In this document: positions 1 to 64,000 of the stretch, in pieces
How positions within the stretch are numbered: position 1 is the stretch's first letter
Layout of the letters: every line of letters begins with the position of its first letter
The notes under the pieces: model-generated
The model's input: the letters and a program-made list of their open reading frames with translations, nothing else
What the model was told of the DNA's origin: nothing
Databases searched by the model: none
Program-made: the position numbers and the translations under genes
DNA from: Candidatus Bathyarchaeota archaeon
GTDB lineage: Archaea > Thermoproteota > Bathyarchaeia > Bathyarchaeales > Bathycorpusculaceae
Reading direction: 5' to 3'
NCBI GenBank assembly: GCA_963833575.1
Contig: CAWHXY010000004.1
Coordinates: forward strand, 736,001-800,000
Length of the DNA stretch: 64,000 bases

Positions 1-74
1 TTGAGTAGAAGATATTTTGTTGACTCATCTTTTTTTGTGAAAATGACTGCACCGCAAGATTTCTCTCGAAGCAT
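1..74 (-). CDS. NUDIX hydrolase (Ap4A hydrolase-like), 5' part only; runs off the window edge
   Basis: Manual translation from ATG at 74 gives MLREKSCGAVIFTKKDESTKYLLL, the typical ExSxGAV...YLLL NUDIX N-terminus. Not in the ORF track. Confidence 0.65.
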   Translation of the reverse strand, partial: MLREKSCGAVIFTKKDESTKYLLL

Positions 75-218
75 ACATTCACCTGACTGTTGCTCAAATC
101 ATTTACTTAAGGTATTTAAACTGATAGCAAGTTTAAGACTATCTGCAACTCAGTGAAACATAAAGACGATTAAAAATTTTTAAGCGCGCAAAGTTTTCAA
201 TGATTAGGAGCCATTAAA

Positions 219-641
219 GTGACAGGGTTACCAAAAAAAAATGATACATTAAAAATTATTTTAGATTCAAATTCATTGTTTGTTCCTCTCCACTTTAAAA
301 TAGATATTTTTTCAGAAGCGGAACGCTTACTAAATCGCCGGGTTAATTTTGTTTTAATTTCGCCAATTAAGCATGAACTTGAACTTCTAGCTACCAAGGA
401 ATCACCTAAAACTCGCAGGGAAGCTCTTTTTGCGATAAAGCTAGCTGAAAAATGCACATACGTTTCAGTTGACTTTGACGGAAAATTAACGACAGACGAC
501 ATCATAGTTAAGGTTGCAAAAGCTTGGAATTCGCCAGTATTTACCAACGATAGTCAACTACGAAGGAGGCTAAGAGATATAAGTGTGCCAGTGATTTATG
601 TGAGACAAAAATCTCGCCTAGAGATTGACGGATTGATATAA
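219..641 (+). CDS. PIN-domain nuclease (Fcf1/Utp24-like)
   Basis: IILDSN, TDD and VFTND..LRRRL motifs; conserved position upstream of rpo7. Confidence 0.85.
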   Translation: MTGLPKKNDTLKIILDSNSLFVPLHFKIDIFSEAERLLNRRVNFVLISPIKHELELLATKESPKTRREALFAIKLAEKCTYVSVDFDGKLTTDDIIVKVAKAWNSPVFTNDSQLRRRLRDISVPVIYVRQKSRLEIDGLI

Positions 642-643
642 CC

Positions 644-1228
644 ATGTTTAAGCTAATAACACTGCAGGACACTATCCGCATTCCACCTGAAACCTTCGGT
701 AACCCTCTGGAAAAAGTTGGACGGGAACAAGTAAAACAGAAGTACGAGGGAGTTGTAGATGAGGAGCTAGGGTACGTAATTGCAGTTACAAGCATAGAAG
801 TAAGTCCTATCGGCAAAATAATTCCAGGCGACGGAGCAACCTTCCACAAAGTAACTTTTTCATTGTTAACATTCTACCCAGTAATTCAAGAAGTAGTCGA
901 AGGAGACGTAGTAGAAATAGCGGATTTCGGCGCTTTTGTCCGAATCGGACCAGTAGACGCATTACTTCACGTTTCACAACTTATGGATGACTACATCTCT
1001 TATGATGAAAAACAAGGTGTTCTGCTTGGGAAAGAAAGTAAAAGAAAAGTAACAACAGGCGATCAAGTACGTGTTAGAATAACTGCCGTTTCGCTTGGCA
1101 GAGCTGGAAGCTCAGGAAAAATTGGGGTTACCGCTAGGCAACCATTCTTAGGTAAACTCGACTGGTTAAAGGAGACTCCTCCATCGCCAGAAAAGAAACA
1201 GGTCGAAGGCAAAGAAAAAGCGGAATAA
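644..1228 (+). CDS. rpo7: RNA polymerase subunit Rpo7 (RpoE')
   Basis: DTIRIPP, GKIIPGDG and S1 domain FGAFVRIGPVDALLHVSQ. Confidence 0.97.
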   Translation: MFKLITLQDTIRIPPETFGNPLEKVGREQVKQKYEGVVDEELGYVIAVTSIEVSPIGKIIPGDGATFHKVTFSLLTFYPVIQEVVEGDVVEIADFGAFVRIGPVDALLHVSQLMDDYISYDEKQGVLLGKESKRKVTTGDQVRVRITAVSLGRAGSSGKIGVTARQPFLGKLDWLKETPPSPEKKQVEGKEKAE

Positions 1229-1242
1229 AGGAGTGAAATTGA

Positions 1243-1428
1243 ATGAGTGAAAAAGCCTGCGCTAACTGCCATTTCATAACAAAAGAAAACGTTTGTGGTA
1301 AATGCAAATCCTCAAATTTCAGTGAAGATTTCAGCGGCTTGTTGGTAATGTTTGACCCGGACAACTCAGCAATCGCAAAAGCCATGAACATAAAAGAAAA
1401 AGGCAGATACGCACTCAAAGTCCGCTAA
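1243..1428 (+). CDS. spt4: Transcription elongation factor Spt4 (RpoE'')
   Basis: ACxxC...CxxC zinc ribbon and GRYALKVR end; follows rpo7. Confidence 0.96.
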   Translation: MSEKACANCHFITKENVCGKCKSSNFSEDFSGLLVMFDPDNSAIAKAMNIKEKGRYALKVR

Positions 1429-1480
1429 GTTTTTCAAACATACAGGGTAATTTCGACCATAAATACTTGGGTCCCAAAGG

Positions 1481-2023
1481 TTGAAAGTCATGACTGTAGC
1501 GTATACTTTAACGCCAAAACTGCGCACTAAATTCAAAGAACCCTTCGGCATCTTGATCGAAGGTTCATTCAATGAAACCATGACTAAAATGAAAGAGTTA
1601 GTAGAAAAGGAAAAACCACTCAAGATAATCTCGGTCGGAGACATAGTATCTCATAATTTACATGAATACAACATTAACCCCCAACTGACAATTATTGACA
1701 ATAAGTTTCTGAGAACTCAAAGCATACCTAGAACAGCCTCCGTGGAAAAAACAGTTAACGTAAATAATCCCAAAGGAACAATCACCGAGGAAGCGATTCT
1801 AGCGATTAAGGAAGCCTTAGAAAAAAGACAGCATACCCACATCGTTGTTGAAGGCGAAGAAGATCTACTTACCCTCATCGCAGTAACATATGCTCCCGAA
1901 AACGCTTATGTTGTTTATGGACAACCACATGCAGGCATTGTCATAGTCAAAGTCACCACCGAAAAGAAGCTTCAAGCTCAAGAATTCTTAAATGCCATGA
2001 AACCCTTTAGAAAAGCTAAATAA
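1481..2023 (+). CDS. GTP-dependent dephospho-CoA kinase (DUF359); start may be ATG at 1490
   Basis: VGD, GEEDLL and YGQP motifs; conserved synteny after spt4. Confidence 0.9.
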   Translation: MKVMTVAYTLTPKLRTKFKEPFGILIEGSFNETMTKMKELVEKEKPLKIISVGDIVSHNLHEYNINPQLTIIDNKFLRTQSIPRTASVEKTVNVNNPKGTITEEAILAIKEALEKRQHTHIVVEGEEDLLTLIAVTYAPENAYVVYGQPHAGIVIVKVTTEKKLQAQEFLNAMKPFRKAK

Positions 2024-2062
2024 GAAGAAAACTGTATGAATTTACGCCTTAAGTGAATATTA

Positions 2063-2374
2063 ATGCAAATCAAAATTGAATCAACCAAAGATAACCCGCT
2101 TCTGAAACGGAAAGAAGTAGTCTTTACTATTATTCAAGGTCCAAAAGAGAAAACACCTCCAAGGCTTGAAGTAAAAAGAGCCGTAGCCATTGAAATGAAA
2201 ATCGGTGATGATGTAGTTTTTATTAAGAGGATGCACACAAAAACGGGAACGAGCATCACAACAGGAGATGCAAACGTTTACCAAAATGTTGCTCAATCTC
2301 AAATTGTGGAACCTGAATATATTAGAAAACGTAACAGTCCTCCTGAAAAACCTAAAGAAGAGGCTAAAGCATAA
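2063..2374 (+). CDS. rps24e: 30S ribosomal protein S24e
   Basis: NPLLKRKE, TPPR and EPEYI motifs; synteny. Confidence 0.95.
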   Translation: MQIKIESTKDNPLLKRKEVVFTIIQGPKEKTPPRLEVKRAVAIEMKIGDDVVFIKRMHTKTGTSITTGDANVYQNVAQSQIVEPEYIRKRNSPPEKPKEEAKA

Positions 2375-2649
2375 TGTCCAAGAAAGCACCAGTAAAGAAA
2401 GAAGAAACGCCTCCAACTGCAGCAGCACCCGCAGCGACAGAAGCAGCAAAACCTCAAAAAGCTGAGAAAAAAAGAGAGAAGAAGCATAAAGAGGAGAAGG
2501 GAGTTCACGCAATGTACAAAGTGGAAGGAGATAAATGTAATCGAGCTCATCCAACCTGCGAGCGGTGTGGCCCCGGATACTTCATGGCAGATCACCATGA
2601 CAGGTACACTTGCGGACATTGTGGCTTTACGCGTTACAAGCAGAAATAA
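2374..2649 (+). CDS. rps27ae: 30S ribosomal protein S27ae with Lys/Ala/Glu-rich N-terminal extension
   Basis: CERCGPGYFMADHHDRYTCGHCG zinc ribbon. Confidence 0.95.
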   Translation: MSKKAPVKKEETPPTAAAPAATEAAKPQKAEKKREKKHKEEKGVHAMYKVEGDKCNRAHPTCERCGPGYFMADHHDRYTCGHCGFTRYKQK

Positions 2650-2695
2650 GCAGTCTTAAATTCGCCATAGCACGATTAGGTTCTGATGACCGGTA

Positions 2696-3124
2696 ATGCT
2701 TAGAGTTAACGTGGTTATTACCAGCATTTCTGCTGAACGATTTTGGGATATAAGAAAACCGATCCCGCCAATTCAAATAAATACTAACATTAATGTTGTT
2801 GGGATGGAAAAAAGTCAAGATGGATCTTTAGAAGTGCCATTTGTTTTATCAATTGGTTTCAATCCGTCTATTGCCCAGATGAACATTAAAGGAAATGCTT
2901 TTGTCACTGGCGAAAAAAACGAGATTGAAAAGACTCTTAAAGATTATGAGCAAAAAAAGCCGCCGCCGCAAATAATAATTCAGTCAGTATCCAATGTTGT
3001 CTTTATTGAATCTGTGCTTATCTCAAGAATACTGAATCTTCCACCTCCAATTCCTCTACCTCAGATTCCTGAAACTGGAAAACCCCCAAGCTCTAAGCCC
3101 GAAGGCAGAGACTACAGCGCATAA
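2696..3124 (+). CDS. Conserved archaeal hypothetical protein (possibly SecB-like fold)
   Basis: 142-aa ORF with an LNLPPPIPLP C-terminal motif seen in archaeal hypotheticals. Confidence 0.65.
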   Translation: MLRVNVVITSISAERFWDIRKPIPPIQINTNINVVGMEKSQDGSLEVPFVLSIGFNPSIAQMNIKGNAFVTGEKNEIEKTLKDYEQKKPPPQIIIQSVSNVVFIESVLISRILNLPPPIPLPQIPETGKPPSSKPEGRDYSA

Positions 3125-3132
3125 CATGCTGT

Positions 3133-4632
3133 TTACAAGAACCCTTTAAATTTCCTAGCAATTGCATCCACAATTCTTAGTTCAATTGGAAATGAAAAGT
3201 TTCTGTGTTTCCACCTGTATTTTGCCATGCGGTTCATTATAGTGTAGGCAAACTTGTATGCTAAGTCACGTTCGTTTATTCTTGCCTCAGGATAAAATGC
3301 GAGCCGTGTAACGGCTGAAATCGTGTGTAGTTTTTCCATTTGAGCCTTGCTGTGCCAAGGTGGGTCAAAATGAAAAACATGAATGCTTCCCCATTCTTCA
3401 AGGGACCTTGGAGCTTTAAATTGGTCAGGCAAAAAAGCCATGACGGGACTTGGAAACGGCGTGTAAACGAATATGCCATAATGCTGCGTTTTAGGGTTCA
3501 CTTCAGACATTTTATCCATTAAATCAAAAGTTTGATCCAAATCTTGGTCTGTTTCGCCTGGAAGACCACTCATCCATGAAACATAAGGCTCAATAGAGGG
3601 CGCCCAACTTCGAAGATTCTTAACCGATTGCAAAATCTGCTCCGCTGTGACATCTTTGCAAATGAACTGCTGTATACGTTCAGAGCCTGATTCCCCTCCA
3701 AAATCCAGTTCAACACACCCAGACTTTTCTAGAAGCTCAAGAAAATCTTTTTCATAAGTTGATAGGTAATCGAATCTGCAGTTTGCTCGCCATTGAATAT
3801 GGAGCTTGCGATCTAAAAGTCCATGGCATATTTCTTCAACACGTTTTTTATCAACAAAAACGTTGTCGTCAATTGGATCAATTATTTTGACATGTGGAAA
3901 CTTTTTTAGTATGTACTCGACTTCGTCAAGCACTCGGTTGGCGCTTTTGCCTCTCCATTTATTTTTGTTAAAATAGCTGTTGTAGCAGAACCCGCATCTG
4001 TGAGGGCAGCCTCGGCTAGTTTGAATATGAAAACGGCCTGATTTCTCTGAAGGATACCTATCCATTTTAAGCAGGTCGTATGGCAAAGCGATTGGTGCAG
4101 AATCTAAATCTAACACTTTGCCGTCTGGGTTATTTTTGATTAATCCGTTACAGTAATAAGTTATTCCTGAAACGTCATCGAGCGGTTCATTTAATGCAAG
4201 AGCATTCGCTAAGTCTTTGATGATTAATTCGCCCTCGCCCCGAACGACAATGTCCACAAAATCGTTACTTGCCGTTTGTTCAGGCAGCAATGTCGGGTGA
4301 ACACCCCCCCAGACGATGGAGGAAGAGGGAGCCATAACTCTTACATAATGAGCGAATTCCAAGGCATACTTAATTTGTAAACCGCTCATGCAGCTAATAC
4401 CTACAAAAACAGGATTTCCTATCTCAAAATGACGGTAATCTTCAAGCCTCATGTCAAGAATACGAACAGCAAAACCCTCTTCTTGGAGTGAAGCAGCTAA
4501 ATACAAAAGAGAAAGGGGAACCTGTGGATCAGGGGCTTTGAATTTTCCAGGAAAAACAAGTAAAACATCTTTCCGATTGTTGCCCGAATAAATGTTGCAA
4601 TAATGAGATAAACATGTTTGAGGACTAAACAA
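3133..4632 (-). CDS. B12-binding domain radical SAM protein
   Basis: PLSLLYLAA, GGVHPT, GEGE and TSRGCPHRCGFC (CxxxCxxC). Confidence 0.92.
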   Translation of the reverse strand: MFSPQTCLSHYCNIYSGNNRKDVLLVFPGKFKAPDPQVPLSLLYLAASLQEEGFAVRILDMRLEDYRHFEIGNPVFVGISCMSGLQIKYALEFAHYVRVMAPSSSIVWGGVHPTLLPEQTASNDFVDIVVRGEGELIIKDLANALALNEPLDDVSGITYYCNGLIKNNPDGKVLDLDSAPIALPYDLLKMDRYPSEKSGRFHIQTSRGCPHRCGFCYNSYFNKNKWRGKSANRVLDEVEYILKKFPHVKIIDPIDDNVFVDKKRVEEICHGLLDRKLHIQWRANCRFDYLSTYEKDFLELLEKSGCVELDFGGESGSERIQQFICKDVTAEQILQSVKNLRSWAPSIEPYVSWMSGLPGETDQDLDQTFDLMDKMSEVNPKTQHYGIFVYTPFPSPVMAFLPDQFKAPRSLEEWGSIHVFHFDPPWHSKAQMEKLHTISAVTRLAFYPEARINERDLAYKFAYTIMNRMAKYRWKHRNFSFPIELRIVDAIARKFKGFL

Positions 4633-4776
4633 TCCTGAAAAACCTCAATAAATGACTAGTTATTAAAGGCTTTTAATCTTTCCTAATTGTGAGCAACTTT
4701 AGCGCAACATAATGTGCGCTCAGATTTGTGGATACCGAAGCATCAACAAAAACAAAGTAAAATTGGGAAAACAGGT

Positions 4777-5181
4777 CTATTTTAGCGGCACGTACATTGA
4801 TGAACGTGAGGCGCCGATACCTGGAGTTCCATGTCTAACAGGCTTATTAGTTATCGCGAATTCGCCAAGGTAGTGTCCGATCATTTCTGGTTTTATTTCC
4901 ATAGCAACGAATTCTTTGCCGTTATGCACTTGAATTTTTATGCCAACCATTTCAGGAAGGATAATTAGGTCTCGGACATGAGTTTTTATGCTGGCTTCTT
5001 TGCCTTGTTTTTGGGCTTCTTTAGCTTCTCGCAACTTTTCTAGAAGTATGCGTTGTTCAGGAGTTAATCCTCGCTGTAGACTTCTTCTTTGGCGTGACGG
5101 AAGCAGATTTATGAATTCGTCCATAGACATTCCTGTCAAACTGACTAAGCTGTGTCCGCGGTAACTAAATTCTTTGGGCAT
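4777..5181 (-). CDS. rps19p: 30S ribosomal protein S19
   Basis: KTHVRD, HNGK and MIGHYLGEF. Confidence 0.98.
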
Positions 5182-5234
5182 TTTTCATCTTCACCTTAAA
5201 CTTATTTTAAACACTATAAACCTTCTGCCAATTC

Positions 5235-5975
5235 TTAGCGGATTGCTCGCTTCTTCTTTTGTCCTGGACCTCTTGCTGCGATTAGACCAACTTTCTGTCC
5301 CGGTGGTGCACCATGCGATGTTGTTGTGCATCTGCGTGAGCTTCGTTTGCTGCTACCGTATGGGTGGACTGCTGGAACCATTTTGCGTCCGCTTGTTCTT
5401 GGATATTTGTGACCTTTAGCTTTCATTAAGTGGAATTTTTCGCCTGCTTTAAGGAAAGGCTTATCAATTCTTCCAGCAGCGGAAACTACGCCTACAGTTG
5501 CCAAGCAATAGTCATTGACATATCTTGTTCTTCCTGATGGTAAGCGAATCATCGTACCTTGCGGAGTGTGACCGACAACAGTTGCGTAAGCGCCTGAAGA
5601 CTTTGCCATTTTGCCTCCATCGCCTGGGTTGAGTTCTAAATCACAAACTAGCGTTCCCTCAGGTACTTTTCCTAATGGAATAATGTTGCCTATTTCGGCT
5701 GGAGCCTTTCCGCCGTAGCATATTTGTTGACCGGTGAAAACGCCTTCGGGGGTAACTGTGTAACAGGTTAAGCCATTTTCAAATTTAACCAGTGCTAGTG
5801 GCGAACCGCTTCCAGGATTATGCATGAGGGCTTCGATCTTACCTAATAATGAGGCGTCAAAAGATATTTTGGGCGCCATAATTGGGTATTTTGCTGGAGC
5901 TACACGTTTGTGAGTGGAAGCGCGCCAGTTTTGGCCACCTCGACCACGTCTTTGAACTCGAATTCGTTTTCCCAT
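5235..5975 (-). CDS. rpl2p: 50S ribosomal protein L2
   Basis: MGKRIRVQRRGRG, RLPSG and PPGQKVGLIAAR. Confidence 0.98.
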   Translation of the reverse strand: MGKRIRVQRRGRGGQNWRASTHKRVAPAKYPIMAPKISFDASLLGKIEALMHNPGSGSPLALVKFENGLTCYTVTPEGVFTGQQICYGGKAPAEIGNIIPLGKVPEGTLVCDLELNPGDGGKMAKSSGAYATVVGHTPQGTMIRLPSGRTRYVNDYCLATVGVVSAAGRIDKPFLKAGEKFHLMKAKGHKYPRTSGRKMVPAVHPYGSSKRSSRRCTTTSHGAPPGQKVGLIAARGPGQKKKRAIR

Positions 5976-5996
5976 AAGTCATGCCTTCTAAATATT

Positions 5997-6257
5997 TTAC
6001 AGTATTCCAAGTTTAATTGCGACATCTGAAGCTCTGAATTCTGGCTTTAGCTTCACAAAAGCTTTTTTTACGCCTTGAGGGGTAACAAGAAGGTTCACTC
6101 TGCTTACTTTGACTTCGTAGAGTTCCTCAACGGCTTTTTTGATGTCACTTTTTCCTGCTTTTAAGTTAACAATGAATATGAGTTTGTTGTCTCGTTCAAC
6201 CATTAAACTGGCAGATTCAGTCATTAATGGGTAAGAAATTACTTCGTTGGAGTCCAT
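5997..6257 (-). CDS. rpl23p: 50S ribosomal protein L23
   Basis: PLMTE, NKLIFIV and KKAFVKL. Confidence 0.97.
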   Translation of the reverse strand: MDSNEVISYPLMTESASLMVERDNKLIFIVNLKAGKSDIKKAVEELYEVKVSRVNLLVTPQGVKKAFVKLKPEFRASDVAIKLGIL

Positions 6258-7051
6258 TATGCTTTTTCTCCTTTGTTGTACATTTTATTCAGGGTTTCAA
6301 TAGCGCTATTGGTCCATAATGTCAATCTACCCGGATGAGTCCCTGGGGCTAACATTTCAGTATTAAGATTGGCAACTGTGGTAACTTGTACGCCTGGAAT
6401 GTTACTTGCGGCGTTGGCTAAGTCTTTGCTATCAACCACAACAATTAGGGGTCCAACGGCTTGCTTCATTTTTCTGCCTCTGCGCTTGCCTTTGCCTGCT
6501 CGGACTTTCCGACTGTTTCGCACTCGAGTAATATCGGCCATGACTCCTAAACTTGTAAGGGTTTCTTCAACCTCTTTAACCCTTGTTAATCCTTCAATAG
6601 CATCCTCAACTATCAAGGGTATTTGTAGAGCATCATTAATTTTGTGACCGCGTGAAGCGACTGTGTCTTTTTGTGCAGTCGCCGCAATCGCTGAGAATAA
6701 TGCTAATTTTGCTTCTTTCTTTGGGATGTTCTTTACGATTTTCTTTTCGGCTCGTGGCGGGTGAGGTTGTCTTCCTTTAACTGTGCTTGGTGCAAAAGCT
6801 GCTCTTCCACTGCCGCCTTTTATACGGGGAACTCTTGCGGTTGCGCTACCTGTTCCGCGTGATTCTGCGGTTGTTCTTTTTCCAGCCATAGGGTCTCTGC
6901 CTTGTGGTTGTATCCTGTTGGATTGTATTGCGAGTACCGCGCGTTTTATCACGTCTGGTCTTAGCGGTGTTGAGAAAATGTTTGGAAGCTTGGTTTTTCC
7001 AGCTGATTTTCCTTGTAAATCAAAGATTTCAACGTTGTTTTGTTCGGGCAT
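6257..7051 (-). CDS. rpl4p: 50S ribosomal protein L4
   Basis: RPDVIKRAV, RAGKGKRRGR and LAPGTHPGRLTLWT. Confidence 0.98.
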   Translation of the reverse strand: MPEQNNVEIFDLQGKSAGKTKLPNIFSTPLRPDVIKRAVLAIQSNRIQPQGRDPMAGKRTTAESRGTGSATARVPRIKGGSGRAAFAPSTVKGRQPHPPRAEKKIVKNIPKKEAKLALFSAIAATAQKDTVASRGHKINDALQIPLIVEDAIEGLTRVKEVEETLTSLGVMADITRVRNSRKVRAGKGKRRGRKMKQAVGPLIVVVDSKDLANAASNIPGVQVTTVANLNTEMLAPGTHPGRLTLWTNSAIETLNKMYNKGEKA

Positions 7052-7062
7052 AGCTTTTCAAC

Positions 7063-8076
7063 CTATTTTCCTTGTGGAGACTCCAGAGATACATAAGTAA
7101 CTTGTGGTGCTGCCTCTGGGACTTCTGTGGGTGGACGTGCTGGAACACGCAAGCGGATTTGGCGTTTTTCTGTTCCCGGAATACTTCCTTCCATTAGTAT
7201 GTATGGTCCTTTTACTTCGCCATAGCGTATGTATCCGCCTTTGACGGTTACTTCTTTGCCGTCTTTGCCGATTTTTAATATGCGTTTATTGAATTCTATT
7301 CGTTGGTGATAACCCATTTGTCCTGCTCTTGGAATTGAGTACATAAGGTGGTGCGGATTCCATGGTCCCAAGGTGGCGATGCCACGTTTTGTTTTTCTTC
7401 CCTTATGCTGCAGGCAGGTTACTCCCCAACGTTTTACTGGTCCCTGCCAACCTTTTCCAACTGTAATTCCAGCAATGTCAACGTATTGACCATCTTTGAA
7501 TACTTCTTCGGGCGCTACAGTTTTGCCTAAAAGTTGTTTTCCGTATTCAAATTGTTGCTGAATTGTGCCTCCGCCAATTTGTATTTCGCAAACTTCGGGT
7601 TTTTTCTTTGAGAGGCTGGTTTGAGATGGTTGTGTTGCTGTAATTATTCGGATTATTGATGTTTGGTCTAGGTTTTGCTGGATTTTTTCAAGCATTGCTT
7701 CAGTATTAAAGTTTTCTGGAAGAACCAACAGTCGGTCTAAGATTGCTGGGGGGTCTTTCATCCAGGCTTCTCCTATGTTTTGGAGCCCATATGGTGTTTT
7801 TGTGTAAGTTCGAATGCCACATGCAAGAATTGGTGGCGTTTCTAGTATGGTTGCAGCTCGCACAACTTCTTTACCAAAGTTAGGTGAACGTTTACGATCT
7901 TCGATGGTAAAAACGTACGTCATGCCTGCTTTGTAAGCTGTAAAGCCTAAAAGACGAGGAGAATCAGATTTGATTTTTGGCCAATATCGGATTCGTGCAG
8001 TTGGTTTCTTGGCACGTTTCCTAGGTAAATATGCAAGTGAACCATGTTTAGGAGCGTGAGTTTTACGATGTCCCAT
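7063..8076 (-). CDS. rpl3p: 50S ribosomal protein L3
   Basis: GSLAYLPRKRA, YKAGMT, GKGWQGPVKRWG and AGQMGYHQR. Confidence 0.98.
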   Translation of the reverse strand: MGHRKTHAPKHGSLAYLPRKRAKKPTARIRYWPKIKSDSPRLLGFTAYKAGMTYVFTIEDRKRSPNFGKEVVRAATILETPPILACGIRTYTKTPYGLQNIGEAWMKDPPAILDRLLVLPENFNTEAMLEKIQQNLDQTSIIRIITATQPSQTSLSKKKPEVCEIQIGGGTIQQQFEYGKQLLGKTVAPEEVFKDGQYVDIAGITVGKGWQGPVKRWGVTCLQHKGRKTKRGIATLGPWNPHHLMYSIPRAGQMGYHQRIEFNKRILKIGKDGKEVTVKGGYIRYGEVKGPYILMEGSIPGTEKRQIRLRVPARPPTEVPEAAPQVTYVSLESPQGK

Positions 8077-8362
8077 AGTACTTCCGCTTCGCGCCTTCAG
8101 CTAATAGTAAATTAAGTTATAAACGTTACCATTTAAAATGAGAAAGCAAAAAACATTCTATTGTTTACCTAAAATTTTAAGCTGTTTCTAATCAATTAAA
8201 ACATCGTTTATTTTTTAGTTGAGGTTTAACTTAGATCTCGGGTTGCAAGTATAAAATGGCAATAAATACTATGTATTTTCTCACACAGCCCAATCTTTTG
8301 GTTTATGATACCGGCAAAGCGATAATGCGTTTATCAAAGTTTTTGGATTGGGGGTTATTGTT

Positions 8363-8505
8363 TGAAAGAACAACAACAGTTTGTGGTAGCACCGGGTGTT
8401 GTTCTTTTCGTGAAAGAAGAAGGAGGACAATCGCAGAGTGCACCGTCCTCCTTCTTCTAAACTGTGAAAGAAGAAGAAACTGTGTGGGTGCACACTTCTT
8501 CTTCT
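8363..8505. repeat. Three tandem related hairpins (candidate structured ncRNA)
   Basis: Each unit starts TGAAAG, then a purine-rich arm, a loop containing GCAC and a complementary pyrimidine arm (8363-8408, 8411-8458, 8465-8505). Confidence 0.7.
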
Positions 8506-8700
8506 ACCTGTTTGGAGTTAACTGATTAGCTTTTGAGTGTTGAGGGTTTGTTTAAAACTTTGCCGACTCTGCAAAGAAGATTTTGATATTCCTTGGCTCA
8601 AAAAAGAAATAGATGGCTCTACAAGATAATTAGTGGTTTACAGAATAAATTCAGCCTGTTGGAAACATTTTTACATCGCAGACGCAATCGTTGTATCTAA

Positions 8701-8822
8701 GCCGGGGTGGCGGAGTGGTTATCGCGCCAGCCTCGAGATCTAACAAAAGAGGGCTAAGCCAAAAGGCAAGTTAGCTGGTGGGCTTCGCGCCCGCAGGGGT
8801 TCGAATCCCTTCCCCGGCGCCA
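8701..8822 (+). tRNA. tRNA-Ser(CGA) with a 35-nt intron at 37/38 (8738-8772) and encoded CCA
   Basis: GCCGGGG/CCCCGGC acceptor stem, CCAGC/GCTGG anticodon stem, CGA at 8734-8736, long variable arm, GGTTCGAATCC T-loop, BHB-like splice motif. Confidence 0.95.
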
Positions 8823-9038
8823 ATTATAGAAATAGCCATCAAATGCAAACGCGCTTAAGCGTTGGTGTTGACTGGCGTTAATTCGTTTTTAATAAGAAAA
8901 CAATCAGGTGAATAAACATTCTTTTGATTCAAGTAAGTAATTACCTATTTTGCAAGTTTTCTTTCATTGCGGTTATTCTTGCATGTATTGACAGCCTTAA
9001 CTTGCTATTTTTTCATACAAATTCGTTTTGTAAAATAA

Positions 9039-9163
9039 GGGTTTGCTGAGGCTCCGGAAAAAATCTTTTCTTTTAGGAGAAAAAGAAAAAATGCAAATTT
9101 CTTTTTTCACGATCCTATGTCACGCATCGTGAATTTTAACCCGAGCCCACTCAGCCCCAATTT
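9039..9163. repeat. Conserved structured element, copy 1 (orphan)
   Basis: Differs at only 2 positions from 24069-24193; outer stem GCTGAGGCTC/GAGCCCACTCAGC with two inner hairpins. Confidence 0.92.
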
Positions 9164-9413
9164 ACTACTAAAATAGTTAGAAACTAAAAGGGGAAATGAG
9201 TTTTTTTCAGCATTCTAATGGTCGTTACTGTAGCAAATTTCATGGTATTCTTTCCCCTTTTTCTCTTTTGCAAGGTTAGCGATATCTCTTTATAAGATTT
9301 TGCAAAGACTTGCCCTATTTAGCTATTTCATTAATCAGATAAAGCAAAACAATTAAAATAAGAGCAATTTATCACGGATCATTTTATTAACTCAAAAGTG
9401 TAAGCTTCTGGGT

Positions 9414-10118
9414 ATGGCACTCCACAAAAAGGGTCAGACTCAGAGAAAAGAAAATAATTCAATAACAAATAAACAGCAGAGAGTCTGCGAGCGGGTAATC
9501 TCTAATTTCTTAATGATGAGTGCATCAACTTTAGAAGTGCCAGTGCAAAAAGACCAGCTTACTATTGCAGCAGCACAATTTACTGAAGCTCGTGACAGCT
9601 TAAATGCGCACATAAGAATCTCTATAAAAGAAAAAAGTATAGTTTTGGAAAAAGATAACGCGCAAACAACAGTTGATAGCAAGAATGGGAAACATTCACG
9701 AAGCACAAAAACAGTCTCAAAAGAAAAGAAAACGGTTGCCAAACCCAAAATACTAAAAGAAAAGAGCAAAAAAGAAGCTACGATTCAACTCTCAGAGGCA
9801 CCTTCACAAAGTCAGTGTGAAGAAATCATAACTAAATTCTTAGCAACAAAAAGTACAGAAACGCGAACAGCAATAATTCAGCAATTTACTGCTGCAGGAA
9901 TACCGATTGCAAACACAAACACCCAAACACAAACCAATAAAAACTGCATCGTACAAAGCGTAGAACTACATTTTAGCGAAGACAGCAAAAGGTCAGCCGT
10001 ACTTGAATTCATTAAAGCACGAGACAATATGAATGCGCAGATAAAAGTTCGCTTCTCCAAGCAAGGAGTAATCTTAATCAAAGTTGAAAACTCAACAAAA
10101 ACAGTGAAAGAAAACTGA
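9414..10118 (+). CDS. Hypothetical protein with an internal two-fold repeat
   Basis: CERVISNFL..FTEARDSLNAHIRISI versus CEEIITKFL..FIKARDNMNAQIKVRF, joined by a Lys-rich linker. Confidence 0.75.
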   Translation: MALHKKGQTQRKENNSITNKQQRVCERVISNFLMMSASTLEVPVQKDQLTIAAAQFTEARDSLNAHIRISIKEKSIVLEKDNAQTTVDSKNGKHSRSTKTVSKEKKTVAKPKILKEKSKKEATIQLSEAPSQSQCEEIITKFLATKSTETRTAIIQQFTAAGIPIANTNTQTQTNKNCIVQSVELHFSEDSKRSAVLEFIKARDNMNAQIKVRFSKQGVILIKVENSTKTVKEN

Positions 10119-10240
10119 CTTTAACAACATACAGTGGATTAACTAAATTTTTAAGTTTCTTGTAACACAACTTACTCTTTGAATAATAGAAGAGTAATCA
10201 TAAACTTGATATGCAGGTAATTAGTTTCTTAAACAGTTAA

Positions 10241-10368
10241 GGGGTTTGCTGAGGCTCCGGAAAAAAAATTTTTTCTTTTAGGAGAAAAAGAAAAATGCAA
10301 ATTTCTTTCTTCACGATCCTATGTCACGTATCGTGAATTTTTAACCCGAGCCCACTCAGCCCCAATTT
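10241..10368. repeat. Conserved structured element, copy 2 (3' of beta-propeller gene 1)
   Basis: Near-identical to copies 1 and 3; about 65 bp beyond the stop codon at 10434. Confidence 0.92.
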
Positions 10369-10392
10369 TTGCTTAAACTGTTTTTAAAGACT

Positions 10393-10425
10393 AAAAAAAG
10401 AAAAGGGAAAGTTGTTTCCATTTTT
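10393..10425 (-). terminator. Hairpin plus U-tract after beta-propeller gene 1
   Basis: Minus strand reads AAAAATGGAAA-CAAC-TTTCCCTTTT followed by CTTTTTTT. Confidence 0.5.
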
Positions 10426-10433
10426 GCTTCACT

Positions 10434-13073
10434 TTATTGTCGTTTTCTGAGCAGTAGCATCGCGAGAACAGCGCCGATAATGATTATGATAATTATCGTT
10501 GCTATTCCTAAGCTCATGATGTATGACTGGGTTGATGCCAAGCTTATCGGTGTAGCTGTTGGTGCTGCTGTTGCTGCGGTGGTTGCGGTGAGATGTGTTT
10601 CAGAGTATGATGGATAGTACCCGTTTGTGCCTGCGAAAGTAGCATAAATTGTGTAGCTGCCTGGAATTGTGGGTGCCCATGTTAAGCTGTAGCTGCCGCT
10701 TGCGTCGGTTGTTGCGCTTCCGATGGCATAGTGGTTGCCGTTAGAGTCTAAGACTGCGAGCTGCACTGGAACTCCTGTGAAGTTTGTTGGTTCAGGTTGT
10801 TGTTGGTAAACATAGCCCATCCATTCACGCATGCTAGCGTCAGATGATACTGGAACTCCGTTTGGAAAATTACCAGCTACCTGTGTTTGCTTTGAGCCTG
10901 CGGCGATGTCTGTTACTGTGCCTTGTATGACTACGTTGGTTCCTGTATTCACGGTTGTAAGTGGTGCTTGGACTGTGGTTTGACTTGGGCCTCTGCCTAC
11001 AACGTAGATTTGGTTGTCATAGCCGTTGAACCACGTGTTGTAGCCGTCTGCCATAGCGTAGCTGAAGACCAAGAATTCACCCGTGTATCCTGAGATTGTC
11101 CAGATTTCTGCTCCGGTTGTAGCGTTGATTGCGCGGTGCAATCCTCCTTTGAATAGTGGTGATTCAGGTGTGTGTTCTGTTGTAACGAGGTAGACTACTC
11201 CGCTGCCGATAGCGTTAACGAATGTTGGATAGTGAGCGAAAGGTGTTTCTAGTCCTGAATTTGTGCTGTTGCCTTCGCCGCCGTTACCGTATGTCCATAG
11301 AAGAGTGCCAGTCTTTGTATCATAGCAGTAGACTATTCCAGCGTAAGCGCTGACGTACATGTTGCCATAACCGAATCCGTTAGCTAAACTGCCTGATGCT
11401 GGGCTGCCATAGTAGTCAAGGTATGCTTGAGCTGCAGTTGGACCCCAAAGCTTTGCACCTGTATCCAAGCTATATCCTACGTACTGCGAAGTTTCCCTAT
11501 AGTTTTCGGTGAAGACGCGGTTTACTGGGTCAATCCCTGCTGCTAGGACAGTGATATTTCCTGCTGGTGGGTTAAGGGTTTCATGCCATATTATCGAACC
11601 GAGACTGCCGCTGCTTTGGGCAATGTTGATTGTGAAGTATGTGTATGGAGTCCAGCTTGCTGTCCCCATGAAGGTAGTGCCTATTGATGGTAGAGAGCCA
11701 GTGTAACCAAGCAGTATATCATTGGTTGCTCCGAGTTCAGTTACAGGGGCTGCAGTGTTCAGGTATGGTATGGAAACGTTAAAGTCGAACATTCTTGGAT
11801 CTGCTCCGTTAGTGATAGGTGGAATGACAGCAGGTGATGTTGATGCACCATTGTATTGACCAGTCCACAGTCGGGATGAGTTCCATTCTTGCAGATAGTA
11901 TTTTGGAGCGGTTGGAGTGCCAAGGTTGTTCAAGGTTAGTATTATGTGTTCACCGTTTGGACCGAGTATAGTTGTGCCTGAAGGAACGTTAGATACGTTG
12001 AACATTGGGTCGCCTGTGTAAGCATCAAAAGCTTGCCAAGATGACGTGAAAAGAATTGGTGGGTAAACTCCGTGTTGGTTAGAGTCTTGGACATCATAAA
12101 TGTAGGCGAATGACAGTGCAGGTACGTCGGTTCGAGACCAAATGAGTTGTCCTGTTTGCAAATTCACGCAGTCAGTTGGTCCGGTGCTGGCGCCGTTGAA
12201 TGATATTGGTTCAGTGTAGTACAAATATCCGTCAACAATTATTGGATTTTGGTATCTTTGATTGTACGCGGACCCCTCGAAGTATGAGTCTGCCACGATT
12301 GCAGTTTGGTTTCCTCCAACAATACCGCCCATTTGCAGGGGCTTGGTCCACATAACGTGGCTGGTAAGAGAGCCTACTAGGTCTCCTGCTCCGGCATATT
12401 GTTCACCGTTTCCTCCCATGTTAAAAGTATTAGCAAAGCCATAGTATCCTGGCGCACCGGTACCTAGCCAGTTTGATGAAATTGAGTACCAGTTGGTGTT
12501 ATATTGGTATATTGGTCGTGTCCAGTAGTTTGTTGGAAGAGGAGCTAATGGGTAATTGGAAATTGGTGAATTTTGAACGTTGAGAGTTGTCGAAGCACTG
12601 CTGGCTAAATAAGTGTCATTAGTGTATGCGCTTGGTCCAAAAGAGAAGGTGATAAATGACATAACGGGCTCAGTCCATGTGTATACCATTCCTGGGAAAC
12701 TGAAGGTAAGAGTGTACGTGCCAGTTTGGGTAGGCGTGAAGAAATAGTCCTGTGCTGATGTTGAATCCTGTACAATAGGCCAAGTTTGTGTTGTATTTGT
12801 ACCGTCAGGCGCAGTAATGATGAGTTTGTAGTTCTGGAATCGAATATCATTAGCTATTACTGCTCCATCTGGAACCAAGTTAAGCCACATGATAACTTCC
12901 ACTGATTGACCTGTGCCGACTGGGTTTGGTGAAGCATTAATGTAAGCGTAAGTTGGAATCTGCCAAGCAGGTGTGTGTGCGCTGGTAGATGGTAATAGCA
13001 TGACTGATGCCATCATTGAGATTGTTAAGAAGATAGCGATCGCAATAGATTTGGTTTTTAAATTTCTAGACAT
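10434..13073 (-). CDS. Secreted, C-terminally membrane-anchored PQQ-like beta-propeller surface protein (paralogue 1, 879 aa from ATG 13073)
   Basis: Signal peptide ending TSA|HTPAW, repeated TGxxxW blade motifs, Ig-like C-domain, PTATP linker, TM helix plus RKRQ tail; AGGAG RBS at 13085-13089. Confidence 0.88.
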   Translation of the reverse strand: MSRNLKTKSIAIAIFLTISMMASVMLLPSTSAHTPAWQIPTYAYINASPNPVGTGQSVEVIMWLNLVPDGAVIANDIRFQNYKLIITAPDGTNTTQTWPIVQDSTSAQDYFFTPTQTGTYTLTFSFPGMVYTWTEPVMSFITFSFGPSAYTNDTYLASSASTTLNVQNSPISNYPLAPLPTNYWTRPIYQYNTNWYSISSNWLGTGAPGYYGFANTFNMGGNGEQYAGAGDLVGSLTSHVMWTKPLQMGGIVGGNQTAIVADSYFEGSAYNQRYQNPIIVDGYLYYTEPISFNGASTGPTDCVNLQTGQLIWSRTDVPALSFAYIYDVQDSNQHGVYPPILFTSSWQAFDAYTGDPMFNVSNVPSGTTILGPNGEHIILTLNNLGTPTAPKYYLQEWNSSRLWTGQYNGASTSPAVIPPITNGADPRMFDFNVSIPYLNTAAPVTELGATNDILLGYTGSLPSIGTTFMGTASWTPYTYFTINIAQSSGSLGSIIWHETLNPPAGNITVLAAGIDPVNRVFTENYRETSQYVGYSLDTGAKLWGPTAAQAYLDYYGSPASGSLANGFGYGNMYVSAYAGIVYCYDTKTGTLLWTYGNGGEGNSTNSGLETPFAHYPTFVNAIGSGVVYLVTTEHTPESPLFKGGLHRAINATTGAEIWTISGYTGEFLVFSYAMADGYNTWFNGYDNQIYVVGRGPSQTTVQAPLTTVNTGTNVVIQGTVTDIAAGSKQTQVAGNFPNGVPVSSDASMREWMGYVYQQQPEPTNFTGVPVQLAVLDSNGNHYAIGSATTDASGSYSLTWAPTIPGSYTIYATFAGTNGYYPSYSETHLTATTAATAAPTATPISLASTQSYIMSLGIATIIIIIIIGAVLAMLLLRKRQ

Positions 13074-13252
13074 TTTTTTGTTTTCTCCTTTTTTCGATGC
13101 AAAGAGATTCAGGGTGTACATATTTAAAACTTTATAAAAACTTAGAATTTCCTCAAAAAGAATGCAAATCTAATAGTTAAAATGCATTTTTATAAGTTAT
13201 TGTAAAAAAACCATAACAAAAATCCGTAACACCAATTATGTGACAATACACG

Positions 13253-14296
13253 ATGAATTTAAATATAATGAAAAAGTACCATGAACTCAAACGAGGGATA
13301 ATAGTCCTAAACGAACCTGTTAGCGCAGTTCAGGCAAAAATTCTCAAAGAGTTGCTAGCAGATGGCCGCAAAACTGAAAACGAAATAGCCAAAAAAATCA
13401 GCCAAAAAAAAGAAGATGTTAAAAAGAATTTTGCTAAAATGCAAGAAAATGGAATAATCACGGGTGCAACAATACACATTAACTACAAAAAATTTGGCTA
13501 TAAGGCTGTTGCTCACATTCTAATCAATGTTGATCCGAAACAAGAAGATCAGCTAATTGAATGCCTGAAAAAAATGCCAGAGATCTATTCCTTCTATAGC
13601 AGAGGGATCAAAGGAAACATAGACGTTGTTACAACCCTCAAAACTCTTGAACAATTAAACGAAATTAAGGACAATATCAAAAGAGATTTTTCAATTTTAG
13701 AAATGAAAACCGCAATCTGGACAGACGTAAAAGAAATGAACGAAAACTTGGCAATAATTCCAGAGAATAGGAAAAACAAAATTCAAACAGATTATCTTCA
13801 AAGCAAGTCGCAAATAACCAGTAATTCTCAGAATATCGTTTTGGATAAGATCGACCAGAAAATTGCGGATAAATTGTCCGAGAATGGCCGATTGTCAATG
13901 GAGATCTTGGGCAAAGAATTAGATATTGCCCCTGAAATGGCCAAGAGAAGATATGAAAAACTCAAGAAGAATGGCCTCCTAAAGGTGACAATTCAAGTTA
14001 ACCCTACCAAAATAGGATACCAAGCCTTATGCGTCTTTTTCATCACAACTTCGAACGAAAACACATTTTTAATCATTAACAGAATCGGCAGAATACATGA
14101 CATAATAAGCATAATGAAAACGACAGGGGACTATGATCTTCAAATATACGCAATGATACAGGATCTCGATCAATTACTTTCTATTCGAGAAGAACTAGGC
14201 AAAATTCCTGGTATAATGAGAATGGACACAGAAATATTGCGGTTAGACAGATTGCAGAAATGGCCAAGCCCACGCCAGTACACATCAACTTTTTGA
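13253..14296 (+). CDS. Tandem double-domain Lrp/AsnC regulator
   Basis: Two HTH plus effector-domain units (KILKELLADGR and DKIDQKIADKLSENGR), TTGDYDL, C-terminus WPSPRQYTSTF. Confidence 0.9.
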   Translation: MNLNIMKKYHELKRGIIVLNEPVSAVQAKILKELLADGRKTENEIAKKISQKKEDVKKNFAKMQENGIITGATIHINYKKFGYKAVAHILINVDPKQEDQLIECLKKMPEIYSFYSRGIKGNIDVVTTLKTLEQLNEIKDNIKRDFSILEMKTAIWTDVKEMNENLAIIPENRKNKIQTDYLQSKSQITSNSQNIVLDKIDQKIADKLSENGRLSMEILGKELDIAPEMAKRRYEKLKKNGLLKVTIQVNPTKIGYQALCVFFITTSNENTFLIINRIGRIHDIISIMKTTGDYDLQIYAMIQDLDQLLSIREELGKIPGIMRMDTEILRLDRLQKWPSPRQYTSTF

Positions 14297-14420
14297 TTAA
14301 ATCAACCAAAATAGCTAAGAATTTTGAAAAATAGTAATTTCATCTGAAAAAACAAGTAAAACAATAAGAAATCTTAAATTTCATGAATTATCAAAAGTTA
14401 GACAAAAGGGTAAAATTCGC

Positions 14421-15404
14421 GTGCATAAAATCAACGAACTTGATTCACAAATACTAAAAAAACTACTACAAGACGGGCGACGGGGCTATAACGAAATAGC
14501 TGAAGAACACAGAATTTCAGAAAACAAAGTTTGGAAGCGCTGCAGAGCAATGGAGCAAAAAGGCATAATTACTGGAGCAAGCGTTCAGATGAATTTTGGT
14601 CATTTTGGATTCGATGCACTTGTAACTTTGTTAATAAGTGTTGAAGCACAACAAATAGAAAAAGCTATGGAAACCATAAGTCAAGTAACTGACGTAAGAG
14701 CTTATCGGCAGTATAACAGCGTTTATAATATTCGAGCAGTAGCAACTCTCAAGGACCTAAACGAGTTAGATCATTTTAAGCAATTAATCAAACGAAAACT
14801 TCCCACGTTAGGTTTAAAATCTTATATTTGGACAGGGGTCAGAAATATTCCTGAAAACTTAAACCTGACCAATTCTTCCAATGCTTATGACGAAAACATT
14901 GAGCGAAATCAAAGCAACACAATCTCTATGCAAAATGAAGGATACCTAATTGATGAGTTGGACAAACTAATAGTTAACAAACTCACATCAGACGGGGAAA
15001 TGTCTTTTACCCGAATTGCCCAAGAAATGAAATTGTCAACGGACACAGTTTTGAAAAGATACTATAAGCTTAGAAAAAGCGGATCAATAAAAGTTTCAAT
15101 CCAAATTAATCCAAACAAAATTGGTTATAAATCGATCTTGGATTTTAATGTGGCTTTTACAACGCCCGGTAATTTCTCAGATGCGGTGATTGAATCATTG
15201 GCAAGAATACCAGACGTAATCATCATCACAAAAACTAGCGGCGACTTCGATTTGCAAGTGACAGCCATGATAAGAGATATTCCGCAATCTTTCACTATTC
15301 AAGATCAGATATCGAGAATTTACGGAATCACGAAAATTGAAACTAGCGCTAGAAAAATCCCCGACAAATGGCCGACGCCACAACAGTATATATCAACATT
15401 CTAA
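14421..15404 (+). CDS. Tandem double-domain Lrp/AsnC regulator
   Basis: LDSQILKKLLQDGR and DELDKLIVNKL HTHs, TSGDFDL, C-terminus WPTPQQYISTF. Confidence 0.9.
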   Translation: MHKINELDSQILKKLLQDGRRGYNEIAEEHRISENKVWKRCRAMEQKGIITGASVQMNFGHFGFDALVTLLISVEAQQIEKAMETISQVTDVRAYRQYNSVYNIRAVATLKDLNELDHFKQLIKRKLPTLGLKSYIWTGVRNIPENLNLTNSSNAYDENIERNQSNTISMQNEGYLIDELDKLIVNKLTSDGEMSFTRIAQEMKLSTDTVLKRYYKLRKSGSIKVSIQINPNKIGYKSILDFNVAFTTPGNFSDAVIESLARIPDVIIITKTSGDFDLQVTAMIRDIPQSFTIQDQISRIYGITKIETSARKIPDKWPTPQQYISTF

Positions 15405-15548
15405 ATAAGCATTTTTTCCAAAATAATTACTTTATTTACAGAGACAAATCATTTTGCTCCTAGGTTGTTGAGAAAATATTTTACCTTTTTTAGAAGCCCA
15501 TTAAGAATATTCTCGAAATAAAGCCACATAAAAATCTTAAGCGTAGTA

Positions 15549-15659
15549 GTGGTTTGCTTAGGCTCTTGAGTTGTTCCTTAGGAGAAAACGAGCAAAGGCA
15601 AATGTTCTATCATGATTGCAAACTATTATGATTAAGTCAAAGCCAACTGAGCCTCAATT
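15549..15659. repeat. Conserved structured element, diverged copy 4 (orphan)
   Basis: GGTTTGCTTAGGCTC...TTAGGAGAAAA...GCAAAT...AGCCAACTGAGCCTCAATT keeps the same order of landmarks and stems. Confidence 0.75.
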
Positions 15660-15936
15660 CGTCCCTATTATGCGTTTAAGAACTGAAAAAAAGCGAAATA
15701 TTGGTTCTTGTTTAGAGTCAATACTCGGAAAATTTTTTCAGAATAATAGTAAAGAAACTAACCAGGGCCTACTTTTTAAGCAGACGTGTTTCCAATAATT
15801 GGGAACATCAAAAAAGAGAAATCGCAAGTTCATCGGGCATTATTATTAATTAAGATTTTTTTAGTCCAGTCGGTAAATTTGGGCAAGCGGCTGAGAAGCT
15901 TATTATTTAAGAATAGAATTAAATTCCGTGAGCTAA

Positions 15937-16413
15937 ATGGATGGTATCGTAGAAATAGATGATACTGATGAAAAGATTTTACATATATTGATCGAAGATG
16001 CGCATACAAGTTTAAAGGATATTGCGAAGGAATGCAATGTATCGTCCGTGTCTGTTTTAAATAGAATTAAGCGTTTGAAAAACCTTGGAGTGATTACGGG
16101 GGCAACACTCTTCACTGACCTTAGCTTAGTAGGGTTTCACATCGTTGCTACAATTGGAATGGAAACAGACTCAAATTCAGATGAAATCATTAGCTACTTC
16201 AAGCAAAATACATACTTGATCGAGCCAGCGACAAGTGTTGGTGAATATGACTTATGCGCTCTAATCTACGCCGAAAACATTTCGAACTTAAATGAAAAAA
16301 CTGAAGCAGTTAGAAAGCGATTTGGTATAAGAAAAGTAATAGTTAATGTTTGGTCAGGTATACCGCACATCACTTTTGAGAATATTGATCTGAACCCATT
16401 AAAAAAAGGTTGA
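15937..16413 (+). CDS. Lrp/AsnC regulator (resembles N-half of the double-domain paralogues)
   Basis: IDDTDEKILHILIEDA HTH, GVITGAT and VGEYDL. Confidence 0.88.
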   Translation: MDGIVEIDDTDEKILHILIEDAHTSLKDIAKECNVSSVSVLNRIKRLKNLGVITGATLFTDLSLVGFHIVATIGMETDSNSDEIISYFKQNTYLIEPATSVGEYDLCALIYAENISNLNEKTEAVRKRFGIRKVIVNVWSGIPHITFENIDLNPLKKG

Positions 16414-16416
16414 ATC

Positions 16417-16899
16417 ATGGATAAGATAGATTACCTAATATTTAGTGAACTGTTGAAAGACGCTTCTCTTTCATATGTTAAGATTTCACATAAATTAGGC
16501 ATCTCATCGTACACAGTCAGGAGACACTATGAAAAAATGAAAAAAGAAGGAGCAATCCAAAAATGCATCGTGTCTATTGACCTTTCAAAATTAGGCTATC
16601 AGGGAAAAGCATTATTATTAATCACTGTAGCTCCGAACAGCAATAAATCTGACACATTAGCTTACCTTAAGAAAATTAGAAATATTATGGTTATTACAGA
16701 AATAATTGGACCGTATGATATTATTGCAATTGCCCCCATTACGGACCTAAAAAATATTCAAACACTGGTTAAAGAGGTAAGAGAGGCCCCTTGTTTGCAA
16801 AGAGTTGAAATAGCATGTATAGATGACACGCATTTCCCAATAGGACCGAATTTTAACACTATACTTAGTCAAAGATGTTGCGCACTAGCAACAAAATGA
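16417..16899 (+). CDS. Lrp/AsnC regulator (resembles C-half of the double-domain paralogues)
   Basis: MDKIDYLIFSELLKDA HTH, SKLGYQ and IGPYDI. Confidence 0.88.
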   Translation: MDKIDYLIFSELLKDASLSYVKISHKLGISSYTVRRHYEKMKKEGAIQKCIVSIDLSKLGYQGKALLLITVAPNSNKSDTLAYLKKIRNIMVITEIIGPYDIIAIAPITDLKNIQTLVKEVREAPCLQRVEIACIDDTHFPIGPNFNTILSQRCCALATK

Positions 16900-17192
16900 G
16901 GCAAACTTGATATAGCAGTCAAAAGAAAAAACAAAAAACAATTTCTCTGGATTACGTCAGGTCTTTGATAAATATTCTTAGAGTTTGCTAAGAGAAAAAA
17001 ACGCAATTCTTGAAGGTAAGTATCTAAAAGTTGGGAAAAGATCCGGAAAATTTTGCAGGATAGGTTATTCCTCTTCGAAAAGCAGCTAAAATATGTTAGA
17101 GCGTACCATATTTTTAACTCAGTTTTCCTAACTTAATACTTTTAAATCAAAATGAGTCTCAAGCTGTGTATTTAGGTTAATTTTATATCTAA

Positions 17193-17417
17193 ATGAAGAA
17201 TAGTCTATTTATGAGTGGATTTAGCGAAATGGAGAAGATTGCTGAAGGCATCAGTGACTTTGGTGATTTTAGAGCGATTTTGTTCAAAACGTCAGATGGT
17301 CGTCATTTTGTGCGGTTTCTGCCCTTTGAGAACTCGGAAAAACCTCACACGCAGTGGCTTCCTGGTGATGACTATTTGGAATGGCTCAGATGTTGTGATA
17401 AATGTTCTGCAACGTGA
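17193..17417 (+). CDS. Small hypothetical protein with C-terminal CxxC
   Basis: 74-aa ORF ending WLRCCDKC; no family recognised. Confidence 0.4.
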   Translation: MKNSLFMSGFSEMEKIAEGISDFGDFRAILFKTSDGRHFVRFLPFENSEKPHTQWLPGDDYLEWLRCCDKCSAT

Positions 17418-17487
17418 ATTACTCTAATCCAGGGTTAAGTGAGGATATGTAAGAAAGAGTTGTGGACATAACCCCTTTTGCGGATGT

Positions 17488-19341
17488 CTATTCTGTCATG
17501 TAAGTGATGTCATCCCATGGGTGCCTATAGAGGCCCTGCTTTAGCCGTTTTTGGTCCAAAAAGTGGGCTGTCATTCCTATGGTTCTGCCCACAACAAACA
17601 ACCCGTTTAATGCACCCATTTTAATATACTCGTCGGCTTCCTGCTTGGTCATCTCGGTTCTTAGCATGTCAACGAAGCAAATGCCAATGCACCCATCAAC
17701 ATTGAGGATGAGATTGTCTTTCTTGGCTGTTGTCAGCTTTTCAACTTCAAGTGCATAGTCCAAAAGCGGGGTAGCTTTGAAGTGTTTCTTGGCGTATTCT
17801 TTCAGTATAGTTACTCTCTTGTCAGGGTTGTTTACGCTCTTTACCAAGTGCCCGATGCCTTGGATGTTTTCACCCTTTTTCTTCATTTCCTCGACGAACT
17901 CTGCTGGCGTTAAGCCTCTGTCAAAAGCGTCAGAAAAACTCTGAGCAGCTCCGTCGATTGCGCCTCCGAACCGTGGACCGATAGTTAGCATACCGCTTGC
18001 CACTGAGGACATCAAGTCTTTTCCTGCTCTTGCTGCGACTATAGCGTTGTGGGCACCTGACACTGCAGGTCCATGGTCAGCCGTCACCATGATGGTCATC
18101 TCTATAAACTTTGAGGCATATGAGGGGAACTGACGTTTGAACCACAGTATGCTCAATACGCCACCAATTCCTATGTCCTGCTTGAAAACCTCGGAAATTG
18201 GCATCTTACCGTAAAGCAGTTCTTCTCCTCTGTCGTCAGAAATTGTGCATATAAAGTTAGAGGGCTTTCTGATAATCCCTGCTTTCAATGCCTTGGCATA
18301 ATCCATCGGAATCTTCGGTACTGGTGGTTCTGGCTTTGGCTTGATGATGCCCTTTTGAACCAAGTTTTCGTATGTCTCCCTTATTTTTTCGTCGTAATCG
18401 TCGTAGGAGTTTGGAACAATTGCTCCAGCTGCTTTTAGAGCCAAGTTCTTTGCATCTGCAGTTTCCACTTCTGAACCTGCTTTTGCGCCTGCGTGGCCGA
18501 ACTGAACCTCAGTTTTGAATGCCTTGGAACAAGTGCCGGTTACCCAAATAACCAGTGGCTTTGTTATCTTCTTTTTCTTTATAGCTTCAGCGATTTCGTA
18601 TTCTCCCCTGCCCCCTACTTCGCCCAAGCACACCAGCATCTTAATTTCTGGAATAGACTCGAACCTAAGAAGATGATCTAAAAGTGTTGATCCAGGGTGT
18701 GTATCTCCGCCAATTGCAATGCCCTCGTACAGTCCATCAGTGTTTCTAGCAATAATGTTATACGCCTCATTGCTTAGACCACCTGATTTAGAAACAAAAC
18801 CAACAGACCCTGGTCTATGAAGCTTCGACTCTATTATGTTTTCGATTGTACCGCCTGCATTTCCAATTTTAAAGCACCCAGCTTTTATTCCTCCAACAGT
18901 CGCTGGACCGATGATGACCTTTCCAAGTGCTTTCGATTTGGCTGTGAGCAACTTCATTCGCCGCTCCGGCACTCCCTCGGCTATTATCACAATAGTGCGA
19001 AGTTGCGGTATAGCCAACGCTTCATCGGTTGAAGGTGCGGCTGACCTGAAAGAAGCAAAATTAATCATCACATCAGCATTAGGATGCATCATCGCCGCTT
19101 TTTCAATCGTTTTGTAAATGGGGATTAAAATTTCGCGCGTGCCAAAGAAGCACTTTGAGAAGCTATCTGAACCTGTTGGGTTGATGATTGCTGCTACAGA
19201 CGGGGTCTCTCGACCTGAGGCATAGTCAAAATCTAGCATCCGTTGTGTTGCTGCCACTTGGTTGTTATAAATGAATGATTGGGTTTTTTTGGTGAACAAC
19301 TCACTTGAGGGAGTTTGCGCGATTGATTCTTTGTTTGACAT
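17488..19341 (-). CDS. aclA: ATP-citrate lyase large subunit (CoA-binding, phospho-His and citryl-CoA lyase domains)
   Basis: [39 protein letters not shown] and LNVDG. Confidence 0.95.
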
Positions 19342-20655
19342 TTACTTTGCTCCCTTCAACGCCATTGAAACAATCTTGGTCATATGAGTTTCTGGTCCGA
19401 AAACTTCAATTGGCACACCTATTTTTTCGCCAAGCGCTCTCATCTGACACAAGCCCTCCAGATAGTTGGGTCCGCCCCTTCGGACGTATATCTTGACCTT
19501 ATTCTCTTGGAGATTCTTTTGGTGTTCTTTAAGGGCTTTGATTATGCCTTTGAAGGTACTTGCGACATCAGTAAAGTTTGCTATGCCACCACCTATTATC
19601 AGGAATTTGCCTTTCGGGTTTACCTTTCTGGTCATGAGGTCTAGTATTGTATTGGCGTAGAGATAGGTGAACTCCTCGCTTGGGTCACCTGAATATTCCC
19701 CGTAATTAGCCAGTTCGGTTATGTAGCCTAGATCAGTAATCGTATCAGCATAGATGACAGAGGCACCACCGCCTGCAACCATGGTCCATACTCTTCCTTC
19801 CGGATTGAGGATGGTTAGTTTCAATGAGGCCCCAGTTTTTGAGTCTAAGTCTTCGATGTAAGCTTCTTCTTCAGTCGGAGTTCTCCCAAAAGGAACCGGA
19901 AACTCTATTTTGCCCCACTTCTCGCCGCTCTCAAATTCGGCACAGCTGTCCAGCTTGGATGCCAAATCTAGTGGGATAACCGAATCCTCTGTTACTACAA
20001 TCGGGTTCATTTCCAAATAGGTGAAGTTTAGATCAGCATAAAATTTGAATAATGCTTCTGTGAATCCTGAAAGGCACTTACTGTGGGTAGCTGCAACTTT
20101 TTCTAGTAGTTTTTTCTCGATTTCTGCAATGCTTGGAAACTTGCCGATGGGCACCTCCAAACGCAATGCTTTAGCGTCAACGTCCCCGACGTCTACACCG
20201 CCTTCAGGGTAGAACAGGATAGTATCTCCATCTCTAGTCGACATTATAGCGAGGTAATATTCATCCTGATTTTTGTGCGGTACCAGTGGCTCGATAATAA
20301 AATGTGTCAGTTGACCAATTGTCCCCTTGTCCGCGGGATTTCCGTTGGCATCAAATTTACCGTAGATAGTTATCGGTCCTTTTGACTTCTCTTCTATCCA
20401 TGCTTTGGCTTGGTTGTAGTTTGCGCCTGCAAGAATTAGGTTATTCTTTCCTCTACGCTTTATCAATTGGTCGGGTTTTACAACCAACTTCTCTGTTGTT
20501 AGCCACTTATTTTCATTCAGCAGCTTTGTCATATCGGTTTGTGGTCCAACCGTGACAATCTTATCAGAAATATTGTACTCTCCGTGTGAGTAATCTTTCA
20601 AGAGACGGGCTAGCATGCGCTTACCGTCTGCTTCTCTGATTGCTTTATGCGCCAT
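19342..20655 (-). CDS. aclB: ATP-citrate lyase small subunit (ATP-grasp and citrate-binding domains)
   Basis: MAHKAIREADGK, KPDQLIKRRGK, WTMVAGGGAS, NYGEYSG, GGGIANFT and RRGGPNY. Confidence 0.95.
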   Translation of the reverse strand: MAHKAIREADGKRMLARLLKDYSHGEYNISDKIVTVGPQTDMTKLLNENKWLTTEKLVVKPDQLIKRRGKNNLILAGANYNQAKAWIEEKSKGPITIYGKFDANGNPADKGTIGQLTHFIIEPLVPHKNQDEYYLAIMSTRDGDTILFYPEGGVDVGDVDAKALRLEVPIGKFPSIAEIEKKLLEKVAATHSKCLSGFTEALFKFYADLNFTYLEMNPIVVTEDSVIPLDLASKLDSCAEFESGEKWGKIEFPVPFGRTPTEEEAYIEDLDSKTGASLKLTILNPEGRVWTMVAGGGASVIYADTITDLGYITELANYGEYSGDPSEEFTYLYANTILDLMTRKVNPKGKFLIIGGGIANFTDVASTFKGIIKALKEHQKNLQENKVKIYVRRGGPNYLEGLCQMRALGEKIGVPIEVFGPETHMTKIVSMALKGAK

Positions 20656-20667
20656 TATATTCTCCCA

Positions 20668-21891
20668 CTATTCAAGCTTCTGTTTGAGCCTTTTGGCAAC
20701 CTCAGCAATAAACTCCTCGGTGTAAACTTGTCTATTGTTTGGGTCCGACGTTGCAACAATCATCAAGTCACCGGTCATAATACCGCTTTCAACAGTCTCA
20801 AGAGCCGCATCCTCCAACTTTTTCGCGAAATCCACAACTTCCGGCGTCTTATCCAACTCACCTCTCTTTCGCAAGCAGCCAGTCCAAGCAAATATTAAAG
20901 CCATGGAGTTACTTGAGGTCTTTTCACCTTTCAAGTATTTGTAATAGTGTTTCTGAACCGTGCCATGAGAAGCTTCGAACTCATAAAATCCTTGAGGGCT
21001 AACAAGCACAGAAGTCATCATTGCCAAACTACCATAAGCTGAGCCCAACATATCGCTCATAACATCGCCATCATAGTTTTTGCAAGCCCAAAGCATACCG
21101 CCTTCCGTCTTCATTATTCGTGCAACAGCATCATCAATTAAAGTAAAGAAATACTCGAGTCCTGCTTCTTTGAATTTGGATTTCCAGTTTTTCTGGTATT
21201 CTTCTTCGAATATCTTACGAAAATCCGCATCATATGTCTTAGAAATTGTATCCTTAGCGCCAAACCAAACATGAAGTTTCTGGTCATATGCATAGGTGAA
21301 GCAGGCTTTGGCAAAGCTGGAAATTGATTTATCAGTATTATGAATGCCTTGAATGACTCCTGGACCTTTGAAATCTTGAATTGTTCCTCGCCAAAGTTCC
21401 TTGCCCGCAGCGTTTGTGAATACCATCTCGGCCTTTCCTTCTTCTGGAACCCTGTACTCACAGTTCTTGTAAACATCTCCATAGGCGTGTCTTCCTATGT
21501 GGATTGGTTTCTTCCAAGATCTAACTGCCGGAGGAATATTTTTCACAAGGATCGGTGCCCTGAAAACCGTGCCATCTAAAGCTGCTCTAATGGTGCCGTT
21601 TGGGCTACTCCATTCCTTCTTCAAATTATATTCTTTAACGCGGTCTTTGTTTGGAGTGATAGTGGCGCATTTTACTCCGACACCGTATTTCTTTATGGCG
21701 TCTGCTGCTTCTAAGGTTATTTTGTCGTCAGTTTCGTCTCTCTTTTTGAGTTGAAGGTCATAATATGCCGTGTTCATGTCGAGAAAGGGTAAAAGGAGCT
21801 GATCTTTAACCATCTTCCACATTATTCTCGTCATTTCGTCTCCGTCTATTTCGACGATCGGTGTCTTCACATTTATTTTGCTCAATCTCAT
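20668..21891 (-). CDS. icd: NADP-dependent isocitrate dehydrogenase, subfamily II (eukaryote-like)
   Basis: [35 protein letters not shown] and EASHGTV. Confidence 0.95.
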
Positions 21892-21902
21892 TCCTCAATC
21901 AT

Positions 21903-23834
21903 TTATTTTACTGTATAGGAGAGCAGTCCGCCCTCATAGAGAATGTCTTTTTGTCTCTGGGAAAGGTTGTAGGTAAGCTCTATTTGGAGATTCTTGGTCT
22001 TGTTTACAAGGATGACTGGTTCATTATTCTGCAGTTTCTTCTTGATGCCTGGAATTTCAATCTCATCTCCTTGAGCTATTTTGTCGTAGTCAGCCATATT
22101 CTTGAAGGATAGCGAGATTATTCCGAAGTTAACAAGGTTGGCTGCATGGATTCGCTCTACCGACTTGGCTATGATCGCTTTGACGCCTAAGTACATTGGG
22201 CACAATGCAGCGTGCTCTCTAGAACTTCCTTGACCATATGATTCGCCAGCAACTATTACGATGTGCAATCCTTTCTTTTTTGCTTCCATTGCTCTCTTGG
22301 GGAATGCTGGGTCAATCGGCTCGAAAACAAATTCTGAATATTTGGGCACGTTGGATCTGTATTTTAGCCTTGCTCCAGCCGGCATTATATGGTCTGTAGT
22401 AATTTTGTCTCCGACTTTTATTCCGACAATGCCCTTTATTTGCTCGGGCATTTTGTCGTTTACTGGTGGAGTGCCTATGTTTGGTCCCCTAGCGATTTCA
22501 ATGTTTTTGTCAGATTCTTTGGGGAATATGAACATTGAATCATCAATTAGAAATTTCGTTGGCATGTTAACATTTGGGTATTCGAAGCCTGCATTTCTTG
22601 GATCAGTAAGTTTACCTGTGATTGCAGCTATAGCTGCGACTTCAGGGCTTACGAGGTAGACCTGAGCGTCTGAGGTTCCGCTTCTTCCTTCGAAGTTTCT
22701 GTTGCTTGTTCTGAGCGATACGCCGGTAGTCTTGGGACTTTGGCTGTTGCCGATACAGAATCCGCATGCTGCCTCTAGAAGCCTGGCGCCAGAATCTAGT
22801 AGGTCAAGGATGTAACCGTCTCTTGTCGCCATCTGCAGAACTTGTCTCGAGCCGGGTGCAACTCCAAATGATACGTCAGGATGGACTTTTTTACCCTTTA
22901 TTATCTTTGCTACTGTGGCTATTTCTTTGTAGGAGGAATTTGTGCAGGAACCGACCATTATTTGATCCACTTTAACATCTTTCAGTTCGCTTACTTTGAC
23001 AATGTTGCCTGGGCTGTGAGGTGCTGCAGCAAGTGGTTCAAGCGTACTAAGATCAAGATCGATTACTTTGTCGTACTCAGCGTCGTCGTCAGCCTTTAGC
23101 TCAATCCAATCTGCTTCTCGACCCTGTGCTTTAAGAAACCTCTTTGTCTCCTCATCTGAGGGAAATATAGAAGTGGTAACACCCATTTCGGCGCCCATGT
23201 TTGTGATTGTTGCTCTTTCTGGAACCGTAAGGTTCTGCACTCCAGGTCCAGTGTACTCTATTATGACACCGACATTGCCTTTTACTGTGAATATGTCCAG
23301 CATCTTCAAGACAACGTCTTTGGCGCTGACCCAGGGCTGAAGACTTCCCCTTAGATTTATCTTGTAAACTTTTGGGCATGTTATGTAGAATTCTCCGCCG
23401 CCCATTGCAACAGCTACATCCAGACCTCCTGCTCCAATAGCTACCATACCGATGCCTCCGCCGGTGGTCGTGTGACTGTCAGATCCAAGGAGCGTCTTTC
23501 CAGGCTTACCAAATCTCTCCAGATGGACTTGATGGCATATTCCGTTACCTGCCTTTGAATAAATTACGCCATATTTGGCCGCTACTGTCTGAAGGTACTT
23601 ATGATCATCAGCGTTTTCGTAACCCACTTGGATGGTGTTGTGGTCAACATAGCTAACAGAAAGCTCTGTTTTCACCTGTTTGAGTCCCATTGCTTCAAAC
23701 TGCAGGTATGCCATGGTTCCTGTGGCGTCCTGAGTGAGAGTTTGATCAATCTTTATGCCTATCTCGTTTCCAGGTATGTATTCTCCGACCACCAGATGTT
23801 TTTCTATTATTTTTCGAGTAAGGGACTTTCCCAT
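21903..23834 (-). CDS. Aconitate hydratase (short single-chain type)
   Basis: QDATG, GICHQVH, GSDSHT, GSCTN, CGFCIG and GSSREHAA. Confidence 0.93.
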   Translation of the reverse strand: MGKSLTRKIIEKHLVVGEYIPGNEIGIKIDQTLTQDATGTMAYLQFEAMGLKQVKTELSVSYVDHNTIQVGYENADDHKYLQTVAAKYGVIYSKAGNGICHQVHLERFGKPGKTLLGSDSHTTTGGGIGMVAIGAGGLDVAVAMGGGEFYITCPKVYKINLRGSLQPWVSAKDVVLKMLDIFTVKGNVGVIIEYTGPGVQNLTVPERATITNMGAEMGVTTSIFPSDEETKRFLKAQGREADWIELKADDDAEYDKVIDLDLSTLEPLAAAPHSPGNIVKVSELKDVKVDQIMVGSCTNSSYKEIATVAKIIKGKKVHPDVSFGVAPGSRQVLQMATRDGYILDLLDSGARLLEAACGFCIGNSQSPKTTGVSLRTSNRNFEGRSGTSDAQVYLVSPEVAAIAAITGKLTDPRNAGFEYPNVNMPTKFLIDDSMFIFPKESDKNIEIARGPNIGTPPVNDKMPEQIKGIVGIKVGDKITTDHIMPAGARLKYRSNVPKYSEFVFEPIDPAFPKRAMEAKKKGLHIVIVAGESYGQGSSREHAALCPMYLGVKAIIAKSVERIHAANLVNFGIISLSFKNMADYDKIAQGDEIEIPGIKKKLQNNEPVILVNKTKNLQIELTYNLSQRQKDILYEGGLLSYTVK

Positions 23835-24068
23835 AAATGTCTCATCCTATGGAAAGACTTGTTTTTCTTATGTGCATATAAAGGTTGTCAATTTATGCGA
23901 CAACCAGCAATCTATGTTTACGTAAACAGTCTTAATTTAGAATAGTGTCTAAACAACAATACAAAAAGAAACTAAATTTCAAACCAAACTATTTTTGACT
24001 TCGCCCACTTAAGAATATAGTAGCGATCATGATAAAACGCTGCTAGGATGATCGATCTTTGAGCAGTA

Positions 24069-24193
24069 GGGTTTGCTGAGGCTCTGGCAAAAATCTTTTC
24101 TTTTAGGAGAAAAAGAAAAAATGCAAATTTCTTTTTTCACGATCCTATGTCACGCATCGTGAATTTTAACCCGAGCCCACTCAGCCCCAATTT
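24069..24193. repeat. Conserved structured element, copy 3 (3' of beta-propeller gene 2)
   Basis: Near-identical to copy 1; about 60 bp beyond the stop codon at 24252. Confidence 0.92.
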
Positions 24194-24215
24194 GCTCCTA
24201 AAATAGTTTGAGACT

Positions 24216-24250
24216 AAAAAAGGGGAAATGCTAGTTTAGTTTAGCATTTT
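24216..24250 (-). terminator. Hairpin plus U-tract after beta-propeller gene 2
   Basis: Minus strand reads AAATGCTA-AACTAAAC-TAGCATTT followed by CCCCTTTTTT. Confidence 0.55.
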
Positions 24251-24251
24251 T

Positions 24252-26905
24252 TTATGGTCGTTTCCTAAGCATTAGTACCATTACGACAGCTAAGACAATA
24301 ATGATTAAGACGAATAGTCCAGCGATTGCGGGAACAAAGTATGCGTCAGCGACAGATGTTGGAGTTGCCGTAGGTGCAGTTGTAGCTTGAGGTGCTGATT
24401 GTACTACAAGGTTGGTTTCTGCGTTTGATTGATAGTAGCCATTGGTTCCGGCGAATATAGCGTAGACTGAGTAGCCTCCTGGGACATTTGGAATAGTCCA
24501 AACGTAATGGAATAAGCCGTTTGCATCAGTTGTGGCGCTGCCGATTGTTATGTAGTTCCCATTAGGGTCATATGCCGTTATGCTTACTTGAACACCTGTG
24601 AAATTGGTTGGCATTGCTTGTTGCTGGTATACGTAGCCCATCCATTCTCTCATGCTTGCATCAGAAGAGACTGGAACGCCGTTTGGAAAATTAGCTGCAA
24701 CCTGTGTTTGCTTTGTGCCAGCAGAAACGTCTGTTACCGTGCCTTGTATTACAACCTTTTCGCCTGCTGTAATTTGGGTCATTGGCGCCTGTACTGTGGT
24801 AGCGCTTGGTCCTCTGCCAACACTATAGACTTGGTTGTCATAGCCGTTGAAGAATGTTGCATAGCCGTCTGCCATGGCAAAACTCATCGCTGCGAACTCA
24901 CCAGTATAATCTGAGAGAGTCCAGATTTCAGCGCCAGTTGTTGCGTTAATAGCGCGTGCCAATGCACCTTTGAAAATGGGTGTTTCGACAGTGTGCTCAG
25001 TTGTAATTAAGTATACTACTCCGTTGCCAATAGCTTGTATGAAGGTGGGATATTCGCCGAAAGCAGTTTCAAGGCCTGCATAAGTGCTGTTGCCTTCGCC
25101 GCCGTTACCATATGTCCACAGTAGAGTTCCATGTGCAATGTCATAAGCGTAGCATATTCCTCCGAATCCACTGCTGTAGAGAATACCGTTAGCAGCTATG
25201 CCATTAACGTTGGGGGTAGCTGGGTTGCCATAGTAGTCAAAAGCTGTTTGACCTGCGGTTGGACCCCAAAGTTTAGCGCCTGTTGCCATGCTGTATCCTA
25301 CCCACTGCATAGTTTCTGCATATGCTTCAGTGAAGACGCCAGTTTTTGCGTCTGCCGGACCTGGTAAGACAGTGACGTTGCCTGCGGGTGCATTAAGTGT
25401 GTTTGTCCATGATGGAGTGATAGTTGTGGTAGTCTTGCTAATTCCATTGAGACTTATACCGAGGTATGTGTATGGGGTGCTGCTTACTGTTCGGAATATG
25501 AGTGTTGACGAGGAGGGCAACGTGCCAACTTCCACAATCAGCATGTTGTTGTAGAAAGCATCTTCAATTGTAGGTGTTCCGGAGAGTGTGTTGAGCGCTG
25601 GTACTGAAACGTTGAAGTCATATAAGCTCTTAGTAGCTCCGTTAGTTGTTACCGGAATTATTGGTGGCGATGTTGACGAGCCCGAGTAGTCAGGTTCCCA
25701 AAGTTTTGATGAGTTCCATTCCTGCAAATAATATTGTGTAGGACCTGCGGGAACCGCAACTGGGCCATAGATTGTGTTTATTGTCGTCGTTGGCCCACAG
25801 TTTACAATGGATAATATTAGGTGTTCACCGTTTGGACCTAGTATAGTTGTGCCTGATGGAACGTTGGTTATGTTGAACATTGGGTCTCCTGTGTATGCAT
25901 CAAAAGCACGCCATGAGCTTGTGAACAGTATTGGCGGGTAAACTCCGTGTTGGTTGGGGTCTTGAACGTCATAAATGTAGCCGAAGGACAGGGCAGGTAC
26001 GTCAGTGCGAGACCAAATAGTTTTTCCTGTTTGCAGGTCTACGGCAACTGTTGGTCCATTGCTAGGTCCTGAGAATGATACTGGTTGTGTGTAGAAGAGC
26101 ATTCCATCAAGAATTATTGGATTGGTAAATCTTTGCTGATAGGCTGAACCTTCAAAGTATGTGTCTCCTGCAATGGCAAAGTTGTTTCCTCCTACGACTC
26201 CTCCGCCTTGAATTGGTGTTGTCCACATTACGTGGCTAGTAAGTGGTCCCACAGCGTCACCTGGAAAACTTGATTGGGCTGATCCCCCAAAAGAGTAACC
26301 AGAGTAGCCTGGTGCACCTGAGCCTAGCCAGTTTGAAGAAATTGTGTACCAGTTACTGTTTGTGCCGTAAATTGGGCGTGTCCAATAACTTGTTGGTAGA
26401 GGAGTAGTTGGGTAATTGGATATTGCTTGCTGCTGAACAGTTAGTGTTGTAGAGGCAGTGCTAGGCAAATAAGTATCATTAACCAATGCTGAGGTTGGAC
26501 TATCGTTGTTTACAGTTACTAATTGTCCTGGGAATGTAAAGTTGAAACTGTATGTGCCTATTTGGCTAGGAGTAAATGGATAGTCCTGTGCTGATGTTGG
26601 ATCTGTTACGGTCGCAAAATTCTCATGTGTTATTGTACCGTCAGGTGCAGTAATGGTGAGTTGGTAGTTTAGGAATCTGTAATTGTTTGACAAGGCACTT
26701 GATAAGTCATATGTGTCGTCAAGCCACATGATTACGTAGGCTTTTTGGCCGACACCTACAGGGTTAGGTGCTGCATTTATGAAAGCAAAAGTTGGAATGT
26801 TCCATGCTGGTGTGTGTGTGCATTAACGTTTGGTACTAACATAATTGAAGTAGCAATTGAAAGAGTTAATAATATCGCGATAGCTATTGTTTTAAGGTTT
26901 TTCAT
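24252..26905 (-). pseudogene. PQQ-like beta-propeller surface protein paralogue 2, frameshifted by an extra CA after the signal peptide
   Basis: ATG 26905 gives MKNLKTIAIAILLTLSIATSIMLVPNVNA. (CA)5 at 26811-26820 versus (CA)4 in paralogue 1. Removing 2 nt restores AHTPAWNIPT and joins the 825-aa ORF (2652 nt total). Confidence 0.85.
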
Positions 26906-27112
26906 ATTTTTTCTTCCTATATTTCTGTGAGAGTCTCATTAGCAACCAAGGTGTATTTAGATTTTTCGTGTTTTAGAAAAAAAGCCCTAAAAAAGGAGAA
27001 AATATACGACATAAAAGTATACTTTCAAGATTATTTGCTACCACTAATGCTTAGTTTATATTTTCTTGATTTTGAGAATACTTAATTAGGCAGTTTAAAA
27101 AGAAAAGGACTA

Positions 27113-28090
27113 ATGAGAACAGAGATTGACGCAATAAACGCCAAAATTCTAAGGGAGTTACTCAAAGATGGACGCAAGAGTTTCGCAGAAATTGCGAAGG
27201 AGAGCAATACTTCAAAAGATGTTATCGCAAAACGTTACAGACAAATGAAAGATAAAGGAATCATAGTTGGGGCTACGATACAGAATAGCCCTGCTTGTTA
27301 TGGGGGTAACTTTGTTGCGGGTTTCTACGTCTTCACTCAACCAAACAAGGCGGAGTTTGTACTGCAACTAGCCAAAAAAATACCTCAAGCAATTGACGTT
27401 TTTCGTTTGAGTATTAACCCAAGTTTGGCAGTCATGGCAATTATGAAAAGCATAAGTGAATTGGACCAGATCAAACAAGTAATAAAGACTATGCCTTATG
27501 TTGTGGATGTAGATACAAGACTGTATACAGAAATAAAAAATAATCCAGACAATTTATCGATATTAATGGAAGAGAGCGGCAAAAAAAATGATAACGAAAT
27601 TGTGAAAAAGAAAACGCTGAAAATAGTTGATATTAAAATTGACAAAATTGACTCTCAAATAATTGAAAAACTTGCAACAAACTCTCGTTCGCCCTTTAAA
27701 CAAATCGCTTTAGAGCTGAAGGTCTCAACTGACACAGTTATAAGAAGGTATGAAAGACTAAAGAAAAATGGAGAAATTAGAGCGATAATACAGATAAACC
27801 CCACAAAAATAGGCTATTATGCGTTCGCTGTTTTCAATTTGTCCTTCATTTCCCAAGATAATTGGCCTGAAAAGATGGAGGCTCTTGCCAAGATTCCAGA
27901 TATCAATTTCATATTTAAGACAACTGGCCAATTTGACTATCTAGCAAGTTTATGGGTAAAAGACATCAATCAATTAGTGGACGTCAAAGAAGAAATTGCC
28001 AGCATGCCGGGCCTATCAAAAATGGAAATAGCTGTAGAAAGAGCACTTAGTGTTTGGCCAATTCCCAGAGAAGTTATATCAACATTTTAG
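27113..28090 (+). CDS. Tandem double-domain Lrp/AsnC regulator
   Basis: KILRELLKDGRKSFAEIA and DKIDSQIIEKL HTHs, TTGQFDY, C-terminus WPIPREVISTF. Confidence 0.9.
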   Translation: MRTEIDAINAKILRELLKDGRKSFAEIAKESNTSKDVIAKRYRQMKDKGIIVGATIQNSPACYGGNFVAGFYVFTQPNKAEFVLQLAKKIPQAIDVFRLSINPSLAVMAIMKSISELDQIKQVIKTMPYVVDVDTRLYTEIKNNPDNLSILMEESGKKNDNEIVKKKTLKIVDIKIDKIDSQIIEKLATNSRSPFKQIALELKVSTDTVIRRYERLKKNGEIRAIIQINPTKIGYYAFAVFNLSFISQDNWPEKMEALAKIPDINFIFKTTGQFDYLASLWVKDINQLVDVKEEIASMPGLSKMEIAVERALSVWPIPREVISTF

Positions 28091-28321
28091 TTTATGAACA
28101 AGCTTGACAAATCTTGAAGTAGAGCCAAAACAACTCAGTAGCTTCAGTTTAGGCTAAAGCAAATACCAAAGACCAAATCATCATGTTTTTTTACCATGGG
28201 TATCTTCAAATTAATCAAAATTGAGTAATAAAATCTGCAAAGTGTAAGCTCAGAATACGAATTGCGACTTTAAGAAGAAAGAAAACACTTTAGAAAAACG
28301 AGTAATGAATTATTATCATTA

Positions 28322-28618
28322 TTAACCCATAATAGTTGGGTTAACATTTTCTTCATTGATATGATGCATAACATGGATCGCCAAACCCGTCGCTGCACCA
28401 GCAGAAAGCCCAATTAGCAGATTGTTAAGCCATCCGAGTTGTCCAACCAGACCTAATACAACTAGCGCATCAAAAACTAGTGCAACTGCCAAATAACCCA
28501 CGCACCACATCTTAACGCTCATTCCCCGCGGCTTTTCAATGCCAATACCGCCCAAGACACCGATCATTATTATAAAGCCAATTAATGCAAAAATCCAATC
28601 GTAACTCAAGCTTTTCAC
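28322..28618 (-). CDS. Small membrane protein (about 3 TM helices)
   Basis: Three hydrophobic stretches. Confidence 0.65.
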   Translation of the reverse strand: MKSLSYDWIFALIGFIIMIGVLGGIGIEKPRGMSVKMWCVGYLAVALVFDALVVLGLVGQLGWLNNLLIGLSAGAATGLAIHVMHHINEENVNPTIMG

Positions 28619-28759
28619 CTGTTTGTCTGGCTAAGTTGATTTAGAGCTTAATTAGTTTATCGAATACAAGTGCCAATTAAAGATGGATTGTAATTTACAC
28701 AGGCACATATAGTTAACCTTTTTTACCTTCAACTATGTCTCTTAACCATCTCCTAGGAT

Positions 28760-30853
28760 GTGGATACGTTAACAAAATTCGACGCAAGACATTGTCACAA
28801 ATGGGCTCAACTTTTACTTGCAAGACAACAAAAACTCAATCAAGCCTTAACGGCCATAACAGAAAATGACTTTGATTTGGCAAAGCGTTTGTTTTCTCAA
28901 ATCTTTAATGGAGTTAGCGGCGGCAAACAAGCCGACCCAGGTATGGCTGGATCGCTTTTATATCATATGGCTATGGTTACAAAAATGGAGTCTGAAACAC
29001 GCACGCTACTTGAAGAGTTGCAAGTAGACTTACCTGACATTGCCACCAAAGTTAACAACATTTATAGCGACTTTGAATCTGATGCCAAAGAACTAACCAA
29101 AGAAATTATTCCTTTTAGCTTTTTCCCTAAAGAAATAAGCTCAAGTCCACACCTTGGAACAAGCGAAAAAATTAATCTTTTCAAAAACCTAAGTAAAGAA
29201 AACAAAAAAGTTCAAAGCCTTTTAACTGCAAAGAACCCAGAGGCATCTGAAGAATTAAGAAAACTATTTCGTGATTGGTCTGAACAAATCGTGCGGATGC
29301 GTTTAATTCAGGAATACGAGACAATCAAGGGTTTGCTAGTAATGACGGAACTTGCGAAACACATAGACTTGGCAACTCTTGAGAATGCAATGCAAAGGGT
29401 GCAGGACAAATTCGGCCAAGAAACAGTGAATATCGCTCTTGATGTAACATTAAAGGTTGGAATGCGAAGAGAAAAACTGCAGTCAATTATGTTAAGCGAT
29501 CACTTCATCAACTACACCATGTCTACCGACACGTTAGATGGACACATGGAGTTCTTGAATTGTCCAATCTTTGGAAGCCACAAATACGTCAATGAAAAAT
29601 ATGATTTAAGCCCTCAAGTGTCTTCTTTGTTTTGTACCCATTTTTGTTTTGCTCATGCCAAAGCAATGCTGTACACTGTGCTTCCGTTCCCATTTACACT
29701 TTGGCAACCTAAACTAATAGCGACACATGGGAACTGCGAATATTACCTAAAACTCGCCCACTCACCAGCGGCAAAGACTTCTGAACGGTTTGTTCCCCTT
29801 GTCATGTCATGGAACGTTACTCGCGAATGCAACATGAAATGCTCACACTGCTACATTAATGCTACAGAGAAAAAACTTAATAATGAATTGACAACTCAAG
29901 AAGCAAAAAGCCTTATGGATCAAATTCACCAAGTTAGCACCCCGCTTCTCATACTTAGTGGGGGTGAACCTCTTTTGCGCCCAGACATTTTTGAACTAAT
30001 AAGTTACGGTGCAAAGATAGGTTTAAAGATGGGACTAGGAAGCAACGGAAGTCTCATCGATGAGTCAGTGGCAAGAAAACTTAAGAAAGCAGGTATTGCG
30101 ACTGTTTCCATCAGCTTGGATTCTAATATTGCAGCCCAGCATGATGAGTTTAGAGGAGTAACTGGAGCTTGGGAAAAAGCGGTCCAAGCCTGTAAAGCTT
30201 TGAGAAAAAACAATGTCCTTGTTCAAGTCAACACCACATTAACACAGCATAACTACAATCAGATAGACGACATCATGTCACTTGCTGAAGATATAGGCGT
30301 TGAGAACTTCCACCTGTTTTTCCTTGTTCCAACAGGGCGAGGAACCAAATTAACAGATATTTCGCCAGAAAAATACGAAGAAATGATTACAAAAACCTTC
30401 GCAAAAACTGCCAATCATAAGCTAAACGTTAGACCTTCTTGTGCTCCCCAGTTTATGAGGATCGCTAAAGGTATGGGTTTAGATATGAGACAGTGGATTC
30501 GTGGCTGTATAGCGGGACTGTATTATTGCCGCATTTACCCAAATGGAGACGTGACACCCTGTCCCTACCTACCGATTAAGCTGGGAAATATTCGGGAAAA
30601 AAGCTTCAAAGAAATTTGGTTTAACTCAAAAGTTTTCAAAGATCTAAGGGAGCCAAATTCGCTTAAAGGGAAATGCGGCATCTGCGATTATCGCTCTTTA
30701 TGTGGTGGCTGCCGAGCTCGCGCTTATGGTCTTTCAAACGACTTCATAGATTACTGCGGAGACTTGCACGAACCTGAAGAGTTAAAAAGCGATTATCTGA
30801 CAGAGGACCCTTGGTGTGTGTATAAACCAAAAAATGCCTCTGAAAAACCATAA
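28760..30853 (+). CDS. Radical SAM/SPASM protein (NirJ/AhbC/AhbD-like) with a ~340-aa N-terminal fusion
   Basis: WNVTRECNMKCSHC, SGGEPLLR, CIAG, PCPYL and CGGCRARAY. Confidence 0.88.
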   Translation: MDTLTKFDARHCHKWAQLLLARQQKLNQALTAITENDFDLAKRLFSQIFNGVSGGKQADPGMAGSLLYHMAMVTKMESETRTLLEELQVDLPDIATKVNNIYSDFESDAKELTKEIIPFSFFPKEISSSPHLGTSEKINLFKNLSKENKKVQSLLTAKNPEASEELRKLFRDWSEQIVRMRLIQEYETIKGLLVMTELAKHIDLATLENAMQRVQDKFGQETVNIALDVTLKVGMRREKLQSIMLSDHFINYTMSTDTLDGHMEFLNCPIFGSHKYVNEKYDLSPQVSSLFCTHFCFAHAKAMLYTVLPFPFTLWQPKLIATHGNCEYYLKLAHSPAAKTSERFVPLVMSWNVTRECNMKCSHCYINATEKKLNNELTTQEAKSLMDQIHQVSTPLLILSGGEPLLRPDIFELISYGAKIGLKMGLGSNGSLIDESVARKLKKAGIATVSISLDSNIAAQHDEFRGVTGAWEKAVQACKALRKNNVLVQVNTTLTQHNYNQIDDIMSLAEDIGVENFHLFFLVPTGRGTKLTDISPEKYEEMITKTFAKTANHKLNVRPSCAPQFMRIAKGMGLDMRQWIRGCIAGLYYCRIYPNGDVTPCPYLPIKLGNIREKSFKEIWFNSKVFKDLREPNSLKGKCGICDYRSLCGGCRARAYGLSNDFIDYCGDLHEPEELKSDYLTEDPWCVYKPKNASEKP

Positions 30854-31270
30854 GTTTTGAGATACTAATGAAAAAAAGAGTCAATTAACTAAAGTGTAAT
30901 GACAGAAACTATTTAAGACATGGGTGTCTTTCAAAAACTTTAATTGGCAGTGAAAATGGGTTTGGCAGCCCTTAACGCAGCTATTCAATAACTGTGGACC
31001 GCCAACCAAGAAAATCGATGGCGACGAAAATGATAAGAGTCCACATACTAAAAAACTCAAAAAAGGCTCTTAAGAGAATACCTTTAATTGATCCGTTAAT
31101 AAGAGTTATTCAAACCTTAATTGTTAATTTTCCGGGACTATTTGGACATAATAATTCACTCTTTTCTAAAAGTTAAGGAGGCAACCTGAATCTCAAATGG
31201 GCGCCTTTCAAGAAATTTCTGGGGACTGTTCAAAGAAACATCATTTGCTTATTTTTTTGATATAGCGGGT

Positions 31271-32389
31271 TTGTTGGCTGGTTTTCTTATTGCGTATCAG
31301 CTTAATGTTTTTAGGCTTTCACCATGGGCTTTAGCTCTTTATCCAACATTGATAAGTACAAGAGTAATTAGCGGTTTACTTACCGGTCGCTTAAGCACTG
31401 GTTTACATCTTGGCACAATTTATCCCAGATTTTCTGGAAACACGAAAAGTTTCCATAAATTAATGCATGCCATAATCGTATTAACCCTAGTCACAAGCCT
31501 GATGGTTAGCGTTATCTCATTACTTTTCGGTTACTTACTTTGGGGGATAACCATAGCTGATTTCTCAGCCATCGTGTCGGTAATGGTTTCGACATTAGCC
31601 ATAGGTTTGCTTTTTTCTTTATTTACTATCAAAGTTGCATTCATTTCTTTCAAGCGAGGATTGGATCCAGACATCGTAGTTTATCCTGTAGTATCTACAG
31701 CAGCAAGCATATTCATTACGCTCTGCTATGTTGGAGTACTAAATCTATTCTTCTTTTTGCCCTATTTCGGTAGGTTAGCTATTCTTGCCATCGGTTTTAC
31801 GCACGTGTTTCTCGTTCTATATTTATTATCAAAAAACAAACAAGATAGTGAATTCCTAAAAACTATTCGCGAATCCTTCATTATGTTAATGGTTGTGGCC
31901 GTATTGGTAACTTTAACCGGAACGATTTTCAAAGGAATAAGCAAATTTGCCTTAGACCGTAAAGAAATTTACACCATTTATCCTGCATTAATTAATTTAG
32001 TAAGCAATGTTGGCTCAGTTGTCGGATCCACTGCTAACACAAAACTTGCATTAGGAGTACTGGCACCCACGTTCTCTTCAATAAAAAATCACCTAAAAAA
32101 CATAGCAAGCGCGTGGGGAGCCTCATTTTTAATCTCCACCATTTTGGCGCTCATATCTCTAGCAATTAATCGCGTGTTTCCACTCTCAAGCTTGTTAAAT
32201 TTTTTGGGGATAATTTGGATAGCTAATGTAATTGCCGTCATCGGAATAGTGCTAATATCCTATGGAATTTCAGTAGTTACCTTCAGAAGAGGCTTAAACC
32301 CAGAAAACTTCGTGATTCCAATTGAAACCTCATTGTCAACAATAGTAACCTCAATAGCCTTGTTAGTAGCTTTGCTCTTTATTGGATAA
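31271..32389 (+). CDS. MgtE/SLC41-type divalent cation transporter, membrane domain (true start probably upstream)
   Basis: GRLSTGLHLG, RGLDPD and RRGLNPEN duplicated motifs; frame is open back to about 31190. Confidence 0.82.
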   Translation: MLAGFLIAYQLNVFRLSPWALALYPTLISTRVISGLLTGRLSTGLHLGTIYPRFSGNTKSFHKLMHAIIVLTLVTSLMVSVISLLFGYLLWGITIADFSAIVSVMVSTLAIGLLFSLFTIKVAFISFKRGLDPDIVVYPVVSTAASIFITLCYVGVLNLFFFLPYFGRLAILAIGFTHVFLVLYLLSKNKQDSEFLKTIRESFIMLMVVAVLVTLTGTIFKGISKFALDRKEIYTIYPALINLVSNVGSVVGSTANTKLALGVLAPTFSSIKNHLKNIASAWGASFLISTILALISLAINRVFPLSSLLNFLGIIWIANVIAVIGIVLISYGISVVTFRRGLNPENFVIPIETSLSTIVTSIALLVALLFIG

Positions 32390-32446
32390 TAGAAGAGTAC
32401 AATTAAATAACTAAAAGACAATATTATTTTGGAGCGACCTTAAGGG

Positions 32447-33643
32447 ATGCCTAAATTTGAAAAAATACAATACAAACCTATCCCCGTTAGAGAGCTTTTG
32501 CTTGAAATGAAAAATCTTTCCGAACTTATGATTGATTTAGCTTATTCTTCGGCTTTATACAATGATAAAGATCTTGCTGAAGACGTTCTTGCGCTTGAAA
32601 GCCGTGTAGATACCTTAGCATATCTTTTAGATATGGAAATAATGGTTGCTTCACGAGACCCCAGAGACGCAGAAGCTATGGTAGGAATTTCCAGGGTGGC
32701 TTCTGCTACGGACAAGATTTCAGACGCTGCCGCTGATATAGCAGCTATAGTAACTCGCAATATCGGCATCCACCCAATAGTTGGCGAAATCTTCGAAAAA
32801 GTAGAAGAACGTATAATGAAAGTAACTGTTAAACCCAATTCTGTGATCGCTAAACAAAGAATAGATGAATTGAACTTAGCAGCAAGAATGGGCGTTGACA
32901 TTATTGCTATTCGAAGAAACAACGATTGGATACTTAATCCTAAGAAAACTGAAAAAGTGTTTCAGGGAGATATCTTAATCACTCGTGGAGCAGCCTCAGG
33001 AATCGAAGAGTTTAAAGATTTGGCCGAAGGTGAACTTGCAAAACTAAACACTGAACAACGTGCCAAATTTGAGGAAATAGTTTCCAGATTTGTGGAACTC
33101 AAAGATACATCTGAAGTAATGTTAGACTTGGCTTACTCTTCTCTACTGCTAAATAGCAAGGAACTGGCTGAAGAAGTCGAGCGCCTGGAAGAACGCATGG
33201 ATCAATTACACACTGCTTTTGAATTGCTTGCGTTAACAAGTGATTTTAAAAAAGAAGAAGCCTCAGGTTTTCTAGGTTTGATTCGGCTGGGTGTTGCAAC
33301 TGAAAAAATCGCTGATGCCGCTGCCGATATGGCTGAAGTAGTTCTAAGAGGAATCGAGCCACATCCAATTTTAAAATTAACAATTACGGAAGCTGAAGAA
33401 ACAGTTGCCCAAGCATGTGTCACTGCAGAGTCTCCGCTTGTAAACAAAACATTGAAAGAAGCACGTGTACATGAAGAAACTGGTATGTGGATTTTAGTCA
33501 TTAAAAGAGGCGAAAAATGCCTTCGTCCTAAAGCGGATTCAAAAATCCAAAACGGTGATGTATTAGTCGCTTCAGGATATGCCGAAGGTGCAGATGACTT
33601 GAAAAAGCTAGCATCTCCTTCTCAAACCTGCGCTGTCGAGTAG
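32447..33643 (+). CDS. Tandem PhoU plus TrkA-C (RCK_C) domain regulatory protein
   Basis: Duplicated MIDLAYS/MLDLAYS, KISDAAADIA/KIADAAADMA and IIAIRR/ILVIKR; typical partner of archaeal MgtE-like genes. Confidence 0.88.
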   Translation: MPKFEKIQYKPIPVRELLLEMKNLSELMIDLAYSSALYNDKDLAEDVLALESRVDTLAYLLDMEIMVASRDPRDAEAMVGISRVASATDKISDAAADIAAIVTRNIGIHPIVGEIFEKVEERIMKVTVKPNSVIAKQRIDELNLAARMGVDIIAIRRNNDWILNPKKTEKVFQGDILITRGAASGIEEFKDLAEGELAKLNTEQRAKFEEIVSRFVELKDTSEVMLDLAYSSLLLNSKELAEEVERLEERMDQLHTAFELLALTSDFKKEEASGFLGLIRLGVATEKIADAAADMAEVVLRGIEPHPILKLTITEAEETVAQACVTAESPLVNKTLKEARVHEETGMWILVIKRGEKCLRPKADSKIQNGDVLVASGYAEGADDLKKLASPSQTCAVE

Positions 33644-33823
33644 TCAATAGCTTAATTTCAGATCCATTAAAACTATAAAGAAGTTGCACCTTAGCGAAAT
33701 ACTAAGCAAAGCATAATTTAATTAATGTGATGCGAGAGGAAAAAGAACGTTTTTACAAGGTCTATTTTAGATAGTTGCTGTATGAATTTTGGATTCTTAA
33801 CGGGTATATCTAAGTAGCTGGTA

Positions 33824-34182
33824 ATGGGTTCTAATGGAGACAGTAGAGAACGTTTACCTGCTCTAACCCTTCATGCAAGAAAACTTTCGATACGCCACTT
33901 AAAACCTTAAATCTAAATCAGGATCCAGCTGAGCCATTTGACGCTTGCCCATATTGTTTAACTAAAATATCAGACACAAAAACAGAAAGGAATAACGAAC
34001 CTGACAAAACAACTATTAAGTCAACACTTCATAAAGAAAAATTAACCCAAAAGAAAGAAAAACCTATCACTTGTCACTATCACTTCGGCTACTTAAGCGA
34101 ACGTGAGAAGAAAGAGCAAATACCTGACGATTGCATTATTTGCAAGGACATTCTTGAATGCATGCTGAGAAAAATGAGATAA
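33824..34182 (+). CDS. Double zinc-finger small protein missed by the ORF track; start unclear (1-nt indel or ACG start)
   Basis: Frame 33853-34182 reads FTCSNPSC...ACPYC...CHYHFGYL...IPDDCIICKDILEC then stop. Confidence 0.7.
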
Positions 34183-34254
34183 CGAATTAACAAAATGTGT
34201 TGATATTAATAAATAAAAAAATTAAAGAATTAAAATAGAAAGAAATTATTTGAA

Positions 34255-34602
34255 TTATTTCTTTTTCTTAGGTGCAGTTTTGTCTTCGGTGGCAGGCATT
34301 TCGGTTTGTTTAGCTGGCTCTTCTGCTTTTGGTTCTTCTTTCTTCTCTTCAATCTCAGTTGTAATCTCTTCGATTGGTTTTGGAGGCGGTGTTGTTGCCA
34401 TTGTCCATCCGATCCAAGCACCAATTGCTAATATAGCGATGAATGCTATGGAAACGAGAATCAATACTGCATCTAGTCTAACAGTAGTTGGATCCCATCC
34501 GAACAGCTGTTTAGGAATTCCAACAAGAAGGACAAAGCCTACAGCGACTATAACGCATACGGCCAGTATTGCTCCACCTATTCCTTGATCTTTGCTAACC
34601 AT
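34255..34602 (-). CDS. Conserved archaeal 2-TM protein with charged tail
   Basis: KDQGIGGAIL and WIGWTMATTPPPKPIEEI motifs. Confidence 0.8.
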   Translation of the reverse strand: MVSKDQGIGGAILAVCVIVAVGFVLLVGIPKQLFGWDPTTVRLDAVLILVSIAFIAILAIGAWIGWTMATTPPPKPIEEITTEIEEKKEEPKAEEPAKQTEMPATEDKTAPKKKK

Positions 34603-34676
34603 TTAAGTCACCACTTTATAGCCATGTACTATCTCAGACAATTTAAAGTTTGTCATGGTTTTAAGCGTACCCTTGA

Positions 34677-35933
34677 TTATGTAGTTCCCATTTCCCAAGT
34701 TGATAAGTACTTTTTCTGTTCAGCGGTGAGCTCATCGATTTTTATACCCATAGATTTTAATTTTAATTCAGCAACTTTCTCGTCAATTTCTTTAGGCACG
34801 CAGTAAACTTTGGTTTGAAGTTTTTCAGATTTAGCTATAAATTCAGAGCTAAGGGCTTGGTTTGCAAAGGACATATCCATGACTTCTGAGGGGTGCCCTT
34901 CCGCCGCGGCTAAATTGACCAGCCTTCCTTCGGCAAGCAGGTATAGTTTTCTGCCATCATTTAGTGAATATTCTTCCATGTTTGGTCGAATCGTCCGTTT
35001 GCCTTTGGAAAGCGATTCTAAGTCAGGAATACTAATTTCTACGTTGAAGTGGCCACTATTGCACATGATGGCGCCGTCCTTCATTTTTTGCATGTGCTCC
35101 TTGCGGATGACATTAAGGTCGCCAGTTGCAGTTACAAAGATATCACCAATAGCTGCAGCTTCAGACATCGGCATAACACGAAGACCATTCATGGCTGCTT
35201 CTAACGCGCGAGTCGGTTGAACCTCGGTGACTATTACGTTTGCGCCCATACCTTGCGCCCGCATAGCTATGCCTCGGCTGCACCATCCGTATCCTCCGAC
35301 GACAAAGTTTTTACCTGCGATCAAAACTGAAGTTGCACGAAGTATTCCGTCCATGGTACTTTGACCTGTTCCGTAGCGGTTGTCGAAAAGGTATTTGGTA
35401 TATGCATCGTTGACGGCTACTATGGGGTATTTGAGGCTACCATCTTGTTCCATGGCTCTTAGGCGTATGACTCCAGTTGTTGTTTCTTCGGTTCCGCCTT
35501 TAAGATCTTTTATCTGTTTTTGGCGTTTACTGTGCAATGTTCCTACTAAGTCTGCGCCATCGTCAAGGGTAATTGTTGGCTTGTAGTCAAGGACTTTGTC
35601 TATACATTGGTAGTATTCTTCGGTATTTTGTCCTCTCCAGGCGAAAACATGCACGCCACTATCTGCTAACGCGGCAGCGACATCGTCCTGGGTTGAAAGA
35701 GGGTTAGATCCGCAGAGTGCAATTTCTGCGCCTCCAGCGATCAATGCTTTTATCAGAACTGCCGTTTCCTTCGTTACGTGTAGGCAGGCGGCTAAAGTTT
35801 GGCCTTTAAGTGGTTTTTCTTTTTCAAAACGATTTTTGATGATGTTGAGGACGGGCATGTGCTTTGCTGCCCATTCAATTTGTAAGTGACCTTGAGGGGC
35901 TAGACTTTTATCTTTAACTTGGAATTTTTCCAT
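34677..35933 (-). CDS. ahcY: Adenosylhomocysteinase
   Basis: [29 protein letters not shown] and [12 protein letters not shown]. Confidence 0.98.
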
Positions 35934-36091
35934 TAATACTCCTCTTTTTAGGAAGAATATACCGTCTTCCTATTTAGAATTTGCTTTATTCTTGCTATTA
36001 TAAATCAAGCAGCAACTTGAAAGCGCAATTAATCGTCTGGAAAAAGTTTAATTACGCCATATCCAAAAGCTAACTGGACGAGGGTGTACAG

Positions 36092-36697
36092 TTGAAAGAA
36101 CCTTTTACCAAGTTCATTAAAGCCAACCTAGAAACCAAAACGTTACTAATTACATGCGGGTTACCAGGAACATGGAAAACAGAGACCGCGGAAGAAGTTT
36201 CAAAAATCAAAGGATACCCAATTCTCAGAAGCGACATAATCCGGTTAGAAGTACTTAAAAACGAAGATGTTTTTGATCCTAAAGTTGCTGGAAACATGAA
36301 CAAACGTATGTCAGTTTATGATGAAGTTTTCCGTCGAGCAGATGAACTTGCAGGAAAAAATGATGCAGGCATTATTTTAGACGCTACTTTTGTCACACAA
36401 GAATTACGGCTTCGCGCGGCTGAAGTTGCAGCTAAGCACAATATGAACTTTGTAATTATGCAGACAAATTGCCCACAAGAAGTGTCAGTTGCAAGAATTG
36501 AGAGAAGAACCAAAGAGAAGTACGAATCTAATGCGTTAACTGCAGATGCATATCTTGCTAACAAGAAAAAATTTGAACCAGTAGACATTGAAGCCGTTAA
36601 GAAAAATTATCCGAAACTCAACATAATTCATTTAACAGTCGACACCTGCCGAGATAACGCAGAAGATTGGCAAATTATAGGGATAGAAAAAAAGTAG
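36092..36697 (+). CDS. AAA_33-type P-loop kinase
   Basis: CGLPGTWKT variant Walker A, LRSDIIR and ILDATF. Confidence 0.82.
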   Translation: MKEPFTKFIKANLETKTLLITCGLPGTWKTETAEEVSKIKGYPILRSDIIRLEVLKNEDVFDPKVAGNMNKRMSVYDEVFRRADELAGKNDAGIILDATFVTQELRLRAAEVAAKHNMNFVIMQTNCPQEVSVARIERRTKEKYESNALTADAYLANKKKFEPVDIEAVKKNYPKLNIIHLTVDTCRDNAEDWQIIGIEKK

Positions 36698-36714
36698 CTG
36701 GACACCGTTCTAAA

Positions 36715-37596
36715 ATGATTATTGACTTACATATTCACTCTAAAGAGTCAGACGGCAAACTAACAGTCAAAGAAATATTCAAAGAAGCAAAAAAAAGAAA
36801 ACTGAACCTAATGGCAATTACAGATCATGATTCTATTATCTGCCAAACCCAAGCTATAGCTGCAGCAAAAAAACACCAAATTAGATACATTAGTGGCGTT
36901 GAGTTAAACGTAACTTTCTCACACCCAAAGTATCATGAAGGGAAAGCCGTTTCGCTTGATTTCTTAGGCTATCAATTCGATCCTAACAATAAAGAGCTAA
37001 ATAGCAAATTGGAAACCGTAGCGAAATATCGGGTGGAAAGAGCGGCAAAAATCCTCAACAACCTAAATGCAGAATTTAGAAAAGAAAACATATCTGCATT
37101 AACTGATAAGGATTTTAGAATGATTGAAGAATCAGTTGACGGAGTGCTTGGCAGACCCCACATTGCAGATTATTTAGTCAAGAAAAACATTGTTAAATCG
37201 CGCCAGGAAGCCTTCGATAAATACCTTGTAAGATGCGATGTTCCAAAATACCCGCTTTATTTGGAAGAAGCATCAAAACTAATCAGAGGCGCTGGCGGAA
37301 AACTGGTTTTGGCTCATCCCAACGATCCTCACGGAACTTCGTTGGCTGCATTGTCTAAATCATTATTTGACCAAACCGAAATTATTCAAGAAAAAATGTT
37401 TCCTTTCATTGACGGTGTTGAATGTTGGCATTCACGAAATGATGTTGAAACAACAAATCACTACGTTACATTTGCAAAGAATCATGGGCTAATGATGACT
37501 GGCGGAAGTGATTGCCATCAAAAACCAATTCTAATGGGCACAGTTCAAATTCCAGATTGGGTAGCAAACCAATTTGATCACCAGATAGTTCATTAA
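36715..37596 (+). CDS. PHP-domain phosphoesterase (TrpH/YciV-like)
   Basis: DLHIHS..SDG, ITDHD, GRPH, LAHP and GGSDCH; ATG at 36715. Confidence 0.92.
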   Translation: MIIDLHIHSKESDGKLTVKEIFKEAKKRKLNLMAITDHDSIICQTQAIAAAKKHQIRYISGVELNVTFSHPKYHEGKAVSLDFLGYQFDPNNKELNSKLETVAKYRVERAAKILNNLNAEFRKENISALTDKDFRMIEESVDGVLGRPHIADYLVKKNIVKSRQEAFDKYLVRCDVPKYPLYLEEASKLIRGAGGKLVLAHPNDPHGTSLAALSKSLFDQTEIIQEKMFPFIDGVECWHSRNDVETTNHYVTFAKNHGLMMTGGSDCHQKPILMGTVQIPDWVANQFDHQIVH

Positions 37597-38645
37597 AATT
37601 CTTTTGCGTAGGTGGCAGCTAATTTGAAGTATGCTTGAGCCTCTTTCACAGCTAGTTTCTTTTCATCAGCGTCAACGTTTGGGTCGTCGAGTTTGAAGCT
37701 GATAACTTTGCCTCGTACATATGCTCTGTAACACTTGTAGAATGGAAGAACCTGCACCAACTCACGATCTTTGGAATATAGTACATATCTATCGATAAAG
37801 TAATCTGATAAGTTATGACTCTCTTGAAAGTCCAGATCCATTGCTAAAAAGGCGACATCTGAGGCTACATCCGAGTACCTAAAACGATCATTAAACTCTA
37901 TCGCATCAAAAATACAAATCGGATCTGTAATGAATATGTTTCCTGAGTGCATGTCGCCATGGCAGTCTTTAATTTTATTGTTTATTACTCTGCTTTCAAA
38001 AAGCCAATGCTTTTGATTCATAAATTCAAAAATTTTATTTTGAATAAATTGGAAATCAATTTGTGAGATCGTTTGATTGGTGTACTTTATGGTCTGAGCG
38101 AAATTTTCATCCCAATTAATCTTAATAGTTTTAAGAGAGCCATACTCGTTAATGTCGCCACTAGTTTGCGCTTTAGAATGGAATTGCACAATAATCTTTG
38201 CTATATCGTCGATTGTCTTCTCGTCAACTTTATTCTCTTTAAGAAGAACCGTCATTATTCTTTCCTGAGGAAGACGCTTCATTTTTAAAGCATACTCAAC
38301 TGATTCACCATCACCGTTTATCTTAATAATGTCTGATTTCTTGGTAATAGGAACCACTTCAAGGTACACGTCTGAACAGAGTCTTCTATTGAGCTCTAAC
38401 TCTTTCTCGCAAAAGAAATGTCTTCTTTCAAGGGTAGAGAAATCTAAAAATCCAAAATTCACTGCTTTCTTTACCTTATAAACAAAATTCTCAGTGAGAA
38501 AAACAAAGGAAATATGGGTTTGAATTAATCCAATTTCGCCGGGGTTTTCAGGGTAAGCTTCTGGTTTTAGAAGGGCGTCAACTACTTGTTTTTGGATGTG
38601 CATATTATTCTTCCTGAATATGTAATCTTGTGAATTTGATCCCAA
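37593..38645 (-). CDS. Aminoglycoside-phosphotransferase-like kinase (COG2187 type)
   Basis: QTHISFVFL, YKVKK..FGFLDF, CHGDMH, FDAIEF and DVAFLAMDL. Confidence 0.88.
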   Translation of the reverse strand: MGSNSQDYIFRKNNMHIQKQVVDALLKPEAYPENPGEIGLIQTHISFVFLTENFVYKVKKAVNFGFLDFSTLERRHFFCEKELELNRRLCSDVYLEVVPITKKSDIIKINGDGESVEYALKMKRLPQERIMTVLLKENKVDEKTIDDIAKIIVQFHSKAQTSGDINEYGSLKTIKINWDENFAQTIKYTNQTISQIDFQFIQNKIFEFMNQKHWLFESRVINNKIKDCHGDMHSGNIFITDPICIFDAIEFNDRFRYSDVASDVAFLAMDLDFQESHNLSDYFIDRYVLYSKDRELVQVLPFYKCYRAYVRGKVISFKLDDPNVDADEKKLAVKEAQAYFKLAATYAKEF

Positions 38646-38718
38646 TAAATATACGGTATATTTTTTGTTAATAATGGTTAACTAAAGAAACGTCTGAAGA
38701 AAAAAATCAGACTATATG

Positions 38719-39354
38719 TCAAAGTGCTTTGAAAGTTGTTACGAAAGCTAATACTTCATCGGTCTGCTTTTTTGAAATATGTTTGTTATTATACAGTGAC
38801 TCTGCTAGTTCAGAAACTTTTGCTAAAGCGTGTACTTTGAAACCTAACTTTTCTAATTTTTCTTTTCCACCCTGCTCACGGTTGACAACAACTAGTAAAT
38901 GCTTAACAATGCCACCTAGCTCTTGCAACGGCTTGATTCCTTCAACTTTAGATAAGCCTTCGCTTATGACATCATCAAAAAATAGGATATTATCACCTTT
39001 TGCAACATCTGCACCGGCAATTCTACCAGTGACACCATAAGCCTTCTCCTCCTTTCTAACTATAATGCAAGGCAAATTTACTTGAGCAGCGATACTTGGA
39101 ATTATCAACGCACCTTTAAGTTCGATCGAAGCCAATTTGTCTATTTTATCAGAAACCATTATTTGCCTAACTTGTTTAGCCGCAACCTCGGCGACAACAC
39201 ATAATTGTGTTGGGGAGGAAAGCAAACGAGCAAGATCAATATAGTAAGGACTGATAGCGCCAGATTTGATTTTGAAGCTGCCAAACTTCAAGCACCCTGA
39301 TAAGTAGAGAGCATTCGCAACTTTGTCTGTAATGTTTGACATTTGAATATCCAT
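38719..39354 (-). CDS. pyrE: Orotate phosphoribosyltransferase
   Basis: FKIKSGAISPYYID, RKEEKAYG and FDDVISEG. Confidence 0.92.
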   Translation of the reverse strand: MDIQMSNITDKVANALYLSGCLKFGSFKIKSGAISPYYIDLARLLSSPTQLCVVAEVAAKQVRQIMVSDKIDKLASIELKGALIIPSIAAQVNLPCIIVRKEEKAYGVTGRIAGADVAKGDNILFFDDVISEGLSKVEGIKPLQELGGIVKHLLVVVNREQGGKEKLEKLGFKVHALAKVSELAESLYNNKHISKKQTDEVLAFVTTFKAL

Positions 39355-39395
39355 ATTGTGATTGTAAAATAGGAAATTTAACCCTTTACAATCAA

Positions 39396-40370
39396 TTAAA
39401 CGACAAGATCGGCCATGTCTACACTACGTTCGTAAATTTGTCTAAGGAAAGAAACCGCTGCCAATAGCTGCGGCATCAAATCAATAGAAGAATCTTTTGC
39501 GACCCGCTCAATGTTTGAGTATGTGGCATCTATTCTTGTTCTTAGGTTACGTACATTTTCGGCTAATGAGATGTCTTTGGTTATAAAGGATTTTAGTGCC
39601 TGTTCATTGGCTCTACAGCAAGCTTCCTGTAAATCAAGCAGCAACTTTTGCAATTCGCTAGACATCTTCACGCCATTAAGCGCTATTGTTTTTGAAGCTA
39701 CCTGCACGCTTGCATCGCCTATTCCTTCAATCAAACTTGCGGCTAAACGATAATCCAAACATTCTATTGGAGTAATCCCTAGTTTCTCGCTTAAACGCGG
39801 ATTTTGAATAATTGTTCGAAGAATTCTTACCAGCAAAAAATACAATTTATTACTTTCAGAATCTCGCTCGATCACATTCTTAGCTAACTCTACGTCGCCA
39901 TAAACAAATGAGTTGGCAGCATCACGAGTCATTCCTGCCACAATGGCATATGTTCGATGCAGGATTTTTTCTGGTATAAATCCAGATGGCTGCTGCATCA
40001 AAGTTTGGAGGGAAATCTTTGAGCTGGTTTCCTCCACAATCTCTAAACCAACCAAAGAACTTGCAGTTGACTTAACTACTTTTCTTGCAGCGGAATCAAT
40101 CCTATCCTTTGCTTCAATATCGATAATGTCGTAGCCTAGAAGATAGCGTCCAACAATTTCTCGACCTAGGTAAGGACCTACAGTTAGAGAAGTAATTCGG
40201 GGCGGGGATTCAACATTATTAGAAGGGTCCACAATGAGTTTGCCATCACTAGTTACATCCAAGCTTACCAAATCGCCTTTTTTCAAACCACTCTTGTTAG
40301 CCCAATCTCTAGGTACGCAAACAAAAAAAGTCCCAGTTGGCGTTTGTTGAACTTTTCGTGATTCACTCAT
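39396..40370 (-). CDS. Phosphate uptake regulator (AbrB plus PhoU domains)
   Basis: RKVQQTPTGTFFVCVPRDW, YLLGYD and IEGIGD. Confidence 0.9.
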   Translation of the reverse strand: MSESRKVQQTPTGTFFVCVPRDWANKSGLKKGDLVSLDVTSDGKLIVDPSNNVESPPRITSLTVGPYLGREIVGRYLLGYDIIDIEAKDRIDSAARKVVKSTASSLVGLEIVEETSSKISLQTLMQQPSGFIPEKILHRTYAIVAGMTRDAANSFVYGDVELAKNVIERDSESNKLYFLLVRILRTIIQNPRLSEKLGITPIECLDYRLAASLIEGIGDASVQVASKTIALNGVKMSSELQKLLLDLQEACCRANEQALKSFITKDISLAENVRNLRTRIDATYSNIERVAKDSSIDLMPQLLAAVSFLRQIYERSVDMADLVV

Positions 40371-40626
40371 AAGTCTTGCACCAATCTAGATATAACGTAT
40401 CTAAACTATACGTTGCTTATATAAATTAAATTAAGTTTGAATAGTTAACGTTAATGAGTAATTAAACAAAAGCAGTGTGCAATCAACCCTATATTAAACT
40501 AATTAAGGAGTTCGGAGCGGTTCAAAAGGCTAAATCACAAACAAAAAATAGCAAACAAAGCAAAAACATAAAAGCTTAGGCACAAAAGCATGACCCAAAG
40601 CAACTGGTTAAAAAGACAAGATCAAA

Positions 40627-42201
40627 ATGAGCGCACAAGAAAAACTACAAAAAGCAATCGAGACGACAATCGCAGCGGGGTACCAACTAAATAGCGAAGC
40701 TTTTGAATTCTTAAGCCAAAACTCAGACACCAACGATCCAGTTGACATTATGAATTCTGCACTTCTAAAGCTCCAAGATCTTGAAGAAAAACCGTTTTTT
40801 ATTGACAGAGTTTTCTTGGAAAGCTTATCGCAACAGCTAACCGCTTCCGTTGTCGAAACACAAACAGAACCTCAGAATCAAAAAGTCGTAGATCCACCAT
40901 TTACGCAGCAATTAAATCAAGGCAAGATTGATGAAAGCACCATTTTTTATCCATATGCGAGAGACATAAAATCATGTCTCAATATCCTCGAAGATGCTAC
41001 AGGTAAACTTAGTTCAAATGGAACATTGGAAGAATACGTACAATATTTTCAAGACAGGTTCAGAAGAATAGAGCATTTACTAAGGCAAAGAATCGATGTT
41101 AGATCTGCAACCTCAATTCTTGAAGCACTAAAATCTCCTGCCAAAACAAAACTCAAAATAATTTGTATGATAACAGAAAAAAGGGACTCAAAAAACCAAA
41201 TGATATTGTCTGTTGAAGATCTGCAAGGAACTGCAACAGTATTGGTTCCTCAAAAAGCCCAAGACGATGTACGCAAAAAAGCCCTCCTTCTTTTGCCAGA
41301 TCAAGTAGTATGCTTGGCTCTGATAAAGACAAGAACTAATCTTTTCCTAGCTGAAGACATTATTTTTCCAGAAATAGGCAAAAGACCTCCACAGAGAGCT
41401 AACGAGCCTGTATATGCTGTCTTAACGTCAGATCTTCATATTGGAAGCAACAAGTTTGAAAAAGAAGCATTCAAACGATTCATTCTGTGGCTCAGGGGCA
41501 AATATGGAACCGACCAAATGAGAGAAATGGCTGGCAGGGTCAAGTATGTCTTAATTGCAGGTGACATTGTCGACGGAGTAGGAGTTTACCCCAACCAAGC
41601 AAAAGAATTATCAATCCGTGATGTTCACAAACAATACGATTTTGCCGCTAAATATTTACATAAGATCCCAGATTATATAGAAATAGTAATTTCTCCTGGC
41701 AACCATGATGCTTCACGCAAAGCGTTGCCTCAGCCTGCCATACCTGAAGGCTACTTAACTGGAATACAAGGCAAAAAGAACATTCACTCAGTTGGAAGCC
41801 CCTGCCTTTTGAGTTTACACGGCGTTGAAGTTTTAATGTATCATGGCAGAAGCTTAGATGATATAGTTGCGGTTATACCTGGAATGGACCATGCGCACCC
41901 AGAAAAATCAATGAAGCTGCTTATGCAAAGCCGCCATTTAGCACCAGTTTATGGTGGAAAAACTTTGCTTTCTCCAGAAAACCGCGATTACTTAGTCATT
42001 GATAGAGTACCTGATATTTTTCATGCCGGGCATATCCATGTATTAGGTTACCTCAATTATCGTGGAGTGCTGGTTGTAAATTCTGGAGGTTGGCAACAAC
42101 AGACAGATTACATGGAAAAATTAGGGTTGGTTCCAACGCCGGGAAAAGTTCCAGTGGTTAACCTCCAGACATTAGAGATAACGGTTCTTTCATTCCTCTA
42201 A
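40627..42201 (+). CDS. polD1: DNA polymerase D small subunit DP1
   Basis: SDLHIGS, AGDIVDG, PGNHD, YHG, RHLAP and GHIH exonuclease motifs. Confidence 0.97.
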   Translation: MSAQEKLQKAIETTIAAGYQLNSEAFEFLSQNSDTNDPVDIMNSALLKLQDLEEKPFFIDRVFLESLSQQLTASVVETQTEPQNQKVVDPPFTQQLNQGKIDESTIFYPYARDIKSCLNILEDATGKLSSNGTLEEYVQYFQDRFRRIEHLLRQRIDVRSATSILEALKSPAKTKLKIICMITEKRDSKNQMILSVEDLQGTATVLVPQKAQDDVRKKALLLLPDQVVCLALIKTRTNLFLAEDIIFPEIGKRPPQRANEPVYAVLTSDLHIGSNKFEKEAFKRFILWLRGKYGTDQMREMAGRVKYVLIAGDIVDGVGVYPNQAKELSIRDVHKQYDFAAKYLHKIPDYIEIVISPGNHDASRKALPQPAIPEGYLTGIQGKKNIHSVGSPCLLSLHGVEVLMYHGRSLDDIVAVIPGMDHAHPEKSMKLLMQSRHLAPVYGGKTLLSPENRDYLVIDRVPDIFHAGHIHVLGYLNYRGVLVVNSGGWQQQTDYMEKLGLVPTPGKVPVVNLQTLEITVLSFL

Positions 42202-42217
42202 AGTATTTTCAACTAAA

Positions 42218-43459
42218 TCAACAAGTTTCAGTTTGAGTTTTACGTGAGGGTTGCGGAGAATAGCTGATTAAGCGGTTAAATCGGGTGTCATCGTTAAACA
42301 CATCCTTGATTAGGCTTCTCGAGATTTCAAGCCGAATTTTTTTAGTTCGGCCATATCGTCCCATGCTCACAACTTTTGCATTCACAAGCCCCATAGAATC
42401 TAGCTCGTTGATTAGAGTACCCAAACGACGTTGTGTCAGAAGCCCAGAGCCCATTTCTCCGCACAATTCGTTGTAAACATCGTATATTTCGCCTGTCGTA
42501 GCGCTTGGCTTGTTCAAATGATAAACACTGAGAAGGACTAGTTTAGAGTGCAAGGTCAAATTCTTAAGAGACTCGACAACGCGGTTATGCTCTATATGTT
42601 TCTCTGCCTGACGCACATGCTCCTCAGTAACCACTGAAGCACCTTGCCGTTCAGCAACTTCTCCAGCGACACGCAACAAATCCAAAGCTCGCCTCGCGTC
42701 GCCATGTTCTGCAGCGGCCAAAGCTGCGCAAATGCTTAACGCCGAATCAGACAAAACACCATCTTGAAAAGATAGCCTTGAACGTTCAAGAAGAATATTT
42801 CGAAGTTCACCCGCATCATACGGTCTGAAAACTAGTTCTTCTTCGCTAAGAGAACTAAAAACCCTAGGATCCAAAAATTCCTTCAAACGAAGGTCATTGG
42901 ATATGCCAATTATTGCAACTTTGCTTCTAGACAGAGTTTCATTTATTCTAGTTAACTCGTACATGAAGGCATCTCCTTTATCTTTAATCAAAGCGTCGAT
43001 TTCATCGAGAATTATTATGAAAATTATTCTGGAAGAATCTAATGCAGCGCGGAATCTATCAAAAACTTCACCCACAGATAAACCTGTAAAAGGTATAGCC
43101 ATCCCAATATTCTGACTTAGAGCTGCGAAAACTCGATATTCCGAACCCGTCATTCGACAGTTTATGTAACAAAATTTTACTTGAGAACCATATTCTTTTG
43201 CCTTAGATTCTAAGTGACTCAATACGTATTTGGTTACTGCAGTTTTACCTGTTCCAGTTTTTCCGTAAATAAAAATGTTGGAGCATCTTTCATCTTTTAA
43301 AACTGGCGCAACAGTTTGTCCCAATAATTTTATTTGTTCTTCCCTGTGCGGTAATTTTTCTGGTAGATAATCATGCCTTAATACTTCTCGATCTTTAAAA
43401 AGCCGAAGGCCATTAACGAAATTTTCGAATACATCATCTAATATGCTTGGATTGCCCAT
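42218..43459 (-). CDS. cdc6: Orc1/Cdc6 replication initiator
   Basis: LPHRE, GKTGTGKT, LDEID, GDARRALDLL and GRYGRT. Confidence 0.98.
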   Translation of the reverse strand: MGNPSILDDVFENFVNGLRLFKDREVLRHDYLPEKLPHREEQIKLLGQTVAPVLKDERCSNIFIYGKTGTGKTAVTKYVLSHLESKAKEYGSQVKFCYINCRMTGSEYRVFAALSQNIGMAIPFTGLSVGEVFDRFRAALDSSRIIFIIILDEIDALIKDKGDAFMYELTRINETLSRSKVAIIGISNDLRLKEFLDPRVFSSLSEEELVFRPYDAGELRNILLERSRLSFQDGVLSDSALSICAALAAAEHGDARRALDLLRVAGEVAERQGASVVTEEHVRQAEKHIEHNRVVESLKNLTLHSKLVLLSVYHLNKPSATTGEIYDVYNELCGEMGSGLLTQRRLGTLINELDSMGLVNAKVVSMGRYGRTKKIRLEISRSLIKDVFNDDTRFNRLISYSPQPSRKTQTETC

Positions 43460-43599
43460 TTTCCCATCGCCTTAACTTCAGAGGTAGAACCGTTATTTCG
43501 TGTGGAGAAGATAAAGGATGCAGTACAAAAAACTAAATTCATAGCACAATATTCTAAAAGGATATGAAAAAATCAGATTGAAACTAATTAAATAAGGTG

Positions 43600-44070
43600 T
43601 AAGACACACCCCAAAGCTTCTACTGGAAAAAATTTGTCAGCTAAAAGAAAACCCATTATATATAATATTTAGTAACTATACTCTGACTACTAAATAGAGA
43701 GTTTGTATATTAATAATTGTTATCCATTTTTTTAGATAAAGATTCTTTTAAAATTATTTCGAAGATTTCTAAGCTTTCTTTTGACCTCAAGGCTCGAGAG
43801 GAAACATAGGGGTGGCTCTTCACACGTATTTTCCATTGTTAATCAGTAATAACTTGGATTTTTTACAACCATAAACGTTTCAAGATTTTCGAGCTTGCCG
43901 CGATTCATCTTGTCTCACTGCAATTTCTATTTTCTTACTTCACAAAATTGTGAATACATGTGAAATAGCATTAATTTTGTCGCTTAATCACTTTCCTTTG
44001 TTCAAAAATTACCTATTTCTTGTCAGTTAACTGTGAACGGCCCACCCCTCAGCTTCTACTGGAGAACTGA
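43600..44070. promoter_or_regulatory. Replication origin (oriC): three ORB elements and an AT-rich unwinding region
   Basis: ORB-like TTCCAGTAGAAGCTTTGGGGTG (-, 43607-43629), TCGAGAGGAAACATAGGGGTG (+, 43793-43815) and CTCCAGTAGAAGCTGAGGGGTG (-, 44041-44064), directly upstream of cdc6. Confidence 0.88.
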
Positions 44071-44260
44071 AACCAAACACGAACTTTAGTTATTTAGCTA
44101 TTCGGATTTGCTGTGAAGCTGGTTATACCGAATTGGATGTAAATAGTGATCATTTAGCTAAAATAGCTGATTTTTTGCTTCTTTCAATTTTCTTGTTTCA
44201 CCATAACAGCTATAAGTTGTGAAGTGTAAAGCTGTGAACTGTCCTTAAGGTGTAGACCCG

Positions 44261-44692
44261 ATGCCAGCTCGTAAAATTCGTGTGGAGCTGTTCGATAGCG
44301 ATGGTAATCGATATACCATTGCTTTCGAGGGTCAAGTAACCCGTGATAAAGCTCTACGCCTCTTAGACCTTGTCGAGTTGTTGGGCGGTGCACCGAGCGA
44401 AGGTCCTACTGTAAATGCAGGAGCTTCTTTACCAAGTCGAATTCTTTCACGTTTTGAAAAAGTTCAGTTGGTAGTTCAGAAGAGTTTTCCGTTGATTTGG
44501 TTTTCTTCAAAAGATATCCAATCTGTCTATGAGCAAGAACTTAAGGAGCCTGTTAGCCTAAGTACCGTTTCAACTTATCTTTCAAGGATGGCAAGCAAGG
44601 GGATGCTTCTAAGAACAGGTGGATCAAATAATTTGAAGTACAAATCTGCCCCAAGTATTCCTCAAACAGCTTTGAAGCCACGCATTAAATAA
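44261..44692 (+). CDS. Origin-adjacent protein with C-terminal winged helix
   Basis: FSSKDIQSVYEQ..LSTVSTYLSRM..G.L wHTH pattern. Confidence 0.82.
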   Translation: MPARKIRVELFDSDGNRYTIAFEGQVTRDKALRLLDLVELLGGAPSEGPTVNAGASLPSRILSRFEKVQLVVQKSFPLIWFSSKDIQSVYEQELKEPVSLSTVSTYLSRMASKGMLLRTGGSNNLKYKSAPSIPQTALKPRIK

Positions 44693-44754
44693 TTAGAATC
44701 AACAAGGGCAAGTGCAAGTTGAAAGAAGTGAGCAACAATACCTTTTTTAAAGTT

Positions 44755-45480
44755 TTATTCAGTTTGGCTATTTTCGGGTTTTCTTAGTAGCTTTTCCATT
44801 TCTTTTTTGATACTGTAGCTGAACGGTATTTTACCCACTTCCCTCTCCAAATAACCTTCTTCATAAAGTTTCTTCATAAGTCTAGCCGTGTGTTCTCTGC
44901 TAAGATGTACTCTATCTTTGATTTCCGGAGCGGTCTTGGGGCCTTCTGAAGACAACATTTCCAGGACGGCAATTTCTGTGTCAGTTAGTGTTGCCATAGC
45001 TTTATCACGTCTAATAGGTATAACGGGCTCAACTCTAATTTCGGGAGCAATCGTGAGCTTTTGAATTTGCTCTTCGAAGCCTACGATTTTTTTCTTCAAG
45101 CTTTCCTGTGATGATTCAATATCTTTAATCTTTGATTCTAAACCTGTTAGCCCTGACAGAATGCTTATGTTGTTTTGCGACTCAGATGCAATAACGGTTA
45201 TTTGTTTTTCAAGAGGTAGCATATTCTTTTCTAATGCATCTACTTTTCTAAGGCTGGTATCGGCTTTAGCCAAGTTTCCCTCAATCTTGAACGCAATTAA
45301 ATTTAGTTTATCAGCTTCCCTTTTCAGCTCTCGGTTAAAACTAAGGACAATATCTTCAACAAACCCTTTAGCTTTTTCATACTCTTTTTGGGCTTTGCGT
45401 ATTTCCCTATAGTACTCGACTGAAGCTACGATAGTCGCACTCAGTAAAACGCCTAATAGTATGGTTACAAAGTCAGCCGT
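44755..45480 (-). CDS. Membrane-anchored coiled-coil protein with C-terminal wHTH; non-canonical start near 45480
   Basis: Frame is open upstream of the ORF-track start and adds ADFVTILLGVLLSATIVASVEYY (TM helix). C-terminus LTDTEIAVLEML..SREHTARLMKKLYEEGYLER is a wHTH. Confidence 0.82.
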   Translation of the reverse strand, partial: TADFVTILLGVLLSATIVASVEYYREIRKAQKEYEKAKGFVEDIVLSFNRELKREADKLNLIAFKIEGNLAKADTSLRKVDALEKNMLPLEKQITVIASESQNNISILSGLTGLESKIKDIESSQESLKKKIVGFEEQIQKLTIAPEIRVEPVIPIRRDKAMATLTDTEIAVLEMLSSEGPKTAPEIKDRVHLSREHTARLMKKLYEEGYLEREVGKIPFSYSIKKEMEKLLRKPENSQTE

Positions 45481-45777
45481 GATATTCCCCTCTGTGATCT
45501 AAACGTGATTAGCGGTGATTTTATCGGTCGCATCACAGATCACAGTTATCTATGGACTTTTTAAGGTTTTTGGTGATCTATTTTGATGTTAACTATGATA
45601 TCACATGTCACAGCTGATTTATTAACTTAGACGTTGACTCAATTCATTGAAGATATACCCTTAATTCAAGCTTATTTTGACATTTAACGCCTAATATTGA
45701 TTACTGTTATATGGACTTAATTACTCCTTTCCAGATTGTTATTAAATGCTAAATTATCACGTGATTTGTGACATCAC
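45479..45777. promoter_or_regulatory. GTGAT/ATCAC motif array 1
   Basis: About 11 copies in 300 bp, including phased copies at 45494/45505/45515 and the palindrome ATCACGTGAT at 45756-45765. Confidence 0.7.
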
Positions 45778-46253
45778 AAAGCCTCGTCTGATGGACTGGA
45801 AAGCCGTTTTAGGCTTGTTTCGAGCTCTTGGCGTATGATTTCTATCACTTTTAGATGGTCTTTTAATTCTTCTTCCTTGTTGGGTGTTTCTTGATGCGCA
45901 TCAACATATTCGTGCAGTTTGTTGGCTATTTCGAGATAGGGATCAAGAGTTGTGCTATCAAATACACCCAAATATCCCAAAAGCAGTACTGTATAGATGG
46001 ATTTTATAACGTTTTCTTTTGACTGTTTTAGTGTCCTGTTAAAGGATCCGCGGCTTATTTTAGCCTTAGTTAGTCGTAAGTTAGCTTTTTCGTCGTATTT
46101 TAGCTGTTTGCCCGATATATTTTCCGCTAAAATATCAATAAGCAATGTTTCAAGTTGAATTTTTGTTAATTGGCTGTTTTTAGCCAGTATTTTGACAATG
46201 GGGTCACTTATAGCTCCATTTAGCCAGGCTTGGACGCCGTCTTTTAACTTCAA
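45774..46253 (-). CDS. Conserved archaeal hypothetical protein (HTH-like)
   Basis: SQLTKIQLETL, ISRGSFNRTLKQ and SIYTVLLLGYLG. Confidence 0.8.
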   Translation of the reverse strand: MKLKDGVQAWLNGAISDPIVKILAKNSQLTKIQLETLLIDILAENISGKQLKYDEKANLRLTKAKISRGSFNRTLKQSKENVIKSIYTVLLLGYLGVFDSTTLDPYLEIANKLHEYVDAHQETPNKEEELKDHLKVIEIIRQELETSLKRLSSPSDEAL

Positions 46254-46645
46254 GTCGATCGCTTCCTCGTATTTCGAAATGGATACACTTTTGTATACTG
46301 CCTCGGCTTTTAAGGCTTATCCAAGTAAGAATTTGATTATTATTAGAATATAACTTGGAGAATAGAGCAGTAAATGTAAAAATAGGGCTGATTACTCTGT
46401 TTTTCAAGATTTGAGTCAACAATTGGTACAGTTAACAGATAAACGGCAAGATTATTGAAGCGTTTGTCAACGATTAATAGTAAAATTATACCAAAAAATG
46501 CATTATTGCTTACATCTTCTTCCACAAAATTACATTTGCTCCTCGAATATGCACAAAATCAGTCCATACTCCCTTGAATCATGTTAACTCTCGAGCACAT
46601 ACTTTTATCTCAGCTGATCAGAAGCACGGAGATTGAAGAATGCAT

Positions 46646-46737
46646 GTGACGTCACCAATAATAATGAAATAACCGTGATCTTAACTTAAAATCCTCGATA
46701 TCACAGCTTTGTGATGAGACTGTGATGCCTTTGTGAT
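46646..46737. promoter_or_regulatory. GTGAT/ATCAC motif array 2 with 11-bp phasing
   Basis: ATCAC at 46700; GTGAT at 46711, 46722 and 46733; also GTGACGTCAC at 46646 and GTGAT at 46675. Confidence 0.72.
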
Positions 46738-46760
46738 TTTGAAATTTCATGAGTTAATTG

Positions 46761-47594
46761 TCAGAGACGCACTGAGTACTCTTTAAGTTGATCAAAAAGT
46801 TCAGGCCGCAAATCCCTCAGAGTAGGAATAAATGTTTCTGCTGTTCTTAAGTCGCTGTAATCTAATTCACAAATAACAAAATCTTCTTTGTCATACTTTG
46901 CCTTGGCAAGAACATCTCCAGATGGGCTAACCAATCTACTTCCCCCCCAAAATTGCAAACCATCTTGAACGCCTGCAAGGTTAACGTAGGCTAAATAGGC
47001 TGTATTTTCCAACGCTCTAGCGCATGTTAGTGTTTCAAAGTAGCTTTTACGTACTGCTGGAGATGCCGATATGCAAATGATTAATTGTGCCCCTTTCAAG
47101 CGTGTAAGCCTGACCACTTCGGGAAAGAAAATATCATAGCAAATGCATAATCCAATTGGACCTAAATCTGTTTGAAACGTCTCTGCCTGATAGCCTGGAC
47201 GGAAATACCTTTTTTCTTCAAAAACACTATGAGTTGGTAAATACATTTTTCGATATTTACCAATTAAACCATCGGGACCAATGAGAACTGCGGTATTGAA
47301 AATTGTTGCTTGCGTTTTCTCACTTAACTCTGGCATCCCAAAAATGATGTGCATCTTCGACTTCTTGGCTAACGTCTCTACTTTTTTCACCGTTGGTCCA
47401 GGAATGGTTTCCGCTAACTCGTAAAGTTGATCTCTGACAACGTACCCAGACAATGAAAGCTCTGGAAAGATAGCTAGATCCGCACCCTGCTCTTTTGCCC
47501 TTAATGTTAATTTTTCTATTTTCTGAAGATTAGCTTCTTTGTTTTCTCGTTTACTGCTTATTTGGGCGAGGGCAAGTTTGAATTTAGCTTTCAT
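46761..47594 (-). CDS. Carbon-nitrogen hydrolase (nitrilase superfamily)
   Basis: FPEL, YRKMYLP and ICYD supply the Glu-Lys-Cys triad. Confidence 0.93.
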   Translation of the reverse strand: MKAKFKLALAQISSKRENKEANLQKIEKLTLRAKEQGADLAIFPELSLSGYVVRDQLYELAETIPGPTVKKVETLAKKSKMHIIFGMPELSEKTQATIFNTAVLIGPDGLIGKYRKMYLPTHSVFEEKRYFRPGYQAETFQTDLGPIGLCICYDIFFPEVVRLTRLKGAQLIICISASPAVRKSYFETLTCARALENTAYLAYVNLAGVQDGLQFWGGSRLVSPSGDVLAKAKYDKEDFVICELDYSDLRTAETFIPTLRDLRPELFDQLKEYSVRL

Positions 47595-47609
47595 GGTTTT
47601 TGTTCCTTT

Positions 47610-48452
47610 TCAATAAGTATGTCTTGGAAGCCTAAAATCGTTTCCTACCGTTCTAAATCCAATTTTCGGGGCGAGTGGCATTCTTCTCTTATGCTCATTT
47701 GATAGCCATCTACTCTTGACTTTATCAACTAAGGACTTCTGGATGCTTAGCTGATTGGCAATCTCTTCTGTCGCCATGAATCTTTCCAACCCATAGAGGA
47801 TAAGGTCTAACGTTTCATACTGAATTCCAAGTTCTGTCTCTGCAAGTTGATCTGGCCAAAGCGCAGGGGTTGAGGGTTTCAAGGCAAGCTCTTTGGGGAT
47901 TCCTAAATGAATTGCAAGATTTCGGACTTGTGTTTTGTACAAATCCATAATTGGCGCTATATCTGCGGCGACGTCTCCCCATTTGGTAAAGTAACCCATC
48001 ATCGTTTCAGATTTATCAGAGCTACCGGAAACAATTTTGTTAAACTTGTTAGCGTAATAATAAAGGTAAATCATTCTTGTCCTAGCTTTTATGTTACCTT
48101 TACACAGCCTATCTTTTGGATCAAACACCGGTATGGCTTTGTATAAGCAACCAAGAGCAGACGACATGTCACAGATCTGTGTTTGTAAATTGAATTTTTC
48201 TGCAACAAGCTTTGCGTCATCAATGTCCTTTTGATTAAAGTTTTCTTCTTCTGGAATCATAAGCCCTAGCACGTTGTCGCCACCTATTGCTCTGCTTGAA
48301 AGTGCGGCTATTGTTCCGCTATCAATTCCTCCGGAAAGCCCAAGTACTATTCCTTTGGCTCCTGCGTTTTCCACGTACTCCTTAATGAAGCGGCAGATTC
48401 TTTTTTCTGCTTCAGAGAAATCTACTGCTAATAATGACATTGTTAATTTCAA
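47610..48452 (-). CDS. nadE: NAD+ synthetase
   Basis: GLSGGIDS, NIKARTRM, GYFTKWGD and HKR. Confidence 0.97.
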   Translation of the reverse strand: MKLTMSLLAVDFSEAEKRICRFIKEYVENAGAKGIVLGLSGGIDSGTIAALSSRAIGGDNVLGLMIPEEENFNQKDIDDAKLVAEKFNLQTQICDMSSALGCLYKAIPVFDPKDRLCKGNIKARTRMIYLYYYANKFNKIVSGSSDKSETMMGYFTKWGDVAADIAPIMDLYKTQVRNLAIHLGIPKELALKPSTPALWPDQLAETELGIQYETLDLILYGLERFMATEEIANQLSIQKSLVDKVKSRWLSNEHKRRMPLAPKIGFRTVGNDFRLPRHTY

Positions 48453-48554
48453 TTAGTCTTCACTCAGCTCCATAATCTTGAGTTTGTAGGCAAGTATTTA
48501 AGGACAAGCATAAATATTAATTGACCATTACCATCAATTTGAAGGCTGTTATGT

Positions 48555-48821
48555 TTGGGGCGAAGAAGAAAAAAAGTTGTTCATATTCCTAAGAAACGTT
48601 TGCCAAAATTCTTCTCATGCCCGACATGCGGAAAAGAAACAGTTAAAGTTGAATTATTCAGGGAAGATGGTCATGCCGTTGCTCAATGTAGTAGCTGCGG
48701 TCTTAAAGAGGAGTTTCCAGTTAAGCATGCACAAGGCGAAGTTGACGTTTACTGCATGTTAACCGACCGAGTTTATAGTTCCATAAAAAAAACTCCTGTA
48801 AAGAACGTTAAAGAAGAATAA
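48555..48821 (+). CDS. elf1: Transcription elongation factor Elf1
   Basis: MGRRRKK, FSCPTC, CSSCG and VDVY. Confidence 0.88.
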   Translation: MGRRRKKVVHIPKKRLPKFFSCPTCGKETVKVELFREDGHAVAQCSSCGLKEEFPVKHAQGEVDVYCMLTDRVYSSIKKTPVKNVKEE

Positions 48822-48837
48822 TCGAAGGATTATTGTT

Positions 48838-49590
48838 ATGCTAGGGCCGACCGAAAAATACTTGCTCGAAAAAATAAAAGCTGAAGGCTCAATTCACATA
48901 ACTCTAATCGACCCCGAAAAAGTAACAGTTCAACAAGCTGCCCACATTGCTGAAAACTCCAAAAACAGCGGAACAGCCGCCATAATGATTGGAGGCTCAA
49001 CATTTGCTTCTCAAACCCACCTTGATGACGTCGTAAAATCCATAAAGTCCTCAGTAAAACTTCCTACAATCCTTTTTCCAAATAACATCACAGGAATAAG
49101 TAGCTATGCAGATGCCATTTGGTTTATGTCTCTACTAAATTCAGTAGATCCTTACTTTCTAATGGGAGCCCAGATTTTAGGAGCCCCGCTTGTCAAAAGA
49201 TACGGTTTGGAACCTATTTCCATGGGTTATATAATAGTAGGCGACGGCGGTACCGCCGGTATTGTAGGAAAAGCAATATCAGTACCTTACTCTAAGCCTG
49301 AACTCGCAGCTGCTCATGCTCTTGCTGGCCAATACCTCGGGATGCGTTTCATTTATCTAGAAGGAGGTTCTGGAGCAGCACATCCTGTACCGCCTGAAAT
49401 GATTCGGGCAGTCAAACACTTGCTCGAAATTCCATTAATAGTGGGCGGGGGAATAAGAACTAAGGAACAAGCTATAGCTGCTGCAACAGCCGGCGCAGAC
49501 ATAATCGTCACAGGCAATATTACTGAGACTTCCGATGCAAAGCAACGAGTTTCTGAGATCATCGGAGCAATCAAAGCCGTCAAAGTTTAG
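48838..49590 (+). CDS. Geranylgeranylglyceryl phosphate synthase
   Basis: LIDPEK, IMIGGS, YLEGGSGA, VGGGIR and VTGN. Confidence 0.95.
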   Translation: MLGPTEKYLLEKIKAEGSIHITLIDPEKVTVQQAAHIAENSKNSGTAAIMIGGSTFASQTHLDDVVKSIKSSVKLPTILFPNNITGISSYADAIWFMSLLNSVDPYFLMGAQILGAPLVKRYGLEPISMGYIIVGDGGTAGIVGKAISVPYSKPELAAAHALAGQYLGMRFIYLEGGSGAAHPVPPEMIRAVKHLLEIPLIVGGGIRTKEQAIAAATAGADIIVTGNITETSDAKQRVSEIIGAIKAVKV

Positions 49591-49677
49591 CTAAAGTATT
49601 TTCTTTTGCCTTTTTGTTTAGTTTTTAGAAAGCCAAAATAACCCATTACTCTATATCTTGCCAAGAGAAGTTACGCT

Positions 49678-52600
49678 TTGAACATCAGCAAAGGCTATCG
49701 AAACTACATTGAAACAATGGAAAATACTCTGAAGCAACTGTATGCAATAAGCGACAGCGCTAGATCGGAAGGCTTAGATCCTTCGTTAAAAACAGAGTGC
49801 ATTGTCGCACAAGATATTGCTGACTTAGTAGAAGGTCTAGTAGGCCCCCCAAAAGTTGCACTTAGCATTAGGGATTTAAGCACTAAAATCCCACGAGAAG
49901 AAATAGCGTTTAAGGTTGCTGAAGAAATTGTCTTGGGTAAATTTGGCGCCATGGATCCTGAAAGTGCTGCTGAACAGGCGATTCGAACGGCACTTGCTAT
50001 TTTCACTGAAGGTTTAACTGCCGCACCAATTCAAGGTATTGCTCAAGTTAAAATAAAAACTAACGCCGACAGAACCCGCTACTTAGCCATATACTTTGCT
50101 GGTCCAATAAGGTCAGCGGGTGGAACAGATCAAGCATTGACTTTAGTTGTTGGCGATTTTGTGCGGAGTAAGCTAGGCTTAGATAAGTATAAGCCAACAG
50201 AGGAAGAGGTCTCCCGTTTTGTCGAGGAATTACGGTTATATGAACGTTCGGTAGGACGCTTCCAATATCACATTCCTGACGATGAATTAAAAAAAGCGTT
50301 AAATCTGATTCCTGTTGAATGCACGGGAACTGAATCTGATCCTGTAGAAGTCTCCTCCTACCGAAACCTGCCAAGAGTCGAGACGAACCGAGTGAGAGGC
50401 GGCGCGCTTAGGGTGGTTAACGATGGCATTGTTGGTCGCGCTCAAAAGGTATATGTCATTATCGAAAAACTTGGTTTCCAAGGATGGGATTGGCTAAGAG
50501 AATTCAAAAAGAAATCAGAGAAGAAATCAGGTGGATTTATGGATGACGTGATTGCTGGGCGTCCAATTTTTGCTTTTCCTTCAAGGCGGGGCGGTTTCAG
50601 GTTAAGGTACGGCAGATCACGTAACACTGGCCTTTCAGCTGTAGGAATTCATCCTGCTACGATGCATGTGTTGGAGAATTTTCTCGCTGCAGGTACTCAG
50701 ATGCGGCTAGAACTTCCTGGCAAAGGATGTGTTACTCTCCCAGTAGATTCTATTGAACCTCCTGTTGTTTTGCTAAACGATAACTCCGTAGTTCGAGTAA
50801 CATTAGAAAATTTTGGCGAAGTTAAAGGTAAAATCCAAAAAATCCTTTTTCTAGGCGACATTCTAATTAGTTTTGGAGATTTTCTGTATTCTAACAAAGT
50901 GCTTCCTCCTTCAGGATACGTTGAGGAATGGTGGATTAAAGACGTTCAGAAAGCTACTGTAGGAAAATTCCATTCGGATTATCCTAAGCTGGCGGAAGAT
51001 ACTCAGATCTCTTTGGTACGCCTAAACAGTTTTGTGGCAGATCCTTTTTGCAACAAACCAACTTTTAGGGAAGCAGTGATTCTTAGTTCACAATTAGGAG
51101 TGCCCTTGCACCCAAGTTATCTGTTATTTTGGTCAAGTTTGTCCAATGTTCAAGATGTTGAGTTTCTGAGAAAGTGGCTGAATTCTTGTGAAGTTCTGTC
51201 TACTGATGGAGTTGTTTGCAAAATTTTAGGTCCAGCTAACGAAGACGCTATAAGACTTTTGAGAAGAGTCCTTGTTCCTCACAGGTTAATTGATTGTAAT
51301 ATTTTGTTAGAAGGTGAATCTGCAGCTACTTTAGCGATTTGTCTTGGTTTCGGTAACTCTAAAACAATTGATATCTCACATGCTGCGAGTGTGTTAGAAG
51401 CTGTTAATATGATTTCAGAAGTTCAAATCAAGGATAAAGCTCCAACCTATGTTGGTGGCAGGATGGGACGTCCTGAGAAAGCAAAGAAACGCGATATGAG
51501 ACCTGCCGTTCATGTCCTATTCCCAGTAAGCCTAGCCGGCGGAATGCATAGAGACCTTTTGGAAGCGGCAAAACAGGGTCCTGTGTTTGTTGAGATGGCT
51601 AAGCGCAAGTGTCCGACTTGCAAAGCTTACACTCTGAAGGTAAAATGCTCCAGCTGTGGGTGCAATACAGTTCCTGAGAGTTGTTGTCCTCGTTGTGGGC
51701 GAGTTTTGAAAGAAGGTGGCTTTTGTCCCACTTGTAAAACTGAAGCTATTCAGTACCAGCGACAAGCTATTAATTTTAGAGAAGTTGTTGGTGAAGCTTG
51801 TAAGTCACTTGGTTATCCTGCCCCAAAAATTCTAAGAGGCGTCAAAGGCTTAACTAACAAGGATAAGACTCCAGAGATTATTGAAAAAGGGATTTTACGT
51901 GCAAAATATGACTTGTCAGTTTACAAGGATGGAACGATCCGTTTTGACGCTACCAATGCACCTTTAACGCATTTTACTCCTGCTGAGGTTGGCGTCCCCG
52001 TTGAGAAGATCAGGCAGCTAGGATACTGCTCTGATACTCATGGTGTAAGTTTAGCTGATCCTAGTCAAGTTTGTGAGCTTAAGGTTCAGGATATTGTGAT
52101 TCCATGGCGTGCAGGAGATTACTTTATTCAGATTGCCGCTTTTATTGATGATCTTCTGGTTAGAGTTTACAAGCTTCCAGCGTACTATAACATTAAGAAG
52201 CCTGAAGATCTTGTTGGGCATTTGGTTTTTGGTTTGGCTCCTCACACATGCGCTTGTATTATGGGACGCATTATTGGGTATACAGACCGCAACGTGATTT
52301 ACGCGCATCCTATTTGGCACTCGGCTAAGCGTCGAGACTGCGACGGAGACGAGGACGCTATCATGCTTGCCTTGGATACCCTTCTGAACTTTTCACGCAT
52401 ATACCTGCCTGCGCAGATAGGAGGTATCATGGATGCCCCTATACTCTTAATTCCCTTTGTAAACACGAAAGAAGTTCAAAGGCAAGCTCACGATTTTGAT
52501 GTTGATGCAACATATCCTCTCGAGTTTTACCAAAAAACTTGGGACAAAGGCGATTCTAGGCCTGTAAGCTCCATTATGGATATTATCAGTCATAGACTTG

Positions 52601-53091
52601 GGACTGAAGCACAGTTTGAAGGATTCCAATACACCACTCCAGTTACAAACATAAACCTCGGAAACGCCAACAGCGCATACAAAGAATTCAAATCAATGAT
52701 AGAGAAACTCAATATGCAACTAGAGTTAGGCTCTAGAATTGATGCCGTCGATGTCAAACGAGTCGCACTAAAAGTTCTGACAACTCATTTCATACGAGAT
52801 ATTGCGGGTAATTTGCGTGCTTTCTCTACCCAAGGGTTCCGTTGCAAATCATGCAACAAAAAGTTTCGACGCCTACCTCTGAAAGGGAAATGCACTTTCT
52901 GTGGCGGAAAATTGACTCTTACCGTCTACCGTGGAGGTATAGAAAAGTACTTAGTTGCAGCTCAGCAGCTAGTTGACACTTATGGTTTGCCGAACTATTA
53001 CACTCAACGCATGGACCTGATAAAAGAGGAAATAGCTTCTATGTTCGATAACAAAAAGCCAAAGCAAGCTAAACTTTTTGATTTTGGATAA
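49678..53091 (+). CDS. polD2: DNA polymerase D large subunit DP2
   Basis: GPIRSAGGT, FRLRYGRSRNTG, GRMGRPEKA and catalytic KRRDCDGDED; no intein seen. Confidence 0.98.
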   Translation: MNISKGYRNYIETMENTLKQLYAISDSARSEGLDPSLKTECIVAQDIADLVEGLVGPPKVALSIRDLSTKIPREEIAFKVAEEIVLGKFGAMDPESAAEQAIRTALAIFTEGLTAAPIQGIAQVKIKTNADRTRYLAIYFAGPIRSAGGTDQALTLVVGDFVRSKLGLDKYKPTEEEVSRFVEELRLYERSVGRFQYHIPDDELKKALNLIPVECTGTESDPVEVSSYRNLPRVETNRVRGGALRVVNDGIVGRAQKVYVIIEKLGFQGWDWLREFKKKSEKKSGGFMDDVIAGRPIFAFPSRRGGFRLRYGRSRNTGLSAVGIHPATMHVLENFLAAGTQMRLELPGKGCVTLPVDSIEPPVVLLNDNSVVRVTLENFGEVKGKIQKILFLGDILISFGDFLYSNKVLPPSGYVEEWWIKDVQKATVGKFHSDYPKLAEDTQISLVRLNSFVADPFCNKPTFREAVILSSQLGVPLHPSYLLFWSSLSNVQDVEFLRKWLNSCEVLSTDGVVCKILGPANEDAIRLLRRVLVPHRLIDCNILLEGESAATLAICLGFGNSKTIDISHAASVLEAVNMISEVQIKDKAPTYVGGRMGRPEKAKKRDMRPAVHVLFPVSLAGGMHRDLLEAAKQGPVFVEMAKRKCPTCKAYTLKVKCSSCGCNTVPESCCPRCGRVLKEGGFCPTCKTEAIQYQRQAINFREVVGEACKSLGYPAPKILRGVKGLTNKDKTPEIIEKGILRAKYDLSVYKDGTIRFDATNAPLTHFTPAEVGVPVEKIRQLGYCSDTHGVSLADPSQVCELKVQDIVIPWRAGDYFIQIAAFIDDLLVRVYKLPAYYNIKKPEDLVGHLVFGLAPHTCACIMGRIIGYTDRNVIYAHPIWHSAKRRDCDGDEDAIMLALDTLLNFSRIYLPAQIGGIMDAPILLIPFVNTKEVQRQAHDFDVDATYPLEFYQKTWDKGDSRPVSSIMDIISHRLGTEAQFEGFQYTTPVTNINLGNANSAYKEFKSMIEKLNMQLELGSRIDAVDVKRVALKVLTTHFIRDIAGNLRAFSTQGFRCKSCNKKFRRLPLKGKCTFCGGKLTLTVYRGGIEKYLVAAQQLVDTYGLPNYYTQRMDLIKEEIASMFDNKKPKQAKLFDFG

Positions 53092-53152
53092 GCTAAAGCT
53101 TTTCAATGTAAAGCGCCTGTTTATCTTTCAGTGAAGAGGCATAAAGGAAACA

Positions 53153-53401
53153 ATGCATCCGAACGCTTACTTGAAAAATATTAGAAACGTAAATAGTGGT
53201 CTCAGAGCGAGAACCAAAATATTGGAAGTCCTCGAAATTAAGCAAAGCTCAGCCGGAACGATAGCAAAAGAATTGTCTCTATCTTATAGCGTTGTGATAC
53301 ATCACTTGCGTCTTCTTTCAAACGAAGGTATTGTTCAGAGTAAGGGAAGTCGACCCTACTATTGGGTGTCTACGGGGTTTGGCCAGAAGCGGCTAAGTTA
53401 G
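53153..53401 (+). CDS. ArsR-like wHTH protein
   Basis: RTKILEVL..IAKELSLSYSVVIHHLRLL..EGIV. Confidence 0.85.
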   Translation: MHPNAYLKNIRNVNSGLRARTKILEVLEIKQSSAGTIAKELSLSYSVVIHHLRLLSNEGIVQSKGSRPYYWVSTGFGQKRLS

Positions 53402-53700
53402 AATGTGCATTGACAAGGTGCCTGCTGACATTTTGGACATTTATGATTATATTTGTCAAGGACTGCTTTTTCCAGGTCGATACCCATTATGTTGGCAAGG
53501 GAAGCAAGCCATGCAATAACGTCTGCAAACTCTTTTTCAGTAGCCTCTCGACTAGTTCCTTTTTGTAATTCTTCTCCTAATTCTTCGACTTCATCGACAA
53601 GCCAATTGTATGTTCCAGTTATTCCGCGCGCAAGATCTCTTTTAAAATATAGTTGGCGCATCATTTCTTGAAATTCGTGTATCTGCATAGTTTCATCCAA
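53398..53700 (-). CDS. MazG-like nucleotide pyrophosphohydrolase
   Basis: WLVDEVEEL, EFADVIAWL and CPKC..PC.C tail. Confidence 0.9.
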   Translation of the reverse strand: MDETMQIHEFQEMMRQLYFKRDLARGITGTYNWLVDEVEELGEELQKGTSREATEKEFADVIAWLASLANIMGIDLEKAVLDKYNHKCPKCQQAPCQCTF

Positions 53701-53812
53701 CCACGATTTTACTGTTAAATGCTATTGAGTTTAAACATTTCAGGTTTCGATAATAAAATCTCACGGTTAAGTTTCTATTATCTGCGCAAGATTAATTAAA
53801 CGCCTGCAATAC

Positions 53813-54010
53813 ATGATGGGGCAGGGATATTTAGTGAGTAGACGGAAAAAGAAAGAAACAGGTCCAATGCCTGCAGCAAGTGCAGGATTACTCAGGTTCT
53901 TCGAGGAAGAGACCGAAGGAATAAAAATTAGACCTGAACTTCTTGTCGTTATCTCTGTAACATTAATCGTTATTTCTGTCCTAGCCAAAGTGTTCTTTCC
54001 TACCTCCTAG
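53813..54010 (+). CDS. Preprotein translocase subunit Sec61beta
   Basis: SAGLLRFFEEE..KIRP followed by a single TM helix. Confidence 0.92.
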   Translation: MMGQGYLVSRRKKKETGPMPAASAGLLRFFEEETEGIKIRPELLVVISVTLIVISVLAKVFFPTS

Positions 54011-54290
54011 GTAGGGTAGCGTGTAACACTTCTAGTCTTTGAACCGAATTCAAATGGAGAAATAGTTCGCTTCTTTCTTCTCGACTTGCAACTTGAGGAA
54101 TTGGCTGGGCAATAGTTGACCTTAAAACGATCGCTTCTGCATCTGACAACCAGATTCCTGAAGGTTCATGCGTTACTGCCACAAGAGTGCCTTCAAAACC
54201 GTAGGCCGGATCTATAATAACTCTGATTTTCTTGCCCACGTTCCTCTCCAACATGTGGAAAATTGATGGGGGCAAATCTTGATCTGGCAT
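54000..54290 (-). CDS. Sm/Lsm-like fold protein
   Basis: VGKKIRVII..FEGTLVAV...LSDA...FLHLNSV beta pattern. Confidence 0.55.
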   Translation of the reverse strand: MPDQDLPPSIFHMLERNVGKKIRVIIDPAYGFEGTLVAVTHEPSGIWLSDAEAIVLRSTIAQPIPQVASREERSELFLHLNSVQRLEVLHATLPRR

Positions 54291-54551
54291 AGAGCTCGCA
54301 AACTAATATGATAGTCATTCTTAAGATAAAACAGTTCCCCCTGCCACAAGCATGTTAACGGTTAGCGATTACAATGGCAAAGTATCGTTGTGAGGGGTCT
54401 TCTTTTATTTCTTTGTGATAAATTACAACTGCCCTGTTTGCGTGATATTAAGGAATTTGTATTTCCTGTTCTAAGGTGCGTATCCAAATGGCTAAAGAAT
54501 TTTAATAAGCCTCCGCTAACACCATAAAGAAAGCCTAGCTGAGTTGAAAAT

Positions 54552-56369
54552 ATGGAGAATGAAAGTTCGCTTAATTCCTCGATTGATAATGCTAGTAAGC
54601 ACTACTCCTCCATGTTTTCTCTTCCATCATTCAAAAAAGCGCTTGTTGCAGTGGGAGGGCTCTGTGTAGTGATTGGGCTTTCAACTTTGGCTGTCCCACA
54701 CCCTACTACGTTAGTTGATGGTTTGGCTCTTGGACTGAGTTTTTTCGCTCTTACCCTTATCGCGGATTTATCGATGAATAAAATCATTCTTAGAAATGAC
54801 CCGATTTTTTCGTTGAGGCGAACTCTTGTCGTATCCCTTGTCAGTTGGTTGATTTGGCTTCTTTTCAATGTAATAGGAATAGCACTAAGTTTTCCCTTTG
54901 GCTTTTTAATATGGGTTAAACTCTGCCTACTAGGTTACGCTGCGATCATAACTCTAAGAATCATTGTACTGATTGCAACTTCAACCGCCGCCAGTTGGAG
55001 AAAAGGGCTATCCATTTTGCTTCAGCCAACTCTTTGCCTCGCAGCTTTTATTATTTTTTGGATTGGCACATCAAACGCATTTCCGCTTCAGCAAGTTTTG
55101 ATTTACATGGTTCTTTCTCCAATAATTTGTTTTCTTGCTGTAAGTCTATTTTTTTACTCAATCGAGCGTTTAAGTCAGAAAACCTATTCACTGCACTCGA
55201 TACCCCTGTTTAGAGCATTCATAGTTAACTGGGCAACCGACCAAAACGCACCTCTGGAAAAATATCTTGAAGAAATGGGCGAAAACAAAGACATAGAAGT
55301 CACTCTCCTAAAGTTTGACTCTTCAAAACCTAAAGCCGCAATAATTGTTCCTCTTGTTCACCCAGGCCCATTCAAAAACATAGGCAGCAGCCTTTTGCCT
55401 TCTCTCCTAAAGCAAGGATTCGAAACAGAATACGGCTGTGCAACTTGTACTCCTTTAGGCATTCTGGGGCATGAACTTGATTTAGCTTCGCAAGAACAGA
55501 ATCACAAAATAATTTCTCAAGTGATCGCCTCTGCAAAGTCTAAAGCAACGGAGAGTTTAGCATCACCCTTTGTTAGAGTTACAGAGGGTGCCGCCACCGC
55601 TTCAGGACAAATTTTCGGGGAAACTATTTTCCTTTCTTTTACTCTTGCTCCAAAAACAACTGAAGATTTACCTCAAGAATTAGGTCAATATGTTAGTAGG
55701 GAAGCCGCAAAATATGGCTTAAAAAATGCTCTTGTCGTCAATACTCACAATTGCCTAACCGACCTAGTTGATACACAAGAACACTTAGACGCGCTTCAAA
55801 CCGCTGCTTCGAAATGTATTCAAAAAGCAATCAAATTGCAAACTAGACAGTTCAAGGTTGGCGGAGCCAGCGTGTTTCCAAAAGAATTTTCTCTAAAAGC
55901 AGGGATGGGCACCGGAGGAATTACTGCAATAGTTGTTCAGGTAAATGACCAGAAAGCCGCCTATGTCGTTATTGACGGAAATAATATGGTTCCAGGACTG
56001 CGTGAAAAAATTCTTGCGGCCTTAAGTTCTATAGGCTTCGCAGAAAGTGAAGTTTTTACAACCGACACTCATGCCGTAACCGCATTAATAACTCGCAGTC
56101 GAGGTTACAACCCAGTCGGCGAAGCTATGGATCAAGAATTGTTGATTCGTTATATCTGTGAAGTAGCAAAAAACGCAGAGGCAAATCTCGAAATCTCCAA
56201 TTCAGGATTCATACATTTCATAGTTCCACAAGTGAGAGTAATCGGGGAAGAACGATTAAAATCAATCACACTTCTAGTTGACAAAGCGATTAAGAAGGCA
56301 AAACAGACTTTGGTTCCTATTTTTGGATTAGAAGGCCTGCTTCTAATTCTGCTCTTACTGCTTTTCTAA
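54552..56369 (+). CDS. DUF2070 family membrane protein
   Basis: N-terminal TM helices, HPGPF..IGSS, NTHN, DGNN and TTDTH. Confidence 0.88.
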   Translation: MENESSLNSSIDNASKHYSSMFSLPSFKKALVAVGGLCVVIGLSTLAVPHPTTLVDGLALGLSFFALTLIADLSMNKIILRNDPIFSLRRTLVVSLVSWLIWLLFNVIGIALSFPFGFLIWVKLCLLGYAAIITLRIIVLIATSTAASWRKGLSILLQPTLCLAAFIIFWIGTSNAFPLQQVLIYMVLSPIICFLAVSLFFYSIERLSQKTYSLHSIPLFRAFIVNWATDQNAPLEKYLEEMGENKDIEVTLLKFDSSKPKAAIIVPLVHPGPFKNIGSSLLPSLLKQGFETEYGCATCTPLGILGHELDLASQEQNHKIISQVIASAKSKATESLASPFVRVTEGAATASGQIFGETIFLSFTLAPKTTEDLPQELGQYVSREAAKYGLKNALVVNTHNCLTDLVDTQEHLDALQTAASKCIQKAIKLQTRQFKVGGASVFPKEFSLKAGMGTGGITAIVVQVNDQKAAYVVIDGNNMVPGLREKILAALSSIGFAESEVFTTDTHAVTALITRSRGYNPVGEAMDQELLIRYICEVAKNAEANLEISNSGFIHFIVPQVRVIGEERLKSITLLVDKAIKKAKQTLVPIFGLEGLLLILLLLLF

Positions 56370-56441
56370 TTAAACCGGGTTCACTCTGTTAGTAAAGGTT
56401 AATATTGGTTCTTTACTAGGCTTTTTGTTGGAGTTATTTCA

Positions 56442-57788
56442 ATGAATTCTTATCCCAAAATTATTGTTTCCCCACCAGGTCCAAAGGCAAGGGAGCTTGT
56501 AGTTCGGGATGAACGGGTTGTTTCTCCTTCTTATACACGGTATTACCCCCTTGTTGTTGAGTCAGCAAGCGATTGCATAGTTAAAGACGTTGATGGCAAC
56601 GAATACATCGATCTTAATTCAGGCATAGCTTGCATGAACGTCGGCCACACCCATCCACGCGTTGTTGAAGCTATAAAAAGTCAATGTGACCGTTTTCTGC
56701 ATTATTCTAACACCGATTTTTACTACAAAGAAGTCATCACATTGGCAGAAAAGCTCGCAAACATAGCTCCGGGCGAATTTGAGAAAAAAACGTATTTCGG
56801 CAACAGTGGCACCGAAGCCGTTGAAGCAGCAGTAAAGCTGGCGCGATGGCACACACGCAAACCCCAATTCATAGGCTTCATAGACGCATTCCATGGTCGA
56901 ACTATGGGTTCGCTATCATTCACCGCTAGCAAACCAGCCCAAAGAAGGCATTTTTCACCTTTTATGCTGGGTGTAGCCCATGTACCCTATCCCCATTGCT
57001 ACCGTTGCCCCTTCAAACTGGAAAAGCCAGAATGCAACTATTGGTGTGCAGATTTTATTGACGAACAAGTATTGCAGAAGTATATGCCTTCTGAAGATGT
57101 GGCGGCGATTCTGTTTGAACCAATCCAAGGTGAAGGCGGCTATATTATACCCCCACCTGAGTTCTTTCAAAAACTAAAGAAAATCGCCGACAAGTATGGT
57201 TTACTATTAATCGATGATGAAGTGCAGTCTGGCATAGGAAGAACAGGCAAATGGTTCGCTATCGAACACTGGGATGTCGAACCAGACATAGTCTGTAGTT
57301 CAAAAGCTTTAGCGTCTGGATTACCCATCGGTGCAACAATCGCCAATGCAAAAATTATGGATTGGACCAGCGGATCACATGCAAGCACTTTTGGTGGAAA
57401 TCCCTTGTCCTGTGCTGCTGCAAACGCTGTTCTTGACATCATTAAGGAACAGCAACTGCTTGACAACGCTAACAAGCAAGGAGCTTACGCGATGAAAAGG
57501 TTAGATGAACTCAAAGAAACCAACAACATAGTTGGGGATGTACGGGGTAAGGGTTTAATGATTGGAGTTGAACTTGTCGAGGACAAAGAAACAAAGAAGC
57601 CTTCCCATCAAAAGGCAGTTGAAGTAATGTTACGTTCTTGGAAGCGGGGCGTGGCCGTTGTTACATGTGGTGTATCAACGCTTAGAATTGTTCCGCCACT
57701 CACTATACAAACAGAAATGCTTGGAGCTGCCTTGGATATTGTGGAAGATACAATTAATGAGGTCGCAAAACAAAGATCTCTATCTTGA
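56442..57788 (+). CDS. Class III PLP aminotransferase (acetylornithine/4-aminobutyrate family)
   Basis: DVDGNEYID, NSGTEA, FHGRT, EPIQGEGG, DEVQSG and STFGGNP. Confidence 0.95.
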   Translation: MNSYPKIIVSPPGPKARELVVRDERVVSPSYTRYYPLVVESASDCIVKDVDGNEYIDLNSGIACMNVGHTHPRVVEAIKSQCDRFLHYSNTDFYYKEVITLAEKLANIAPGEFEKKTYFGNSGTEAVEAAVKLARWHTRKPQFIGFIDAFHGRTMGSLSFTASKPAQRRHFSPFMLGVAHVPYPHCYRCPFKLEKPECNYWCADFIDEQVLQKYMPSEDVAAILFEPIQGEGGYIIPPPEFFQKLKKIADKYGLLLIDDEVQSGIGRTGKWFAIEHWDVEPDIVCSSKALASGLPIGATIANAKIMDWTSGSHASTFGGNPLSCAAANAVLDIIKEQQLLDNANKQGAYAMKRLDELKETNNIVGDVRGKGLMIGVELVEDKETKKPSHQKAVEVMLRSWKRGVAVVTCGVSTLRIVPPLTIQTEMLGAALDIVEDTINEVAKQRSLS

Positions 57789-58334
57789 CTTCACTTTTTT
57801 CAATGTTCTACGCGGTTTTCTCTTCAGGGCGGTTCCGCAAACTTGGCATTCTTTAGTTGAAGAGTTGGCTGGATATTCTTTGTAGCATGCGGGGCAATAC
57901 CTGATCCATTCTAAAAGTCGCTTAATGCCAAGAGTGGCGAGAGCCAAGAACTCTATCCCTAGTTGGGTGGCTACATTTTGTATAGAATAATCGTCGCTGA
58001 CAATCTGAGGAGCGTAACCCATTGACTTTAACTCTAAAGCTAAGGCTAAAAGTTCAATGTCGGTTTCCGATAATTTGAATGAATCGCCAACTTTATTTGA
58101 TGCCTTCTTAGTTTGAATCAAAAATTCTTGTAACGGCGCTATAACCTTGACTCTTCCGCTTTCAAGAGCAGCTTCAAAACGCATCTTAACCATCGAGTTT
58201 CTTTTTATTTCTTCTTCAACTTTTGGAGCAATCATTTGTTCTTTGTCAGAAGAGAAAGGATCAAACCCTGCTACAAAAGCAGAAGTATCTAAAACAATCA
58301 CTCGTTTTCGTTCATTGTAGTTTTGATGGGTCAT
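57780..58334 (-). CDS. nob1: rRNA maturation endonuclease Nob1
   Basis: VLDTSAF, LSETD, SDDYSIQN and CPAC/CQVCG zinc ribbon. Confidence 0.93.
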   Translation of the reverse strand: MTHQNYNERKRVIVLDTSAFVAGFDPFSSDKEQMIAPKVEEEIKRNSMVKMRFEAALESGRVKVIAPLQEFLIQTKKASNKVGDSFKLSETDIELLALALELKSMGYAPQIVSDDYSIQNVATQLGIEFLALATLGIKRLLEWIRYCPACYKEYPANSSTKECQVCGTALKRKPRRTLKKVKSR

Positions 58335-59185
58335 TCTGTTCCCTTAAACAGTAGCCGGCTTCTTAATCTGTCATAAAAGTCTGTTTCAAACCGTATGAAT
58401 GAAGTTACGTTTTTAGATATTGTGACTTCTAATTTTGGCTGTTTACTGTTTACGCGTTTGTGGTATTTTCCATCAATCAGAACAAGAACTTCCTCTGTTT
58501 TAGCTATGTTAAACGTGATAGTTGAGTTGGATGGAAAAACAAGCGAATGGAACATAGTTAAAGAGCAGATGGGAGTAATCACGAATGCACCTGCTTCAGG
58601 ATCTAAAACTGGGCCACCGGCTGAGAAGGAATATCCTGTAGAACCGGTTTGGGTAGCCACGATTAAGCCATCTGCTTGGCAATTAAGGATAGGTTTGCCG
58701 TCTTTACATATTTGTGCATTAAGTATTTTTGAAGGTTCACCAGAGGAAATGACAATATCGTTTAGAGCATCAGGCAAGACTTCTTCGCCTGCTTTTATAC
58801 AGAGTTTGGCGCATTTTTCGATTTTGTAATCGCCTTTCAAGATCTTGTCTAATCCTTCAAAAGCGTCTTTCGGTTCAACTGAAGTTAGGAATCCTCGAAC
58901 GCCCATATTTACTGCCAGAATTGGGGGTTCTGGCTTTGGCACATTTATGCATGTACGCAGTATTGTTCCGTCGCCACCGATTGTTATTAGGAAATCGGTT
59001 TTCATTTTCGATAGAGGAACCATCTCTTCTTTTATGGTGATTTTTCCCGCTAAGGTATCTTCAATGCAAACTTTCAACCCTTTCTCTCTTAGATAGTCTG
59101 CTAACTCTTCAACAAGCTCTAAAGCTGGTTTCTTATCGTAGCGGGCGATTAATCCCACAGTTTTGAACAATAATTTCACTGCCAA
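58331..59185 (-). CDS. nadK: NAD kinase
   Basis: GGDGT, GFL, ALND and DGLIVATQTGSTGYSFSAGGP. Confidence 0.96.
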   Translation of the reverse strand: MAVKLLFKTVGLIARYDKKPALELVEELADYLREKGLKVCIEDTLAGKITIKEEMVPLSKMKTDFLITIGGDGTILRTCINVPKPEPPILAVNMGVRGFLTSVEPKDAFEGLDKILKGDYKIEKCAKLCIKAGEEVLPDALNDIVISSGEPSKILNAQICKDGKPILNCQADGLIVATQTGSTGYSFSAGGPVLDPEAGAFVITPICSLTMFHSLVFPSNSTITFNIAKTEEVLVLIDGKYHKRVNSKQPKLEVTISKNVTSFIRFETDFYDRLRSRLLFKGTE

Positions 59186-59456
59186 TAAATAGCGTTTGAC
59201 TTATTCTATATTAAGCTTCTAAACTTCTTTACTCATTTTTTATTCAAGTATCTCTTTATTCTTAGTTTCAATTGGTGACTGGGCTGACTTTGGCAGGAGT
59301 TATTACTCACTTTTGAGTAATTTTTGAAGGGGCCTTTGGAAAATGGTTTTTTGATTTGTTTGTGTGTTTTGTTGATGAAACTGTATACAAATTGCAAGAA
59401 TGGTTGTCCGTTTTGAGACATAGTTTTTGTTTGTTTTGCTTTGCAGGTTCTTGTTC

Positions 59457-60260
59457 TTATCCTATTTGGAAGGCTCTCATTGAAACTGAGCCGTTTTGAA
59501 AACCTTCATGGATAAATTTTAGGCTCTCCCCTTTTTTCTGCAATCCAATGGCGTAAATCATGGGCAAATAATGGTCTTGAGTTGGCACCGCATACATTGC
59601 CTCTTTTCCAATGTCCAGATAGTTGATGAGGGCTTCATGATTTCCTGATTGTAGGTTCTTTTTGATTTTTTCGTCGAATTTTACTGCCCAGTCGAATGGT
59701 TTTGCGTCGATGTCAAAGTCTATTAGGCCTAGGTTGTGAACGATGTTGCCGCTGCCGATGATGAGAATCCCTTTCTCTCTTAGCGCGGCCAATTCGGAAG
59801 CCAATTTGTAATGGTGTTCCAGCGGTTTTGGGTTCCAATCATTATAAGGAGAGTAATCTAAACTCATTTCAAAAACAGGAACGTTAGCCTCAGGATACGT
59901 GTGCTTAAGAACTGCTCACGCTGCGTGATCTAGTCCCCAATCGCCGCATTTTACATCGGTGGACTTTACTGTTTTAATTGTTAGTTCGGCGTCTTCTGGT
60001 GATCCTGGGCTTGGATAGCTCAAGCGATACAGCTCGTCTGGGAAACCGTAGAAATCATAGATAGTTTCAGGTTTACTAACGCATGTAACGTAGGTGCCCT
60101 TTGTCAACCAATGTGCAGAAATCACCAGAATCGCTTTGGGCTCGGGAAGTTTTTCAGCAGCTTTGACTAAGCTTTGCGTGTAGTCGTTGTTTAAAACAAT
60201 GTTCATTGGGGAACCATGTCCAATGAAGAGCACCGGCATCGTTCCAACAGTCTTTGCCAT
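59457..60260 (-). pseudogene. 4,5-DOPA extradiol dioxygenase (LigB/YgiD family) with an in-frame TGA
   Basis: FIGHGSPM, ISAHW, WGLDHAA*AVLKHTYP (TGA at 59916-59918 where Trp is expected), GSGNIVHNL; both ORF-track halves share one frame. Confidence 0.85.
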
Positions 60261-60272
60261 GTCTTGTCGCAC

Positions 60273-60610
60273 TTACTGTTTTTCAGTTAAGTTTTTGAAT
60301 TGTTTTTTGTCTAAGCCAACCCCGGGTTCCGCATCTAGGCGCTTCTCAACCTTTCCGTTTTTGAAAACTATCACCGTTGGATAGTATTCTATGCCAAATT
60401 CTTCGAAAACTTCTGGTTCCTCATCTGCAATAACGCTCAAACAAACCTCAGGATTTTTTTTCGAGTATTCTTCAAAGACTGGCAGAAACCTTTGCGAATG
60501 CGGGCACCAATCTGCATAAAACAGAACAAACGCTTTGTCTTTGTTGTCTATTTTTTCGTGAAAAAGGCTTTTTTAACAGTTTTGTTTTCCGTTTTTTTTG
60601 CTTTGCTCAT
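60273..60610 (-). pseudogene. Thioredoxin-like protein (WCPHS) with a 1-nt frameshift near the N-terminus
   Basis: Manual translation FVLFYADWCPHSQRFLPVF...IEYYPTVIVFKNG; ATG at 60610 is out of frame (338 nt to stop). Confidence 0.75.
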
Positions 60611-60638
60611 AGTTAATTCACCTCATTTTCTCTGTTTT

Positions 60639-61529
60639 TTAAGTTGGTTTTGGAGAAACACTTGATTTGATGAATGTACCTGATTCAAGTTCTTCAAAAG
60701 CTTTCTCTAATTCTTCCTCAGTGTTCATAACGATAGGACCTCTCCAAGCAACAGGCTCATTCAATAGTTCACCTGAAATAAATAGAAAGCGGCTGTCACT
60801 GCATGAGGTAATTTTGACCAGATCACCTTCACCCAAAACTGCACACTGTCCCTGCGTTACATGTTTGCCTAAAATTTCAATTGATCCCTCGACAACGTAA
60901 GCAAATACTGTGTACTTTTTGGGAGTCGCATGCTCGAATTTTTTTCCAGCTGCCAATTCTATATCAAAGTATTCTATGTCTACTGCCAAATCTTGAACTG
61001 GCCCTTTTGTTCCATCTACTTTTCCTGCTATGACCTTGATTTTTGACCCATCTTTTTGGAATATTGGACTTTGCTGTTTTTCTATTCCTCGATATTTTGG
61101 GTCGGTCATTTTTTTCTTTGCAGGCAAATTTACCCACAGTTGAAAGCCCTGCATCAAACCATTGTATTTTTTGGGCATTTCTTGATGGATAACGCCTGAA
61201 CCAGCAGTCATCCATTGCACATCTCCAGATTTGATAACGCCCTCATTGCCCATGCTGTCGCCATGTTCAACTTCGCCAGTCCACATGTAAGTAACTGTTT
61301 CCATTCCTCTATGAGGGTGCCAAGGAAAACCTTTAATGTAATCGTTAGGATCGTCAGATCCAAAATGGTCTAAAAGCAAGAAAGGGTCAAGAGTAGAGTT
61401 TTCGTCGTTTCCCAGCACTCGTTTAAGTTTGACGCCTGCCCCTTCCATGGTTACTTGACGTTCTAAAATCTTTTCCACTTTTCTTTCCACAAAAATACCT
61501 GCCTTCCATTTTTGTCTTGATTGTTTCAT
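60639..61529 (-). CDS. Pirin family protein (start possibly GTG at 61490)
   Basis: DPFLLLDHF, GFPWHPHRG.ETVTY, WMTAGSGVIHQE and GPIVMN. Confidence 0.95.
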   Translation of the reverse strand: MKQSRQKWKAGIFVERKVEKILERQVTMEGAGVKLKRVLGNDENSTLDPFLLLDHFGSDDPNDYIKGFPWHPHRGMETVTYMWTGEVEHGDSMGNEGVIKSGDVQWMTAGSGVIHQEMPKKYNGLMQGFQLWVNLPAKKKMTDPKYRGIEKQQSPIFQKDGSKIKVIAGKVDGTKGPVQDLAVDIEYFDIELAAGKKFEHATPKKYTVFAYVVEGSIEILGKHVTQGQCAVLGEGDLVKITSCSDSRFLFISGELLNEPVAWRGPIVMNTEEELEKAFEELESGTFIKSSVSPKPT

Positions 61530-61757
61530 AGGTGATTAAGAGTGTGCATTAGCTCAACTGTTGTTTAGCACCTATAAAATCACCAATAATATCACGTTTA
61601 AAAGCCAATATAAATCTTAAGGGACACAGTAGGACCATCAGTCACGTTTCAGTAGTTTTTTCACTTTCAGTTGTCCCCCTACTGCTATGAGATGTCGTTT
61701 CTAAGCTTGATTTTTAAGCAATGTCAGTGATATGGCGATTCCCACGGGGGATATTAA

Positions 61758-62237
61758 TTGGCTGATATGGATTATTTGAAATTGATTTGGTATACTGATT
61801 TCCTTGGTGTTGGTTATGCATACGAGCAGAAAGGTTGGCTAGTATTTCCTATTTTTAGTAGTCCCTCAAACGCAAAAAAGATCTGGAATAACCAGATAGA
61901 GCCTTTAGAGGATCAAACGCTTAAAATGCGATTCATCGAGCATGGAAGCGAATACAAATTCGTTTGCTATCCTTTCTCTTTTCAGAAGGACAAGTTGAAT
62001 TTTGGATTTTACCGAAGCATAAATTCATCAGGGGCTTATAACAAATTTAAGAGAAGCTTCTTTGGCAAGGTTTCTTTTGCTTTTGCTACAATTGGAGATG
62101 GAATTAGACCCAACATTTTTAACAAAACCAGACAAGTTTCCGATGTTAAATTCGTGAAAAACACGGATGTTTTGGAAAATTCAGTAGAATGGTTTGCAGA
62201 GAAGTCACAGCAAAAAAGGATGGAAACTAATAATTGA
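61758..62237 (+). CDS. Hypothetical protein
   Basis: 159-aa ORF; no family recognised. Confidence 0.6.
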   Translation: MADMDYLKLIWYTDFLGVGYAYEQKGWLVFPIFSSPSNAKKIWNNQIEPLEDQTLKMRFIEHGSEYKFVCYPFSFQKDKLNFGFYRSINSSGAYNKFKRSFFGKVSFAFATIGDGIRPNIFNKTRQVSDVKFVKNTDVLENSVEWFAEKSQQKRMETNN

Positions 62238-62301
62238 CAAAAGGTAAGCCTTGGTAATTATCGAGCGCTTGAAGCTGAACTTTTAGAGTGGAGAAACAAG
62301 T

Positions 62302-63754
62302 ATGAGGCACTTGCCAAGAAGTCCCAGGACACATGAGGCTAGAACTTTCAGGCCGGATCGGTTATTCTCTGAACGCGCGCAACTGCTCAAAGATATTGCC
62401 ACTGTTGAAGCTATTGCTAGGCGGAAAATTAAATCTGAAACTGGCGATATTGCTAAATTTCTGGTTGATTACTGCAAACTTAAGCCGTACAAGCATACAC
62501 TTGACATTGCCAAATTGTATTCTGATTATCAATTCATGGCTTTACGTTTTCCTAGGCAGACTGACAAGAGCACTACCGTTGGCGCTTTGATTTTGCAGGA
62601 TGCTTGGGAACATCCGGATCTCTACATTGGATTTGTTGGACCAAGCTGGCGCCAAACTAAACTCAATGTTCGGCGGGTGGCTGGTTTTTGCCGAAATCTT
62701 CCTTCGCAAGGACTTCATGTTCAGAGAACAAGAATAACCCTTCCAAATGGCAGTGTGATTGAGGCTTTCCCAAATAACGCTGACACAATAAGAGGCAACA
62801 CTTTTGACAGGTTATGGTGGGATGAAACCAACTTCACACCCAACGATGAAGACCTGTACGATGCAATCTTGTTCACAATGAGCACCAAAAAAAGAGGCAA
62901 AACTAATTGCAACCAGCACACCTTTCAATTCTGATTCTCTGTTTTGGAAAATGTGCAACCACGATGACTTTGCAGATTTCGGGCGATACAACATTTCTTG
63001 GGAGCAAGCTATCGAACCAAATGGTCCACTAAGTACAACAATAATTGAAAAAATAAAGCGGCAGTTTAGTAATGACTCGGCGAGGTGGCGCCGCGAAATG
63101 GAAGCTGAATGGGCAGACGACGAAGACGTCTGGCTAACCCAAAGCCTCATCGTAAGCTGCATCGACAGCACACTAATCCCCTACGACTTCCACAGCACTC
63201 CACTGCGCAGCGAATTTTACATCGGCGTTGACTTTGGCAAAGAACGCGACTACAGCATAGTAGTTGTAGTTGAAAAGATAGGCCATATCGTGAGGGTGGT
63301 TCACGTTCACCGCTTCCCCCTACATTCAGAGTACGCAAGTGTCATCGGTTACGTTAAAAGCCTACAAGACCGTTGGAAAGGCATTGAGTCTGTTTATGCA
63401 GACGTTACAGGAGTTGGAAACTACATTGTTGAAGACATGTTCCGCAGCGGCATTGAGGGAATAAATGGCATAACTTTTACAGTTCAATCCAAAGAAGAAA
63501 TGGCCAATATCCTTCGAGAAAAGATGCGAGCTGGCGAAATAAAAATTCCATATGTACCCGCAAGAAAGCTGGGAGACATCGACTTAACATCAGAGTTAAA
63601 CGTTGAAAGGTACGAGCTCATGAAAACTGGACACTTAGGATTTAGCCACCCTGAAGGAACACATGACGATGTCTTCTGGAGTATAGCCCTTGCAGTTCTA
63701 GGTTCAGTTAGAACACCAATGCCGGGTATAGGCGTTGGTTTTATTCCGCATTAA
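62302..63754 (+). pseudogene. Terminase large subunit (viral packaging ATPase-nuclease), frameshifted
   Basis: PRQTDKST (Walker A, G replaced by D), WWDE (Walker B), IGVDFG and HDD nuclease motifs; one extra A in A7 at 62887-62893 breaks ..KKEAKLIATSTP.. Confidence 0.85.
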
Positions 63755-63829
63755 TTCTATTCAATAGAACAATAGAGCCTTCCAGAAATCATTAGTTCAT
63801 ATCAGAAATCAAAGCAAAAAGGCGTAATA

Positions 63830-63854
63830 GTGCCGGGGAAGGATTCAAACCCCC
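63830..63854 (-). mobile_element. Degenerate tRNA 3' fragment (att-site relic)
   Basis: Minus strand GGGGGTTTGAATCCTTCCCCGGCAC resembles the tRNA-Ser 3' end AGGGGTTCGAATCCCTTCCCCGGCGC; no 5' tRNA half next to it. Confidence 0.6.
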
Positions 63855-63974
63855 AATTTAACAGTAAATAGATAGTAAGGCGAGTCCAACTGGCTAACGA
63901 TAGTTACTCAAACTTCAAAATAACTAAAGAAGAGTGTAACAGCATTCAGTCCTCTAAAAAGCATTGGAGCAAAA

Positions 63975-64000
63975 GAAAATGGGCTGAGTAGGCTCTGGTT
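63975..64000. repeat. Conserved structured element, copy 5, inverted and truncated by the window end
   Basis: GGGCTGAGTAGGCTCTGGTT versus GGGCTGAGTGGGCTCGGGTT (reverse complement of copies 1-3). Confidence 0.65.

Follow-up and report, generated by a model that had tools for sequence, protein, structure and literature searches.

The window analysed here, a stretch of 64,000 nucleotides from the 2.75 Mb genome of a member of the Bathyarchaeia (G000), contains two genes of a PQQ-propeller surface-protein family and five copies of a folded repeat of about 120 bases (Table 1; copies are given from stem to stem). The gene at 24252-26729 is listed as its open frame, and a family-type start region with a signal-peptide-like N-terminus lies about 170-200 nt further upstream in another frame. 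Between each stop codon and the copy behind it stands a terminator-like motif, which at 10389-10411 consists, in gene sense, of a C-rich stretch followed by a T run and then AGTC. Comparison of 3' flanks found this motif in all 31 paralogs of the genome, with the element present or absent, and the paralogs have clearly been duplicated with their terminators.

Table 1. Surface-protein genes, terminator-like motifs and element copies in the window
Feature	Position	Strand	Details
Element copy 1 ("orphan")	9039-9158	- (gene-sense, anti-start-site strand)	127.6 bits
Element copy 2	10242-10363	-	117.3 bits; 63-65 bp past the stop of gene 10434-13121
Terminator-like motif between stop codon and copy 2	10389-10411	-	
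Surface-protein paralog, 895 aa	10434-13121	-	PQQ_2 beta-propeller, Ig-like domains, C-terminal membrane helix, basic tail at the end
Element copy 4, diverged	15550-15656	-	81.5 bits; no adjoining family gene
Element copy 3	24069-24188	-	123.7 bits; 53-58 bp past the stop of gene 24252-26729
Terminator-like motif between stop codon and copy 3	24212-24228	-	plus-strand letters GACTAAAAAAGGGGAAA
Surface-protein paralog, 825 aa as open frame	24252-26729	-	
Element copy 5, cut by the window edge	63981-64000	+ (inverted relative to copies 1-4)	126 bits

A folded repeat behind surface-protein genes

All five copies lie where an earlier note on this DNA had placed them, and the inverted fifth is full length beyond the window (C4:799972-800092). 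That note had also remarked that copies 1 and 3 are nearly identical beside diverged genes, and this holds: BLAST against copy 1 gives 98% identity over 129 nt for copy 3 and 95% for copy 2, whereas the neighbouring genes agree with each other at only 73-82% where ungapped repeat blocks are compared, and the identity between their proteins is 59%. Its distance of 60-65 bp past the stop codons for two copies is right for copy 2, but copy 3 lies closer to its gene. The terminator and 3' end of a family gene survive as a remnant directly after copy 1, at 9159-9260, and a degraded terminator-like motif comes after copy 4. The sole Rfam match over the whole window is a tRNA at 8701-8819; with E-values up to 1 admitted for 8650-10450, the matches reach just 17-22 bits against thresholds of 42-100, and the element has no matching family at gathering score.

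An iterated nhmmer search of the genome retrieved 27 full-length copies with E-values of 1e-11 to 1e-31, far beyond chance. They occur mostly as singles on contigs C1, C4, C6 and C7, although tandem doublets and triplets exist (C4:949040 with 949338; three matches within 800 nt in L044), and copies inside one genome are 68-100% identical. Eighteen of the 27 are found 50-66 bp beyond the stop codon of a surface-protein paralog of 825-1074 aa, all in one orientation and inverted relative to the gene; the remaining nine have no family gene alongside and score as high as the gene-linked copies. The earlier note had given the element the same orientation as the genes. This has to be reversed: with the window genes on the minus strand, the element is read in the direction opposite to the gene, as it is at all 18 gene-linked copies.

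With a covariance model, matches were obtained in 49 of 60 other genomes of the genus and, in a class-wide draw, in 5 of 13 genomes of the same family and 2 of 4 of family f7, with none in 123 genomes from other families of the class; the genera reached by the model include three further ones of the home family and a single one of a second family. Of the homologous loci examined in other Bathyarchaeia MAGs, 36 of 75 lie behind a family gene, always in one orientation, and the same is true of 14 of the 15 loci fetched from G040, a genome of another family. The proposed link to the 3' ends of beta-propeller surface genes is thus borne out within the genome and in both of these sets.

Fold of the element and likeness of its core to the family start region

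Covariation marks the outer stem and two inner hairpins; the bulged outer stem is conserved, and so is the CACGA..TCGTG hairpin, which covaries too. Changes on both sides are seen in 21 of the 24 modelled pairs, paired cells amount to 91.0% versus 84.1% in shuffles (slid controls are 39-53% paired), and the covariation score of 0.184, versus 0.096 in shuffles, was reached by none of 500 shuffles. The covariation supports a folded nucleic acid. From the fold drawn in that note, the outer bulged stem and the CACGA..TCGTG hairpin stand, but the hairpin TTTTCTTTT-AGGAG-AAAAAGAAAA proved in the alignment to be restricted to copies with a T-rich insert. The loop of the conserved inner hairpin shows AATGCAAA. 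The ends of the element are imperfect terminal inverted repeats of 19 nt, whose arms GGGTTTGCTGAGGCTCTGG and CCAGAGCCTACTCAGCCCC pair with two bulges, so that the gene-sense stem reads GGG-GCUGA-[GUA]-GGCUCUGG ... CCAGAGCC-UCAGC-[AAA]-CCC; in the elements of G040, both bulges are AAA and the outer helix has 9 bp. The predicted stability is -42.7 kcal/mol (z -4.1) for the gene-sense strand versus -34 kcal/mol (z -3.2) for the opposite one.

Judged by sequence comparison, the conserved single-stranded core of the element repeats, in inverted form, the translation start region of the family itself, a likeness that the earlier note had missed. What is copied is the Shine-Dalgarno (SD) sequence with its spacer, then the ATG with the few bases after it, in all a span from about -22 to +12 relative to the start codon, and in the window the start-site-like core is read on the plus strand at 9071-9102 (copy 1), 10276-10306 (copy 2) and 24101-24132 (copy 3). 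The pattern GGAGRA-N4-12-ATGCAAA occurs 28 times in the genome: elements account for 17 of these occurrences, starts of family genes for 6 and one long gene outside the family for 1, which leaves 4 at other places. When the 5' regions of 2398 predicted genes were compared with element interiors, the best 12 all belonged to family genes, as did 16 of the top 20; the median alignment score was 16.5 for the family versus 10.5 for the others, whose 99th percentile was 15.0.

The start region of the family in G040 is GAAGGTGAAAAA-ATG-AAAAA, and the element cores of that genome read identically. Elements match the start regions of their own genome best (16.9 versus 9.9 in G000; 17.2 versus 13.2 in G040), and core and start region have changed jointly in the distant lineage, a claim with essentially one deep split behind it, the start regions within the home family (G000, G106 and G181) being too alike for discriminating joint change. 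The start region of an element's own gene ranks on average 19.9 of 31 as a match to that element, versus 16 expected; there is no preference for the own start region, so a purely cis 5'-3' pairing model is unsupported, and we set it aside. Genes lacking the element show a weak trend towards better-matching start regions (median 19 versus 15.25-15.75; p = 0.047, or 0.07 with widened windows). Among 96 distinct copies, ATG is missing at the core position in 19, and ATG, GTG and TTG are all missing in 16. A small peptide encoded from the element's ATG was likewise discarded as a candidate, the frames running to 8-104 aa with no conservation.

Strand, proposed action and competing explanations

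Since the element carries a back-to-front ribosome landing site, its transcript could shut down translation of the family. The reading we prefer, to which we give a probability of roughly 0.4, is an RNA module in gene sense, be it a read-through 3' UTR or a processed small RNA, that would pair through its exposed anti-SD and anti-AUG segments with family mRNAs, mainly in trans. We infer that the element is read on the same strand as the surface-protein gene preceding it, by transcription that would run past the short T-run terminator or begin in the conserved spacer, yielding an RNA of about 120 nt. The long bulged stem would close this RNA, and its interior would expose an exact complement of the family start region, with the complement of the SD and spacer in an unpaired junction (or, in the window copies, a hexaloop) and that of the start codon in a covarying hairpin's loop. 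Such an RNA, paired with the start regions of family mRNAs, would then block ribosome binding, mostly on other paralogs, and would place the approximately 30 paralogous surface genes under shared negative control or in a hierarchy.

Several features hint at the gene-sense strand, its more stable predicted fold among them. The conserved context of the element, namely the spacer and the gene's terminator, is on its gene side, and the non-gene flank carries no conserved signal, almost all of its 60 positions staying at or below 0.3 bits, apart from the stem-adjacent base. In predicted ensembles, which rest on the 65 of 96 sequences in which the motif could be located, the gene-sense anti-SD has a mean unpaired probability of 0.87, versus 0.55 for the SD on the opposite strand (overall means 0.39 and 0.41). 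Eight single transitions at the ATG (to ACG or ATA) would keep a gene-sense G-U pair with the mRNA AUG and one (to GTG) would not. The gene's T-run terminator stands between stop codon and element, and read-through must therefore be assumed; a [CT]T[AT]AAAA motif in the gene-sense reading has its peak 24-26 nt ahead of the stem, in no more than 25 of 90 copies, too near the stem for any start site outside it to fit. Wobble pairs gave no answer as to strand, with 82 G-T cells on the window's plus reading versus 80 A-C cells, which would be G-U on the other strand. The RNA data consisted of one run, a peat metatranscriptome kept as contigs; compared with 8500-27000, these strandless contigs, which contain 0.06 of the query's words and include a close relative of the 895-aa paralog, cover the gene at 10442-13079 at 90-99% likeness and parts of 24252-26729, and leave the elements uncovered.

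It is also conceivable, if unlikely, that the opposite strand is the functional one and the element is an independent small RNA gene transcribed toward the surface gene's 3' end and ending at a T run after the outer stem. Its mimic of the start region would then be a decoy or sponge that draws off whatever binds there, be it ribosomal subunits, a repressor protein or else an antisense RNA. The best-conserved flank positions lie just 3' of the stem (A-TTTTTT) on this reading, at least 4 T are found within 20 nt in 52 of 92 copies (at least 5 T in 34 of 92), versus 31 of 92 for runs of 4 or more at the equivalent place on the other strand, and a stable stem followed by a T run is terminator-like. 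The SD-like and ATG-like segments would be fairly open, the ATG-like one with a mean unpaired probability of 0.70 beside the 0.55 given above. Twelve sequences keep the central helix paired by a G-U on that strand alone, but 12 others keep inner-stem pairing on the gene-sense strand alone. Against an opposite-strand RNA, moreover, there is no conserved promoter-like signal among the 60 weakly conserved upstream positions, each of the 27 copies would need a promoter of its own in unrelated flanking DNA, and 16 of the 96 distinct copies lack all three start codons.

The earlier note had left a choice between an ncRNA, a 3'-UTR module and a structured recombination site. The likeness of the core to the start region favours an RNA or 3'-UTR module most, but a recombination or mobile role at the DNA level keeps some standing, since element and gene phylogenies are uncoupled, and we hold such a role to be rather unlikely. 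The element would then be a non-autonomous mobile repeat or a structured recombination site, folding as single-stranded DNA and spreading or converting among the 3' flanks of the family, and its copy of the start region would be a crossover or homology patch with gene 5' ends (for inversion or conversion) and have no RNA function. Similarity does end sharply, exactly at the stem ends, which are themselves inverted repeats; elements 93% identical stand beside proteins 36% identical, and 90% beside 23%, with no correlation between element and neighbour-gene similarity (Spearman 0.01, 171 pairs). Besides the tandem copies, there are 9 solo 5'-arm matches at up to 3 mismatches outside the 27 copies, three of them truncated remnants and none enclosing a gene, with no solo 3' arms, and the equal frequency of G-T and A-C mismatches is what would be expected without selection on either RNA strand. 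The absence of a target duplication, on which the earlier note had remarked, nevertheless withstood a test of 26 copies at 56 boundary choices (at best, flanks were identical in 6 of the 26 copies over 2 nt, in 3 over 3 nt and in no more than 2 from 4 nt upwards), and neither an autonomous parent nor any longer element with the same ends was found in G000, the one genome searched; for an empty-site comparison, the flanks of orthologous sites were too diverged for alignment. A DNA-level role also has to contend with the tie to one gene family, distance and orientation across two taxonomic families, with the lack of homogenisation among the copies in a genome, and with the "inverted" state, in which the 5' arm of the element would precede a start codon, being seen in 0 of 31 genes in G000 and at 0 of 75 loci elsewhere. 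The compensatory changes in the inner hairpins and the conserved loops point instead to selection on a fold that presents particular bases.

That the element is a functionless leftover of segmental duplications of gene plus flank appears extremely improbable. The duplicated paralogs and terminators and the gene 3'-end remnant after copy 1 are consistent with such a by-product, but elements have a median nucleotide identity of 64% (gaps counted) versus a median identity of 37% for the proteins alongside, and they are conserved across genera and two families, covary and depart from the gene tree.

An extension of the gene-sense reading, distinctly improbable in our judgement, adds RNA processing. 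Here a two-subunit splicing endonuclease would cut read-through transcripts of an expressed paralog at the two symmetric bulges of the outer stem, and ligation of the excised piece of about 105 nt would produce a stable circular RNA. The exposed anti-SD and anti-AUG loops of this circle would stop translation in trans, especially of canonical-start paralogs lacking the element, leading to mutually exclusive or hierarchical expression of some 30 surface proteins, and the unit itself would behave as a mobile, intron-like module that spreads from one family 3' flank to another.

Bathyarchaeia occur abundantly and have yet to be cultured, and to our knowledge their post-transcriptional gene regulation is almost wholly uncharted; a conserved structured element found with most members of a large surface-protein family gives a case that is concrete and can be tested. 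If the element acts as the gene-sense RNA reading proposes, it would represent family-wide translational control built from a dispersed repeat, combining features of a 3'-UTR regulator, an anti-SD small RNA and a mobile repeat, and it may account for the way in which an archaeon selects from about 30 surface-protein variants. The covariance model together with the start-region rule could be used to annotate the genes and their regulation in hundreds of peat and soil MAGs. Should the RNA model fail, a repeat that tracks the start region of its host family across lineages would still want explaining.

Comparison with known systems

Partly loosely aimed literature searching turned up analogues (icaR and bulge-helix-bulge, or BHB, substrates) and nothing on this element or on the regulation of this surface-gene family in Bathyarchaeia. 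Like a MITE, the element is small, non-coding and multi-copy, with terminal inverted repeats, sharp ends, remnants and a similarity uncoupled from that of the genes. It differs from one in having no target duplication, no parent and no freely scattered insertion sites, its place and orientation behind one family being fixed in many species, and in its covarying interior hairpins and a core that tracks the family start region. Integron attC sites are bulged imperfect palindromes, about 60-140 nt long, with conserved ends and a variable interior, that lie 3' of genes in fixed orientation. The element resembles them as a bulged imperfect palindrome at a gene's 3' end, with fixed orientation and gene-uncoupled similarity, but its copies are mostly single over four contigs behind one gene family and form no cassette arrays of the kind that lie next to an integrase and attI, and the attC end motifs were not seen in it by eye.

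The gene-sense outer stem also recalls a BHB intron, with two 3-nt bulges on opposite strands flanked by helices; each bulge lies 3' of a short central helix, with outer and inner helices flanking, in two-fold symmetry. The canonical bulge topology used for this comparison is one we derived from tRNA numbering ourselves, and the tRNA intron at 8701-8819, whose simple MFE fold contains no clean BHB, provided no local reference. The genome encodes two splicing endonuclease paralogs. BHB introns are described as cut by the tRNA splicing endonuclease and circularised, with cases known in a 5' UTR and in cbf5 mRNA, the central helix is defined as exactly 4 bp, and the two-subunit endonuclease, mainly of TACK archaea, is said to accept varied bulge lengths (PMC7714728). 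In contrast, the central helix of the element has 5 bp (GCUGA/UCAGC), and a 4-bp register needs a 4-nt bulge; the fifth pair, a G-C (pair 13-217), is kept in 88 of 96 sequences, and we rejected a canonical BHB on the length of this helix.

Bacterial trans-acting small RNAs show anti-SD seeds in hairpin loops, and some small RNAs derive from 3' UTRs. The element likewise would carry its seed on a stable scaffold, in loops or unpaired junctions, and it stands immediately after a protein-coding gene, but it is archaeal, is present 27 times per genome with the gene-linked copies behind members of the putative target family itself, and has no Rfam match. The icaR 3' UTR of Staphylococcus aureus is reported to pair with the Shine-Dalgarno sequence of its own mRNA through a short motif, blocking the initiation complex and forming an RNase III substrate, in what is a single bacterial gene (PMC3868564). 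The element is instead discrete, folded and multi-copy, of about 120 nt and associated with about 30 archaeal paralogs; its predicted pairing covers SD, spacer and start codon (about 30 nt) and favours no own mRNA 5' end, given the mean rank of 19.9 among 31 against 16 expected. What the two share is sequence 3' of a coding region that is complementary to an mRNA ribosome-binding region (PMC3868564), and for the element this complementarity singles out the family, whose members take all of the top 12 places among 2398 genes.

Copies, fold and position of the element

The earlier note had reported five copies of a structured repeat of about 125 bp, and all five are present in the window sequence. 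In a repeat scan, 9038-9189, 10242-10393 and 24068-24219 fall into one group, and a BLAST search with copy 1 against the genome containing the window (G000; 2.75 Mb, 8 contigs, 41% G+C) returned 26 matches in total, with copy 3 being 98% and copy 2 95% identical to the query. Iterated nhmmer searches found 27 full-length copies of 104-135 nt in this genome, on contigs C1, C4, C6 and C7, along with two partial matches. Elements also occur in tandem, in one orientation. In truncated copies only the 5' arm is left, with or without the start-site-like core, and G000 yielded no 3' arm standing alone.

The conserved parts of the fold are an outer stem of three segments with two 3-nt bulges, one on each strand, a hairpin with a constant AATGCAAA loop, and a CACGA..TCGTG hairpin. 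The stem of the AATGCAAA hairpin covaries freely (GAGCA/TGCTC, ACGCA/TGCGT, GAGCG/CGCTC, AGAG/CTCT, and an A-run against a T-run), while the TTTTCTTTT-AGGAG-AAAAAGAAAA hairpin that the earlier note had made part of the general fold turned out to be restricted to copies with a T-rich insert. Across 102 matches (96 distinct) aligned to a covariance model, a fitting that itself favours the structure, 91.0% of all cells were paired as compared to 84.1% in shuffles, and the covariation score was 0.184 against 0.096, the former being reached by none of 500 shuffles. Changes on both sides were seen at 21 of the 24 pairs, and sliding the partner by 1-3 columns lowered pairing to 39-53%. The outer-stem alignment is unambiguous owing to its nearly invariant sequence, and RNAalifold by itself recovers this stem only. 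The element matches no Rfam family.

The neighbours of each G000 copy were examined using crudely called open frames. At 18 of the 27 copies, the element lies 50-66 bp past the stop codon of an 825-1074 aa gene whose product has a membrane helix and a basic tail at its C-terminus, and in all 18 cases the element's reading strand (the window + strand for copies 1-4) is opposite to the gene. These surface genes match PQQ_2 beta-propeller and Ig-like domains and belong to a family of 31 paralogs in G000 (30 found via BLASTP and one from context), of which 18 carry the element and 13 do not; a terminator-like motif in which a C-rich stretch leads into a T run directly follows the stop codon in all 31. 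The remaining nine copies have no family gene, one of them being the second copy of a tandem.

Beyond G000, the genus was represented by 60 genomes, and 49 of these had matches to the covariance model built from the 27 G000 copies (1-26 per genome, several hundred in all). In an even draw across the class, the model matched 5 of 13 genomes from the home family, which add three more genera, as well as 2 of 4 from a second family in the same order; none of the 123 sampled genomes of other families in the class matched, which describes a sample and not absence throughout. In other MAGs, 36 of 75 loci (several of which stop at a contig edge) carry the element just downstream of the homolog, always inverted, with one of the 36 matches being only partial. 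In G040, a genome of the second family represented by one contig, the element was found at 14 of 15 fetched family loci in the same place and orientation.

The citrate-cycle cluster bordering copy 3 suggests a reductive citrate cycle. The 5' end of the surface gene behind which copy 3 lies seems broken, which could reflect a true frameshift, phase variation or an assembly error.

Coordinates of the element copies and neighbouring features (window positions unless a contig or locus is named)
Feature	Position	Strand	Description
tRNA gene	8701-8819	+	~39-nt insert at anticodon loop, long variable arm; ~220 bp before copy 1; Rfam 47.7 bits, no ARAGORN call
Copy 1	9039-9158	+	No family gene; followed by a terminator remnant and a gene 3'-end remnant
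Open frame, 234 aa	9414-10118	+	Exactly between copies 1 and 2, strand opposite to surface genes; lysine- and glutamine-rich, internal repeat-like sequence; no Pfam match
Copy 2	10242-10363	+	
Surface gene	10434-13121		
AsnC/Lrp-type HTH genes	13253-16899	+	Four successive genes, two double-length with two HTH units; between surface gene and copy 4, and past copy 4
Copy 4	15550-15656	+	No family gene; followed by a terminator remnant
Citrate-cycle cluster	17488-23834	-	Two ATP-citrate-lyase-like genes, isocitrate/isopropylmalate dehydrogenase, aconitase; upstream region borders copy 3
Copy 3	24069-24188	+	
Surface gene	24252-26729	-	5' end seems broken
Region of the 5' break	26730-26930		On the - strand: a start region of the family type and an N-terminus resembling a signal peptide (MKNLKTIAIAILL...), beginning ~170-200 nt ahead of the gene's first ATG and in a different frame
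Short CA repeat	about 26,810-26,822		Separates the upstream N-terminus from the first ATG
Copy 5	at window end		Full-length element, interrupted by the window end
Tandem doublet	G000:C4:949040-949449		A single gene followed by two copies 170 bp apart
Tandem triplet	L044:613-1530		Locus in another genome; three matches within about 900 nt
Truncated copies	G000:C4:104008, C6:200298, C7:458491		

Likeness of the element core to the family start region

The likeness was first seen at an element-free locus, where the following family gene begins with a sequence resembling the element core. Many of the 5' ends of the 31 paralogs read TTTAGGAGAAAAGAAAA-ATG-CAA-ATT, matching TTTAGGAGAAAAAGAAAAAATGCAAATT in the element. 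The pattern GGAGRA-N4-12-ATGCAAA occurs 28 times in G000, i.e., 17 times within elements, at 6 family starts, at 1 other long gene and at 4 places elsewhere. For the shorter AGGAGAARA there are 145 occurrences, of which 23 lie in elements and 17 at the starts of family genes, whereas no more than 17 precede other frames of at least 100 aa. When the 5' regions of 2398 predicted genes were scored against element interiors, the best 12 all belonged to family genes, and the best 20 included 16 of them; medians were 16.5 for the family and 10.5 for all others, whose 99th percentile was 15.0. Since the element is inverted relative to the gene, RNA transcribed in the gene direction would be complementary to the Shine-Dalgarno (SD) sequence, the spacer, the start codon and a few bases beyond it, or about the footprint of an initiating ribosome. 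The element encodes no peptide. The ATG at the start-like position is missing in 19 of the 96 distinct copies.

The core and the start region differ between lineages. In G040, the start regions of family genes have GAAGGTGAAAAA-ATG-AAAAA, and the cores of the elements have TTGAAGGTGAAAAAATGAAAAAA or variants of it, including a GAAGGAATGGAAAA-ATG-AAAT form that is found in one gene's start and in a different gene's element. In the home-family genome G181, a AAGGAAGGA form is shared by start regions and elements. When start regions were sampled in equal numbers, G000 elements scored 16.9 against G000 starts and 9.9 against G040 starts, and G040 elements scored 17.2 against G040 starts and 13.2 against G000 starts. 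These comparisons of sequence make a clear case that core and start region changed jointly, with essentially one deep contrast behind it, because start regions inside the home family are too alike for element scores to discriminate among them.

Candidate transcribed strand and mobile-like behaviour of the element

Which strand would be transcribed was weighed from the sequence and its predicted folding. Wobble counts are balanced between the strands (82 vs 80). The other strand is favoured by a conserved T run directly after the stem and by one clade in which the central helix is kept only via a G-U pair on that strand. In favour of the gene-sense strand, conservation of the surroundings is confined to the gene side and absent from the far flank, and the predicted fold is more stable (-42.7 kcal/mol vs -34 kcal/mol). 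On this strand the anti-SD is the most exposed segment, with an unpaired probability of 0.87 as compared to an SD value of 0.55 on the other strand, and in the window copies it sits in a hexaloop of the minimum-energy fold. The ATG variants ACG and ATA (8 copies) would also retain G-U pairing with the mRNA from the gene-sense strand; GTG (1 copy) would not. Peat metatranscriptome contigs match the paralog at 10442-13079 with 90-99% likeness, so a close relative of gene 10434-13121 is in that RNA library, which is itself uninformative on the element. Some of these contigs fuse pieces of both window paralogs and are probably chimeras or other family members.

How alike two elements are bears no relation to how alike the proteins beside them are (Spearman 0.01; 171 pairs drawn from 19 element-gene pairs); for instance, elements 93% identical lie beside proteins 36% identical, and elements 90% identical beside proteins 23% identical. 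The similarity also ends exactly at the outer-stem ends. Such mobile-like behaviour could be taken for simple transposition, but no target duplications were found flanking the copies, no longer element sharing these ends was found in G000, which has only three truncated 5'-arm remnants, and among the genes examined there was no case of an element arm ahead of a gene's start, all of which counts against it. Either the unit moves by some mechanism specific for site and orientation, or its interior, flanked by the invariant arms, is swapped through conversion.

Proposed action and known systems

We favour a gene-sense RNA, either as the 3' UTR of a read-through transcript or as a small RNA released by processing. 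Family mRNAs would pair, at their start regions, with its exposed anti-SD and anti-AUG segments, and initiation there would be blocked. The earlier note's observation of the element holds, and its interpretation as a family-specific ncRNA or 3'-UTR module, or a structured recombination site, is partly supported and sharpened. The icaR 3' UTR of Staphylococcus aureus pairs with the start region of its own mRNA and blocks initiation (PMC3868564), and the element is proposed to block initiation by similar pairing. In contrast to icaR, the element's own gene is not its best match (mean rank 19.9 of 31). Element-free paralogs tend toward better-matching start regions, a trend that is not significant; read alongside the rank of the own gene, it suggests that the element would act in trans on other family members.

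The outer stem on the gene-sense strand also has a bulge-helix-bulge layout with striking two-fold symmetry. In PMC7714728, the layout cut by the archaeal splicing endonuclease is defined by a central helix of 4 bp, whereas that of the element has 5 bp. The same paper describes a two-subunit endonuclease, mainly in TACK archaea, that tolerates varied bulges (PMC7714728), and G000 encodes two splicing-endonuclease paralogs, at C7:351219-351458 and C6:37209-37463. The layout, the two paralogs and the bulge tolerance together make excision of the element into a circular RNA a candidate, albeit an improbable one, and a reading rather than a finding.

No published description of the element was found in the literature searched. 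Its two aspects, a proposed 3'-UTR or small-RNA anti-SD regulator and a structured dispersed repeat, are both of known kinds; what is unusual is that the repeat mirrors the start region of the very gene family it lies behind, and evolves together with it.

Follow-up and report, generated by a model that had tools for sequence, protein, structure and literature searches.

The window (the whole stretch of DNA analysed, 64,000 nt from the genome of an uncultured peat archaeon of the Bathyarchaeia) carries, on its minus strand, paralogues 1 and 2 of a 30-member family of PQQ-like surface proteins. Paralogue 1 (10434..13073) encodes a secreted, 879-amino-acid PQQ-like β-propeller with a C-terminal membrane anchor, its Shine–Dalgarno (SD) sequence, spacer and ATG lying at 13071..13089. 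Paralogue 2 (24252..26905), with its start region (AGGAAG, spacer, ATG) at 26903..26919, has a broken frame; the break falls at a (CA)5 run (26810–26820), at the junction of signal peptide and mature part. Beyond each stop codon, on the same strand, we see a copy of a short repeat, here called the ‘element’: copy B (10242..10363) starts 71 nt past the stop of paralogue 1 and copy C (24069..24188) 64 nt past that of paralogue 2. Between stop and element lies a terminator-like tract; conserved, C-rich and U-rich behind paralogue 1 (10392..10410, minus strand) and reading TTTCCCCTTTTTT behind paralogue 2 (24216..24228, minus strand).

Other copies stand as orphans. Copy A (9039..9158, minus strand; 112 bits with model R1) has no adjoining intact paralogue, and beside it, at about 9160–9260, there is a relic of a paralogue’s last codons together with a U-tract. 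On the plus strand, positions 9075..9099 of this copy spell out an SD, an 11-nt spacer, ATG and CAAATT—a mirrored initiation region—and the same segment read on the minus strand is an anti-AUG plus anti-SD sequence. A degenerate orphan (‘copy 4’) is found at 15550..15655 (minus strand), and a further intact one (plus strand, 116 bits) begins at 63980..64000, so that only its start falls within the window, the full copy spanning G000:C4:799980–800089. The element family is absent from Rfam: no family reaches its gathering threshold over the element, the only passing match being a tRNA at 8701–8819, and the best weak matches on 8950–10450 have E-values of 0.2–0.3, far under the family thresholds.

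Distribution of the element behind its genes

Across the genome the element is a repeat of 95–128 nt in about 27 copies; it also occurs in 21 of 24 further genomes from the genus, and in one of 16 genomes from the order’s other families. The genes that it adjoins are the PQQ-like paralogues. In this genome, 18 of 28 nhmmer rows place it 51–64 nt past a stop codon whose ORF is 842 amino acids or longer, all 18 gene-linked copies (18/18) being in gene orientation; among 79 paralogue loci in relatives there are 48 element matches, every one on the gene strand (48/48), and at 35 of the 63 such loci whose ORF is complete and whose flank is long enough the element begins 51–96 nt past the stop. Units of gene plus element also occur in tandem, and intact orphan copies exist with no gene upstream. 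With the element read on the plus strand, the flank on its upstream side is not conserved.

The U-tract that the preliminary description raised as a caveat is indeed there, between gene and element, and is conserved; nearly every gene-linked copy has a T6–T8 tract 28–33 nt ahead of it. Element-less paralogues carry the same terminator-like motif after their stop codon, and the main mRNA therefore probably stops short of the element. If a run of at least four U at a gene end is taken as the mark of an archaeal U-tract terminator, then both the spacer (T6–T8) and the element itself (U5–U6) carry one. As described in a study of archaeal termination, such terminators are often leaky, efficacy is higher where there are more U4 tracts and consecutive sites are common, more than half of the transcription units of Methanococcus maripaludis having several consecutive termination sites that generate 3′-UTR isoforms (PMC8716108). 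Metatranscriptome contigs from one dataset, belonging to the orthologue of a relative, cover 10442–13079, i.e. coding sequence only; these are assembled contigs without strand or ends, whose uncovered parts carry no information.

Mirrored start region and predicted fold

The mirrored initiation region is confirmed, and more strongly than the preliminary description had it; it is family-specific and conserved across species. The match originally noticed, between AGGAGAAAAAGAAAAAATG (9075–9093, plus strand) and AGGAGAAAACAAAAAAATG (13089–13071, minus strand), holds at 17 of 19 positions with the same 11-nt spacer in both, and the ATG at its end opens the 879-amino-acid ORF (10434–13073). The match exceeds chance: with two mismatches at most allowed, the window holds three sites (9075, 24105 and 13071 on the minus strand) where 0.02 would be expected, and none of 100 shuffles reached three. 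Genome-wide and outside element copies, three of the four sites with at most two mismatches are paralogue start regions, as are all three sites found (at most three mismatches) with a 25-mer that extends into codons 2–3; the start region at G000:C4:397517–397541 is identical to this 25-mer throughout (25/25). The complement thus reaches into codons 2–3 of the MQI start common in the family. Amongst 100 distinct element copies, CTCC is kept in 81 and GCAT in 71, and 68 have both, 6–18 nt apart. Two finer points of the preliminary description also stand on reading the sequence, namely that copy 4 retains AGGAGAAAAC, and that paralogue 2, whose start region is ATAGGAAGAAAAAATATG, matches less well. 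The 3′ end of the genome’s 16S rRNA is GATCACCTCCT.

The element folds as a three-way junction made up of a terminal stem (P1) and two hairpins (P3 and P2), its ends forming 17-bp imperfect inverted arms. Strong covariation supports this arrangement (93% of cells paired; 20 of 26 pairs changed on both sides), and the observed fold statistics are reached by none of 500 shuffles. That the strand read in the direction of the gene is the relevant one, as proposed at the outset, is favoured by wobble-pair asymmetry (GU 65 versus AC 23, and still 55 versus 27 with the alignment fitted to the opposite strand); saying this, the asymmetry is weak in P1 (23 versus 15) and the counts are not independent, since the copies are related. 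The minus strand also folds better than the other (z of −4.2 versus −2.8). In the modelled fold, the unpaired parts of the element contain the reverse complement of the family’s SD–spacer–AUG, CUCC having a mean predicted unpaired probability of 0.86 compared with 0.49 for the element interior. When the minus strand of copy A is folded, CUCCU does sit in a 6-nt hairpin loop, as first described, but this hairpin is present in only about 11 of 26 folded copies; three others have CUCCU within an extended stem, and in the rest it falls in a single-stranded junction. Immediately before CUCCU the gene-sense strand has U5–U6 runs, which could end transcripts ahead of the 3′ arm of P1; as a terminal clamp, P1 itself would suit a stable RNA.

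For predicted pairing between the element and paralogue 5′ regions the median is −18.8 kcal/mol, as against −12.9 kcal/mol for 573 other GGAG-led genes (p 5e-10), and paralogue start regions hold 10 of the top 40 ranks among 2,817 genes. The expectation that paralogues would pair better than other SD-led genes is therefore borne out for GGAG-led genes at large, but not for the 13 non-family genes in which GGAG comes with an A-rich spacer, which pair about equally well (−18.5 kcal/mol), so that specificity lies in the family’s unusual start region. A fold-back of each transcript onto its own 5′ end, also suggested earlier, finds no support: own element–gene pairs average −14.69 kcal/mol against −15.35 kcal/mol for permuted ones (N 53; no own-gene covariation), and in 97% of permutations the pairing is as good as in the own pairs or better. 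In this genome, element-less paralogues pair better with elements than element-carrying ones do; this does not hold in relatives.

A candidate anti-start-site RNA and its rivals

Drawing on the sequence, position, orientation, covarying fold, strand asymmetry, complementarity and predicted motif exposure established above, we tentatively favour a reading in which the element is a family-specific structured module behind the paralogues, giving rise to a read-through or 3′-derived RNA with an exposed anti-start-site; we infer its transcription, the stability of the RNA, pairing with start regions in the cell and the direction of the effect. Polymerase would at times pass the gene’s U-tract terminator and transcribe the unit of about 110 nt, which would then fold as the three-way junction, the long P1 clamping both of its ends. 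Left unpaired would be the P2 loop UUUGCAUU, the complement of AAUGCAAA (start codon plus codon 2), and the junction CUUUUCUCCUAA, the complement of the family’s SD and A-rich spacer, which resembles the CCUCCU of the 16S rRNA 3′ end. As a long 3′-UTR isoform or a processed small RNA, the product would pair with start regions of family mRNAs and block ribosome binding, so that the family as a whole would come under negative feedback or its members would repress one another. The mutually exclusive expression imagined for the paralogues in the preliminary description might conceivably follow.

Bathyarchaeia are abundant uncultured archaea of sediment and peat, and we know of nothing published on their post-transcriptional gene regulation. 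Being conserved, structured, present in about 27 copies, tied to one family and with an exposed mirror of the start site, the element makes a concrete candidate, open to test, for translational control by 3′-end RNA in archaea and for coordinated control of variable surface proteins; to judge from its sequence, the genes’ own tails could throttle translation of the family. The covariance model and alignments from this analysis can be used to find the element in metagenomes.

In Staphylococcus aureus, an anti-SD motif in the 3′-UTR of icaR mRNA is described as pairing with that mRNA’s own 5′-UTR (PMC3868564). In common with icaR as described there, the element sets a pyrimidine-rich anti-SD stretch, exposed in the predicted fold, past a coding sequence, the stretch being the complement of a ribosome-binding site on mRNA of the same type, and translational repression is proposed for it; unlike icaR, it is multi-copy, forms a three-way junction, belongs to a whole archaeal paralogue family, lies beyond a U-tract terminator, mirrors start codon and codon 2 as well, and has predicted pairing in which specificity for the own 5′ region is lacking. 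S. aureus RNAIII acts in trans through C- and U-rich anti-SD loops, and small RNAs derived from bacterial 3′-UTRs are known. With these the element shares conserved, accessible seeds against target starts, along with predicted target enrichment (equalled by the 13 non-family genes), and its RNA would likewise come from a gene’s 3′ end; it differs in having about 27 near-identical copies per genome where those have a single locus, in its proposed targets within the host genes’ own family, and in a transcript that is putative.

The main rival to an RNA role is one at the level of DNA, which we consider doubtful rather than remote: the element would serve for recombination or attachment, or would itself be a site-specific mobile repeat, by which surface-gene units and other small cassettes are gained, lost and exchanged, folding as a one-strand imperfect palindrome with the mirrored start region captured or incidental. 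This fits several results that the RNA model leaves unexplained, since the latter predicts neither the uncoupling of gene and element nor an element-bounded indel. Element similarity does not track gene similarity (Spearman 0.055, Mantel p 0.29), with 94% identical elements beside 35% identical proteins and 90% identical elements beside 24%. The order here is paralogue 1, copy B, 1.08 kb, copy A, tRNA, and a single element is seen both at a relative’s orthologous locus (L059) and on a metagenome contig (joint 9060 to 10423 in X2), i.e. element copies bound an indel. A search for solo arms found the distal 19-nt arm by itself at G000:C4:104007 and at C7:458490, together with a half copy at C6:200297, and no solo proximal arm; a cassette of about 790 bp with two ORFs has an arm-like motif on either side, the two in direct orientation; and the 19-nt arms are nearly invariant across species. 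Tandem units fit too, and the terminator kept by element-less paralogues makes the element an optional add-on. Against such a role, the single orientation and narrow distance from the stop of gene-linked copies fit co-inheritance or function better than free transposition, and the loops and anti-start-site stretch, which an arm-defined site would not need, are conserved as well. None of the five tyrosine-recombinase (PF00589) loci adjoins an element cluster (the closest approach is about 12 kb), the only Y1 transposase locus sits elsewhere in the genome, and there is no consistent target-site duplication, AAATT-like flanks being found on both sides in only a few copies. Were the role DNA-level, surface-gene turnover would have in the element a cassette boundary of a new kind.

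Amongst known DNA sites, integron attC sites conserve mainly structure and have the core sites RYYYAAC and GTTRRRY; a study of archaeal integrons reportedly exists (10.1101/2022.02.06.479319). Like attC, the element is an imperfect palindrome of 60–140 nt with extrahelical bases, placed just 3′ of an ORF in fixed orientation, with strand asymmetry and bounding segments gained or lost; unlike attC, its own sequence is conserved, and the genes beside it, mostly dispersed, each bring a start region of their own. The core sites are absent, the element’s ends being GGGGCUGAG... and ...CUCAGCAAACCC, and neither an integrase nor attI was found beside element clusters (the five PF00589 loci having been checked by that domain). 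That the element is an integron-less archaeal counterpart of attC, at once a one-strand folding recombination site at every surface gene’s tail and the source of a sibling-silencing anti-start-site transcript, strikes us as improbable; if true, gene-plus-element cassettes and cargo such as a toxin–antitoxin-like pair would be inserted, excised and shuffled, and a single module would tie the control of surface-protein expression to the diversification of the repertoire. Neisseria pilin loci each have a 3′ Sma/Cla repeat that acts in DNA recombination; to our knowledge it has no reported RNA fold or anti-SD content. The element is likewise a conserved repeat 3′ of a variable surface-protein family, Sma/Cla lying behind every member; it differs in its predicted RNA fold and anti-SD, and any role in recombination is only suggested. 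Stem-loops in Borrelia are said to be linked to lipoprotein genes (PMC2775950), a linkage to surface proteins that the element shares. It also resembles the REP/BIME and MITE-type repeats described in PMC3184786 in being short, structured, multi-copy, intergenic and often 3′ of genes, and it has the terminal inverted repeats of a MITE. Unlike these repeats and the Borrelia stem-loops, it is strictly tied to one family, in one orientation and at a fixed distance from the stop, with a mirrored start; a MITE would insert in either orientation with target-site duplications, whereas the copies are uniform in orientation (48/48 and 18/18) and distance.

That the element is a fail-safe terminator or transcript-stabilising 3′ structure of highly expressed surface genes, its complementarity mainly a matter of base composition, we regard as unlikely. 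Its place just past the primary U-tract, on the gene strand and with U5–U6 runs, would suit such a role, as would the reported rise of termination efficacy with U4 tract number (PMC8716108), and other genes with A-rich spacers pair as well as the paralogues do. Base composition leaves unexplained the conservation of CUCC (81/100) and of the GCAU loop (71/100) and the match into codons 2–3, and intact orphans persist without an upstream gene. Archaeal termination does not, as far as we know, require a 17-bp clamp and two conserved hairpins. A working plus (AGGAG) strand, supplying a real ribosome-binding site and start for a mini-ORF or an antisense transcript converging on the gene, is very improbable: the SD, 11-nt spacer and ATG are in place and covariance models for either strand score copies about equally, but the mini-ORF runs to 1–87 codons with no conserved peptide (43 copies with parsed SD and ATG), the ATG is lost in about three of ten copies, wobble pairs favour the opposite strand, and the upstream flank, as noted, varies. 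We think it distinctly improbable, too, that the mirrored region is a functionless relic of an old inverted duplication of a gene 5′ end, carried along by a repeat kept for other reasons. The lack of own-gene covariation would agree with a relic, as would the better pairing of element-less paralogues in this genome, a point that fails in relatives; yet anti-SD and anti-AUG stay conserved and unpaired even where the adjacent proteins are only 33–38% identical to paralogue 1.

A mirrored translation start region

Comparing the two strands of the window, we see that 9075–9093 (+) and 13089–13071 (minus) agree in 17 of 19 nt and share an 11-nt spacer, just as the preliminary description had it; the ATG that closes the latter segment starts an ORF of 879 aa (10434–13073, minus strand), paralogue 1 of the PQQ-like surface-protein family. 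Within the window there are three such sites with up to two mismatches, against 0.02 expected from shuffles. Genome-wide (2.75 Mb, the repeat itself excluded), three of the four 19-mers with up to two mismatches, and all three 25-mers with up to three, are paralogue start regions; at G000:C4:397517–397541 (G000 being the whole genome, C4 one of its contigs) there is 25-nt identity to the mirrored 25-mer, extending into codons 2 and 3 of a paralogue. Taken together, these counts tell us that the resemblance is real and specific to the gene family, rather than a product of chance and A-richness.

The family start region follows the pattern (A/U)AGGAGAAAA(G/A)AAAA-AUG-(C/A)AA(A/U)U, both here and in relatives, and its reverse complement makes up the unpaired parts of the element; the gene-sense strand (minus for copies A, B and C below) presents the family's initiation region, mirrored and exposed. 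Among 100 distinct element copies, CTCC (the ‘anti-SD’) is kept in 81, GCAT (the ‘anti-AUG’) in 71, and the two together, 6–18 nt apart, in 68. The predicted unpaired probability of CUCC is 0.86, versus 0.49 for the element interior and, since the 16S rRNA of this genome ends in GATCACCTCCT, the exposed UCUCCU is similar to the anti-SD of the ribosome itself. The hairpin loop in which CUCCU was originally placed is seen in about 11 of 26 folded copies, those with the extra pyrimidine-purine insert that this hairpin requires; elsewhere the motif lies in a junction or, in three copies, in an extended stem.

A conserved, structured repeat behind surface-protein genes

The element is a repeat of 95–128 nt; in this Bathyarchaeia genome, 26 copies are recovered at E < 1e-8 with an nhmmer profile (plus weaker fragments) and 27 with a covariance model. 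In the window we see copy B (10242–10363) behind paralogue 1, copy C (24069–24188) behind paralogue 2 (24252–26905, minus strand), the orphan copy A (9039–9158), a degenerate copy (15550–15655) and, cut off by the window end, a further copy beginning at 63980. The neighbouring genes belong to a family with about 30 members, which encode secreted proteins of 840–1070 aa; 18 of 28 nhmmer rows sit 51–64 nt past the stop codon of a family gene, with the AGGAG strand antisense to the gene in all 18. Within the genus, 21 of 24 other genomes have covariance-model matches (1–22 each); in other families of the order, one genome of 16 does (15 matches). The model finds 48 matches across 79 paralogue loci from other Bathyarchaeia, every one on the gene strand; where the ORF is complete and the flank is 300 nt or longer (63 relatives' loci), 35 loci have an element that starts 51–96 nt past the stop, including behind genes with just 33–38% identity to paralogue 1.

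The element matches no known RNA family in Rfam. A full-text search of the literature on Bathyarchaeia/Bathyarchaeota gave nothing relevant on such repeats, surface proteins or noncoding RNAs among the papers listed, and by its listing an archaeal-integron preprint (10.1101/2022.02.06.479319) does not mention ‘Bathyarchaeota’. We regard the element as a new, conserved and structured repeat that goes with a multigene family of surface proteins in Bathyarchaeia. A viral origin was considered and rejected, the distal arm (one of the element's 19-nt ends) occurring once in 2.9 million viral contigs. That single contig (L137 from IMG/VR, 26,980 nt), probably archaeal or proviral DNA, bears a truncated element copy at 1–74 (39 bits); the gene behind it, from another family, encodes a secreted repeat protein of 481 aa with a membrane anchor.

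Read in the direction of the gene, the element begins and ends with the arms of a 17-bp terminal helix containing two bulges (P1; GGGGCUGAG..GGCUCUGG and CCAGAGCCUCAGC..CCC). The 5′ arm is followed by the hairpin CACGA...UCGUG (P3), then by a hairpin with loop UUUGCAUU (P2), from which a single strand, CUUUUCUCCUAA, leads to the 3′ arm of P1. For 53 copies taken from this genome and its relatives, 93% of cells are paired and 20 of 26 pairs show two-sided changes—fold and covariation values reached by none of 500 shuffles, in an alignment that had been fitted to the fold model and is thus biased towards structure. Non-Watson–Crick cells on the gene-sense strand are more often GU than AC (65 versus 23), strongly so in P2 and P3 (42 versus 8) and less so in P1 (23 versus 15), and gene-sense wobble cells remain ahead (55 versus 27) when the same copies are realigned to a mirror model on the AGGAG strand; these counts are not independent, the copies being related, and the models for the two strands score the copies about equally. 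Folding relative to shuffles is also better for the minus strand (z −4.2) than for the + strand (z −2.8), and a + strand mini-ORF, ranging from 1 to 87 codons across copies without a conserved peptide, was discarded as a candidate. Together, these three observations favour the gene-sense strand as the folded strand of the element; that the + strand is the functional one we consider extremely improbable. An Lrp operator or DNA looping, entertained as explanations for the inverted start-region copy, leave the covariation unexplained.

Predicted pairing and possible modes of action

Duplex energies were predicted between the anti-start-site segment and 37-nt start-region windows. The median for 30 paralogues is −18.8 kcal/mol, versus −12.9 for 573 other GGAG-led genes (Mann–Whitney p 5e-10) and −9.1 for 2,787 other ORFs. 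However, the 13 non-family genes with GGAG and an A-rich spacer reach −18.5, from which we conclude that the enrichment reflects the unusual start region of the family, mirrored by the element. Ten of the top 40 predicted pairings are paralogues, and the other top matches share no theme. Preferential pairing of an element with the 5′ end of its own gene, or covariation with it, is absent: over 53 gene–element pairs, own pairs score −14.69 versus −15.35 for permuted ones, with 97% of permutations equal to or better than the own pairs. The preliminary description, which envisaged an RNA silencing sibling genes or folding back on its own 5′ end, is confirmed in what it observed and partly supported in its interpretation.

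Within this genome, elements pair more strongly with element-less paralogues than with those that have one (−21.3 versus −15.0, p 1.7e-4; n = 14 versus 16), all eight ATGCAA starts fall in the element-less class, and the element behind the paralogue with 25-nt identity is decayed and lacks CUCC. The stronger pairing would be consistent with a trans-acting element or with self-pairing being avoided, but is unconfirmed: in 63 relatives' loci neither the pairing advantage (−16.0 versus −15.9, p 0.81) nor the ATGCAA excess (6/28 versus 3/35, p 0.17) is reproduced, and element-less paralogues were dropped as preferred targets. Self-masking by the spacer was likewise rejected. The leader before the element, a semi-conserved GGAG–A-rich stretch, has GGAG in 32 of 99 cases; CUCC is predicted to pair with it in 6 of 67 copies, and is still unpaired at 0.77.

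The U-tract noted earlier between gene and element is confirmed as a conserved A-rich stretch followed, in most gene-linked copies, by TTTCC(C)C-T6-8-AG, 28–33 nt before the element; the same motif follows element-less paralogues, and therefore belongs to the gene. From its sequence, it looks like an archaeal U-tract terminator. According to one study (PMC8716108), archaeal termination sites usually carry tracts of four to seven U, more tracts bring higher termination efficacy, and several consecutive sites, found in over half of the M. maripaludis transcription units, generate 3′-UTR isoforms; by analogy, transcriptional read-through from gene into element is plausible. The U5–U6 runs adjoining CUCCU could also end a transcript before the 3′ arm of P1, which would fit the weaker wobble asymmetry of this helix. 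We compared 8600–27200 with a metatranscriptome (X3) and three DNA runs as assembled contigs, stretches of the window left uncovered being uninformative: the RNA contigs listed span the paralogue 1 coding sequence (10442–13079) at ~90–97% identity, representing a relative's paralogue 1, none of the listed pieces falls on an element, and no strand-changing joint from start region to element is among the joints listed.

The best-supported mechanism, which we put forward tentatively, is that RNA from the element, as a read-through 3′-UTR isoform or a 3′-derived small RNA, would pair with family start regions and so lower translation of family genes. This would be akin to the icaR 3′-UTR and to anti-SD small RNAs; as co-transcription is putative and own-gene specificity is absent over 53 pairs, we do not assign the element to either kind. 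A terminator or stabiliser, additional to the terminator-like tract of the gene itself, is unlikely, and a mirrored start region that is merely a non-functional relic highly doubtful.

A recombination or mobile site is a possible, if somewhat improbable, reading, in which the DNA itself would be what matters. In 17 gene–element pairs, element identity (62–96%) is uncoupled from protein identity (20–69%; Spearman 0.055, Mantel p 0.29), one pair of elements being 94% identical beside proteins 35% identical. In the window, copy B follows paralogue 1, and 1.08 kb further on come copy A and then a tRNA; only one element stands beside the tRNA in a relative's orthologous locus (L059, 73% identical) and in a metagenome contig (joint 9060 to 10423). 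Copy A retains a relic of a paralogue's last codons and U-tract, the distal arm is found solo (the proximal never), and a cassette of about 790 bp with two ORFs lies between two arm-like motifs. No recombinase genes adjoin the element clusters, the element has no integron core sites, and no consistent target duplication is seen at elements. Returning to the translational mechanism, it is this one that we continue to prefer.

Neighbouring loci and the surface-protein family

The segment between the direct repeats A and B (9160–10241), absent from L059 and the metagenome contig, contains a 234-aa ORF (9414–10118, +) without Pfam or NCBIfam match. On the + strand, an intron-containing tRNA (8701–8819; 47.7 bits with the Rfam tRNA model, missed by ARAGORN) precedes copy A by about 220 nt. 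The two arm-like motifs of the cassette at G000:C4:104007–104808 are in direct orientation; its small ORFs (109 and 75 aa) overlap and are, at a guess, a toxin–antitoxin-like pair, and it adjoins a tRNA-like stretch. Three of five tyrosine-recombinase loci (G000:C1:827, C2:778 and C4:4201) lie less than 5 kb into their contigs, suggesting that the assembly broke at mobile elements.

Pfam scans give a PQQ-like beta-propeller match in paralogues 1 and 2, with an additional sub-threshold Ig-like match in paralogue 1; the translation of paralogue 2 ends in a hydrophobic stretch, then RKRP. The nearest relatives of the paralogue are in peat and soil MAGs. In paralogue 2 (minus strand), the signal-peptide frame (ATG 26905) is out of register with the 856-codon mature frame, the break falling at a (CA)5 run (26810–26820); one extra CA unit would restore VNAHTHTPAW, as in paralogue 1, and the break could reflect slipped-strand on/off switching, a pseudogene or an assembly error.

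Four Lrp/AsnC-type regulators cluster on the + strand (13253–14296, 14421–15404, 15937–16413 and 27113–28090), three with duplicated HTH domains and two divergent from paralogues 1 and 2; a dedicated regulator per paralogue was rejected, such a neighbour occurring at just 7 of 31 paralogues in the genome. Finally, a 918-aa secreted protein (G000:C4:206598–209354, minus strand), missed by phmmer with paralogue 1 (E cut-off 1e-5) and 20–24% identical to the family by alignment, has a typical element 52 nt past its stop codon, 90% identical to that of its neighbour.
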